Shown here: piece by piece, positions 1-45,521 of the stretch
Layout of the letters: each line of letters opens with the position of its first letter
Position numbering within the stretch: position 1 is the first letter of the stretch
Origin: Perkinsus olseni
Lineage: Eukaryota
Assembly (NCBI GenBank): GCA_013115125.1
Contig: JABANN010000002.1
Coordinates: 186,001 to 231,521 of the forward strand
Length of the DNA: 45,521 bases
Reading direction: 5' to 3'
Notes under the pieces: model-generated
Told to the model about the DNA's origin: nothing
Seen by the model: the letters and a program-made list of their open reading frames with translations, nothing else
Database searches by the model: none
Program-made: the position numbers and the translations under genes

Positions 1-183
1 AACCAGTAGGGTCGTCACCACGATGATGAGCAGGCCTAGGCCGCTAGCAGCGAGAGCTATCAAAGGCCAGGACGAGGGAGACAAGGAAATGGAGGTGAGT
101 AGGGCGGCAGTGAAGGCGACGATGACCAGAGCGCAGAGGGCGTAGGCTGCCACGCGAAGCCTTATAGAGGGAGCCGCAGCCAT
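1..183 (-). CDS. N-terminal part of a two-TM protein, probably a fifth member of the RING-H2 array (runs off the window)
   Basis: ATG at 183 opens MAAAPSIRLRVAAYALCALVIVAFTAALLTSISLSPSSWPLIALAASGLGLLIIVVTTLLV, open to base 1. It has two hydrophobic helices and the same strand and architecture as the four adjacent genes. The RING domain is not visible in the window. Confidence 0.6.
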   Translation of the reverse strand, partial: MAAAPSIRLRVAAYALCALVIVAFTAALLTSISLSPSSWPLIALAASGLGLLIIVVTTLLV

Positions 184-845
184 TAGGGATGAACAGAGTA
201 TCTCCCCTACGGAAAGAGAGGTGGGTTCGCCTGTGGGAGTGGCAACGCAACAGAGGACCACCGATAGCCTCCGAGACAACCGTTCTGCGATGAGTCATAG
301 AGAAAACGGAAACAACAGCAATTTGTCTAGACACGGTTAGAATAGCTTTTACTTACCTTCAAGGACGCTCGCGTTCGAACGAGAGCTTCTTGTCTTCAAT
401 TCCCTGCTCATCTGCTTCATCTGCAGCAGCAGTAGCATCATTGATGACCTGCAAGGAAGGGCGAGTCGGGGAAAGAGCGGTAGTCACTGTCGCCGGTGAC
501 ACAATGACTCGGTAAACAAGAGACTGTAAACTGTACACACCGCGATAGTGATGATGATGAACAACAACAAGAATAATAAATATTAAATAGTAAAGAGCAC
601 GGCCTTTCCGAAGTGAAAAAGGCCGGCCCGAACGATCATACCGTTGGCAAGCAGCTAACAGCAGCTTCCCACTCGACCAGGACTCATCAGCGACATCTCG
701 CAAACGACAGTACACGGGTTTCCAATGGAACTACGAACGTTCATATCGCATCAGTGACCGCCATAAAACAGCTCAAAGGAGCTGACGAAAACACTGCTGT
801 TCCGCGCACAACGACAAGGAGTCCATGGTCAAGTGGGGCCAGTAG

Positions 846-1424
846 TCACCAAATCCGCATCAGCTGTGTGTTCTGTCTCGGGTCCCTCGGCCCTGTCGTC
901 TCTCGCGGCCCAACTCGACTGCGACACATCGGACACTTCCGCTCATTGAAAGTTGACGCTGTGAAACACTCTCGAAAGCAGTCTTCGTGGAAGCGATGAC
1001 CACATGGCAACTCGAGAATAGCATCGCCTGGGTCGTATTCTGCCAGACAGATGGAACAGCAGCCGTGGCTGCTCTCAGCTGAGGCCTCTAAGTCATCCGG
1101 CGTCACCTGATACCGACTAGTCTTCTTCGACACCCAGTCCCTGAACTCATCGCTGTGGTCCGGTTCCTTGTGCCACTCCAACATCATCTCGTAGCGCGTG
1201 AAGGCCAGGATCGTGCAGGGAACCGCGACTCCCAGGATAGAGGCGTAGACCGCTATGAGCAGCCACAGTAATGCACCATGGCAGAAGAGGGCGAGCACAA
1301 TGCCAATGACAACGACTATGATCAGCCAGGCCAGCCAGAGCTTGAGGTACCCCCCTCGACCGAAGCTTCTAGCCAGCAATTCACCCCAGCCTGTATGCTG
1401 ACCCGCTGGCCGCTCGGATTCCAT
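846..1424 (-). CDS. Two-TM RING-H2 E3 ubiquitin ligase-like protein, intronless
   Basis: Two TM segments, then CSICLAEY...LPCGHRFHEDC...CPMCR (C3H2C3). First ATG is at 1424. Confidence 0.9.
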   Translation of the reverse strand: MESERPAGQHTGWGELLARSFGRGGYLKLWLAWLIIVVVIGIVLALFCHGALLWLLIAVYASILGVAVPCTILAFTRYEMMLEWHKEPDHSDEFRDWVSKKTSRYQVTPDDLEASAESSHGCCSICLAEYDPGDAILELPCGHRFHEDCFRECFTASTFNERKCPMCRSRVGPRETTGPRDPRQNTQLMRIW

Positions 1425-1787
1425 GATGAACGGGAAAAACACGACCGGCCTGGAACGACGGGGGTCACCTCCTGCACATCACACAACAGAAATAATTTTT
1501 CTATTGAAACACTCTGAGACTAACCTACTACTTAGGATCTAAAATACCGGATAAAATAGCCGCTCCTCCCACAGTCACATGCCGCAGTGGACAGCGGCCG
1601 ACTTGGAAGAGGTTCGATGAGAAGAATATTTGAAATTATGACATGACGACAGCGATAGTAGTGCAAGGAGTGCCCTCACGGAGTGCAGCAAAAAATGAAA
1701 ATTTACGACCGAGGTCTCGAGGGGCCCTCTGGTCTCCACAACGACAGAGATTTAATCGCGAATGTTGAGGCCGTACAAGATCCACGC

Positions 1788-2459
1788 TCAATTACCAACA
1801 CCACCATGAGCATCTTCGACGTCGTCCGAGCCGGAATCACGCTCCTCATCCCCACGATGAGGGTTCGAACCGATCTCATAGGAGCCGTCAAGACGTCTTC
1901 GCGGTAGCTTCGGTCCTAGCGTGGCCCGACACAGCGGACACCGATGTTGAGCTGCCTTGCGCCCTCGCGGCAGGCCATGGAAGCACTCGCCGAAGCATGC
2001 AATGTGAAACGCGTGGCTGCATGGCAGACTTCTGATTTCATCTCCAATTTCATATTCGCTGAGACAAATGGCGCAGCTTGCCTCCTCGCCACCTTCCACT
2101 GCTTCCAGCCTCCTTTCTTCTGTGAACTGATAGACGGCGGTTTCCTTGTCGACCCAGGCAACCCACTGAGTCTCGAAATCCTCCTCAACCGCGTCGTTGG
2201 CGCGTTCCCGAATGCGTTCGCTTTCGCTAGCCTTGGCGTACCCCAGGATCGCCAGGGCCGGGACGACGATGATGACAAGACTGTAGCCAGCTGTGAGCGC
2301 TAGCATGACTACTGGCTTGTCGGAAAGGACGCTCCAGACGATCAGTACGGCCATAATAATACCGCAGAGACTGGCCCACCATATCCAAGCACAGCGGTAC
2401 CGTCGCTGGAAGGCGGGATGATTCGCAAGACGTCGGCAGCAGGAGCAAGACAGTGCCAT
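1788..2459 (-). CDS. Two-TM RING-H2 E3 ubiquitin ligase-like protein, intronless
   Basis: Two TM segments; CAICLSEY...LPCSHAFHIAC...CPLCR. Confidence 0.92.
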   Translation of the reverse strand: MALSCSCCRRLANHPAFQRRYRCAWIWWASLCGIIMAVLIVWSVLSDKPVVMLALTAGYSLVIIVVPALAILGYAKASESERIRERANDAVEEDFETQWVAWVDKETAVYQFTEERRLEAVEGGEEASCAICLSEYEIGDEIRSLPCSHAFHIACFGECFHGLPRGRKAAQHRCPLCRATLGPKLPRRRLDGSYEIGSNPHRGDEERDSGSDDVEDAHGGVGN

Positions 2460-3242
2460 CGATGGACGAACAAAAGCTAGCTCATGGACAGTTCCGACAT
2501 ACTCTGTATCTTACGTGATCAACCCCAAAGATACCACCCAACTCAACAACCAGTCCCAGTAGCAACAGCGGCAACTGCCAGAAGAAACTCGAGGGCGCAA
2601 TACAAATCTTGGGGCGAATCATCGTTGCCCGATCTCAGACAAGAGCCTTCCTACGACCGACCACAGCGATAATAGAGCCCGACGGTGGAAGTATTTAAGA
2701 ACCGCCACCACGCGACCGCACTGGAAAATATCATTTCCGCAGCCGCAAATGAACAGAGCCGAACCTGGCCCGTTCAAGCGCCACCACGAAGCCTCTTGCA
2801 AGATTGCCGAGAGAAGTGCTGAACTATTAGCTCTGAGCAATACATTAGAAATATAGAAAGTTTGGACACCATCAACCACCCGACTACTACCACACTTCCG
2901 GCAACTCGCCCGTGTCAGTGATGAGTAGGGGGATATCCCAAAGGGGACCAGACAGCGACTAGATTACAGCGTGGCAGTCTACAATTACATCGGTGTTTTC
3001 ACCGCGCCACAAAATCCCAAAGAACAGCAGCAGACCGGCCCCCTAGGGACCGTCTAGTCTTATACAAATCATTTCTGATGGCATCCGGGAGGTCGGCGGC
3101 AACGCAACCTGAGGCGGCCTGTGCGCAACTGGTGAGCACAGGACAGTGAAAAGCGATAGCCTCGACCTCCCTCAGGTGTCTCTTGAACATCGTAATAGTA
3201 TACCAGATATCAGTAATAACAACAATTAATAAAGTACTCCTT

Positions 3243-3923
3243 CTAAACACTAACAGCAGTACTAGCTTCCGACACGCTGTGCGCACGGTTAACGGTAACA
3301 TCACCATCAGCAACAGCATCTCCACTACTATCATGACGTTTGGGAAGACTAGGACCCATTCGAGCACGGCAGAGCGGACACTGATGGTACTCTAAGGACG
3401 GACTACAGGGAACTCTATTGAAGCATGCGTCGAAGCACTCAGTGTGAAACTTATGACCGCATGGCAACACTCTGACGTTATCACCAACTTGAAAATCGTT
3501 AAGGCAAATAACACAACCACTGTTATCGCCTTCCTCCATGCAATCTTGGACGTCAGCATCGGACAGCGACGCAGTCTTCGTCTCCGAGGACACCCAAGAC
3601 GACCACTCCTTCAGGAAAGTCTTTTCGTACTTCTCACGCTTCTTCTCCGCCGAGTGACTCTGTTCCACCACATACGCGATAACAACAATCAGCACCGGCG
3701 GGAGGATGGTGACGACGCAGCCGTAGCAAATGAGAACACCCGCCCGCACCATTGCCGCGACGCCAAGTTCCGCAGGCCACAACACACACATCAATATAAA
3801 CGTCACAATCAATAGCATGTAGACGCCCCAGGATATCAGGTAGCGCTTCCGGGAGAAGGAGGGCTCTACAAAATGAAGTACTTTAGTGCAGCACAGGTTA
3901 CGTGCATGACGATTAGTTGACAT
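3243..3923 (-). CDS. Two-TM RING-H2 E3 ubiquitin ligase-like protein, intronless
   Basis: Two TM segments; CVICLNDF...LPCGHKFHTEC...CPLCR. First ATG is at 3923. Confidence 0.92.
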   Translation of the reverse strand: MSTNRHARNLCCTKVLHFVEPSFSRKRYLISWGVYMLLIVTFILMCVLWPAELGVAAMVRAGVLICYGCVVTILPPVLIVVIAYVVEQSHSAEKKREKYEKTFLKEWSSWVSSETKTASLSDADVQDCMEEGDNSGCVICLNDFQVGDNVRVLPCGHKFHTECFDACFNRVPCSPSLEYHQCPLCRARMGPSLPKRHDSSGDAVADGDVTVNRAHSVSEASTAVSV

Positions 3924-4353
3924 CGTGAAAACTAAGACTGCGAAAGCAATGACCAATCTTCACCCCGACACAAGACATCGAAGACCGATCCGGCCGAAGA
4001 AACAATTATCATCAGTACAACACTCTCTTGAAGAGGCCATCATCGTCGTCGTCGAGTAGTGTAAGAACATTAATATGAGGAAGTGTACAGGGGAATCGTT
4101 AACATGGTACGCGAACCCCTTCTTAGCTCGAGTGTTGTAGATCGAAGAGAAAGGTAGAATACAGCAATGGGCTAAATGGTGGATGCGGACAGCAGCGATG
4201 GTGACACAACGACTTCTCATCGAGCCTCGCACAGACTTGCGAGAGAGAAAAACTCGAGTCAGAAAGTCAAAGTCAACAACAGAACATCCACAGACAGAAA
4301 CGTATGCTTATCAGGAATAACTACAACTGAAGCTGCTCAGAGGTAGAAGAGCT

Positions 4354-4878
4354 TTACACCACAGAAATCGCGTCCGACTCCTCAGGACTGACCAGCAGAG
4401 GCCCTAGATCACGACGACACAAAGGACACTTGTGGCACCGTCCCGGAGGAGGTAGCGTGGAGACGAAACAACCGTCGAAGCACCGAACGTGGAACATGTG
4501 CTTACACGGAAGGCCGCGGACTTGCTGACCAGGGAGGAAGTCGGAGAGGCATATCGCGCAGCTGCCCTCGTCCACACTCGTCACGTAGGTGTTGCTCTTC
4601 TGCCACTTCAGCCACTCGCCGCGGAACTCGCTCGGACTAGCCGTGCCCATCAGTCTCCGCTCTTGCTTTGCCTTACGACGTGCGTACCAGCAAATGATGA
4701 TGGGCGGTAGTAGGAGGAGGGCGAAGACGTAGACGAAAGAGATGAGAAGCCTCATGTTAGTGCCCGAGCTAGGGAAGAAGAAGATCCCCGCCGTAAACAG
4801 CAGCACTAGGACTATCCAACCAATCCATACAGGTAGGTAGCGTCGAGAGAATGCCGGATGGCGAAATCGAGACAGCAT
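4354..4878 (-). CDS. Two-TM RING-H2 E3 ubiquitin ligase-like protein, intronless
   Basis: MLSRFRHPAFSRRY... two TM segments; CAICLSDF...LPCKHMFHVRC...CPLCR. Confidence 0.9.
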   Translation of the reverse strand: MLSRFRHPAFSRRYLPVWIGWIVLVLLFTAGIFFFPSSGTNMRLLISFVYVFALLLLPPIIICWYARRKAKQERRLMGTASPSEFRGEWLKWQKSNTYVTSVDEGSCAICLSDFLPGQQVRGLPCKHMFHVRCFDGCFVSTLPPPGRCHKCPLCRRDLGPLLVSPEESDAISVV

Positions 4879-5636
4879 TTGGTATCCGAAGGTGAAACGG
4901 TGGAAACTGCACTGCAAAGATTCCCTTTCTGTAAACCATTCCCCTCCAGGAATAGAAGGTCCCTCGAACGCCGTCCTTACCCTCAACCCGATACGAATTG
5001 TTGTGAGGTAGGGCCCTGAATTCACTACACATTTATACTCATTCCTAACTCGGGCTACAGCAACGTTCCTACGAGAATCCTGAGCCGGTTAGACTAGGTG
5101 CTTAAACCTAAGAACCATCTTCTTCAACGAGGACAGCGCAAGAAGGCCAGTGTGAGCAGGATGCGTAAGCTATTCCTCCTGATTCTCTGGGAGTGTTCAA
5201 TAAACTCATTCTGAGACTCAGAGTCGATTCCCGAAACACATTCTACGCATGAAAATCCAGTCTCAAATCCCATCGAATCCGAGTTTGAGAATTAATTCTT
5301 CGAAGAGGAAAGCTTTTCAAGATTCGCGGTTTTTATGAACAATACAAAAAAACCGTTAGCGGATCCACCATTACATTTCCTACAAGCCCATCCCTTCCCA
5401 ACATGAGCTGTCCATTTTCAAATAGAGTTTCACTTTCTCCCAAGTCTCGAAAAATCACGCAGAGGACGACGAGTTTGAACGAAGCAGCCGGGATGCAATT
5501 AAAGTCGAGAGAAATGCCTCGCCCGGAAATCGATCCGGCAGCCTCACAAAATCTTGCAATCTTGCGATACCTCAAATATATTCGGTGCCGACGGTTTCCA
5601 CCATCCTGATCGCACACACAACCCTTTTAATCCACG

Positions 5637-6358
5637 ATGCTCCATCAAACGCTCATTCTCTCTGCCCTTGGGATTATCGCCGCCATCAAGCGCAGCAGCG
5701 GAGCCCAACAGCACCTCGTAAGTCCCTCGCTGTGCATTGATTTCCTACCGGTCGTCCGTCCACCGGGAAGGCCCTTCGACGTCGGTTCGTTCTTCCTCAG
5801 CTCGCCGCCACCGACTCCTTGCTTGATGCCATTGAGAAGACCGAAGACGCCATTGACGACCAAATGCTGGTAAGGGGACTTACATACCAGCGACCTCGTA
5901 CCTCTTTGGACTGCTCTTCGAACGCCCGACCCTGTCCGCTTCCATCAACTCGCCCCAGGCCGCTTCGCTGTGGCCACTATGATCGCATTATGGTCGAGCC
6001 TTCTGTAGAATCGTGCAACCCCTTGATGTAGCACCAGTTGCTCCCAGCCATTCTCGCTTCGTATCAGGCAGTCGTCGAAAGCTCGCTCAACAGCGACCGA
6101 CCTGCGCCGATCGATTTCGCGCAGCACATGTCGTCCCTCCTCGGCCAGCCTATGGCTCCCGTGGCGGTCTCCGAGTCCTCAGTAGACCCCGTCAAACCTG
6201 AGAGGTGCCCTTCCACGCCTCTATCGCTTCCCATTGACAACAGTTCTTCAGGACCGTCAGTGAGAACACCGGACTCGGAGTCAGCCTGGATGTCGCCAAC
6301 ATCGTCCTCTTTCTCGGGATGCTTCTTATCGGAGTCACTCTGGGCGTCGCTGCCGTAA
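5637..6358 (+). CDS. Hypothetical protein, 3 exons (5637-5717, 5801-5869, 6032-6358)
   Basis: GTAAGT..CAG and GTAAGG..TAG phase-0 introns join into one open frame with a Ser/Pro-rich tail. No recognised domain. Confidence 0.6.
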
Positions 6359-7863
6359 CAATTTGCAACAGCAATCGCGTTCTACTTGTTCCGAATTTTA
6401 GGTGGCCTATCGCGAGAAGGTTATCGCTTGTTTGGAGTCTCTCCCGCTCAGCAAGAAGTCGAGGAAGCTTTACATGAGTCGCCGCGAGGTAGCCCCCGAT
6501 AGACCTAGCCGACTCTCCAAGTTTCCCATCAGACATTCCGGAAGGCGGCCAATCCTCCCTTCTTGCAGCCAGCTCCGATGACAGAGTCTCCTGTAGAGAG
6601 CGCCTGAGTCGGCCTGCCGCCGCTGTGTCATAACCAGCGCGGTTCTATCATGCAAACATGATACCCTTTATACTGTTGTTCATGGACTCATGAAATCATG
6701 AGCCTCGAGGAAACTCGTTGTCTGAAGACTCAGATGTTTTTTGTTTCGAGTTTCCGTAGGCGGCCGGAGGAAACTACGATTGTACCGCTACGCACACATC
6801 CGCTAGGAGAGTTCAACATCGTTACGATGAGGGGAAATTCGTTGAACATGAGTGAGGAATCAATGTACTGGAGAGCCTGACGCGTTATCGCTTTCGAACT
6901 GACTGATCATATTCACGGCCCAAGCATCGTACCTCCACTAACAATGGGTCCTGCCGGGCAGTGAGGGGCCGTATCTCAAAATCCCAACGCGGTGCATCGA
7001 CGAGGAGTTCGCCCTTCCACAGTTCAACTCGGCGCCCATGGCATAGGATCCAGGCTGTCCAGAGTCATCTACAGTGGTTCGTGCGTTATATTCACAGTAA
7101 TGGCATCAATACGTGAGCTGGGATAGCAAGGGAGACAGTCATTGTGACTGAGTCACAAAAGGAATCATAGAGCGTCCGGCCTCGGGGAGAAGAGGGACGT
7201 GCCAGGCGACAGGTATTTCAAGGTTCGCCTGTTAGGGACCGACTTACTAAGAACACAACATCCGACTTTTACCATATGGAATCCAATCTCTCGTGGGTGT
7301 GAATTCAAAGTCAAACCTCGACAGTACGGGTTAGTCAGACTAGCATCACCGATGAATCTCTCTGTGAGGGTTCAGTTTAGCCTGTTGACTAGGCCCTGTT
7401 GATCAAGCCAGGAATGTTGCTCACAGAGCGAGGTCATCGTCAGCTGGGGGACTTTCTCTCCTCCCGGCGGAGTCCGCAGTCCAAATTCATCCATGAATTA
7501 GATGTCGATATAGTAACTACTCGAAATGACCTAAACTTACAATCTCATTGCCATCCGAGACTCAGCTCCTTATCGGAGGAGAGGATCTCGTCATCGACTC
7601 CGATAGATCAGATGACCTCCGATCGCTGCCCGGCCGTTTGATCCGATCTCCACCATAAACCGCAACCAACTTGGCCGAGGATTTGAAAAAGACTCTTCCC
7701 CCATCGACTTGGACATCCAGACACACCGGGCCTTCGAGAGCATCGAGCCCCGGCAGAACTTCGCCCAAGGGTGTAAGTTACCCCATCGAATAAATATGCC
7801 GAATCCTGCTCCTCCGACTATCACAACTAAACACACTAGGCCCCAGCAAACAGTGAATTAGCA

Positions 7864-10739
7864 TTATGCCCCGGCAGAACTGAGGCGACCGAGGAGTTCC
7901 TTCACTCTGCCATTCCCAGTGGAATCTAAGGTCGCCTCGAGCCTCTTCCAAGCTTCCCTCAGCACGTCAGGAGGGACCTCGCTGCAAACTTGTGCCATCA
8001 ACGACCGAAGAACTTCCTGCTTCGTAGTGAACACCATCGCACACAACGCACAGCGAAGAATATCTTGCGTTTCTGCCGCTGTCGCCGCGCCCAGGAATCC
8101 TCCAGAAACAGCTAGCCCCAAAGCGTAACCTAGCAACTCCGTCCCTCTGGTCTCGCAGGCCCTTCGAAACGTCGCCAGAAAGATCATCTTCAACTCATCC
8201 TTCGACGGCCCGTCCTCTCCTCCAGAAACCGCCATCGTCAGCTTGGTGTAGCACTGCGCGATCTCCCCCAAGGACCCTTCCTCCAGAAGCAACATCATCC
8301 TCTCAATAACACCCAGGGCCGAGGAGACTGCGGTCGGAGGGCCGCCATCCCGTCGCCACCGGCTGAGTTCCTTCTCCGCTTTAGCCCTCGCCGCTGCGTG
8401 CTCCAGCTGCGCTCGATTGGACTTCTCGAGTAACTCACAGACCCTCTGATACTCCCGATGAAGCTCCTCGTAGCTCTTCCGTAGCTCCTCCAGTTCCTTC
8501 TTAGATTCCGGTTTTTCTGTCTGTGCCTTGGCCGTGAGCACCGGCAAGACAATCGACTCCTCGTCCGCCGACAAACTCTCCTTCCCTCTCGACTTCGGCG
8601 TCGCCTCAGCACCATCCACAAGTTCCCTCGCCAATCTTCGTATCTTCGGTGGGACTCCCAGGGCGTTCACAACATGACAGCGCAGCCAGGGACGGACCGA
8701 CGGCACCTAGCGGAAAACCTATGCCGTGCGCTGCCGGCGTATCTTCTCACCTTGTCAATGATACTAGAGCCAACCCGAACCATCACTTCAACTGCCACCT
8801 TCTGTGCCGCCAGAGCCTGCCAAGTCGCAGAGGCCGCCGCCGGGGACTTCATCTCGGCGACGTCCGTAACAACCGGAACGACAACGCTGGACGGGAAGCC
8901 TACTAACGCCGGGAGTAGTCGTTTAATAAGCAGTGACGAGGCCAGAGGCCCAGTAGAGGCTATCAACTCCCTAGCCACCATCGCAGCAGCTCGGGGAAGA
9001 GCCATCGGGGGACCCCTGTACGAGGGCTCCGCCAGCAAGTCCAGCACTAAGAAGGGATAGGGGATCTGCTGCACCTCGCTCGGGTGCCTGATGTCTCGAA
9101 GCTGGCCCTTCTCGCGCTGTTGCTTGACCACCAACTCCACGTAGGTGATCAGAGACTCTCTAGCGATCCTCAGATGATCGGCGAGTCGCCCCAGACCAGC
9201 AACCTGGTCATTCCCTCGCTTCACGCCAGACACAATTTGTGCTACTTTCCTGACCGCAACCTGACAGCTGGTCTGAGTCTCCGGATCATCACACGCCGCC
9301 AAGGGGTCGCCGATGGACGGCTTTCTCCGTGCTCCCGCGCCAAGGCCAAGCGTCCCTCGCTCAGGTGGCGGCGGTTTCAACTTCCTCTCTTCCACTGTGT
9401 CATCTCTCGTCTCCAGCTCCGTCGGCGCGAACCAGGGCAGGAATCTTTCTAGCTCCTTCTCGACCGCCAAAGGGTATCCTGCAACAGGGGCCTTGATGAT
9501 CACGCCGTCCCCAGGCTCAAGAGTTGCACGCAGCAACCTAAGATACCCTCCAATTTTGTGGCGCGGTGACGATCGTACCGCAGCCAGCAAGCTCTCCAGA
9601 AACCTCCCCACACCAACACTCTCGACCGCCGCTTGCACCCCCTTCTCAACCCCTTCAACCCGCCCGGCCAGTTCCGTCACCGCCCCGACTAACTCCTCCA
9701 CCGTACCTTCTCGTAGCCTTTCCCAATGGTCTTCCTTGTTTTCGCTCTCAGACTCCACCTCAGGGGAGTACGGTCGAGTTTCTGTCGATTCGCCTTCCGA
9801 ACTTTTCCTACGATTTTCCGAGACGCCAAGAGCGCTCAAACGGTGGCCTTCGCTGAGGATGGGAAGAAGGGCCTGCCCGCCCACCGGCAGCTCAACCGAC
9901 GTGACAGCGACTGGGCCAGACGCCGCACCTGCAAGGGCCTTGTACGCTGCAGCCCACAGTTCTTCAAGATCCTGCGCCCCTTCGATACTATTTTTCAGTT
10001 TTTCCATCAGTTCCGCCATCTCCTCACTCAGCTCAATCGCGCTTGCCCGACCTATTGCCAACAACACGGCCCTCACAACCTCATGGGAGTCGCTCTCCGT
10101 CTGCGTGAAGCGCAGCAGCTCCAAGACCACTTCCTCACGCGGAACATCAGCGCCCCCACCACCCAGCCTAACCCCCGCAGCCTCAATAACAGTCACGATG
10201 CCGTCTCCCGCTCCCCTCAGCCCCTCCCGTAACTCCACCAACTCCGTCAAAGTCTCGCTCCACTCCTTCGAGAGAATGGTACTCAATATGGCGTCCGACA
10301 CAGGAGCCGCTTTTATCGGAGAACACACATTAGTATCCGAAGGTTGATGCTGGGTCCAGTCCGTCGACAAAGACTGCCTCAACTCGGTATCACTAGTCCG
10401 CTCCGTCCGTCGCTCCCTCGAGCCAGAACCCTCCCCAGCTAGCCGGGTATTCTCCAATCCCGCCGTTCCAAACTCCACCGTAGCGTTCTCTGTCTCACTC
10501 GATTGAGTTTGGGCGAAGCGGTCCTCAGACGTCCCCACCTCCGCTTCGCCAGATTCCACCTTCTCGCCCCCGTCAAAGTCGAAATCAAGCCAAGAGGCAC
10601 TAACCGGGGACTGATGGGAAGCCGGCTGCCCTGAGTTGCTCGACGGAGATGGTGCAGCTGTAGTCAGAGCAGCCCTGGTCGGAGTGTCCGATCTCCGCTG
10701 CGACGCCGGACTGACGTACTTCGGCGGGTGGCTCCTCAT
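7864..10739 (-). CDS. Large hypothetical protein (~943 aa), 2 exons; low-complexity N-terminus, helical and coiled-coil C-terminal part
   Basis: The 690-aa and 280-aa ORFs join in frame after removing a 44-nt GTGAG..CTAG intron (8707-8750). Confidence 0.75.
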
Positions 10740-10915
10740 GGGCCGAAATCACACTGCCTCGATCGACCGATTAAATTGACTCAACCAGCGCCACCCAAAT
10801 TGAAGGGAAACGTTAATGACTCTCGCGAGAAGACGACAAACTCTCAAGTTTAGAGCACCTGTAAACAACAGCGGAGCGAAGCGTTTCACAAATGACAAAA
10901 ATCCTTCCCTTTGCC

Positions 10916-13900
10916 CTACTTCTCCAAGCCGTCCTCCTGAATAAAGGTCTTCATCGCCCGCACAGCGGTGACCGCTCCCTCGATCGCCAGAGTGGCTGCT
11001 GACTGGAAGGACTCGATGTTGATCTTACCCTCAAGGCACAGATAGTTCAACTAAAAAGACAGTGAATTAACAAATCTCTCGACCGTGATTTCGAAAGAAT
11101 CTTGGAGCTGCGCATCCTGCACGCTTCAACCAAAGATATCCCGCTGGAGTTACCTCCTTACGCCGCTGGTATACCGCGACCGTCACAACAGCTCCGCCAC
11201 AACCCTCCGCCTCCGCGTGATTGAGATCGACTATCGGACTCTGATTATTCACCAATCCTACTGTGCCTGAACACACAAAAACTCCCCAGGACGATTAAAG
11301 ACGGGCGAAAAATTCCGTTGATGAACTCACACAGGGAGCGGGCACCAGCAGATTCTCAAGGCTAATGGTAAATAGTCAAGGCGGGAAATCTCGCTCGCCC
11401 TGCGCAGAGTTTTTTGTGTAATAGTCAAGGTCGACTACCAGCAGATTCTCACGGCAAATAGGAAATAGTCACGAAATTCCCATGATGCAGAGGTTGGGAG
11501 TGTGAACAGTATGTGACCGCGCTCTGACCTAATTCGGTACTTATCAGTGTCAGAGCCAGCAACCAGGTTGGAGGCTCCTGCCAGGAGCCAGTGGTTGCCG
11601 CCGACACTAGAGTCGCCTGACTCCATACCTCCATACCTCCATACCCTCCGGCCTGGGTCGAGTCAGCAACCTCTAGTATCCTACCTCCACATCCAGGGAG
11701 TGGCGGGCTGGGTCAAACTCGCATCCGCCACCACCATCACAACCATTACTTTGTACGCTTGTTTCTCATCTAGCAGCACCATACTAGCTCTAGCTTTGAG
11801 TTTCATTGAAGTACTGCGATCTGGATCGCAGGACCGTTGCGCACAAGTTTCTGTATTGTGCGCCTGGCCTCTGCGTGGTAATTTCGCTCACGCCTATCCT
11901 CCTACGTAGGATTGCTACCAAGGTCCGGCTGCTTGCATTGTGTAAGAGTGACCCGAGAGGTGGACCAGAAAGCCGAGGAAAAGAAAAACCCACCCGATCC
12001 CGGAACTGTTACCCAGGGCAACCCGACCCCGGAACTGTTACCCAGGGCAACCCGACCCCGGAACTGTTACCCAGGGCAACCCGACCCCGGAACTAAGGCA
12101 AGGGGCCGTTTCAGCAAGGTAGACCTTGAGAATTGGCAGGAAACCTTGGGAATTCCCCAAAACCAGCACGCCGGGCGAGCGAGATTACAACCTTGAGAAT
12201 TTCCCAAAAACCTTGAGAAAATGAATTTGCCCCACAGGGAGCGCACGACGAGATGCAAATCAGACAGACCGTCGTAAAGACCAATAATGAATCGAACCTT
12301 CGGCCATAAGCAGAAGATAGTGCAGCGTACAGCCTTCACGAATCTTTCACGGGCCTTCTCCTGTCCAGCCGGCCGTACGAAAACAGCTATCACTAAGCCC
12401 CCCAGGATCCCCTTCCTTAACATCCCCGCTTCCAACGCGACTAGCTAATGCCAGTGATTCAGGCCTCCAACGCCGTAACCCCTCCCCAGCACTACATGCT
12501 GCAAACATGTCCCTTATGGGTATACCAGCGTCCACCAAAGCAGCTGCTGCAGCGTTGGCACAAGCGGCCAGAGCTGAGCCATCTTCCTGCAGGATGGTTA
12601 GGTGCACATCAATACAGGACTTGGGAAACCTGAGCAGATGAGATGGGAGGGGGTTGGGAATCAGTGGGAGTGACGACTAATTCTACTATAGTCGTTGGTG
12701 GAGTCGTTGCTGAATGTAGTTCGATCGCTTCACCCTCAGGAGAGCTACAGATTTCGCATCACAAGCGGGCACTTGGGGCTAGCCGGCCGAGTCCAGAAAA
12801 AATTTCCTCCATTTTCGGCAAAAATTTTCGCCGATGGGTTACCGCGCCTCGGAGAACTCAGACATGAGAGACGTATATTTATGATAATATTACTGAGCAT
12901 GGAAAGGTCGATGATGGTACTTCACACTGATGAAAGATACGCCAACCGGGTTAAGGGTGATAGCTAAAACCCTCCTCGAATGATCAACTCCAGTATTACG
13001 ACTCGTAATTTCCGACCAACATTGAGGGTCCCTGTAAGCCCTGCCTCGGCTATCCAGTCGCCTTTCCCCTATACTACATTTCCGTGAGAACGGCGTCCTG
13101 TATGATGCGCTGAAGCCAGAGCTGCCTCTCTGTACTGTTGCGATCGCCTGTTGTGCGGCGTTTACGGTCGATAGTTGCGAAAGATGCGGTACGATAAATA
13201 ACCTAAAAATATCCTTCTCGAATCGCGACCATGCCTTAGAAGGCATCGTTACGTTGACGATAGCCTCTCCCTGTCTAGCCATGCTGCCTGCGGCTCGACC
13301 GACCGAGGCGGCTTGGAGAGGACGGGGTCCGAAGACATGCGCCACCACCTTGGTGAGGCCCTGAGAGAACGCGACTAACACAGTGACCGCTGGCAGGCGT
13401 GATAAGGGGGACGAGTGGTACTGCTGTTAATTGAGAGATCGCCATTCACGCTACGGACCGCGTTGCAGCACCATAGAGGGCATGATCATCACAAAGAGTA
13501 AAGTAGGATAGAAGTTTTCCCTGGAGCTGCTCGTGGTAGAATGCTGCATGATTAGTCGAGAAATACGGATGGCGCCCCTCCACCCTACACATTATGTGCA
13601 CTGTAATAGCGAAGAAAGTATGCAGAAGTGAGGCCACTGTGGTTACTGAAAGTGAGGTTCCACCCTGGGTCGAAACGAAATAAAAGATTCCTTCCACCTT
13701 TTCCGACAAACCTGCGGCCACTCGGATAACGCATCAATGAACGACAGGAAACGATCGCATCAAAGGCCACAAAACCCACCCCTCCCCCCTACTTCCTCTC
13801 CCCTGCTACTACCTGTTGCAATGTAGCACTGCCATCCGCGTTAGGAGCATCACCGATCTTCAAAGTGAGATATCGGATCTCATTCGGCCGCCTACCGTCG

Positions 13901-13944
13901 AGTCGGAAGCCTTCGTAGGAGAGGAACTCCTGCCTTCTGGACAT
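10916..13944 (-). CDS. RRP41: Exosome complex component RRP41 (RNase PH-like), 6 exons
   Basis: Spliced product: MSRRQEFLSYEGFRLDGRRPNEIR..ADGSATLQQ|GLTKVVAHVFGP..|VIYRTASFATIDRKRR..|FPKSCIDVHLTILQEDGSALAACANAAAAALVDAGIP..|..PIVDLNHAE..|..GLEK*. Long introns at 13361-13812, ~12630-13077 and 11267-12495. Confidence 0.92.
11992..12094. repeat. Minisatellite, ~3.5 copies of a 29-bp unit, inside an RRP41 intron
   Basis: Unit ACCCGACCCCGGAACTGTTACCCAGGGCA; GGAACT recurs at 12002, 12031, 12060 and 12089. Confidence 0.95.
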
Positions 13945-14618
13945 GTTAAGGAAATCTCTGACACTCGTAAACGACGTTATCGGTGTGTTTGGAGATGGAA
14001 TCTCAGGTTGGCCCTACTAACCATATACCTCTTCGAGTTCCCAGTGATAAGCAGAGGTTTTCCGCCATGACAGCGACAAAGGACAGGATACGCATTTCGG
14101 TAGACTTCGGCCGTCGGAATTAGACAGGATATGGTACGCGGGATCCTTGCTGGTGGATGTTGATCCGTCCGACACTACCACATTATGTGGTAGTTGCTTC
14201 CGTAACTATGTGGTCCACATAGTTGCGAAGCCTGCTGCTACGACGATGCAATACTCGCCGCACTGGGCAACCCAAGCTACTCGACGAGTGTTGCTGTCCT
14301 CGATTGTATCCTCCGGTGCGAAGAAGGAATTTGTACTATATGGCCAACTTTGGTATATGGTGGAAAGCGGCGCGTCAAAGAGTTGCGAAAGGAGTGGTAT
14401 CAGTGATTTTGCACGCATGCGCAAGCCGCGCAAGATTCTCATTTCCACTAGCCAAAGACGCGCGCTTTTAACTTTTTACTGTGCTTGCTTCCCGTCTCGT
14501 CTATCCCTCGCAGCTTAGGTTGAAGCATGCAAGATACGTTATAGGTCAAGCTAGCGCACTTCTTCCTGAGGGTCTGTTCCACTTCCTTTCAGCAGAGGGC
14601 CTTTTTGTGTACTTGTTA

Positions 14619-15681
14619 ATGCTGCCCAACCCGGCACCATCAGCCTTCTTGGTGCCGACTACTACCACAACAACCGTCCAAGCCCATGGTCTGTTAGGTG
14701 AGCCTTCCCTCTTCCTCCGAGACCCAGCGGCGGCCGCAACCTTCCTTCGCTTTAGGCTGGATCTCTTTTATCGTTCTCTTGTTGATCGGCGTTGGTGTGT
14801 TGTACTGGCATAACAAAAGTGACCGCAAAGCGCGGAAGAGCTCTCGGCTGGGGAGCCACTCGACGGTCCGTCGACCGACCAGGGTACTGAACCTTGGCCG
14901 AGATCGAGGGAAGGGTTGCGTGATGCCTGGCTGCTTTAGGTCAGCGTCAGTCGTAGTCTCAGACGAGAAGTGGAGAGGGGGGTCCCACTGCGTAGGTGCC
15001 GGTGCTCTCACTGTTGCACACGAGCGTGCTGGTTATTGCCGCAGTTGTAGCATAAAATTGAGCAAACAATTAAAAGTATCAATCAAAATCTACTTATTGA
15101 ATTCCACTGGAAATATTTTGCCTCGTCTCTGCAGCGATCGGGAGGCCGCCATTGCCACCAGTGATGGTGTCTGGGGACACCTGGTCCGGTCTTCCCTCTG
15201 GGAGGAGGCCCTGGACCTACTCTGAGAGGAAGAGGAGTACGCTATCGGCGGAGAGGGTGAGTTGACTCGGCTTTGTTGCACGATTGAGGTGATGCCGATG
15301 GTTCAGGTGGCTGAGGTTACTGACGCTCTACTGGAAAATAGACTAGGTACTAAGAGGGAAGGGTTTGTATGCTAGTATGTGGTCTGGCGGAGGAATTCAT
15401 GTTCCGTATGGATATGGTCGGTGGTTCGATCCCTGCCCTTTCCTCTTTGTAGGTTCTGACTATTCTTCCACAGCGTCCAACTGGGACAGTCAAAGTGGTG
15501 AGTTCATCCCTCCCCCCTCTTCACCGGTCTATCCACCACACCCGCCGGTCTTGGTACTCCGAATGATGTGTTGCTCTCAGACTCTTCATGGAAGGCAGTG
15601 GTTGGGGACAAGCCTGAAGCGGTAGTACGGGCCACCAGCATGCCCGTCGTGCTAGGTTCGTTGCGTCTCTCCAGGTTGTGA
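14619..15681 (+). CDS. Hypothetical multi-exon membrane protein (exon structure only partly resolved)
   Basis: TM-like segment FALGWISFIVLLLIGVGVLYW and several GT..AG introns (e.g. 15184-15228, 15257-15452). I could not fix all reading phases. Confidence 0.4.
15352..15447 (+). other. Degenerate tRNA-like stem-loop at the 3' end of intron 15257-15452
   Basis: 12-bp terminal stem AAGAGGGAAGGG/CCCTTTCCTCTT, B-box GGTTCGATCCC, D-arm-like GCTAG..CTGGC. The anticodon arm is non-canonical. Confidence 0.35.
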
Positions 15682-16161
15682 AGCGGGCCGGCAGCGATGC
15701 CTCCACTGCCGTTGGGAGGTAGGCGGGCACGCTAAGGCGGTCTTCACGCGCCGCTCCTCAGCTCGGCGGCCGCTAGCTCTCACAACAAACGTCTGCACCC
15801 GATCTTCGCGAGGAAGCTGTCACAAGAGCAAACCCCTGCAGTTAGCTCGAAAGACAGGAGCCAGAAGAAGGCTGTTAAAGGTCCGATTGGTGCATCATCT
15901 GGCGTGGACGGAGTTTCTGTTCTGTCTAGGGGAAGGCTCCAGCGAGTGAGCGGTGAAGGCCTGCCGCTGTGGGCCTCGCGGATGGTAATAAGAGACATAA
16001 TTATCAGTTATTTTTACCCGTTTATTTTTGCGAAGTTTTGTCGGCTTTCGTGCTGCTGCTGCTGCCGTGTGGCATGTTCACTGTGGAATGCTGTGAATCT
16101 TGACGATTCAGCCGACAGAGAGTTGAGTTGGGTGAGGAACTGATGATCTCAGTTTGTCTGT

Positions 16162-17175
16162 ATGGCCGTTGCTTCTGAAGGAGGGAAGTTTCCGGTCTTC
16201 GAGGCTTCCGGGAAGGAGGAGTGCGCTGAGCCTGTGAGAGCCCACTGGTTGCCGGCGTTGGCGCATGGCGGAGCTACGGGAGGTGGACTCATTACCAAAT
16301 GTGCGTCCACCAGGGATCGAACCGGGGTCATTCGGATGCACTCTGGCTTCCGGTGGTCTAGCCGCTCGTGTGACTGTCTGGGGCGTTTCCTCTTAGGCCG
16401 AGTCAAGGAGTACTTTCTTGTCGAGGATGAGATGGGGTGAGGGGGTGGCACCGTTCCGCTCGGCACCGGCCGTTTCTCCTCGGGAATTTTCTCTAAGATG
16501 CCTTTTTCCTGAACCAAGTCTGAACTTGCCATGGACTTGGTGCGGCCGGCGCTTCCACCTGTGTTCTGCACGCATGCGCATAGACGGAGTTTGAAGGACC
16601 GCTGGCTCTCACAGGCAGTTGATTGGAATGTTTCCGACCCTGCCTGGCTAGATACGACGGGAAGACGAGCAACAAGTTGTCTGCCTTCCGCGGACGGGAG
16701 CTGCGAGGGAAGGACCTCGACTGTGGCGACATGCACGGGTAGAATTCGGGAAGAGATCGTTTCATGGAGGGCCGGGGCTGAGTCCTCTCGAGAGGGGCTG
16801 CGGGGTTGGACCGTACCGACACCGGGAGGTCAGCGTTGTCTTTTGTCAGGTACGTTATCCTGAAGAAGCTGGATGAGGAAAAAACTACGGAATTGTTCGA
16901 CTGTGTGAAGTAGTAGTTTCCCCTCAGTTTTCGCGAGCCCGTGTCAGGTACGTCGTGAGCGGCCCTGTGATAGACAAGGTGACCGTTTGGAATCATGACG
17001 AAGTTCCCCTGCGGTCTGATGAGGTCCGACGGCTCTGTCAACCGTGCTGGGCTGCATCGCTGCTGCTCAGGCTCCTCAATGCTTCGCCTTGGCCCGGACC
17101 ATGGATGGCTTCGGCCAGGCAGCAGTCGATACGACTTCGTCTGAGGTCGACGATGAGCTCGCCCGGGCATCATGA
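16162..17175 (+). CDS. RNASEH2C: Ribonuclease H2 subunit C, 6 exons
   Basis: The spliced product has the family motifs AHWLP..VKEYF, SAFRGRELRG, GYVILKK and VTVWNHDEVP..D. The first two introns are 16301-16396 and 16437-16651. Confidence 0.8.
16302..16340 (-). pseudogene. tRNA 3'-half relic (Gly-like acceptor end TGGACGCA), antisense at the 5' end of RNASEH2C intron 1
   Basis: Minus strand reads TGCAT CCGAA TGAC CCCGG TTCGATC CCTGG TGGACGC A, i.e. anticodon 3' strand, variable loop, T-arm and acceptor 3' strand. No matching 5' half is adjacent. Confidence 0.7.
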
Positions 17176-17364
17176 ACAATAGCACACATCAATTAGCTTT
17201 CTCTCTCCTTCAATATTGCGTTGTAGCGGAACAGGACAACTTGAAGTCAACGTAGGGTCACTATTAGTAATGGGGTGGACGATGGGGACGTCTTGGGACC
17301 TGTGTTCTGTACGCGAGGGTCGCGACGAGTCGTCTTCCTTCTGTAGTTTTTTGCAAGCTTTATA

Positions 17365-18390
17365 ATGGCTACTACGCGAGTCGCCTCGCCCGGTGATCGG
17401 CGGACGCTGTTGACAGTTCGCTCGATCGAGCGCAAGCTCCTCCTCGAGTTCCCCCGGGAGCTGATACTGTCGGTCTGGGCCTACGCTCGGCCCGTCCTGA
17501 CCAGGACAGAGGTTGAACGGGTTTTCCACTGCACCAGTAGAGATCCGCAGGACATGGATCTCTTCAAGCGCCCTGACGGATCGGGACTGCTATACCTCGC
17601 CGAGCTTCCGGGAGGCTGGGGAGTTGGGGAGATCACGGACACCGGTCGTTGTGACGGTCAAGAACTTCGTATAACAGGAGACGTCGATCTTGGCCGGGTC
17701 CCTTCCGCGTGTCTGGATCCTCGGGACGGCAGCATCGTCTGCCTTTCGCAACAGGGACGAGTTTATAAGTGTTCCGGCTGGGCAGCAGCGACCCCCGCAG
17801 CACCAGCGAAGTGGCAGCCGGTTCGAGACGGGAGGCGAATCTCGAACTTCATGCACGACATCCTGTGTACTAATGACGGCTCTCTTTGGGGTCTGGCAAA
17901 GCCGCGAACCTCAACTCTCCCGGGTCTCTATGCAATCTCGAGGACATCCCTTGACAGCAGGCCTCGTCGAGGCTCCCTCACCTCGCAGGAGGAATCCTTG
18001 GTTCACTGTATCGCCTACTCACCACCCCTCAATTCTGTGTTCGCCCTGCGCCCCCGGCTGGTCGAAGGCAAGTCCGTTGCGGAAGAGTTGGTACGGGTAG
18101 AGTCCGTTGGCGTTAGTGAGATCGACTGCACTCCGTTGTACTCGTTTGAGCCCCTGTGGAATCCGTGGTTCGACGTTGGATACCGCCTAGCCTTCATCAC
18201 TGGTCGCTCGGAATCTATGATCCCCCTGTTGTTTGTACTTGACCTGCATGCTCAGACTATCGTGTCCCGTTTGGCTCTCCCTAGTAGCTGTCCTCCTATC
18301 GCTCGTATTTATACGGCCGACCCTCTCCGTATCTGGGGCGTCTCTGTGCGAGCTCGGGAAGTTCGAAAGATACGCCTATTGAGCAATTGA
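17365..18390 (+). CDS. F-box-like N-terminus plus predicted beta-rich (propeller-like) protein, intronless
   Basis: LLEFPRELILSVWAYARP resembles an F-box helix. It is a divergent paralogue of the genes at 31209-32195 and 35315-36274 (shared DGSGLL and LDVG/VDLG motifs). Confidence 0.65.
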   Translation: MATTRVASPGDRRTLLTVRSIERKLLLEFPRELILSVWAYARPVLTRTEVERVFHCTSRDPQDMDLFKRPDGSGLLYLAELPGGWGVGEITDTGRCDGQELRITGDVDLGRVPSACLDPRDGSIVCLSQQGRVYKCSGWAAATPAAPAKWQPVRDGRRISNFMHDILCTNDGSLWGLAKPRTSTLPGLYAISRTSLDSRPRRGSLTSQEESLVHCIAYSPPLNSVFALRPRLVEGKSVAEELVRVESVGVSEIDCTPLYSFEPLWNPWFDVGYRLAFITGRSESMIPLLFVLDLHAQTIVSRLALPSSCPPIARIYTADPLRIWGVSVRAREVRKIRLLSN

Positions 18391-18537
18391 TACCTCTGCA
18401 GCCACCATCCGCTAATGACAGTGAAACCATCACTCTGTTTAGATTTTCTGTGATAGTCTCGGTGTACCAGTGTTCTCTTAATTGAGCGGTGACTGAGGAA
18501 TCGGAGTTTTGAGGTTGGCTCAGGCTTGTTCGGTACC

Positions 18538-19500
18538 ATGTCGAGCGTCTTACTATACGCCGTTCTACTTGGCCTTGCGATGGGTATGGAGATGACGATC
18601 ACGCCCATGGCCATTCCGGCCGTCACCGAAGGTCGGACCGCCGCCAATACTGCGCTCGGTGGTGTCGAGGAGTACCGTAATTTGACCCATCAGAATGGTA
18701 CTCGCTTCTACTACGTGTATACTCCTAATACGACAACTCGTACCATCCTGTTCAACATCCACGGCTTGGGCGACTCATGTCACAACTTCCGCCATGCTAG
18801 CGGCCTTGTCGACCTGGCCGACGAGAATGGTCTGATGGTCGTGACCCCGTGTGGCCTGCCCAATGGCTTCTATCTCAACTCCTTCAATGCAGGCGTGTGT
18901 TGCCAGACGAACAAGAAAACTGACGACTTCGGTTTTATCAAGGCCATTCTGTCCGATGTGAACTCCGACAGCGTTCTGCCTGTCTTTTCTGCGGGGTTCA
19001 GCAACGGTGGGATGATGTCCGAAGGCCTCTTGTGTTTGGACGTGGTCACAAAAGCAGTCTCTGTTAGTGGCGTAGAGGTCCTTGAACCCGGCTCCGAGGA
19101 GGGTATCAAAGCTTGCACCGCGAACTTCACCGAACTCGAAGCGAGGGTTGCCAACGTTCACGGGACCGCTGATTTCCTTGTCCCTTATGGGGGCAACCGC
19201 TTGCTGGGATACCCGCCGATCGAAGATGACATGAAGGCATGGTCGTCCAGGCTGGGTTGCGACACCAACTACACCGAGGTCCGAACTGATCAGGATTACA
19301 ACTTCCTCGAGTATGAGGGTTGTCGGCAGAAGGGCTCTCGAGTTCTGCTTGTACGCCATAATGGCGGTGGGCACACGTGGCATGGGTCTGGCGATTTCGA
19401 CACTCCTAAATTTGTGGTCGACTTTTTGTTGGGAAAAGGGGACGAGAGTGTGTCGAGAGTTAGAGTGGATAAGCTGGAATACCTTGTTGAACATTCTTGA
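18538..19500 (+). CDS. Secreted alpha/beta-hydrolase, LpqC/PHB-depolymerase (feruloyl esterase-like) family, intronless
   Basis: Signal peptide MSSVLLYAVLLGLAMG; motifs IHGLG, FNAGVCC, DDFGFI; nucleophile GFSNGG, HGTAD and GGGHTW. Confidence 0.88.
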   Translation: MSSVLLYAVLLGLAMGMEMTITPMAIPAVTEGRTAANTALGGVEEYRNLTHQNGTRFYYVYTPNTTTRTILFNIHGLGDSCHNFRHASGLVDLADENGLMVVTPCGLPNGFYLNSFNAGVCCQTNKKTDDFGFIKAILSDVNSDSVLPVFSAGFSNGGMMSEGLLCLDVVTKAVSVSGVEVLEPGSEEGIKACTANFTELEARVANVHGTADFLVPYGGNRLLGYPPIEDDMKAWSSRLGCDTNYTEVRTDQDYNFLEYEGCRQKGSRVLLVRHNGGGHTWHGSGDFDTPKFVVDFLLGKGDESVSRVRVDKLEYLVEHS

Positions 19501-19888
19501 GACCTTCGGGAAGGACCATTGAATTCTGTGCAGTTAGTTCGAGATCTTTTGACGTCATATATTATTCATCGCAATGCGGTTGTTTGTTGCATCACTTGCA
19601 GAGTGGTCGAGTTGTGTTCAGCAGTCAGTAGCTGCCAGTCACCAAGGGACTTTCCTTATGATCGGCCGGGTGAGTTTTTACTGGTGCAGTGACAACTGGA
19701 ACAGGCTCGGGTTCCCACAGACTCAATCTGGTACTCCTTCCATCCAAACAGCACCATCTCGCACAGTTTCAATCCGTACAGTGATACGTCATACAGTGAC
19801 AGTTCGTACAGTTCCCAGTGATACAGTGTCATTCAGTCCAGTATCCACGGATACAGTGACATGTCGTACCCGACTGATGGGCGACCTG

Positions 19889-20711
19889 AGTGCCAGAACT
19901 AGGCACTGTCACCAGGCACTAGGCACTGTCACCAGTCACCAGGCACTAGGCACTAGGCACTGTCACCAGTCACCAGGCACTAGGCACTGTCACCAGTCAC
20001 CAGGCACTAGGCACTGTCACCAGTCACCAGTCACTAGGCACTGTCACCAGTCACCAGGAACTAGACAGTGTCTAACACTGTCACCAGTCACCAGTCACCA
20101 GGCATGAGACACTGGCGCCAGTCACTGGACACTAGACACTGTCACCAGTCACCAGGCACTGGATACTACATTCAAGACACTGTCTCCGGGCACTAGACAC
20201 TGTCACCAGTGACCAGTCTCCAGGCACTAGACACAGTCACAAGTCACCGGACACTACACACTGTCACCAGGCACTAGACACTAGACACTAGGCACTGGAC
20301 ACTAGGCACTGTCATCAGTCACTAGACCGCGTATCATCGGTAGCATCTTAGCTGTGTAGTGATCCAGTGACAGTGCCTACTAGACACTGGCACGAGTCAC
20401 TAGACACTGTCTAGTGTCTAGTGCCCGGTGACTAGTAACTAGTGACCGGTGACCGGTGACCGGTGACCGGTGACCGGTGACCGGTGACCGGTCACAGTGC
20501 CTAGTGCCTAGTGCCTGGTGACAGTGTCTCGAGTCTAGTATCTAGTGCCCGGTGACAGTGCCTAGTGTCCAGTGCCTGGTGACTGTGTCTAGTCACTAGA
20601 TACAGTCACTAGACTCTAGTGCCTGGTGAGAGTGTCTTGAGTCTGGTATCTAGTGCCTGGTGACTGGTGACACTGTATAGTGCCTGGTGACTGGTGACCG
20701 GTAACAGTGAC
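19889..20711. repeat. Inverted (fold-back) satellite of 6-7-nt subunits
   Basis: Left arm is built from CACTAGG/CACTGT/CACCAGT/CACCAGG; right arm carries the reverse complements. Axis near palindrome CACTAGACA-C-TGTCTAGTG (20398-20416); (GTGACCG)7 at 20442-20490. Confidence 0.95.
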
Positions 20712-20849
20712 TTCATTCAGGTCCCCACCGTCATCTCAGGAGCTCACTAGCTAGCGCGGTCGCGCGCCTTCACCAAAGGCATTTGACAAGCCATCTCATT
20801 ACAGTCATGCTAGCGACTCCTGCAAACTCAACTCGCCCACCATGGGAGC

Positions 20850-20871
20850 CTAACGACTCGTTAGTAACGAG
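20850..20871. repeat. 22-bp A-X-H'-X'-A'-X-H scar (putative hAT-type excision footprint)
   Basis: c-taacga-c-tcgtta-g-taacga-g, perfect. Confidence 0.8.
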
Positions 20872-23170
20872 TCACGAAATCATCACACCATGGGAGGGCT
20901 TGAACATGCGTTCAGCCCACTGCCTGGTCTTGGTCAGATAGAACTCAGGATCAGTGCCGTAGCTCAGGTACTCCCGGGACGTCCACTTCAGCGAGGCTAC
21001 ACTTGATTTGCCATCCACAGCGGGCTCGATATTAGTGCCCTCATGCCACTCGTTAAAGGACGTTATGGAGACCTGAGGATCAGGGACACCCGGACTCTCA
21101 CGAGGATACAATTGCGAAAGTCTGACCATTTTGGGTTGCAGTTTGGCAGCCTCGGTGAACATGTCATCGAAGTACCCTCCGCCGCGGCGATCACGGGTGT
21201 TGGCGTAGTTCCAGGGTCGTACTTCCACATCAATGTAGCCTGGTCCCACCTGAAACATCATGCGTTTGAGCGGGGCACTGTTGGTGTGACGGCGAGGCAG
21301 ACGAGGGTTCGGGTTCCGACGGATCAGCGGTATCGGGGAGGAACAATTCGTTCTCAGAAGAGCAAACAAGCCGAAGGAAAATCATCAAACGAGCGACTGG
21401 GTGGCGGCCACCTGGCGAGTCACCGGTGGTGACCCTAACATCGCGGTTATCGAGGATTGCTCGACGAGCAACCGGCAACAGTAGTCCACGTGGTTTCTGA
21501 GCACCAGTTTTCCAGACGAGAAGCGAGTCACGCAATCAAAAGGCCATCACGCACTCACACTTGGTATGAAGTAGATGCCCTCCTCTTGAGCCACTCTGTT
21601 CATGTGGGGCCAATTGGAGAGAGTACTGCCGTACACGAAGCCTGTGGCCGCGAAGTACGTATAGAAACCGTCTGGAAGGACAGTGAGGCTGATCGGTCGT
21701 CTCAGGAAACACGGCCGACATCCCAAAGGGGCCGGGAGAGACTGGGGCGCACGCTGCAGCCAAAGCGAAGCGTGACGGCACTGCGATTGACGCAATCCAC
21801 TTAACAGTTTCACCATCACTGGCGCCTCCCCATGCTCACCGAATCCCGACTTCGCGTATGCAGCGTGTGTCGCTTCAACCCACAAGAAGATTGCCGTGCA
21901 GTCCAAACCATCTTTACCGCGGACTGAGATATCTCCCCCTGGACTCAACAGCCTCGCCCACTCCTCAGGCGAGTTGTGATAGCTGTCATATATGTATCTA
22001 CCCACGTTCTTACGGGCGAGAATGGGATATCCTCAACGCTAGGTGTTCTGCTCTGACGCGGCGTGCTGTGTAGGTGACTCACACCAGAGGTAGGAGTGCT
22101 CCACCATGTGTACTAGCAACCCGGTGGAGAGCCGGGTGACTTCCGTAATGCTGATGAATGTACTCGAAGTCTTTACGCACCGACACGGGGTCACGACCTG
22201 CAGCCCGAGCGTTGTGCGTGGCTGCAGTTAACGCATACCTTCGTACGGCTCGAGATGTATGGCGATTCTCATGCCGTGATCCCAGGCTGCATCTAGCAGC
22301 AAACTCCCTATAAGATCAACGGTCTCGTTTCGGCCTTCTAGAGCGGGGTCATGAAGGCCGGGAGGATACCTTGTGAATCACAAGCTGTGATGATTCGGTC
22401 GTTCGATTGGCTAATGACGCCCGTACCAGCTCACAACAACTACACCCATGCCCGCTCTTTTCATCATTTCCATGTGAATGGCGATGACTTGGGGGTCCAG
22501 CGAGGAGTAGGGCCCAAGCTGCGGCCAATAGGACGAACCAATATCGTCATTCTCGGGAACGTGCTCGTCTTCAGAATATCTAAATTATTAAGACTTAATC
22601 GCCACATGATGGGAGGGGCCGAAAGCGCGCGGTGAGTTTTTTTCAAAGACAATCTTCATTCTTGAAGGAACCACAGTATTCTGAATGGAGCGGCTCGTGG
22701 ACTCATTCCCGCATCCGATTGCCAATCGGCGATTGGTACTTCTTCGCAATCTGCGGGTCCCAATGCGGCAGCCGTCGATGGTTCCAGTGGGCCCAGGCCC
22801 CATCCCTACCCTTGCTGCGGTACCACACGTAGTAGAACCCATGGACGTTGCAGCGCCACCCACAGGAGCTGTCAGTCTCGGCCGACTGGCCGGTAGTTGC
22901 CGATGTTTCAATCCTATGCTGCTCAGTGGTCATCGTGAGGAGTGTTGTCTCGTTGCTAGGTGACGTGGAACTGATGGCGCCGCCACCTGCGTAGACGCTG
23001 TCTAAGCTCCGTATTGAGCCGGGCGTCAGGATTCCCCTCAGATTGCGCTCGTGTTGTTCGCTGGGTGGGGTCGAGGCGTTGAACACTAGGACTAGGACCA
23101 CCATTGCATATGCGAGCGAGACGGCACCGATGAGTAAAGGGAGAATGGATAGACATTTGGCGAGCCGCAT
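20872..23170 (-). CDS. Glycoprotein endo-alpha-1,2-mannosidase, GH99 (MANEA-like), copy 1, multi-exon type II membrane protein
   Basis: N-terminal TM; VHGFYYVWY, WAHWNH, DIGSSYWPQLGPYSS, HLEPYEGR, YIYDSY, DGFYTYFA, VGPGY, ITSFNEWHEGTNIEP. Confidence 0.93.
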
Positions 23171-23413
23171 GGTGAGCTGCAGGGTAGCATTTCGCTAAGG
23201 GGTGTAGCGCGGCACGCAGTGAGCAGATCGAAGTAACTCTCCCAAAGATGAGTGAACTTGAAAAAACACGATTCTTCCTAACGATACGTAACGAGGCAGT
23301 ATCATGTTACACGGTGTAGTGAGAAATCTGACGGCTAGCAATACTTAGTGCGGAAGGACTTCCGAGAATCCTATCCGGTAACCCGGACAGGGACCAAATA
23401 TGATGACGATGAA

Positions 23414-24234
23414 TCAAGCGAAAATAGGATCGAGACCAACAACACAACGATCTCTCGTGATGAACCATAAACCGCCGTCGTTGCGGACAAAAAAGCGGCA
23501 GAAATCCACTCGCGGAAGGGGCACGCGAGAACGAACGATCATCTCGGTCACCTCGACTAGCACCTCTCCTCTACGCGAAATGGCGGAAAGTCTTTCTCTC
23601 CCCCTTCGTACACACACAGGCCCCCTGCTGGGTGATCGCCACAGTCTACTGAGTCGCTCGTTGACCCATCGGGGCCAATACGGATAACAGAAGCGCCGCC
23701 ATACGATAGGCCATAGAAACAGCCGTCCAGAGAAGAGAATACGGGCTTGGAGAAACAGTCTATGAATGTCCGCTGAGGCATCCATGAGGGGAGCAGATGC
23801 TTCGAAGTAGGATCAACGCCGGGGTGCCACTCGCCCAATTGCCAATTCACAAATTTGCATGACCGTCCAGTGTTTTGTTCGATGGCGATGAGATTTCCTT
23901 GTTCCGAGTCAACAGCCAGGCAGAGCAGAAAGCCAACATCAAGTGTGCAGTGCTCCACGGTAGCGCTACGTAACCGAAGTTCGAGGACAACACATTCGCA
24001 GAGACTCGAGTATCGCAATACGAGGAGTCTGGAGCCATCCGGTACCCGGCAACAGGGAGACGTTTGAATGTCGATGGCTAGAGTTTCGGGAGGGCCGAAC
24101 CTTGTCAAGAGAAGCTTCAGCAGATCCCAGATATCGGACATGCAGTCGGCTGGTAGGAGCATTCCATATCGCGTCGCGAGTGTTTCGATAACGAGCAGGG
24201 ACCGCAAGCGCTCGCTGGGGAATACGAGGGACAT
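23414..24234 (-). pseudogene. Broken copy of the F-box-like gene at 31209-32195
   Basis: Near-identical to its paralogue but with two internal deletions (near 23545 and 23590) that shift the frame; the ORF ends prematurely at 23557. Confidence 0.85.
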
Positions 24235-24689
24235 CTTGGCATTCAATTGCTGAGGAGTGGGAGAGGATCGTTATGAATCAGAACTCATGAGCGACGAGAC
24301 CGCGCCTAACAAAAAGACCAACGGAGCAAACATCCTCAAGGTGCTGAGTGGTAGTTCACTTAGCCTCACTGCTTAATGGCCTGATCGGCCTGAGAGTCAC
24401 AGACTGAGACTGTGAGAGAGAGTGAGTAGTCGGGTGAACCAGCGGGTGTCGCCCGCCTGTCCCAACAAACATAAGCAGCAGCAGCCGCCGCCGCAGAGAG
24501 GGTATGAATCCTGGGAAAGTTCGACCTGCTGGCAATCCACCGTACTCCTCGGCTGAAGTGTTATTGAAAGCACAACCACACGCTAAAAACATCAAGAGTG
24601 GTACATCAAAATCGAGGAATCATGCATACGTGAGTGTAGTCCTTTTCCGAAGTGGATTGCAGGCAGGAATCACAAGCCAGAACCTATTA

Positions 24690-27290
24690 TTAAGTTTCGA
24701 CGAGTTTCAGCTTGATTGTTGATGTAGTTTTCCTCCCAGAAACGTCATCTCTGCTAGTATCGAACACCAGCGACCATCCTCCGCCTGACTCACGACAAAT
24801 TCGGAACGGACTCGGAGATATGTGAGCAAGTCCTAGAATGTCTCCTAAGATTACCAAATCCAGTGCATGTTCTTCACTTGAAAAGTCAAGTTGCAGGCAG
24901 GTCTCCAGGCAGACCGCTGTGACCTCAGGGAGCGTCATTGGGCATTCAAATCCACGTGTGTCGAAGATGAGCTGAGCTCGACGGTTATGTGTCGGGTAAT
25001 CAGTTCTGATGTTAACCGTAACCTTGTTGACCTGGTCGAGCCCAGTACCGGTGGCCAGGTAAGTTCCATCAGGTATACTCGTCCACTCTTCAGTCGACAC
25101 CACAGCGGGTGCAAGCGAAGAGGAGGCCTCAGCCGAATCAAATAGGGCTTCGACCCACTTGTCGTCCGAACTAGCCTTGGTCTCAGGCCACAGGCTGTCA
25201 AACTCCATTGGCGATAGGAGATCGTCCGCTCCTTTAGTGGTACTTCCCCTGTTTATCTCACGATGATGTTCAGCAGTATTACCCTCGGATTGGATGGACC
25301 CTGCCGAATCTGAGAGCGTCTCAAGCCACTTCTCGTCCAAGAGAGCCTCCGGATCAAGCCAGAGATCGTCGAAGTCGATCGGCAACAGGAGATCGTTCTC
25401 ACTTGGAGTAGAACTTTCTCTGTCCGTCGTATAATTTTGATCGTCGGCACCTCTCCGGGCGGACTCTGGAAATTTTACTGAGGCCTCGGCTGATTGGCCA
25501 GTAGAACCAGAAGTCCGGACATTGAAATTCCGAACGTCAAAGGATGAGGTGGGCCAGTCGGCACTCACATGCTCGCCAGAAGTTAATTTACCTTTTCTGT
25601 GGAACTTCGAAGATCCTTCACCACTCAACAACCGCAGAGATGTCCGATTAGCAACTCTGTCCGAAGGGACGCCGTACTCGCCTTCCCACTCCTCAATCGC
25701 TGCTTTGCGAGGGAAGGCTACACCCGGCTGTGAGTGATCGCCCATCCCGGAGGTCGAACCTCCTTCACCAGTTTCATCTTCACCCCTTCTCGAGTAATCA
25801 CTTTCCGGTAGTGCCAGCCCAGGAACAGGCGACTTATACGACGACTTGGCCGAACCATTGGAGGCATCCGAGCCTTCATCTCTCTTCGCGAGCTTCAGTG
25901 GTCCTCCTCCAGCCTGGAGAGCAGAGGAGCGTTTCCTGGATATCTCCTGCACGTCATCGGCCATGCCCCCACGAGAGCATTCCGATAGGGCTATTCGAAA
26001 GCCGTAAGTAGTAGATTCCCTGTGCCTGTCACGGTTGGTGTTGAGCTGTTTCCCGATGCCAACGATCATTCCGATCTCGGTTTGGCAGAAGACCAGTTGG
26101 GAAGCTACTCGTAACGGCTTTACCAAGCCTAGGCGTCTGTAGAGACCGAGAATGAAATCATTCGCTGTTCCTTTGGGCTCCACGTGGAAGCAATCTGGGA
26201 CCTGTCCTACTCGCAGCGAACCGAATTGCCTCAACAACCTCACATTGCTATCGCTGTATCGCACCAAAACAGCTTCCTTTGGACCATCAATCAAATACCG
26301 AACGGTGGATGACTCGATAGAGAGGACCTCCGCGTAGAAGCTCGCCAGTTGTTTCCCTTCACCATCAGTAACCACCATTCTAAAGTCAGTGAGGCGTGGA
26401 AGCTCCGGACAAATTGTACCATTCTGTTCGACCGCCTTGTACGTCCCCCCAGGGAGACTGTCAGACGTGACAAAATTCATGACCGTACTTCGCCTCTTCT
26501 CGTTGGATCTTAAACTACTTTCCGGTATTGGCAGCTCTGGCGCGGAAGACTTAGGCCAGCCATCGAGGGAACCCGACCTCACCCCGTCCGAAACCTCCTC
26601 ACCTATCTGCGCGAGTGTGAGCGCCCTTCCTGCAGACAGGAACTGGGGCCCCCTTATCGATTTCACCGGGTCGCTATCAGCCCAGCCATCGGATGACGAG
26701 CCGCCGGTTGAGTTGTTTAGTTTAGCTACTCGGAAGCCATACAGAGTGGAGTTCCAGGCGCCCCAGTAGGTGACCTTCCTCCCCATACCAACGATTATTC
26801 CGATCTCGGTTTGGCAAAAGATTAGTTGTGCAGTTAATGGTGGCGACATTGCTAACCCAAGGCGGACGTCTAAATCTAAGAGAAAATCACCTGCTGCGGC
26901 CTTGGGCTCCACATGGAAGCAATTGGGAGACTGACTTATGCGCAGTGAACCGAATTGTCTCAGGGATCTCGCATAACGGTAACCGTACCACACCAACGCT
27001 GCTCTTGTCGGATATCTAATCGGTTCCCGGTGAGCAGGTTGCCCCGTAGAAAGAACCTCGGCATTGAAGCTCGCCAGTAATTGCCCCTCTCCACCATCAG
27101 TAATCACCATCTCGAAGCTGACCAGACGTGAAAGCTCCGGACAGATTGTACCATTCTGTTCAACCGCCTTATACGTCCCTGCAGGAAGACTGTTGGAAGT
27201 GACGAACTTTAAGGTGGGCTCCTTCTTCCTCCCGCCGCTTCCAATCACACGTCGTGAGAAGAACAAATGCACTAGGAGAAAAAGTCTCAT
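24690..27290 (-). CDS. 866-aa hypothetical, probably secreted, internally duplicated protein, intronless
   Basis: Hydrophobic N-terminus; two copies of a domain starting FVTS(N/D)SLP.GTYKAVEQNGTICPEL; two copies of DLL.P..FD.LW....D.KW.E.L.DSA. Confidence 0.85.
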   Translation of the reverse strand: MRLFLLVHLFFSRRVIGSGGRKKEPTLKFVTSNSLPAGTYKAVEQNGTICPELSRLVSFEMVITDGGEGQLLASFNAEVLSTGQPAHREPIRYPTRAALVWYGYRYARSLRQFGSLRISQSPNCFHVEPKAAAGDFLLDLDVRLGLAMSPPLTAQLIFCQTEIGIIVGMGRKVTYWGAWNSTLYGFRVAKLNNSTGGSSSDGWADSDPVKSIRGPQFLSAGRALTLAQIGEEVSDGVRSGSLDGWPKSSAPELPIPESSLRSNEKRRSTVMNFVTSDSLPGGTYKAVEQNGTICPELPRLTDFRMVVTDGEGKQLASFYAEVLSIESSTVRYLIDGPKEAVLVRYSDSNVRLLRQFGSLRVGQVPDCFHVEPKGTANDFILGLYRRLGLVKPLRVASQLVFCQTEIGMIVGIGKQLNTNRDRHRESTTYGFRIALSECSRGGMADDVQEISRKRSSALQAGGGPLKLAKRDEGSDASNGSAKSSYKSPVPGLALPESDYSRRGEDETGEGGSTSGMGDHSQPGVAFPRKAAIEEWEGEYGVPSDRVANRTSLRLLSGEGSSKFHRKGKLTSGEHVSADWPTSSFDVRNFNVRTSGSTGQSAEASVKFPESARRGADDQNYTTDRESSTPSENDLLLPIDFDDLWLDPEALLDEKWLETLSDSAGSIQSEGNTAEHHREINRGSTTKGADDLLSPMEFDSLWPETKASSDDKWVEALFDSAEASSSLAPAVVSTEEWTSIPDGTYLATGTGLDQVNKVTVNIRTDYPTHNRRAQLIFDTRGFECPMTLPEVTAVCLETCLQLDFSSEEHALDLVILGDILGLAHISPSPFRICRESGGGWSLVFDTSRDDVSGRKTTSTIKLKLVET

Positions 27291-28563
27291 ACAACGTCGA
27301 TTGAAGATGGCAACTAAAACTGTGGAGAGACTAATCCAGTATCATCACGACGCTTGCAGGAACGTCCTCAACGTCCCTGTGAAGAGATCAGCGGACCAAG
27401 GTGTCTTCAATCGGCTCCGGTGGAGACTAGGAGACTCAGAATGAGCGAGTGCTGAAGATACCCCGATGCGTCTCGTCTCGCGGCCGATCTTGAAATCTCG
27501 GAAGAAATGGCGGAAGGGAACCCGGCTGCCGAAAGCTCTCCTGCGTGCGTGTAAGAATATGAACAAAAATAAATACACGGATGAATGGTGAATTGGCACC
27601 GCATACAGATCCCCCACAAATCTTGAATGCTAGTTTGCTCACCAAAGGGCTCATCACTCTACAACGGCTGCGCTCAGAAGTTCTGCTCGGAGTGTCAAAG
27701 AATAAATGCGCTCGAAATTTGGGAATTCCCCAGACTGTCGTTTCCCGAAATTGTTCCTCGAAAATTGTGTGCCTCACAGTGAGGGCCTCACTTTCGCACT
27801 ATCGGATGCTTTGCGATTATCAAAAGATTCTGGGAGAAATCATCAGAGCCACAATCCCCATGACGTGATAACCAAGCTCAACTCCAAAATGAATCTTCAT
27901 TCGACCGATGATACCCTGAAGACGCCAGCATGTGCGCTTCTCACAGTCCAGAGCTCCCCTTCGATGACTTCGTCAAACAGAAACCCGCAGAAATGCCGAT
28001 ATGCTTTCTATGATGGACCCCTGCGAGGCACTTGTCATTTCCTCCTCGACCCCTACTGCCTCTTCCTCGAAGAGTCGGCCAAGTCCTGTCCAGAACAAGT
28101 TGCTACGTATTGGACTCTCCCTCACTCATCTGAGTTCACTTCTTCACACGTACTAGATGTCACGTAGCTGCATCTTGCGAACCCCCTCGTGATTGCCGTC
28201 AGCAATTTGCCGACCATTTGCTGTCTCATGGTGGTGCACAGGACATCGCGACTGAACTTGTTCTCGTCGAGCTCCCAGGTGACAGCCTCTACTGAGTCGG
28301 CAAATTTTTTATTGACATAATATTGAGCATCTGCGACTTGCCGCTGGCTTCGGTCACAGACTGTAATACCGATTGAGGAGGGATCCTAGGTTCGTTTCCT
28401 ACAACTGTCACTGTTTTTGCACAAGTTCTTCGCGGTTTCTGCGCAGCCGTTCGATTGCTCGCTCGGGAACACAAGGTTTATGGCATTCCGCAAGTTTCCC
28501 ATGACTTCCGAATAACGCGGTTGATTTTGCTCCCGCCCTGGATCAAGCTCAACACCAGCTCAG

Positions 28564-30965
28564 TCACGAAATCACCACATCATGGGAGGGCTCGAAAATG
28601 CGCTCGGCCCACTGCCTGGTCTTAGTCAGATAGAACTCAGGATCAGTGCCGTAGCTTAGGTACTCCCGGGACGGCCACTTCAATGAAGCTAGAGTTGACT
28701 TGCCATCCACAGCGGGCTCGATATTAGTGCCCTCGTGCCACTCGTTAAAGGACGTTATGGAGACCTGAGGATGAGCGACGACCCGACTCTCACGAGGATA
28801 AAATTCCGAAAGTCTGACCATTTCCGGTTGCAGTTTGGCAGCCTCGGTGAACATATCATCGAAGTACCCTCCGCCGCGGCGATCACGGGTGTTGGCGTAG
28901 TTCCAGGGTCGTACTTCCACATCAATGTAGCCTGGTCCCACCTGAAACATCACAGATTTGAGCTAGACACTGCTGATGCGATACCGAGGCATACGAGCTC
29001 CAATGGATAAGCAGCATCCGGGAGGAACAATTCGTTCGGAGCAAAGTGAATCATCTAACGAACATTGTGGTACTCCAGCAACTGGCAGCATTAGTTCACA
29101 TGGTCTCTGAGCAGCAGTTACCCAAAAGAGAACAGATTCACGGGGCCCGGCCATGCTGGTCATCGCACACTCACACTTGGTATGAAGTAAATGCCCTCAT
29201 CTCGAGCCACTCTGCTCATGTGCGGCCAGTTGGAGGGAGTACTGCCGTACACGAAGCCAGTGGCCGCAAAGTACGTACAGAAACCGTCTGGAAGGTCAGT
29301 GAAGCTAATCGGTTGTCCCAGGGAACACGGCCGACATCCCAGAGGAGGCGGGAGAGACTGGGGCGCACGCTGCAGCCAACGCGAAGCGTGACGGAACTGC
29401 GATCGACGCAATCTACCTAGTAGTTCACCACCACTGCCGCTTGCCGAGGCTCACCGAATCCCGACTTCGCGTATGCAGCGTGTGTCGCTTCAACCCACAA
29501 GAAGATTGCCGTGCAGTCCAAGCCATCTTTACCGCGTACTGAGATATCTCCCCCTGGACTCAACAGCCGCGCCCACTCCTCGGGTGAGTTGTGATAGCTG
29601 TCATATATGTATCTACCCACGTTACTACGGGCGAGAATTGAAGATCCTCAACGCTATACACTGCCTACATAACACAATCCAGCTGTACTCATACCAACTT
29701 CGCATTTTCAAGTCGAAAATTTCGACCCATTCCCTCATCTTCTCTACTTTCTATCTGCTCTATCTCGTTCACTATGAGCCCAATCTACTTCTGTCGTGTT
29801 ATACAACTACACCTTCTACGACGAGATAGTGCAGCTAGATGTTGTGCTATGGCGTGCCCCGCTATACCAGTGACTCACATCAGAGGTAGGAGTGCTCCAC
29901 CATGTGTACTAGCAACTCGGTGAAGAGCCGGGTGACTTCCGTAATGCTGATGAATGTACTCGAAGTCTTTACGCACCGACACGGGGTCACGACCTGCAGC
30001 CCGAGCGTTGTGGGTGGCTGCAGTTAACGCATACCTTCGTACGGCTCGAGATGTATGGCGATTCTCATGCCGTGATCCCAGGCAGCATCGAGCAGCAAAC
30101 TCCCTATGAGATCAACGGTCTCATTTCGACCGTCCAGGGCGGGGTCATGAAGGCCGGGAGGATACCTCGCCAATCACAAGTTGTGATGATTCGGTCGTGG
30201 ATTGGCCAATAACACCCGTACCAGCTCACAGCAACTACACCTATACCAGCTCTTTTCATCATTTCCATGTGAGTGGCGATGACTTAAGGGTCCAGCGAGG
30301 AGTAGGGCCCAAGCTGCGGCCAATGGGACGAACCGATATCGTCATTCTTGGGAACGTGCCCGTCTTGAGAATATCTAAATTATTAAGACTTAATCGCCAC
30401 ATGATGGGAGGGGCCGAGAGCGCGCGGTAATTTTTTTTCAAAGACAATCTTCATTCTTGAAGGAACCACAGTATTCTGGATGGAGCGGCTCGTGGACTTA
30501 TTCCCTCATCGGATTGCCAATCGGCGATTGGTACTTCTTCGCAATCTGCGGGTCCCAATGCGGCAGCCGTCGATGGTTCCAGTGGGCCCAGGCCCAATCC
30601 CTACCCTTGCTGCGGTACCACACGTAGTAGAACCCATGGACGTTGCAGCGCCACCCACAGGAGCTGTCAGTCTCGGCCGACTGGCCGGTAGTTGCCGATT
30701 TTTCAATCCTATGCTGCTCAGTGGTCATCGTGGGGAGTGTTGTCTCGTCGCTCGGTGACGCGGAACTGATGGCGCCACCACCTGCGTAGATGCTGTCTAG
30801 GCTTCGTATTGAGCCGGGCGTCAGGATTCCCCTGAGATTGCGCTCGTGTTGTTCGCTGGGTGGGGTCGAGGCGTTGAACACTAGGACTAGAACCACCATT
30901 GCATATGCGAGCGAGACGGCACCGATGAGTAAAGGGAGAATGGATAGACATCTGGCAAGCCGCAT
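28564..30965 (-). CDS. GH99 endo-alpha-mannosidase, copy 2
   Basis: Same exons as copy 1 with the EWHE motif intact; carries the substitutions DGFCTYF and RDWAW. Confidence 0.88.
29657..29833. mobile_element. 177-bp insertion in a GH99 copy-2 intron, MITE-like
   Basis: Absent from copy 1; flanked by GCTA/GCTA; imperfect inverted ends TACACTGCCT..AGATAGTGCA. Confidence 0.6.
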
Positions 30966-31208
30966 CGCGAGCTGCAGGGTAGCATTTCGCCAAGGGGTGT
31001 AGCGCGGCACGCAGTGAGCAGATCGAAGTAACTCTCCCAAAGATGAGTGAACTTGAAAAAACACGATTCTTCCTAACGATACGTAACGAGGCAGTATCAT
31101 GTTACACGGTGTAGTGAGAAATCTGACGGCTAGCAATACTTAGTGCGGAAGGACTTCCGAGAATCCTATCCGGTAACCCGGACAGGGACCAAATATGATG
31201 ACGATGAA

Positions 31209-32195
31209 TCAAGCGAAAATAGGATCGAGACCAACAACACAACGATCTCTCGTGATGAACCATAAACCGCCGTCGTTGCGGACAAAAAAGCGACAGAAAT
31301 CCACTCGCGGAAGGGGCACGCGAGAACGAACGATCATCTTCCGGAGGTCAACTATGGACACGGTGAGCGTGTCCGAACCATCATAGTGGCCGACTATGAA
31401 GCACAGAGCCCTCCTGTTGTCGACGTCCACGTCGGCAGGGCAGAGGTCTAACATGGTCACCTCTCCTAACACCTCTCCTCTACGCGAAATGGCGGAAAGC
31501 GCGGTGCCTCTCGCTCCGCCTGTCATTCGCTGCACGACCAAAATTCGAGCTTCTTCCTCTCCTCCTTCATACACACACAGACCCCTTGCTGGGCGGCCGC
31601 CACAGTCTACGAAGGTGCTCGTTGACCCATCGGGGCCAATACGGATAACAGAAGCGCCGCCATACGATAGGCCATAGAAACAGCCGTCCAGAGAAGAGAA
31701 TACGGGCGTGGAGAAACAGTCTATGAATGTCCGCTGAGGCATCCATGAGGGGAGCAGATGCTTCGAAGTAGGATCAACGCCGGGGTGCCACTCGCCCACT
31801 TGCCAATTCACAAATTTGCATGATCGTCCAGTGTTTTGTTCAATGGCAATGAGATTTCCTTGTTCCGAGTCAACAGCCAGGCAGAGCAGAAAGCCAACAT
31901 CAAGTGTGCAGTGCTCCACGGTAGCGCTACGAGGGCGAAGTTCGAGGACGACACATTCGCAGAGACTCGAGTATCGCAGTACGAGGAGTCCAGAGCCATC
32001 CGGTACCCGGCAACAGGGAGACGTTTGAATGTCGATGGCTAGAGTTTTGGGAGAGCCGAAACTTGTCAAGAGAGGCTTCAGCAGATCCCAGATATCGGAC
32101 ATGCAGTCGGCTGGTAGGAGCATTCCATATCGCGTCGCGAGTGCTTCGATAACAAGCAATGAACGCAAGCGCTCGCTGGGGTGCACGAGGGACAT
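31209..32195 (-). CDS. F-box-like N-terminus plus beta-rich protein, intact copy, intronless
   Basis: MLLPADCMSDIWDLLKP F-box-like helix; full-length ORF aligns end to end with 35315-36274. Confidence 0.8.
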   Translation of the reverse strand: MSLVHPSERLRSLLVIEALATRYGMLLPADCMSDIWDLLKPLLTSFGSPKTLAIDIQTSPCCRVPDGSGLLVLRYSSLCECVVLELRPRSATVEHCTLDVGFLLCLAVDSEQGNLIAIEQNTGRSCKFVNWQVGEWHPGVDPTSKHLLPSWMPQRTFIDCFSTPVFSSLDGCFYGLSYGGASVIRIGPDGSTSTFVDCGGRPARGLCVYEGGEEEARILVVQRMTGGARGTALSAISRRGEVLGEVTMLDLCPADVDVDNRRALCFIVGHYDGSDTLTVSIVDLRKMIVRSRVPLPRVDFCRFFVRNDGGLWFITRDRCVVGLDPIFA

Positions 32196-32793
32196 CTTGG
32201 CATTCAATTACTGATAAGGAGCGGGAGAGGGTCGTTGTGAGCGACAAGACTGCGTGGAACAAAAGCCCAACGGAGCAGATATCCTGAATAGGCCGGCCTT
32301 AGCGGAAAGCCGCTTTCCAAAAGCGTGATTCGCTGTAGCGAGGTCAGCTGCTGACAGTCGGCACTCGAACTCAATAACCTTTATCACTGGCAAGTAGTTC
32401 GGTCACTTTGCCTCACTCCATCAGGGTTTTATTCGCCTGAGACGCTGAGACGGTGGTTGGCTGTGAACACTGTTAACAACTGGTGACACCGTTAGCCTGT
32501 TAACTCAACAGGCCTCAGAACCAATGCTGTCCGCGGGGAGGCATTGCCGCCTGACCGCTTGGCGGTTTACCAGCGAGAGAGAGTACGTAGCGAGATTTGA
32601 TTTGTGCCTCAGTGGCTGGCGCGCGCGCTTAAGATCATGCCGTTTCTCCTGTTTGGCCCTGCACCGTCTTATGAAGCCGCCGAGATGTATTAATCTCCTA
32701 CGATCAATATAATTTGCATCAATGACTGCCACGCCCACCGTTGATGGGGGGAACGGGGACTCACGCCAGTGGCAACGCCAGTGTGGCATGGGA

Positions 32794-34571
32794 GTGAGGA
32801 CTCTTCACTGAGGAGGTCCGCGTCGAGAATACTGCGGGCCGCTGTGTGGCACACTGCAACTCTGAGCGCTAAGCCCGTATGATCACTGGACTAGGAACTC
32901 TACAGCTGAAAACCAACTCTATGATAGAGTCTCTATCGCCAGTCAGTAACTTCCGTCTTTTTCGAAGGCAGAATAACAACTCTCTTCGAGACCGGTGCGT
33001 GAAACTTTCACGCTTTCACGGTGACAGCGCTGGTTAATCCAATGATCCCGGGGTCCGATGAGCGATGATTGAGGCATCGCAGTACAACCTGCACCAAGCA
33101 GCCACTCTATGAAGAGGCGATGGATGTTATTAGAGCAAAGCAGACTATATTGTTATACTCCCCTAATATGGACCGTGGCGGAAATTCCCTTACAATGTAA
33201 GGCTTACATGAATTACCATTCATCATGAATGATTCATGTAAACTCCTCCACGCCCACGGGCCGCTCTGGTATCTCTATGAAAGTTGGGGCTGTGGCTTAT
33301 CAGTGGACGTACGAATTTCGGGTCCGGTCATTGTTCGGCTGAGCCCTATACGGCCGCAAACGCGAGGACGCGGTGGACCTCTTACCTTGAGTCGAGCGAC
33401 TAACCTCCGGGAAGAACCAGTCGACTGAATCGACCTTCGGAGCACTAGTTAGTGTTACTCCATCAGTTGGGGGTTCGGATGGGCTTGGGTGGATTTCGTC
33501 AGCCTAACCGGGAAGCTGACGAGCATCTTCAGTGTAGAGAGGCGATGAAAGATGTTGGAGGGGTACAAGAAGACCGGAAGTAGCCGAGACTAGGTGGACG
33601 AGCTCGTCATCAGCCTGTCCATGTTGGCTGAGAATTGGGAAGCATTGCCGGAGCTCTTGGAGGAACTCGAGCTGGAACGTAGGACGCGTTCCAGGACGAG
33701 CCAGGGATATAGAGAGTATAGGCAGTTGTGGGAGCTAAGGAGAAGTGGGGCATTTGAAAAGGTGCTCAGCAGACTTCGGCATCGTCGAGAATTCCATCCA
33801 GGAGATACTGTCTACCGATAGAGGCCAGTTGAGAGTCTCAGACAGTCTCAACTTGAGACTGTGTTATGCTCTTCGTGGGACGGTCCGTGGAAGATCTTGC
33901 GCTTTCTGGGCAAGACGATGGTGATCGTAGTACTTCTGAGGGATCCTCGCATTAAATGAGGACTTGAAGTCTGTAGCACTGAAGCTGCCTCATTCTGTGG
34001 TGACTCGCGGGCTCTCACAGGGATTGGCGGTTGCTAGAATTGTGCGAGTATACAAATCACTGGTTCCAGCTCTAATTCAGTTGGAATTGTATGAAACTGA
34101 ATTGGGACTTTATTTCGACTGTGAGCCTTATACTATAAGGCTTATAGTATGAGAGCTTTATGTCACAAACTTCTACCATAGAGTGTTTCATTATTCTCGA
34201 GAAACTACTAGAAAGAAGCAGAAACTTCTCAAAAATGTTGACAGCCCCGAAGGTTTCGGGCCGAAACGGATGTGTTACCGCCTGACGTACTCCAACAAAC
34301 GACGCGTTACACGATGAATTTCGATAAATTAGCAACTTGATACAAGCCTTCAGCAGTGACGAGCTCGAGCGCCGGCTCAATGGTCCAAATTGCACCGTCC
34401 AATGCTGGGGCCTTGATCCAGGAGGCTCCTTGCAGGAGTCTGAATCAGACTGTCTGATCGCCGCAATGAGAAGGAGAACGATTGAAACACTTATATGGCG
34501 AATACTCATGAGCCTAGATACTGGGATGAGGGTGACCATTGGTCACTGACCAAACGACGTTTGGCAAACGT
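32794..34571. repeat. Cluster of 22-bp A-X-H'-X'-A'-X-H scars
   Basis: Perfect at 32916-32937, 33188-33209, 33217-33238, 34126-34147, 34532-34553 and 34550-34571; one mismatch at 32794-32815 and 34246-34267; compound at 33828-33859. Confidence 0.9.
33430..33960 (+). mobile_element. Decayed Ty3/gypsy-type LTR retrotransposon integrase C-terminus
   Basis: ...REFHPGDTVYR*RP...LCSSWDGPWKILRFLG matches the GPY/F module (F..GD.V...L...W.GP..I); in-frame stops present. Confidence 0.7.
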
Positions 34572-35314
34572 CCGAGCGACCAACATGTACCGTCAAGAAC
34601 CATCAATGATGATTATGTTAGTACTAAAAAAAATTGCTGCCGAAAGTACTATTCATGCCGCTCCCAATGTGGAACGCACGAAGGGAGATGAGATCACAGG
34701 GATGAAATCTTCTGTGCGATCTGCGGGGACCGTACGTTGATGAGGCCTAATGAAGCTGTAACAGCTTCAGTAACAGTTCCCCACAGCGCCGGAACGCTCT
34801 TCCTAAAATGAGAGTCCCGAGTTTCTGAAACAGTGCGTCTCATCGCGGAACCTTCCAAATAGCTTTCAATAACTGAAGTGCAGCAGCAACGAACGGCATC
34901 TGGCATCAATAGTCTGCGATGTGGTGGCTATCGCTAAGATTAAACTATTCCTCCTGCCTCAGTAGGATCCACGGCGCTTCCCGCACCTGACACTCAACTC
35001 AATAGACGTGGAACACTTGAAAACATGTCACTACTCAGGACCCATGTCATATGTGCGTCACCGCCCAAGACTCATGGGCTATGACTCATGACTACTGCAG
35101 TTTAGCCATCAAGAGACAGCAGCTGCCGATAGGGGCATGTTCTAGTAGCCACCCACTGTGCATCGCGAAAGCTACAGGAAATACAAGACCTAATTAGTCA
35201 ATGAAGATTCGTCTCAACAGCGGCGAATCTCACCATGTTCGTCACGATAAGAAGAAAGTATCAGAAATCTTCTTGGAGTTTTTCGCGTCCAAATTTGGGA
35301 GGCGTCAAAGATGT

Positions 35315-36274
35315 TCATATAAAGACGGGGTCCAACGCTTCCACATGACGATCCTCAGTGAGAATCCAGAGGCCCCCATCATTCCGAACGAACATCCGCA
35401 GCAAGGCGGCCTCGGGTAGCGACACACAGGTACGGACGGACTTCTGCTTGATGTCTATGACGAATACGGCGAGGGTATCGAGACCATCACAGTAGCCTAC
35501 CGCGAAGCACAAAGCCCTTCTGTTATCGACGTCCAAGTCACCGTTTGATAGGTCCAACTTAGTCACCTCACCAAGTGGCTCTCCCAGAATTGAGAATACC
35601 GAGAGGGAGGAACTTACTGCCTTTTCCGTAGCTCGCTGCAGAATCAGAATTTGAGTCGCTTGCTCTTCGCCCTCATACAAACACAAGGTCTGCGCTGGAC
35701 GATCTGCAAAGTCCAGGAAAGTGCTGATTGATCCATCAGGACCAATACGGATCACTGAGTCACCTCGCCATGATAGACCATAAAAACAGGCGTCCCGAGA
35801 GAAGACAGGGCGACTGATGTAACTAAGTAGGTTTTGCCAAGAAACCCGAGATGGTTGTAGCTCCGCAGTAGAAACATTTTCCCCGCACTCCCAATCCGTG
35901 AACCGGCATGACCGTCCCGTGTTCTGCTCGACGCAAACGAGACCTCCGGCTGGAAAGTCAACCGCCAGACATAGCAGGAACCCGACGTTCAGGTTGTGAT
36001 GCCGTAAACTCTCCCCGGATTGTCGCACCTCGAGCAGCCCGCATTGGTAACGTTTCCACCGTCTCAGTAGTAGAAGACCCGAGCCATCACGACGCTTGTG
36101 GTAGGGAGAGGCCTGAACGCCGATGGCCACTTTCTCCGGTTCAGAGAAGGCTGTCAGACAAGGTCGGGCAAATTCCCAGATGTCCGAGACGCAGTCTACA
36201 GGTATCAGCGGTAGATAGTGCTTGGCCAAGGTTTCAACAACTGTGAGGCAACGAGAATACTCGCTGGGGTACAT
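35315..36274 (-). CDS. F-box-like N-terminus plus beta-rich protein, paralogue, intronless
   Basis: LPLIPVDCVSDIWEFARP; shares VGFLLCLAVD, EQNTGRSC, CFYGLS, DVDNRRALCF and FVRNDGGLW with 31209-32195. Confidence 0.82.
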   Translation of the reverse strand: MYPSEYSRCLTVVETLAKHYLPLIPVDCVSDIWEFARPCLTAFSEPEKVAIGVQASPYHKRRDGSGLLLLRRWKRYQCGLLEVRQSGESLRHHNLNVGFLLCLAVDFPAGGLVCVEQNTGRSCRFTDWECGENVSTAELQPSRVSWQNLLSYISRPVFSRDACFYGLSWRGDSVIRIGPDGSISTFLDFADRPAQTLCLYEGEEQATQILILQRATEKAVSSSLSVFSILGEPLGEVTKLDLSNGDLDVDNRRALCFAVGYCDGLDTLAVFVIDIKQKSVRTCVSLPEAALLRMFVRNDGGLWILTEDRHVEALDPVFI

Positions 36275-36386
36275 AGAGAAAAGCAACGTCCTGCAATGGA
36301 AGAGGACTACTCACTTTATTCGTCACTGGCTAGCTCAGTAACTCGAGGAGGAAGTGTTGACTCTCAAGTGCAGTTACTATAGTACC

Positions 36387-36408
36387 GCTTGACTGTCAAG
36401 CCTTGACA
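36387..36408. repeat. 22-bp A-X-H'-X'-A'-X-H scar
   Basis: g-cttgac-t-gtcaag-c-cttgac-a, perfect. Confidence 0.8.
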
Positions 36409-36552
36409 CAATTTGGCCACCTACCCCCGCTGGGTTTCGCGCTATAACCATCACTTTGCATTGACAACACAGCATGAGAGACTTCTGAGTAATGATGACT
36501 GACAAACTAATAGCTTGCTACTAATGGATGAGGACTCAACAACAACGACACA

Positions 36553-39500
36553 TTAAGAAGACTCAATGGAAGAGCTGCGATCCCCCACGGGATGATACTG
36601 TGGGAATCCCTCAGCCTTGGAAGCATCGTACAGCTTATTGTACTGGGGGTGGAAGGGCGACAGCGCTACAGCGACAAAATCAACCGGGACTGTATCCGTC
36701 GGAACAATGGCCACCGGTATCTGATGGAGAATCTTCTGCTCATCGTGAAGCACCGCACGACCTACCGCTGAGAAAAGCCTGACTGTCACTTTGCGCCCAC
36801 GACGCTCATCATTGGGGTGCTCCCACTCGTAAACTGCCTGGCCGGTCCTATAGGAAACTGACGCAGGCTTGGTTAATAAACTCAGCTCCTCCGTCATGTG
36901 AGGACTTTGCTGCCCCTTGTAGAAAGGCAAAGTTACATTGTAGAATCTGAAGGGCTGATGGAGGCTGCTGTGCATGCGCTGGACTTACACTTGACATTCC
37001 TTGACGAATTTGGGGATATAAACAGACAGGCTATTCTCCTTGATAGCAACAACAGTGCCGGTAGTGTAGTGAAGACTGTCTCTCGTGCGGAGATAAATAC
37101 AGAAGAAAGTGATATCAAACTTCGTCTGAGCTTCACGACTCGACTTCTTCATCTCTGACAACAGCCATCGGGGGAAAACGGAATCACCAAGCATTCTTAC
37201 TGTTGCACTCCTCGCATTGTGCTTCATGCTCCTGCGCCGTCATCTTCAGATTCCTCTTCTCGTTCGGTTGCAACTACACACGAACGATGATGTAAGATTC
37301 GTAAAGTCGGACAGCGGAGGCACAAGCCGGCACAAACGGCTTCGAATGATCTGCCTACTAGGATCTGCAGTTGACGATGTACCATAACATCAGCATAACG
37401 ACGAATGGGAGATGTGAAGTGAGTATAAAGTGGGAAGGCGAGGGCATAGTGAGACACGCTTCGACCATCTGACCCTTGGACGCCGTATCTGCACGACAGC
37501 CATGTTCCGAGCATTCGGCGATCGATTTGAGTAGTTGCTGCTGCTTGCGCGGCAATGTGTAATGCTAACTTACTCCGCAGGGCGCATAGTCTTCATAACC
37601 ATGTTCTCTATTGAGAGGCCTGCCTCAGGCGTGAGCTCCTTCTTGACGTTAGTCAGTGCCTTGAAAACCAGACCGCTATCCCCACCATCACCAGCGCACC
37701 ACACGGTCTTGGGTATACCTGAATTGAGCAGCATAAACAGTAACACCCGAAAAATGGGATTTTGGTGTTACGTAAGTCTTCGAGCAGCAACTTGGTGATC
37801 TTCTCGAAACCTTCCTTGATCGGTCTGTCGTGGTGTCGCAGCACGGCAATCTCTCTCATCTTCTCGTCCTTGTTGTTAGCAATGGCAGTAGCAACACAAC
37901 GGTTGGCAGCCAGCATCAACTGCAGAATAGATAGGGCTGAGCCGGGAATCGAACCCGGGACCTCGCGCACCCGAAGCGCGAATCATACCACTAGACCACA
38001 CAGCCACAATACTAAACAACTATCGCCCCGGGTCCCTCTCCCTCTTCACCTCTTCGATGAGCCAGTGACTCGGCGTGTGCGACTCCAAGCCGTACCCGAT
38101 AGGCAGGTTGGTCTCCGGATCCATCTTAAACAACAGCTTGTGCTTATCGATCTTCACCGAGCCATCCTCAAAGAAGCGATTCACTCGGACCTGACGCCGG
38201 ACAAGCACCAATCAACAACAACCACCAAACAGTTGACCAACTACTTTCTTGCAGACCGCGTAGAGCAGATGAAGATCGCTCTCCACATCCTCCCAAGTAT
38301 GGCCGTCGGTTACGGGCGGCCTGAGGGAGACACACTTCGGGCCTGGCCACCACCCGTCGCAATCGCCTACTGTTGGGCCAGAGGTTTCCCATCAAGGACG
38401 TCCTGAACTTCATCGTAGTTGAATCGACAGCAAGATTTAATAGCCGATTTACAGAACTTCGGACCAGAGGCGCAAGTGAACTGAATGCACATGCGTGAGG
38501 ATCATACCAAAACTCCCCCAAATTATGTACATTATTGCCGTCATCGATGCCAATTATCCTTCCCGTATCAACATTGATTCGGAAAGTGGCCGTGAAGGTG
38601 AGTTTATGCTCAGCCGGGTTCAGACTGCACAGCTTCGCACAGAGCCCTTCCGGCAGCATCGGGAACATCTAAAAAGAAGACACGGAAACTTCGCTCCGCT
38701 GCTATCGTGTGAAGGCCAATAGTGACCGATACTGAAGCCAACGGTGAGATCATGGCCAGCGCACAGCGCTGGCTTCCACAGACCCCACACGGTTGATTTC
38801 GGGGCGCGCGCGAATTCCAGGGATAGCGTCAGATAATCTTCGACGTACCCTGTGGCAAAGATAGACAGACGTACACCTCTTCTGAGCCTCCTGATCCACC
38901 GCTGACCCTGAGCCGAACAAATCAATCCGAGCTATTTTGGATCTTCCTCGCTTCAACCTCAGATATTACCTTGCTTCACATAGTGAGCGACGTCAGCGAT
39001 ATGAACCCCGATCTCAACCGTATTCTCGTCTATCACATCAATGCTGACAGCATCATCCTGCAAGAGATATTCCCTCCAACATCAAGCCATGGTATCATAC
39101 CAGATCTCGAGCTGTCGCGGGGTCCACAGTAAAGATACGCTTCTTCGTGAGATCCCGTCTAGAACCCCCAAGCCGCATCTCTCTTCTGTACTCAGCCTCA
39201 GCATTGGCCACCATCCGGTCCACCTGATCATCGCCTGATTCTCTCACGCTTCGCCACGAATCGACCGGATCCCAACAGGCTCCAGGGTAAGGTGCAAAGG
39301 TCCGTCAGGAGTGAAGTCAGAAATTGCCAAAAATGGTCATCAGAAACGAACGCGTAGAAGACGTTCCAGACCTCATCTTAATGTGAGTACTTATTCCTAC
39401 CGGAAGCTAGGGAAAAAGAGCCGTCCTCACTACAGATGACATCTCGGAGTCCAGGCGAGTGTACAGAGAGAGCCCGGCGGGGTGCGATGAACTTCTATCA

Positions 39501-42440
39501 CGGCAATGACGCTACCCGTTTCGAGCTCTACACGAAGGACAAATTTCGCGAAAAGCTGTGGCTATATGAACAAAGTATGGTTGAGCCTAACGAAGGCGTC
39601 GGACTGTGATCGTAAAAACCAAAGACTATTGCAACTTTCTACCGATCGTATTCTTGTTCTAAGCTAGACGAAGCCAATATAACTTCGCGCGGTTCCTCCT
39701 TGGCATCAGTGCGATGGAAAACTCGTACTACCCGTACTACCTCGTCGTAGACTTGTCGGCTGAAGTCTGCAGCATGGTGCTCGAGATTAGCCTCCTCAAG
39801 ACAAGCCGCCGTCTCTGCAGCCAAGTCCCCAGCACTTCCGAAAGGCTTTCCAGCCAACCTGATATACGCGCATACTCATACCACACCTCTCACAACTCCT
39901 ACCTCCCCAATGGCAACACCGAGTTGGTTCCCCATTTGAGCATCTGCACCGGTATCATCACTCGACCGTTCAGTGGGCCCGGCAGGCGCAGGACACGAGA
40001 GACAACATCATTAATCTACGTTTAACACACCCTTCCTCGTCAACGATCTGGTAGACGAGTGGTATTAGACCCACCTGAATGAGCATCCAAGGCAATCTCT
40101 TATTCATTGGCTTAGCTCGAATGAACTTGTCTCCCGGCTGCACCATGGAGGTGAGGGGATCGGCATCTGAAGCGCAGAACTCAGAAGCGATACATTCATG
40201 GCGGCATCCAGATGCAAATGCCTAGACAAGATACGCTTCATAGTGAAACCGTTACGATACCCAGAATATCTTAGCTCGATCCTAGGTAAGAACGAGAGAG
40301 GAAGATTCACTCACACCATCCGTGTCGCGTACGAAGGCAACCGTTCGCCAAAACAAGTACACGTCTATGCGGCAACACGGCATCTTCCACTGTGTGACGA
40401 GCATGTGCCGGAAAAGACTTCCGAGCTCCCCATACGGCTAGCTCAACCCCCTGTTATCATTACCAATGGCACCATCCAGAGGATCTCCGCCCCCTCCTGT
40501 CTTGTTAGCTTCTAACGTGCATACAAACCTATCATGACATCCCTCACTAGCATGACAACAGCAGCAGCGGGCCCTCCTACGGATGCTTATTCCAGCACTT
40601 CTTCGACACGTACACCACCACTGCCGTCCGGAAGCACTCGGTCGTTCTTTCTTTCGCGCCGTCATCAGACTCTTCCGAGCTCTCATGCATAACGGCGTCC
40701 TCGTCACGGCCCTCACACTTCGCCAAACGTCTGAGTCGCGCGCCACGAAATTACAGATCGGTTGAAGTGCTCTCCATTAGATAATAAACCCCGTAGACCA
40801 TGCGGTGCCAACACGAAAAAGGATATTAACAACTGCCGGGATCGAACCCGGGACCTCGAAACCTACTTGATATCGGCTCGAGTGGGCACGAGATCGTCCT
40901 CGTCACTGGATGAGGATGATGTACTGGAGCTTCGCCCTCGAGCGTTGCCCTTCTTATTCTTATTAAAATCCTTGAATTCGGGTGCGATACGGATCTGCAT
41001 ACCGCTCGTCTTCGATACCTGTTAAACGAGAGCTCAGGCAGTAGAAATCCGAAGTTTCGGTACATTTTCTCACTATGAGCATAACTTCTTGGGGGCAATT
41101 TTATGCTACCATACCGACCACAACTAACTGGTGCAAATGCCAACAATTGAAGCGAACAGAGGGGCGAGCATAGCGAATCGCCGACGGAAAGCAAACTGCA
41201 TTTGGTGATTTCGATGATATTCTCGCAGTGACTGATCGTCGAATGGTTTTGGGATAGCATTAACAATGATAAAGGGACCCAATTCGCCTTACCCATTGCT
41301 CCAGAGGGTTCAAACGCACCACTACTTCGTCTCCATGTATGGCTCTGTTGCGGTCGAACTTCCCTTTTATGAGAATGTCTACATTACTCTTACTGAGAAG
41401 GACATCACTCAGGAGTTATTCACAATTCGCCTTCGGCCTCCCAAAGCTTCCAATGAGCCCAGACGCTGTAGAAAACCCCCGCCGGGAATGCCGTGCCCTT
41501 TCTACTCATCCACGTCTCTGGTTCGATCCGGTCTGACTCGTACAAATGCGTCGTTCGGGGTCTGTTGAACTACCTGATACGAGACGCGTTACTCGAACCC
41601 GATACTTCCCGGTAGTCAAACATGATCCTTGACCACCAGCCCACTTCCCCATACTACTTGAAGAAGGCCCGAAATCAAGGACCCGTCTGCTAGACCTGCT
41701 TCAGCTTCCTCCCTGGTGATATACTCCGGGTACGGTGGACGTGACATATCCTCCAACAATCGGGAGATAATACAATTACTAAATCCGATACCAAAACATC
41801 CGCAACTCCTCCATCAGGTGGGAAGATATTGGACACTCCTGAGTCGCCTTCACGATTCCGAACGAAAAATAGAAAAATACGGAATACAGATGCACAGCAC
41901 CGTACCGTCAACAAGTGAACCACTGAGAAATTATGTGTAATGGTAGTATCGTCCTTCGAGTAAAGACGAGCCCCCTCACTACTGCTCCCCCTAGAACGTT
42001 TTATCCTCACTGAACACAACAATACCGACTACGTAAACTGTTCTTAGATGCTTCCCTTGATACAGTTGAATTACCATGTGTCTCATCAGGCGCCCTGGAT
42101 CGACCTGTCCTCTGTCGTCGCTTTCGGTCCAACGGAGGACCTGGACTCCCCGCAGACTAGTAAGCATCGGGAAGGTTGGTTGGTGAACGATTACTGTGCC
42201 GGCCACTGGCCGGCGGCCAGCCGTCAAAAAAACGACGGCGTCACCGTCGTCAAACGCGTAAATCTGCCCGGAAAGTCTCCATCATCATCATCATCATCAT
42301 CCTCCGGGGTATTTTGAACCAGGGCCCTCGCGAAGATAGACCTAACTCTTTCCCCACTGCACCATTATTCGTGTTAAACTTCGAAAAACGTATGAGCTCC
42401 ACAAGCCTGAACGCAGCATACGATTGATACTCGCCTCCAT
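36553..42440 (-). CDS. DIS3L2: DIS3-like exonuclease 2 (RNase II/RNB family), many exons; 5' end uncertain
   Basis: [60 protein letters not shown] (DIS3L2-type), [54 protein letters not shown]. Confidence 0.92.
37934..38005 (-). tRNA. tRNA-Pro(CGG), nested sense in DIS3L2 intron 37920-38049
   Basis: GGCTGTG TG GTCTAGTGGTATGATT CGCGC TT CGG GT GCGCG AGGTC CCGGG TTCGATT CCCGG CTCAGCC C: 72 nt, full cloverleaf, one acceptor-stem mismatch. Confidence 0.96.
40828..40866 (-). pseudogene. tRNA 3'-half relic starting at the 5' splice site of DIS3L2 intron 40731-40866
   Basis: GTAGG TTTCG AGGTC CCGGG TTCGAT CCCGG CAGTTGT: variable loop plus T-arm (one base short), with a T5 run shortly downstream. 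Confidence 0.6.
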
Positions 42441-43002
42441 ACCAGCCAAGCGCGGGGCGTCGAAACACCGCTTAAAAATAGAGCGGAAGAGCTCCTCTAT
42501 CGAATCAGACCGGCGAGAGCATCTTCCTCTATCATCCTTCGTGTAACCTTTAACATCGCGACAGCTCCGCGGCTGATGAAAAAATCAAACGTCGCTCGCC
42601 GAATCTTGCTACCTTGGAGTTTCTCAACGGAAATGCGTCATTACGTCATGCGTCAAAAGTGAGTCATTACGGGCGCTAGACATCGTTATTCGTCACCGCC
42701 TCCTCTCCTGTGCCATATGCTCTTTTGCACTCGCTGATTACTGTCCATGCAAGGTCGGCGATTGCCATTTTCGGCACATATACTCCCAACGGCCCTTTGT
42801 CGTGAACAGGGGAGCAATGCAACGATTCTGAAGTTTGGTATCGTCGCTTTGATTGAATTCTGAATTTTGCGAAAAAATGGAGTCCAGGATCTGTTCATAA
42901 CGTGAGTAGGTCGTTGAACTAACTCGTGGGCTGGTGGAAGCGATAAATCTGCGAAGGAATCAGTACGCTCAGTTTTCCCCATTTCGAAGTTAACTGCCCA
43001 AA

Positions 43003-44538
43003 ATGGCGGTCCATTGCCCCTCCTTCACTGTCGACTCGCCCAACGTAGTGTACACTGACACTCACATCGAGGCCTCCTACGACTACCACACCACCGACAT
43101 CTCTCAGTCCAGCGACGGCCAATGGGTGGTCAAGCCTAGAACGGTCAAGTACAACTTCGAGACTGACAGAAGAGTGCCCAAGCTCGGTGTGATGCTGGTC
43201 GGTTGGGGCGGCAACAACGGCACCACTGTTACTGCCGGAATCTTGGCCAACAAGCACGCTGTGACTTGGGAGACCAAGGAAGGTGTCCAGCACCCTAACT
43301 ACTACGGTTCGGTTACTCAAGCCTCTGTCGTACGTCTCGGCAACGTAAACGGCAAGGAGGTGTACTCCCCTATGACTAAGGTGGTCCCTATGGTCGACCC
43401 CAACGACGTTGTGCTGGGCGGTTGGGACATCAGTGGCCTCAACATGCACGCTGCGATGAAGCGGGCGAAGGTCTTGCCGTACGACCTTCAGAGCAAGCTC
43501 AAACCGATGATGGAGAAAATGGTACCGTTGCCAGGAATATATGACCCGGCTTTCATCGCGGCCAACCAGGAGGACCGGGCTGATAATACCATCCCAAAAA
43601 CGATGACGAAGCGTGAACAGATAGATCGGGTCAAGCAGGACATTCGTGACTTCAAGGAGGCCAATGGGTGCGACAAAATTGTTGTTCTTTGGACGGCCAA
43701 CACTGAACGCTACGCTGATGTCATTCCTGGTGTTAACACGACCAAGGCTGAGCTGATGGCCTCGGTGTGCCGCAACGAATCCGAGGTCGCCCCTAGCACT
43801 CTGTACTGTATTGCCTGCTTGGAGGAAGGCGTTCCCTTCGTGAACGGCTCCCCTCAGAACACCTACGTCCCTGGTCTCAAGGAGCTTGCTGAGAGTCTCC
43901 CGGGCGCGGTCATTGCTGGCGATGATTTCAAGTCCGGCCAGACCAAGATGAAGTCTGTTTTGGTCGACTTTCTGATAGGCGCAGGTCTGAAGCCCACGTC
44001 CATCGTCAGCTACAACCACCTCGGTAACAATGACGGCAAGAATCTATCGGCTCCTCAGTGTTTCCGCTCGAAGGAGATTTCCAAGTCTGATGTTGTGAAT
44101 GACATGGTGAACAGCAACGCCTTGCTGTACAACAAGACTGAGCACCCCGACCATTGTGTTGTCATCAAGTACGTCCCCGCTGTTGGCGATTCTAAGCGCG
44201 CTATGGACGAGTACACTTCACAGATTTTCATGAACGGTCTCAACACTATTGTCATGCACAACACGTGCGAGGACTCCCTTCTCGCCGCTCCTTTGATCAT
44301 CGACCTCGTCCTCTTGGCTGAGCTAGTGACACGCATCAAGCTCGCCAAGGACGGAGAGGAACTTCGTGGGATGCATCCATTCGCTGTTATTCTGAGCTAC
44401 TTGACGAAGGCTCCCTTGGTTCCCGATGGAACGCCGTGCATTAATTCGCTTGCCAAGCAGCGTGCTATGCTAGAGAATGTCCTGAAGGCCTGCGTTGGCC
44501 TGCCTCCTGACAACAACATGCTGCTGGAGTTCAAGTAG
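43003..44538 (+). CDS. INO1: myo-inositol-1-phosphate synthase, intronless
   Basis: [47 protein letters not shown]. Confidence 0.98.
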
Positions 44539-45130
44539 CTGTTTATGCGTTCGGTAATGATGCCCAGACTTATTCAATCATCAACAACAAAAGTAACAAT
44601 TATTATTTGATCTCATTTTGTAATGGGGGTTTGGTTCTAGTTGGGCTAAACGTGACCATGATGATGACGATCTCCTTACTTCAATCACTCGAAGGCTCGG
44701 TGGAGCGAAGGACATGTAGAGTTTGCGAACCGGAGTGGACTGCGAAAGACTGAGGCAGAACCGAGCAGCAACGGTATAACTGTATAACGCCGCACAGAGC
44801 TCATCGTAAGTTGCTAGCATACCGGCTTTTGAGTCTGACTGAGTCGGCAACGGCGTTGGCCTCAGAACTAAGACACACAGTGGTGGGACGGATGATGAGG
44901 GCATGGTATGTACTCTCTGCGGTGCTTATTACAACGGTCAGAAGTTTATGATTGCCAGTTCGATCACAGCAGATGCGAGAGTACCCGCGGGAGTACCGCT
45001 GGGTGCTTCTAATGTAGGCGTGCAGCTTCTCTGCGCCTCAAGCCGCTGAGAATTAGAAGAGCTCTAACGTATTGAATGTCTCCTCCGTCGTGCTGGTAAC
45101 GCAAGCCTCAGCGTGAATATCTTGCGCTGA

Positions 45131-45521
<391 letters not shown>

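What the first reader, a model, noticed from the sequence alone, without database searches (positions are those of the whole stretch)
32794..36408. Non-coding DNA is littered with a stereotyped 22-bp triple-palindrome scar (A-X-H'-X'-A'-X-H), a uniform hairpin-type transposon excision footprint
Seen: perfect scars at 32916 (a-ctctat-g-atagag-t-ctctat-c), 33188 (c-cttaca-a-tgtaag-g-cttaca-t), 33217 (c-attcat-c-atgaat-g-attcat-g), 34126 (c-cttata-c-tataag-g-cttata-g), 34532 (g-tgacca-t-tggtca-c-tgacca-a), 34550 (c-caaacg-a-cgtttg-g-caaacg-t), 36387 (g-cttgac-t-gtcaag-c-cttgac-a) and 20850. One-mismatch copies are at 7136, 32794 and 34246. The sequences are unrelated but the geometry is identical: spacer 1 is always the complement of the last base and spacer 2 the complement of the first. 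Fourteen of 22 positions are determined, so about 2e-4 such hits are expected per 45 kb at equal base frequencies. I saw none in intact coding exons. Established: hAT transposases (Ac, Tam3, Hermes) make 8-bp TSDs and leave hairpins on the flanking DNA, giving palindromic footprints centred on one complementary base; these are usually short and heterogeneous. Inference: both hairpins of target ABCDEFGH are opened and joined through their shared inverted copy, giving ABCDEFG-H'G'F'E'D'C'B'A'-BCDEFGH (+14 bp) each time. That implies a fixed repair route and a self-describing record of past transposition. No source element is visible in this window.
Basis: partly seen in the sequence, partly recalled or inferred. 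Interest (0 to 1): 0.9.

Follow-up and report, generated by a model that had tools for sequence, protein, structure and literature searches.

The report
Stereotyped 22-bp transposon excision scars
This stretch of a Perkinsus (mollusc parasite) genome carries about forty copies of one exact 22-base direct-inverted-direct pattern built from unrelated 8-base words, best read as the uniform scar left when a hAT-type jumping gene leaves a site, so the DNA keeps a readable log of past transposition.

Summary
The pattern w[1-7]+revcomp(w)+w[2-8] occurs exactly 11 times for 8-bp words. It occurs 0 times for words of 6, 7 and 9-13 bp, 0 times in 20 shuffles and 0 times in 360 kb of unrelated DNA. Allowing decay, about 40 copies lie in the 45.5 kb.

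Only one geometry exists: both outer copies lack exactly one base. There are no half-scars and no excess of short classical footprints.

Two of 12 indels between two paralogous segments in the window are exactly 14 bp. Each pairs a decayed scar with a bare 8-mer.

The geometry is what two hAT-type flank hairpins on an 8-bp target duplication give when joined by annealing their inverted copies. The target words show a T2/A7 bias like Hermes.

No element or transposase lies in the window, no genome was available, and the cross-strain read table was truncated. The transposon itself is therefore inferred.

I found no prior description. Verdict: a new variant of a known kind; interest 0.75.

The parts
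20850..20871 (.). exact scar; abuts the stop codon of the GH99 gene and the edge of the segmental duplication
22715..22736 (.). exact scar at the end of the GH99-homologous part of exon 1 (start of the intron, inferred); shared with paralog copy 30510
30510..30531 (.). paralogous copy of scar 22715, one mismatch; the scar therefore predates the duplication
32916..32937 (.). exact scar
33188..33209 (.). exact scar
33217..33238 (.). exact scar, 7 nt after the previous one
34126..34147 (.). exact scar
34532..34553 (.). exact scar; its last 4 nt are the first 4 nt of scar 34550 (two events on overlapping 8-bp targets)
34550..34571 (.). exact scar overlapping 34532; appears in the second round of in-silico un-scarring
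36387..36408 (.). exact scar about 100 bp beyond the 3' end of the minus-strand RNB-domain gene; length conserved in a strain about 3.4% diverged (X7 record 19, 0 gaps)
7136..7157 (.). scar, 1 mismatch
21450..21471 (.). scar, 1 mismatch; the paralog has the bare 8-mer and an exact 14-bp gap
29074..29081 (.). bare 8-mer (empty site) paralogous to scar 21450, one base different from the scar's word
24270..24291 (.). decayed scar (3 mismatches by majority rule, 5 against the paralog's word); the paralog has an exact 14-bp gap
32234..32241 (.). bare 8-mer paralogous to decayed scar 24270
22370..22391 (.). scar, 1 mismatch; paralogous copy at 30166 (3 mismatches)
27771..27792 (.). scar, 1 mismatch (the only triple structure that breaks the flank rule)
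28192..28213 (.). scar, 1 mismatch
29705..29726 (.). scar, 1 mismatch, inside a 181-bp segment present only in paralog copy b
32304..32325 (.). scar, 1 mismatch
32794..32815 (.). scar, 1 mismatch
34246..34267 (.). scar, 1 mismatch
34382..34403 (.). scar, 1 mismatch
32300..34600 (.). hot region upstream of a minus-strand gene: 16 of the 34 scars with 0-2 mismatches lie in 5% of the window

Best explanation
Each 22-bp unit is the empty-site scar of a cut-and-paste transposon that makes 8-bp target-site duplications and leaves by forming hairpins on the flanking DNA. This is the hAT type of chemistry.

Write the target as ABCDEFGH, with lower case for complements.

1. At the left end the flank 3'-OH, one base short of the element, attacks the other strand. 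This gives a hairpin that reads ABCDEFG-hgfedcba.
2. At the right end the mirror reaction gives hgfedcb-ABCDEFGH on the other strand.
3. The hairpins are opened well away from the tip, or the 5' strand is resected. Each end then carries a 3' tail that holds an inverted copy of the duplication.
4. The two tails can pair only through these 8 complementary bases.
5. Flap trimming, fill-in and ligation then always give ABCDEFG-hgfedcba-BCDEFGH. That is the bare 8-mer plus 14 bp.

The alternative pairing, through the 6-base direct overlap, would restore the bare 8-mer and leave no trace. This would explain why only one kind of scar is seen.

Shown: the geometry, the fixed 8-bp size, the one-base offset on both sides, the +14 bp relation to bare 8-mers, independent events on overlapping targets, and continuing accumulation.

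Inferred: the transposon itself, the hairpins, and the repair route.
For: 1. Size and shape. Exact hits occur only for 8-bp words: 11, against 0 for 6, 7 and 9-13 bp. They occur only with offsets (1,1): 11, against 0 for the 15 other offset pairs. No other triple-repeat geometry reaches 2 hits.

2. Palindrome centres. Both palindromes are centred on the complement of the outermost base of the 8-mer, in 11 of 12 triple structures. [quoted passage not shown]

3. Insertion relative to a bare word. The two paralogous segments are 92.3% identical (3118 of 3377 aligned positions) and differ by 12 indels. Two of these are exactly 14 bp. In both, the longer copy is a decayed scar and the shorter copy holds the single 8-mer.

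4. The words are unrelated to each other, so nothing constant is inserted.

5. Overlapping scars. Scars 34532 and 34550 share 4 nt. They resolve into two successive events on a 12-nt original.

6. Target bias. Symmetrised position 2 is T in 27 of 64 half-sites (P=7e-4), A in 5 of 64 (P=1e-3) and a pyrimidine in 48 of 64. Hermes prefers nTnnnnAn (PMC10368747 introduction).

7. The no-offset form predicted for a MULE is absent. Muta1's flank hairpin is 43+43 nt (PMC5499845, passages read).

8. Mismatch classes 0/1/2 hold 11/11/12 copies. Equal classes are what a steady, still running process gives (inference).

9. Scars are absent from the sequences with coding evidence: INO1, the RING ORFs, the GH99 exons apart from one exon edge, and the conserved ORF 35315-36286. 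A 14-bp insertion shifts the reading frame.

10. In yeast, Ac/Ds footprints have palindrome arms of up to 20 nt, and 88-89% show microhomology (PMC5873905 discussion). Long hairpin read-through joined by microhomology therefore has a precedent.
Against: - No transposase domain was found in the 28 ORFs of 150 aa or more that were scanned, of 31 listed.
- No TIR element flanked by an 8-bp duplication lies in the window.
- No whole genome was held, so a hAT in this organism is untested.
- Known hAT footprints are short and heterogeneous. Here the short forms are not enriched: p=1,q=1 gives 1 hit against 1.0 in shuffles. There are no half-scars either: 1 odd palindrome with 7-nt arms outside scars against 2.1 expected.
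- About 40 scars and no resident element is an unusual ratio.
- The T2/A7 bias is partial; C is also common at position 2 (21 of 64).
- Presence/absence between strains could not be read because the indel table was cut (102 rows not shown).
- One scar (36387) is shared by a diverged strain and so gives no polymorphism evidence.
Confidence: 0.7

Rival explanations
1. The scars are excision footprints of a different, possibly undescribed or domesticated, transposase family. This family would also make 8-bp duplications and flank hairpins with a one-base offset, but would not be a hAT.
For: Everything about the geometry needs only this chemistry, not hAT ancestry. No hAT was seen in the window. 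The uniform outcome is unlike published hAT footprints (PMC5873905). Merlin-related ORFs (8-9 bp duplications) are reported in Perkinsus marinus, without TIRs or TSDs (PMC8101967, passages read).
Against: The one-base offset and the T2/A7 bias are the features reported for hAT elements. The one MULE studied forms a hairpin without offset. No flank-hairpin chemistry is known to me for Merlin, P, Zisupton or Novosib (recalled, not tested).
Confidence: 0.13
2. The scars are transposon-independent repair products: templated inverted insertions made by fold-back or snap-back synthesis at ordinary double-strand breaks or stalled forks (polymerase theta or delta type).
For: Short templated inverted duplications of about 5-34 bp at breaks are reported in yeast (PMC11724301, abstract seen in the listing). 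A direct-inverted-direct layout is what template switching gives.
Against: Such events vary in length and position. Here 11 of 11 exact copies use 8-bp words with the same one-base offset on both sides, and no other length or offset occurs. Written out strand by strand (inference), joining base 7 directly to the complement of base 8 needs either transesterification or priming without any homology, and two copies of the word are needed before the join. The target-word bias is also unexplained.
Confidence: 0.07
3. An unknown enzyme (integrase- or nuclease-like) makes the 14-bp insertion directly at staggered cuts, or the palindromes are selected functional motifs.
For: No element is seen. The scars cluster strongly in one upstream region: 16 of 34 lie in 2.3 kb.
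Against: The words are unrelated and decay like neutral DNA, with classes 0/1/2 at 11/11/12. This argues against selection on sequence. Breakage and joining alone cannot build the scar from a single copy of the 8-mer (inference). No such enzyme is known to me.
Confidence: 0.07
4. The pattern is a sequencing or assembly artefact.
For: None was found. Amplification chimeras can make palindromes (title only, PMC6218980, listing).
Against: The same letters are held by runs of two studies and by an RNA contig. Scar 36387 is kept at full length in a strain about 3.4% diverged. Decayed and paralogously shared copies exist.
Confidence: 0.02

Closest known systems
Ac/Ds (hAT) excision footprints in plants, Saccharomyces cerevisiae and Candida albicans
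   Same: They have an 8-bp duplication. Their palindromic (P-nucleotide) insertions are centred on the complement of the base next to the element. They arise by hairpin resolution with frequent use of microhomology, and arms reach 20 nt in yeast (PMC5873905, passages read).
   Different: Those footprints are heterogeneous (28 kinds among 128 revertants in C. albicans), mostly short and often carry deletions. Here a single product is seen, in which both hairpins are read through the whole 8-bp duplication and joined through it. The short forms are not enriched.
Hermes hAT transposition (8-bp target, nTnnnnAn)
   Same: The target size is 8 bp and there is a T2/A7 preference (PMC10368747 introduction). 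The nick one base into the flank is recalled from the Hermes literature and was not read here.
   Different: No Hermes-like element or transposase was seen. The bias here is weaker, with pyrimidine at position 2 in 48 of 64 half-sites.
Muta1, a Mutator-like element (8-9 bp duplication, flank hairpin)
   Same: It forms hairpins on flanking DNA, and its duplication can be 8 bp (PMC5499845).
   Different: Its hairpin holds both flank strands in full (43+43 nt), so there is no offset. The matching scar would be 24 bp, which has 0 hits. More than 90% of Muta1 excisions in yeast are precise.
V(D)J coding joints with P nucleotides (RAG, Artemis)
   Same: Flank hairpins are opened off-centre, which gives palindromic additions (recalled; also alluded to in PMC5499845).
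   Different: RAG hairpins have no one-base offset, P runs are a few bases long, and the joints are diverse. Here there is an 8-base read-through and one outcome.
Short templated inverted duplications at double-strand breaks (fold-back synthesis)
   Same: An inverted copy of flanking sequence is inserted at a break (PMC11724301, abstract only).
   Different: These are variable in length and position and are not tied to an 8-bp duplicated word.

Membership tests
hAT-superfamily excision footprint | Derived from an 8-bp target-site duplication | tested here: met
   Only 8-bp words give hits: 11, against 0 for 6, 7 and 9-13 bp. Two 14-bp indels pair a scar with a bare 8-mer in paralogs.
hAT-superfamily excision footprint | [quoted passage not shown] | tested here: met
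   Offset pair (1,1) gives 11 hits; the 15 other pairs give 0. The flank rule holds in 11 of 12 structures. The feature is as stated in PMC5873905.
hAT-superfamily excision footprint | Target preference nTnnnnAn | tested here: inconclusive
   T in 27 of 64 half-sites and A in 5 of 64 at symmetrised position 2 (P=7e-4 and 1e-3), but C in 21 of 64. Only 32 sites were counted. The preference is as stated for Hermes.
hAT-superfamily excision footprint | A hAT transposase or non-autonomous hAT element (short TIRs, 8-bp TSD) in the same genome, with occupied alleles at scar sites | not testable with these tools
   No genome is held. There is no transposase domain in 28 ORFs and no TSD+TIR element in the window. 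No Perkinsus contig is in the metagenome collection.
hAT-superfamily excision footprint | Heterogeneous, mostly short footprints with deletions | tested here: not met
   Short P-nucleotide forms are at shuffle level, there are no half-scars and only one product is seen. This is a description of known cases and not a defining chemistry, so it lowers 'typical hAT repair' but not 'hAT cleavage'.
Mutator-like (MULE) excision footprint | Flank hairpin without offset, so the full read-through scar would be word + inverted word + word (24-27 bp) | tested here: not met
   0 hits for offsets (0,0) with words of 8, 9 or 10 bp. The Muta1 hairpin is 43+43 nt.
Transib / RAG-type footprint | 5-bp duplication, hairpin without offset | tested here: not met
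   Words of 5 bp give 2 hits, which is near chance. No no-offset geometry reaches 2 hits.
P-element-type footprint | 8-bp duplication with remnants of the element termini (constant sequence) left behind | tested here: not met
   The middle part is always the inverted target word and the words are unrelated. The feature is recalled, not read.
Fold-back / templated-insertion repair of ordinary breaks | Variable length and position of the inverted copy | tested here: not met
   There is a single length and offset.

The most novel reading that the evidence does not exclude
Perkinsus resolves hAT-type hairpin breaks by one deterministic route. There is no opening near the tip and no classical end joining; the only join is microhomology annealing through the inverted target duplication. 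Every imprecise excision therefore writes the same self-describing 22-bp record.

The process is still running, at roughly one scar per 200 point substitutions. This would leave tens of thousands of datable scars genome-wide. It would be a major source of 14-bp indel polymorphism and of new perfect palindromes in promoters, introns and UTRs.

The cause would be a low-copy, locally hopping element that almost never stays put.
Probability: 0.4. Interest if true: 0.85.

Novelty: new variant of a known kind. Interest (0 to 1): 0.75.

Why it matters
If the reading holds, four things follow.

1. A genome would carry a complete, position-exact and roughly datable archive of past transposon visits. 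This is normally invisible once an element has left. Target choice, local hopping and rate could all be read from sequence alone.

2. The uniform product points to an unusual way of repairing hairpin-capped breaks in a perkinsid. That makes the repair machinery of this lineage testable by a simple gene inventory and by the scars themselves.

3. A 14-bp, frame-shifting, palindrome-creating indel class arising at about 0.5% of the substitution rate matters for annotation, for population genetics and for strain typing of a commercially important mollusc parasite.

4. The simple pattern scan can be applied to any genome to ask where else this repair outcome occurs.

Tried and rejected
- Whole-genome scan: not possible, because no genome is held.
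- Strain comparison (the only read-laying run): the indel table shows 12 rows and 102 more are not shown, so 14-bp presence/absence at scars could not be read.
  - X6 record 10 (33909-34875) lacks a net 50 letters.
  - X7 record 17 (33744-34694) lacks a net 38 letters, with 72 gap letters.
  - Both figures are compatible with missing scars but remain unresolved.
- RNA: no RNA holder is listed for 32700-36500. X9 contigs give no cover over 32400-36341 except a depth of 1.28 in one bin. I take no conclusion about expression from this.
- Metagenome scan with INO1: the best match is 70% identical, so there is no Perkinsus contig. The 80 loci served only as a negative control (0 hits in 360,195 bases).
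- Search for a source element:
  - No 8-bp TSD plus TIR pair lies outside the 7-bp repeat block.
  - The foldback array 19856-20733 has no TSD or TIR at its edges.
  - The array does not collapse under exact un-scarring.
  - The high-depth spots are a tRNA-Pro gene, a tRNA-like fragment and a GAPDH-like end, not MITEs.
- Very local clustering: 4 neighbour gaps of 30 bp or less against 0.75 expected (P=0.006). This is largely explained by the regional hot spot, so I make no claim that scars attract new insertions.
- ORF-overlap test: uninformative, because many ORFs of 150 aa or more in this DNA are not genes.
- Literature: searches found no description of this scar or of Perkinsus end-joining genes. 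Yu et al. 2004 (PMC321453) is not held. Supplements were not opened. Footprint tables in the supplements of the papers cited could contain the same product as a rare class.
- Earlier notes of this scan: nothing relevant.
Full report
**What the window is.** The INO1 protein at 43003-44538 is 98% identical to a protein named Perkinsus olseni; the next hits are about 70% identical. ORF 35315-36286 has relatives only in Perkinsus proteins. One run (X9) gives spliced contigs with GT..AG introns on the minus strand. The DNA is therefore nuclear DNA of Perkinsus olseni or a close relative. No whole genome was held.

**The observation.** I scanned for w[1..L-1]+revcomp(w)+w[2..L].
- L=6, 7 and 9-13 give none. 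L=4 and L=5 give 18 and 2, which is near chance.
- The chance expectation is 1.7e-4. Twenty Markov shuffles gave no exact and no one-mismatch hit.
- 360,195 bases of 80 unrelated, mostly eukaryotic loci gave none.

The geometry is unique.
- Among all X-spacer-X'-spacer-X layouts with arms of 5-8 nt and spacers of 0-3 nt, only the 6-1-6-1-6 layout and its sub-forms occur.
- 11 of its 12 non-tandem instances obey the rule that each spacer complements the far flank base (P=6e-13).
- Treating the two missing bases as free offsets, only (1,1) occurs for 8-bp words: 11 hits against 0 for the 15 other pairs.

Decayed copies are common. A majority-rule count over the three arms gives 11/11/12/10 copies with 0/1/2/3 mismatches, against 0/0/0.25/3.9 in shuffles. 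That is about 40 real copies, or nearly 2% of the window.

The excess of odd palindromes in the window lies almost wholly inside these units: 28 with 7-nt arms, of which 1 is outside scars, against 2.1 expected. Classical short footprints are at shuffle level.

**Not an artefact.**
- X1 contigs match 32400-37962 and 37979-45104 without a difference.
- Runs of a second study hold all sampled words.
- An RNA contig carries scar 42199.
- An X7 contig about 3.4% diverged spans scar 36387 with 0 gaps.

The first two sources may be the source strain.

**Scars are 14-bp insertions into single 8-mers.** The window holds a segmental duplication, 20870-24345 against 28562-32290, that is 92.3% identical.
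- Three scars are shared by both copies and so are older than the duplication: 22370/30166, 22579/30374 and 22715/30510.
- Of the 12 indels between the copies, two are exactly 14 bp.
  - At 21450-21471 a one-mismatch scar faces the bare 8-mer at 29074-29081.
  - At 24270-24291 a decayed scar faces the bare 8-mer at 32234-32241.
- Scars 34532 and 34550 overlap by 4 nt. Un-scarring them in silico yields two successive events on one 12-nt original. Each event therefore acts on an 8-bp window, even one partly made by an earlier event.

**Mechanism.** Write the word as ABCDEFGH, with lower case for complements.
- The top strand of a scar contains ABCDEFG-hgfedcba. The bottom strand contains hgfedcb-ABCDEFGH.
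- These are the read-throughs of two flank hairpins. Each forms when the flank 3'-OH, one base short of an element lying between two copies of the word, attacks the opposite strand at the element end.
- A Mutator-like element forms its hairpin without offset (43+43 nt; PMC5499845). It would leave a 24-bp form, which is absent.
- If the hairpins are opened, or the 5' strands resected, at least 8 nt from the tip, each end has a 3' tail. The two tails share only one terminal 8-nt complementarity, the inverted duplication.
- Annealing there, then flap removal and fill-in, gives exactly the 22-bp scar wherever the nicks fell. Annealing through the 6-nt direct overlap restores the bare word and leaves no trace.
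- The uniformity therefore follows from microhomology-dependent joining. It suggests that opening near the tip and classical end joining are weak or absent here. That step is inference.
- Long palindrome arms (up to 20 nt) and 88-89% use of microhomology in yeast Ac/Ds footprints are the nearest precedent (PMC5873905 discussion).

**Further agreement with hAT.** In 32 independent words, symmetrised position 2 is T in 27 of 64 half-sites, A in 5 of 64 and a pyrimidine in 48 of 64 (P=7e-4, 1e-3 and 4e-5). This resembles the nTnnnnAn preference of Hermes (PMC10368747 introduction), although C is also frequent.

**Distribution and tempo.**
- Scars are absent from INO1, the four RING ORFs, the Perkinsus-specific ORF 35315-36286 and the GH99 exons.
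- Scar 22715 begins where the GH99 match of exon 1 ends, presumably the start of the intron.
- Scar 20850 abuts the GH99 stop codon.
- Sixteen of the 34 scars with up to two mismatches lie in 32.3-34.6 kb, upstream of a minus-strand gene.
- Equal numbers in mismatch classes 0, 1 and 2 are what a constant-rate process gives. The rate works out at roughly one scar per 200 point substitutions.
- That rate predicts about 1.4 new scars since the duplication in the two paralogs. Two clean cases are seen, plus two inside larger indels. These figures are rough.

**What is missing.**
- No transposase domain in 28 ORFs.
- No TIR element with an 8-bp duplication.
- No occupied allele.
- The foldback array of 7-bp units at 19856-20733 has no TSD or TIR.
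- The strain comparison was truncated.

The transposon is therefore inferred from its scars.

**Rivals.** These are a non-hAT transposase with the same chemistry, transposon-free fold-back repair, and an unknown enzyme. The last two fail on the fixed size and offset, and on the need for two copies of the word before joining.

**Novelty.** Eight full-text searches and the scan's own notes gave no description of a uniform word-inverted word-word scar or of such scars in Perkinsus. Supplements and several older papers could not be read. I rate it a new variant of a known kind, with confidence 0.7 in the hAT-type reading and interest 0.75.

Noticed in passing
window 19856-20733: An imperfect foldback of about 0.9 kb built from 7-bp units in direct and inverted arrays. 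It has no 8-bp duplication or TIR at its edges. Its 7-bp period equals the arm period of a scar, but exact un-scarring does not collapse it.
   Followed up: partly
window 20870-24345 and 28562-32290: A segmental duplication, 92.3% identical, carrying a glycoside hydrolase family 99 gene and a second ORF. Homology between the copies stops 2 nt past the GH99 stop codon, exactly at scar 20850.
   Followed up: partly
window 37934-38005 (-): A tRNA-Pro(CGG) gene lies inside the 130-nt intron (37920-38049) of the minus-strand RNB-domain gene. Read depth there is about 27 times the baseline, as expected for a multicopy tRNA.
   Followed up: partly
window 846-5025 (-): Four tandem ORFs of about 200-237 aa, each with a C-terminal RING finger.
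   Followed up: no
window 11992-12094: A 29-bp tandem repeat, three copies, 98% identical.
   Followed up: no
window 29653-29833, 31340-31453, 31500-31551: Segments of 181, 114 and 52 bp present only in paralog copy b. They are not flanked by 8-bp duplications. The 181-bp segment contains a one-mismatch scar.
   Followed up: partly
window 35315-36286 (-): A conserved Perkinsus-specific gene (57% identical to a P. chesapeaki protein, 52% to a P. olseni protein) with no Pfam family. A language-model look-up hints at an NHL/beta-propeller fold, which is a lead only.
   Followed up: partly
window 36494-38969 and 41015-41653 (-): RNA contigs show many very short GT..AG introns (42-274 nt) in two minus-strand genes.
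   Followed up: no

Follow-up and report, generated by a model that had tools for sequence, protein, structure and literature searches.

The DIS3L2-type host gene

The window analysed here, i.e. the whole 45,521-nt stretch of Perkinsus olseni DNA, carries on its minus strand a gene of the DIS3L2 type, one intron of which contains a tRNA-Pro(CGG) gene (Table 1). The start codon of the host gene lies at 41747-41745 and its stop codon at 36553-36555, and the gene contains 22 cis-splice joints. A spliced-leader acceptor is located near 41780, where loose ends of RNA contigs correspond to the 3' portion of the spliced leader of Perkinsus, the sequence of which has been described (PMC3101222). The closest proteins are annotated as DIS3-like and belong to P. 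olseni (98% identity on exon) and P. chesapeaki (82%).

The domain composition was taken from P0001, a near-identical protein of P. olseni, rather than from a spliced translation of the window; in tblastn, the window exons were mostly 84-100% identical to P0001. This protein has an RNB domain (E 1.4e-89) and a CSD2 domain (E 7.8e-10), together with a weak CSD1 match (21 bits for a cut-off of 22), and the domain search gave no match to a PIN domain. P0001 therefore displays the combination expected of DIS3L2, namely RNB and N-terminal cold-shock domains without PIN. Among solved structures, those of DIS3L2 were matched at 286, 277, 275, 250 and 248 bits, while DIS3L1 reached 190 bits, RRP44/DIS3 179 bits and below, and RNase R 134 bits. 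Judged by these bit scores against solved structures, and without a tree, the host protein appears nearer to DIS3L2 than to DIS3, DIS3L1 or RNase R. When the P. olseni protein was compared with metagenome contigs, 40 pattern matches were obtained, of which tblastn confirmed none. In other eukaryotes, DIS3L2 degrades uridylated Pol III transcripts. The link that could be drawn between the tRNA-Pro and these known substrates is a single coincidence at one locus.

Table 1. Features of the host gene and of its tRNA-bearing intron (positions in the window).
Feature	Position	Strand	Evidence
DIS3L2-type host gene	36553..41780	-	RNA contigs, domain and structure matches, tblastn
Upstream host exon (RNB domain), end ...HWLIEE	38050..38188	-	RNA contig pieces, tblastn of P0001
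GT..AG spliceosomal intron, 130 nt, phase 0, LIEE/LMLAAN	37920..38049	-	Sequence and RNA contigs
Intron 5' part, 44 nt, donor GTGAAG	38006..38049	-	Sequence
tRNA-Pro(CGG), 72 nt including discriminator C, CCA not encoded	37934..38005	-	ARAGORN, Rfam RF00005
Predicted A-box region, TGGTCTAGTGG	37988-37998	-	Read from sequence and Rfam alignment
Anticodon CGG	37971-37973	-	ARAGORN position 33
Predicted B box, GGTTCGATTCC	37945-37955	-	Pattern match, 0 mismatches to GGTTCGANTCC
Intron 3' part, 14 nt, TATCTATTCTGCAG, T-rich without T4, acceptor CAG	37920..37933	-	Sequence
Downstream host exon, start LMLAAN	37769..37919	-	RNA contig pieces; P0001 98% identical
First T4+ run (T5), +180, within next intron 37716-37768	37750..37754	-	Script; joint 37715->37769
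tRNA fragment (variable loop and T arm), 24/25 nt identical to tRNA-Pro	40834..40858	-	blastn-short

The tRNA-Pro(CGG) gene

ARAGORN detected a single tRNA in the window, a tRNA-Pro with anticodon CGG, and a rerun at the default threshold with tRNA introns permitted returned the same lone gene. It matched Rfam RF00005 over model positions 1-71 of 71 with 54.3 bits (E 4.7e-09; gathering score 29), and thus forms a full-length cloverleaf by this model. The initial annotation, which had described an intact 72-nt tRNA-Pro(CGG) lying sense to its host, was confirmed by both programs. In the Rfam alignment, the proline anticodon lies in the 7-nt loop UUCGGGU, and two non-standard pairs are seen, one in the acceptor stem (U6-U66) and one in the D stem (U13-U21). 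The tRNA-Pro is far beyond chance. No further tRNA was found in the window by ARAGORN at its default threshold; the 62 calls obtained at a lowered threshold, nearly all of which include introns of an implausible length (hundreds of nt), were regarded as noise. An Rfam search of the window with E up to 10 added only a weak mascRNA overlap with the tRNA-Pro (20.8 bits, E 9.1) and unrelated weak matches. The exact 72-nt tRNA had no match among metagenome contigs.

By comparison with the consensus motifs of the A and B boxes, the gene contains both internal promoter elements of a Pol III type-2 unit. The two boxes are no independent evidence of a promoter, since they are also structural parts of every tRNA. 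B-box-like motifs with at most one mismatch occurred eight times in the window for 3.48 expected, a marginal excess, as eight was also reached by 4 of 100 shuffles.

The host intron and its splicing

In all four RNA runs, which provided assembled contigs of ordinary RNA libraries, 37919 is joined to 38050, so that 130 nt with CT..AC ends on the plus strand are skipped. The upstream exon ends with ...CTC ATC GAA GAG at 38050, the intron GT and AG occupy 38049-38048 and 37921-37920, and the following exon opens with TTG ATG CTG GCT GCC AAC. By its ends and by its removal in RNA, this is a U2-type GT-AG intron. The sequence and all the runs thus bear out the earlier description of a 130-nt intron that splits LIEE/LMLAAN and in which 14 nt separate the end of the tRNA from the exon. 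Of the 130 nt, 72 belong to the tRNA, 44 precede it and 14 (TATCTATTCTGCAG) follow it. Candidate branch adenosines, predicted from the sequence, are 37928 and 37932 in the 3' part and 37938 in the acceptor strand of the tRNA. With such tight packing, the branch-point region and the 3' end of the tRNA would share bases.

Positions 38025-38035 are able to pair with the variable loop and the 5' strand of the T stem. In the minimum-energy fold of the whole intron, an 11-bp helix formed with this segment replaces the cloverleaf, with a z-score of only -1.27; 25 of 200 shuffles folded equally well. The tRNA-Pro folded alone gave a z-score of -0.15 and a prediction lacking the D arm; thermodynamic folding is little informative for tRNAs.

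The spliced form was the dominant contig in each of the four runs. Only X6 contained intron-bearing contigs, and their depth over the tRNA was about 24 (29 minus 4.8 for a variant contig), compared to 12.7-26.5 over four other introns; this comparison is weak evidence because contig depths are crude. The initial annotation had also proposed that tRNA processing competes with splicing. The dominance of the spliced form in 4/4 runs, and more weakly the unexceptional depth in X6, leave this proposal unsupported. As the intron is efficiently spliced, the host gene is not visibly disturbed by the tRNA. In X7, X8 and X10, four of 30 depth bins were uncovered, all of them within long introns. X8 had zero depth at 37966, the single tabulated place inside the tRNA. 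Nothing firm follows from these gaps in cover.

The 3' flank of the tRNA

On the tRNA strand, the first run of four or more T (T4+) is a T5 found at offset +180 in the next intron, as had been annotated, and a single T3 run occurs before it. The tRNA-Pro therefore lacks the T4+ run within a few tens of nt that would be expected past a Pol III gene. On the minus strand of the window, 118 T4+ runs were counted in 45,521 nt (2.6 per kb), and by a Poisson estimate a random 179-nt stretch would be devoid of them in about 63% of cases. The lack of a T-run is no more than background. Since it is absent at the background rate, the 3' flank has no sign of a selected terminator or of selected avoidance. 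Splicing does not explain the absence, because a T4 could at the same time serve as polypyrimidine tract.

The terminator is reported to lie within 15 bp in over 97% of yeast tRNA genes (PMC3141230). In humans, the distance to the first T4 exceeds 50 bp for about 12% of bona fide tRNA genes; Pol III nevertheless transcribes these genes and terminates at degenerate T-rich elements or reads through (PMC3141230). The lack of a nearby T4 thus does not exclude transcription by Pol III, in view of these human genes.

Other copies and fragments of the tRNA

Contigs from X7 and X10 match the window up to the 5' end of the tRNA at 38005 and then continue into at least 255 letters of unrelated sequence. 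Over the covered part of the tRNA, they have no listed deviation from the window. There is at least one further identical copy of the tRNA-Pro(CGG) at another locus, which means that the sequence is maintained in more than one copy. A longer RNA contig contains this second copy, with a donor-like CAG/GTGAG 21 nt upstream of it, and the two runs in which the copy occurs show no other intron coverage. In X6, one contig coincides with the tRNA as far as 37941 and has a T6 about 10 nt beyond the end of its own tRNA; it may come from another organism. A different X6 contig, possibly also from another organism, contains a variant tRNA (C>T at 37966) with a purine-rich flank and no T-run in about 28 nt.

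In another intron of the host gene (40731-40866), a piece of tRNA is also present at the 5' end. It includes an 18-nt identity (E 3.6e-5 in blastn-short), and its local alignment score was reached by none of 1000 shuffles. As Rfam gave no tRNA match in this region, it is regarded as a fragment only. A T5 lies at 40816-40820, about 8 nt past its would-be discriminator. Together with the T6 of the X6 contig, this suggests that T-runs near the 3' ends of tRNAs may be in use in this organism, and against such a background the tRNA-Pro at 37934-38005 would stand out. The variant X6 contig without a T-run points in the opposite direction.

Three other resemblances were discarded. The first cis-intron (41569-41652) was not accepted as a decayed copy of the tRNA intron: its local alignment was reached by 1 of 1000 shuffles, a 141-nt search gave no Rfam tRNA, and its score of 35 against the tRNA is matched by window tiles unrelated to the host gene (37, 37, 34, 33 and 32) and by shuffled tiles (up to 36). 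Homology of the 44-nt 5' flank to the fragment and trailer of intron 40731-40866 was not accepted, as 267 of 2000 shuffles reached the score under stricter scoring; the value of 1 of 2000 came from a soft scoring picked after the match had been seen. A D-arm-like stretch after the T5 of the same intron was rejected (85-146 of 1000 shuffles).

Possible origin and expression of the intronic tRNA

The tRNA, its intron and the splicing of the latter, the lack of a T-run and the existence of a second copy are observed; from them we infer which polymerase makes the tRNA, where transcription ends and how the precursor is processed. The reading that we put forward, and to which we would give an even chance, is that of an ordinary Pol III tRNA-Pro(CGG) gene that lies within an intron and has a leaky or distant termination. 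A member of a multi-copy nuclear tRNA-Pro(CGG) family would have reached the short intron of the DIS3L2-type gene by insertion or duplication; in an intron-rich genome, with 22 cis-introns in the host gene, some tRNA copies are bound to land in introns by chance. Most likely, Pol III would transcribe the tRNA independently from the internal A and B boxes, starting inside the 44-nt upstream part of the intron. It might then stop inefficiently in the interrupted T-rich tract directly past the tRNA (TATCTATTCT), which by analogy with human genes is a candidate degenerate T-rich element for Perkinsus Pol III, or it might continue across the next exon as far as the T5 at +180. RNase P and RNase Z would then trim the precursor. 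Since the intron is transcribed before being spliced out, the tRNA sequence is present in the host pre-mRNA too, and some mature tRNA may derive from the excised intron as a by-product rather than by a designed route. The intact full-length cloverleaf with its two U-U mismatches, the perfect B box, the identical copy at another locus and the efficient splicing of the host intron favour this nested Pol III gene, as does, by analogy, the commonness in C. elegans of tRNA genes within introns. The absence of T4+ for 180 nt, compared to the yeast terminators within 15 bp, speaks against it, and so may the T-runs close to the tRNA fragment and to the tRNA end of the X6 contig as well as the lower Pol III occupancy of same-strand intronic tRNAs in C. 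elegans.

An alternative that we regard as improbable is that the host pre-mRNA is the main precursor, the excised intron being debranched and the cloverleaf trimmed by RNase P and RNase Z in a snoRNA-like manner; a Pol III terminator would not be needed and none would have been kept. The tRNA is indeed in sense orientation, on the same minus strand as its host, inside a real intron that is efficiently spliced in four of four runs, and it is followed by 180 nt without T4+. The tRNA-Sec of T. brucei, likewise a spliced-leader organism, provides a precedent, the DIS3L2-type mRNA being trans-spliced as well. The internal promoter of the tRNA-Pro is intact, unlike the defective B box of the trypanosome gene and contrary to what is expected of an intron-hosted RNA, which should have no promoter of its own. 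Moreover, the likely branch points at 37928, 37932 and 37938 fall at or inside the 3' end of the tRNA, so that its folding and the binding of U2 would be mutually exclusive and the lariat would have to be debranched beforehand, and the cloverleaf is not the minimum-energy structure of the whole intron. The second identical copy bears on this route in both directions: its location inside a longer RNA in X7 and X10, with at least 255 nt upstream and 21 nt past CAG/GTGAG, is in its favour, but the copy is still joined to its upstream sequence in assembled RNA, which argues against fast cleavage of an embedded tRNA by RNase P. Human intronic look-alikes of mitochondrial type were reported not to be processed as bona fide tRNAs (PMC7722341). 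Rather unlikely too, in our opinion, is a silent copy, i.e. a recent duplicate from a large family that is intact, poorly expressed owing to the lack of a terminator and to Pol II traffic, and inconsequential. The existence of at least one further identical copy, the very large tRNA gene families of P. marinus (PMC3706591) and the background-like 3' flank are consistent with it, as are the score of 54.3 bits with two U-U mismatches and the decayed fragment in another intron, which indicates that tRNA sequences do land in introns of this gene and decay. The identity to the second copy over the covered part, and the intactness of the cloverleaf and of both boxes, argue against it.

We consider it very improbable that the tRNA acts as a cis element, its fold either aiding recognition of the 3' splice site or diverting pre-mRNA to cleavage by RNase P and RNase Z. 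In the latter form, DIS3L2 output would respond to tRNA-processing capacity, a notion to which the activity of DIS3L2 on uridylated Pol III transcripts lends some appeal. The distance of 14 nt between the tRNA and the 3' splice site, which brings about the overlap with the likely branch-point region, is in line with such a role, and in human reporters cloverleaf intronic look-alikes raised splicing efficiency in a position-dependent manner (PMC7722341). Nevertheless, spliced mRNA is dominant in all four runs, the unspliced signal of X6 is no higher than for other introns, and the link to the host gene is a single coincidence at one locus.

Comparison with known systems

In C. elegans, 44-47% of tRNA genes are reported to be intronic and bound by Pol III; they are intronic no more often than predicted by chance, only 56% of them are on the host strand, and those on the same strand have a lower Pol III occupancy than those on the opposite strand (PMC4999229). 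Mirtron-like release from pre-mRNA is considered in that study as possible in theory (Sagi et al. 2016, PMC4999229). The Perkinsus case differs in that it concerns an alveolate parasite, an intron of 130 nt, a distance of 14 nt to the acceptor and no T4+ for 180 nt. The tRNA-Sec of T. brucei was identified by experiment as a Pol II product of a polycistron, cut out of a long precursor, and intron-encoded tRNAs were explicitly raised by the authors as further Pol II candidates (Aeby et al. 2010, PMC2943599). Both cases involve a sense tRNA embedded in a Pol II unit of an organism with leader trans-splicing; the trypanosome gene is described as lying between coding regions and having a deviant B box, whereas the tRNA-Pro lies in a cis-spliced intron and has a perfect B box (PMC2943599). 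The tRNA-Pro also resembles human remote-terminator tRNA genes, which have no T4 within 50 bp and for which degenerate T-rich stops or long 3' trailers are described, with the difference that the latter are transcribed by mammalian Pol III (Orioli et al. 2011, PMC3141230). It has an intronic cloverleaf in common with the look-alikes of Hoser et al. (2020, PMC7722341), for which an effect on splicing that depends on the position relative to the splice sites is reported; those are mitochondrial-type pseudo-tRNAs in long human introns, whereas the tRNA-Pro is of canonical cytosolic type. No paper on intronic tRNA genes in Perkinsus was found, as judged by titles and abstract openings.

As in the case of intronic snoRNAs and mirtrons, a small structured sense RNA without a promoter-independent terminator is located in a short intron and might be released after splicing. 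Box C/D and H/ACA snoRNAs and mirtrons, as intron-hosted small RNAs, lack a dedicated promoter, and their maturation is carried out by exonucleases or Dicer. Unlike them, the tRNA-Pro contains the whole of a Pol III type-2 promoter, and its maturation would require RNase P and RNase Z.

As a nested Pol III gene, the tRNA-Pro would be an alveolate example of a known arrangement with extreme packing. Nested tRNA genes being already known in other organisms, the Perkinsus case is a modest curiosity until tRNA production is measured. If made from the intron, it would be the first case in which a natural cis-spliced intron is shown to give rise to a standard elongator tRNA, a possibility raised in print in 2010 (PMC2943599) and 2016 (PMC4999229) and, in the portions of these papers at hand, not demonstrated. 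The lineage would then be that of the perkinsids, next to the dinoflagellates, in which transcription is otherwise unusual, and the DIS3L2 host would invite the idea that the quality control of tRNAs and their supply are linked by feedback.

A broader possibility, which we consider decidedly unlikely, is that Perkinsus has a class of short sense introns bearing tRNAs that are produced via Pol II and splicing without a Pol III terminator. The intron at 37920-38049 and the second copy after GTGAG would be two loci pointing to such a class. In a bolder form, the tRNA-bearing intron may be a mobile unit that seeds new introns, which would explain why a tRNA fragment lies directly at the donor of intron 40731-40866.

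The host gene and its transcripts

Among 13 candidates, two proteins named DIS3-like matched the exon 3' of the tRNA-bearing intron: one from Perkinsus olseni at 98% identity and one from P. chesapeaki at 82%. The P. olseni protein, which is matched along its length by exons of the window, contains RNB and cold-shock domains without a PIN domain, and among solved structures it scores best with DIS3L2 (286 bits, versus 190 for DIS3L1 and 179 for RRP44). The assignment of the host to DIS3L2 in the initial annotation is thus supported through this ortholog, and the DIS3L2-type label, drawn from the domains and scores of the ortholog, is sound.

Contigs from four public runs (X6, X7, X8 and X10) were aligned to 36500-41800. 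A spliced contig with the joint 37919-38050 was present in all four runs; exactly 130 nt were skipped, bounded by CT..AC as read on the plus strand, and the RNA contigs hold 22 such joints in the host gene. In three runs, 4 of 30 depth bins were without cover, each within long introns, so these runs behave as RNA. X6 alone also contained low-depth intron contigs, four of which have depths of 12.7 to 26.5, versus 327 for the spliced contig. Its depth across the tRNA, crude as contig depths are, is about 24 once a variant contig is subtracted, so retention of the tRNA intron is not visibly above that of the others. The tRNA therefore sits in a spliceosomal intron, as had been proposed, and the RNA evidence strengthens the confirmed observation of a nested tRNA. 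Beyond 41780, the X7 and X8 contigs, once reverse-complemented, reproduce the 3' portion of PmaSL1, a published spliced leader of Perkinsus (PMC3101222, in excerpt), which indicates that the DIS3L2-type mRNA is trans-spliced.

Structure of the tRNA gene and intron

ARAGORN detected a single tRNA in the whole window, and an intron-permitting run returned the same gene alone. The Rfam tRNA model matched it over its full length (54.3 bits, threshold 29), with two U-U mismatches, in the acceptor stem and the D stem. The A-box region is readable from the sequence, the B-box consensus is GGTTCGANTCC, and CCA is not encoded. On the minus strand, the upstream exon terminates with CTC ATC GAA GAG at 38050 and the downstream exon starts with TTG ATG CTG GCT GCC AAC; the intron leaves 44 nt 5' and 14 nt 3' of the tRNA. 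ARAGORN, Rfam, sequence reading and a T-run count showed that the tRNA, intron and T-run coordinates of the initial annotation were all right.

Features of the host gene and its tRNA sequences
Feature	Position	Strand	Remark
Trans-splice acceptor AG of host mRNA	41769-41780	minus	about 33 nt upstream of ATG
3' tRNA piece (variable loop, T arm, would-be acceptor strand), then T5	40816-40866	minus	begins at donor site of intron 40731-40866
tRNA-bearing intron	GT at 38049 to AG at 37920	minus	130 nt; sequence reading
tRNA-Pro, anticodon CGG	37934-38005	minus	ARAGORN
B box	37945-37955	minus	0 mismatches to consensus
Candidate branch A	37938	minus	within tRNA acceptor strand
Candidate branch A	37932	minus	2 nt beyond tRNA
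Candidate branch A	37928	minus	in 14-nt 3' intron part

In the other host introns, candidate branch adenosines lie about 14-24 nt from the acceptor, with no consensus derivable. The branch zone of the tRNA intron would overlap the last tRNA bases, so that cloverleaf formation and branch-site recognition would be mutually exclusive on each RNA molecule.

The nearest T4+ run (at least four consecutive T) 3' of the tRNA is a T5 at 37754-37750, 180 nt on and within the next intron, so the claim that a nearby terminator is absent holds. How unusual this absence is would depend on the 3' flanks typical of tRNA genes in Perkinsus. T-run evidence at three other tRNA-like sequences is mutually discordant. 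The tRNA fragment in intron 40731-40866 has a T5 about 8 nt beyond the would-be tRNA end; an X6 contig that is the same as the tRNA as far as 37941 carries a T6 some 10 nt beyond its own end; the variant-copy X6 contig has a purine-rich flank of about 28 nt without a T-run. Both X6 contigs, whose flanks were read as reverse complements, are of putative Perkinsus origin. The 3' ends of Perkinsus spliced-leader RNA fall in poly-T tracts (PMC3101222, in excerpt). Two metagenome scans, with the tRNA and with the P. olseni protein, gave no confirmed match.

A second copy and other tRNA-derived sequences

As to whether this is the sole Pro(CGG) gene, the answer is no. Contigs of X7 and X10 (depths 97 and 7.8) match the tRNA to its 5' end at 38005, with zero differences from the window listed, and then continue with at least 255 letters absent from it. 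Since these two runs lack cover in the long host introns, the second copy appears to lie within a longer RNA. On its tRNA strand, CAG/GTGAG stands 21 nt upstream, within the adjoining 30 letters, and looks like a putative splice donor; the chance of such a motif, chosen after being seen, is roughly 1% per 30-nt stretch.

At its start, intron 40731-40866 shares 24 of 25 nt with the tRNA variable loop and T arm. The core of this fragment is an 18-nt exact match (E 3.6e-5; 0 of 1000 shuffles reached the alignment), and Rfam reported no tRNA there. An X6 contig matches the piece to 40834 and then diverges, so a true tRNA gene carrying this T arm probably lies elsewhere. Two further likenesses did not hold: the first cis-intron (41569-41652) as a full-length, weak likeness of the tRNA intron, and the tRNA 5' flank as a likeness of the fragment trailer. 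Weak alignments over most of the tRNA, with D-loop-like and T-loop-like parts, occur at 15356-15445 (plus), 42310-42370 (minus) and 26122-26321 (minus); they score about as the best shuffled tiles and could reflect either the decay of former tRNA copies or chance similarity.

Possible origins of the tRNA

What makes the locus of interest is its very tight packing, the absent terminator, the identity of its host and the hint that a second locus may be intron-like. The most likely reading, to which we give an even chance, is that a normal tRNA gene of Pol III lies in one of the introns of an intron-dense, tRNA-rich genome: Pol III would transcribe it as usual inside the host intron and, without a nearby T4+ run, termination would be leaky or distant. 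Nested intronic tRNA genes, taken as analogues, are already known in other organisms. Introns harbour 44-47% of the tRNA genes of C. elegans, a share not above chance expectation; 56% of these genes are co-oriented with the host, and Pol III binds them, less so in that orientation (PMC4999229, in excerpt). About 12% of bona fide human tRNA genes have their first T4 more than 50 bp off, and at genes with a remote T4, Pol III either reads through or terminates at degenerate T-rich elements (PMC3141230, in excerpt). The tRNA gene families of P. marinus are very large, and transposons insert into them (PMC3706591, in excerpt). Titles and abstract openings yielded no paper on intronic tRNA genes in Perkinsus.

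Production of the tRNA from the host intron is unlikely. Pre-mRNA release is termed theoretically possible in C. elegans (PMC4999229, in excerpt); in T. brucei, Pol II makes tRNA-Sec from genes placed within one of its polycistrons, worm and fly intron-encoded tRNAs being named as further candidates (PMC2943599, in excerpt). Given the exclusion between cloverleaf and branch site, release of the tRNA from the excised intron would first require debranching. When the whole intron is folded to minimum energy, 38025-38035 in the 5' flank pairs with the T-stem region and the cloverleaf is not formed; shuffled sequences fold as well (z -1.27). A silent tRNA copy is equally doubtful. T4+ density on the minus strand is 2.6 per kb and, by our estimate, about 63% of random 179-nt stretches would be T4+-free, so the 3' flank resembles unselected sequence; the Rfam match covers the full tRNA. 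Quite improbable is an action of the tRNA in cis on host splicing, of the kind by which human intronic cloverleaf look-alikes aid splicing (PMC7722341, in excerpt).

Other features of the window

Positions 19791-20709 hold a satellite-like array whose units are based on 7 nt, with periods of 7, 13, 21, 27, 30, 34 and 48. Its orientation flips near 20400-20440, creating a long palindrome in which Rfam finds weak miRNA-like hairpins. On the minus strand, about 450 nt upstream of the host spliced-leader acceptor, a GC-rich hairpin followed by T7 (42226-42273) might mark where a small RNA gene, or else the gene upstream, ends; its sole Rfam match is a weak one to a bacterial sRNA (E 0.43). A short (GAT)n run lies directly upstream of it (42288-42310, minus).
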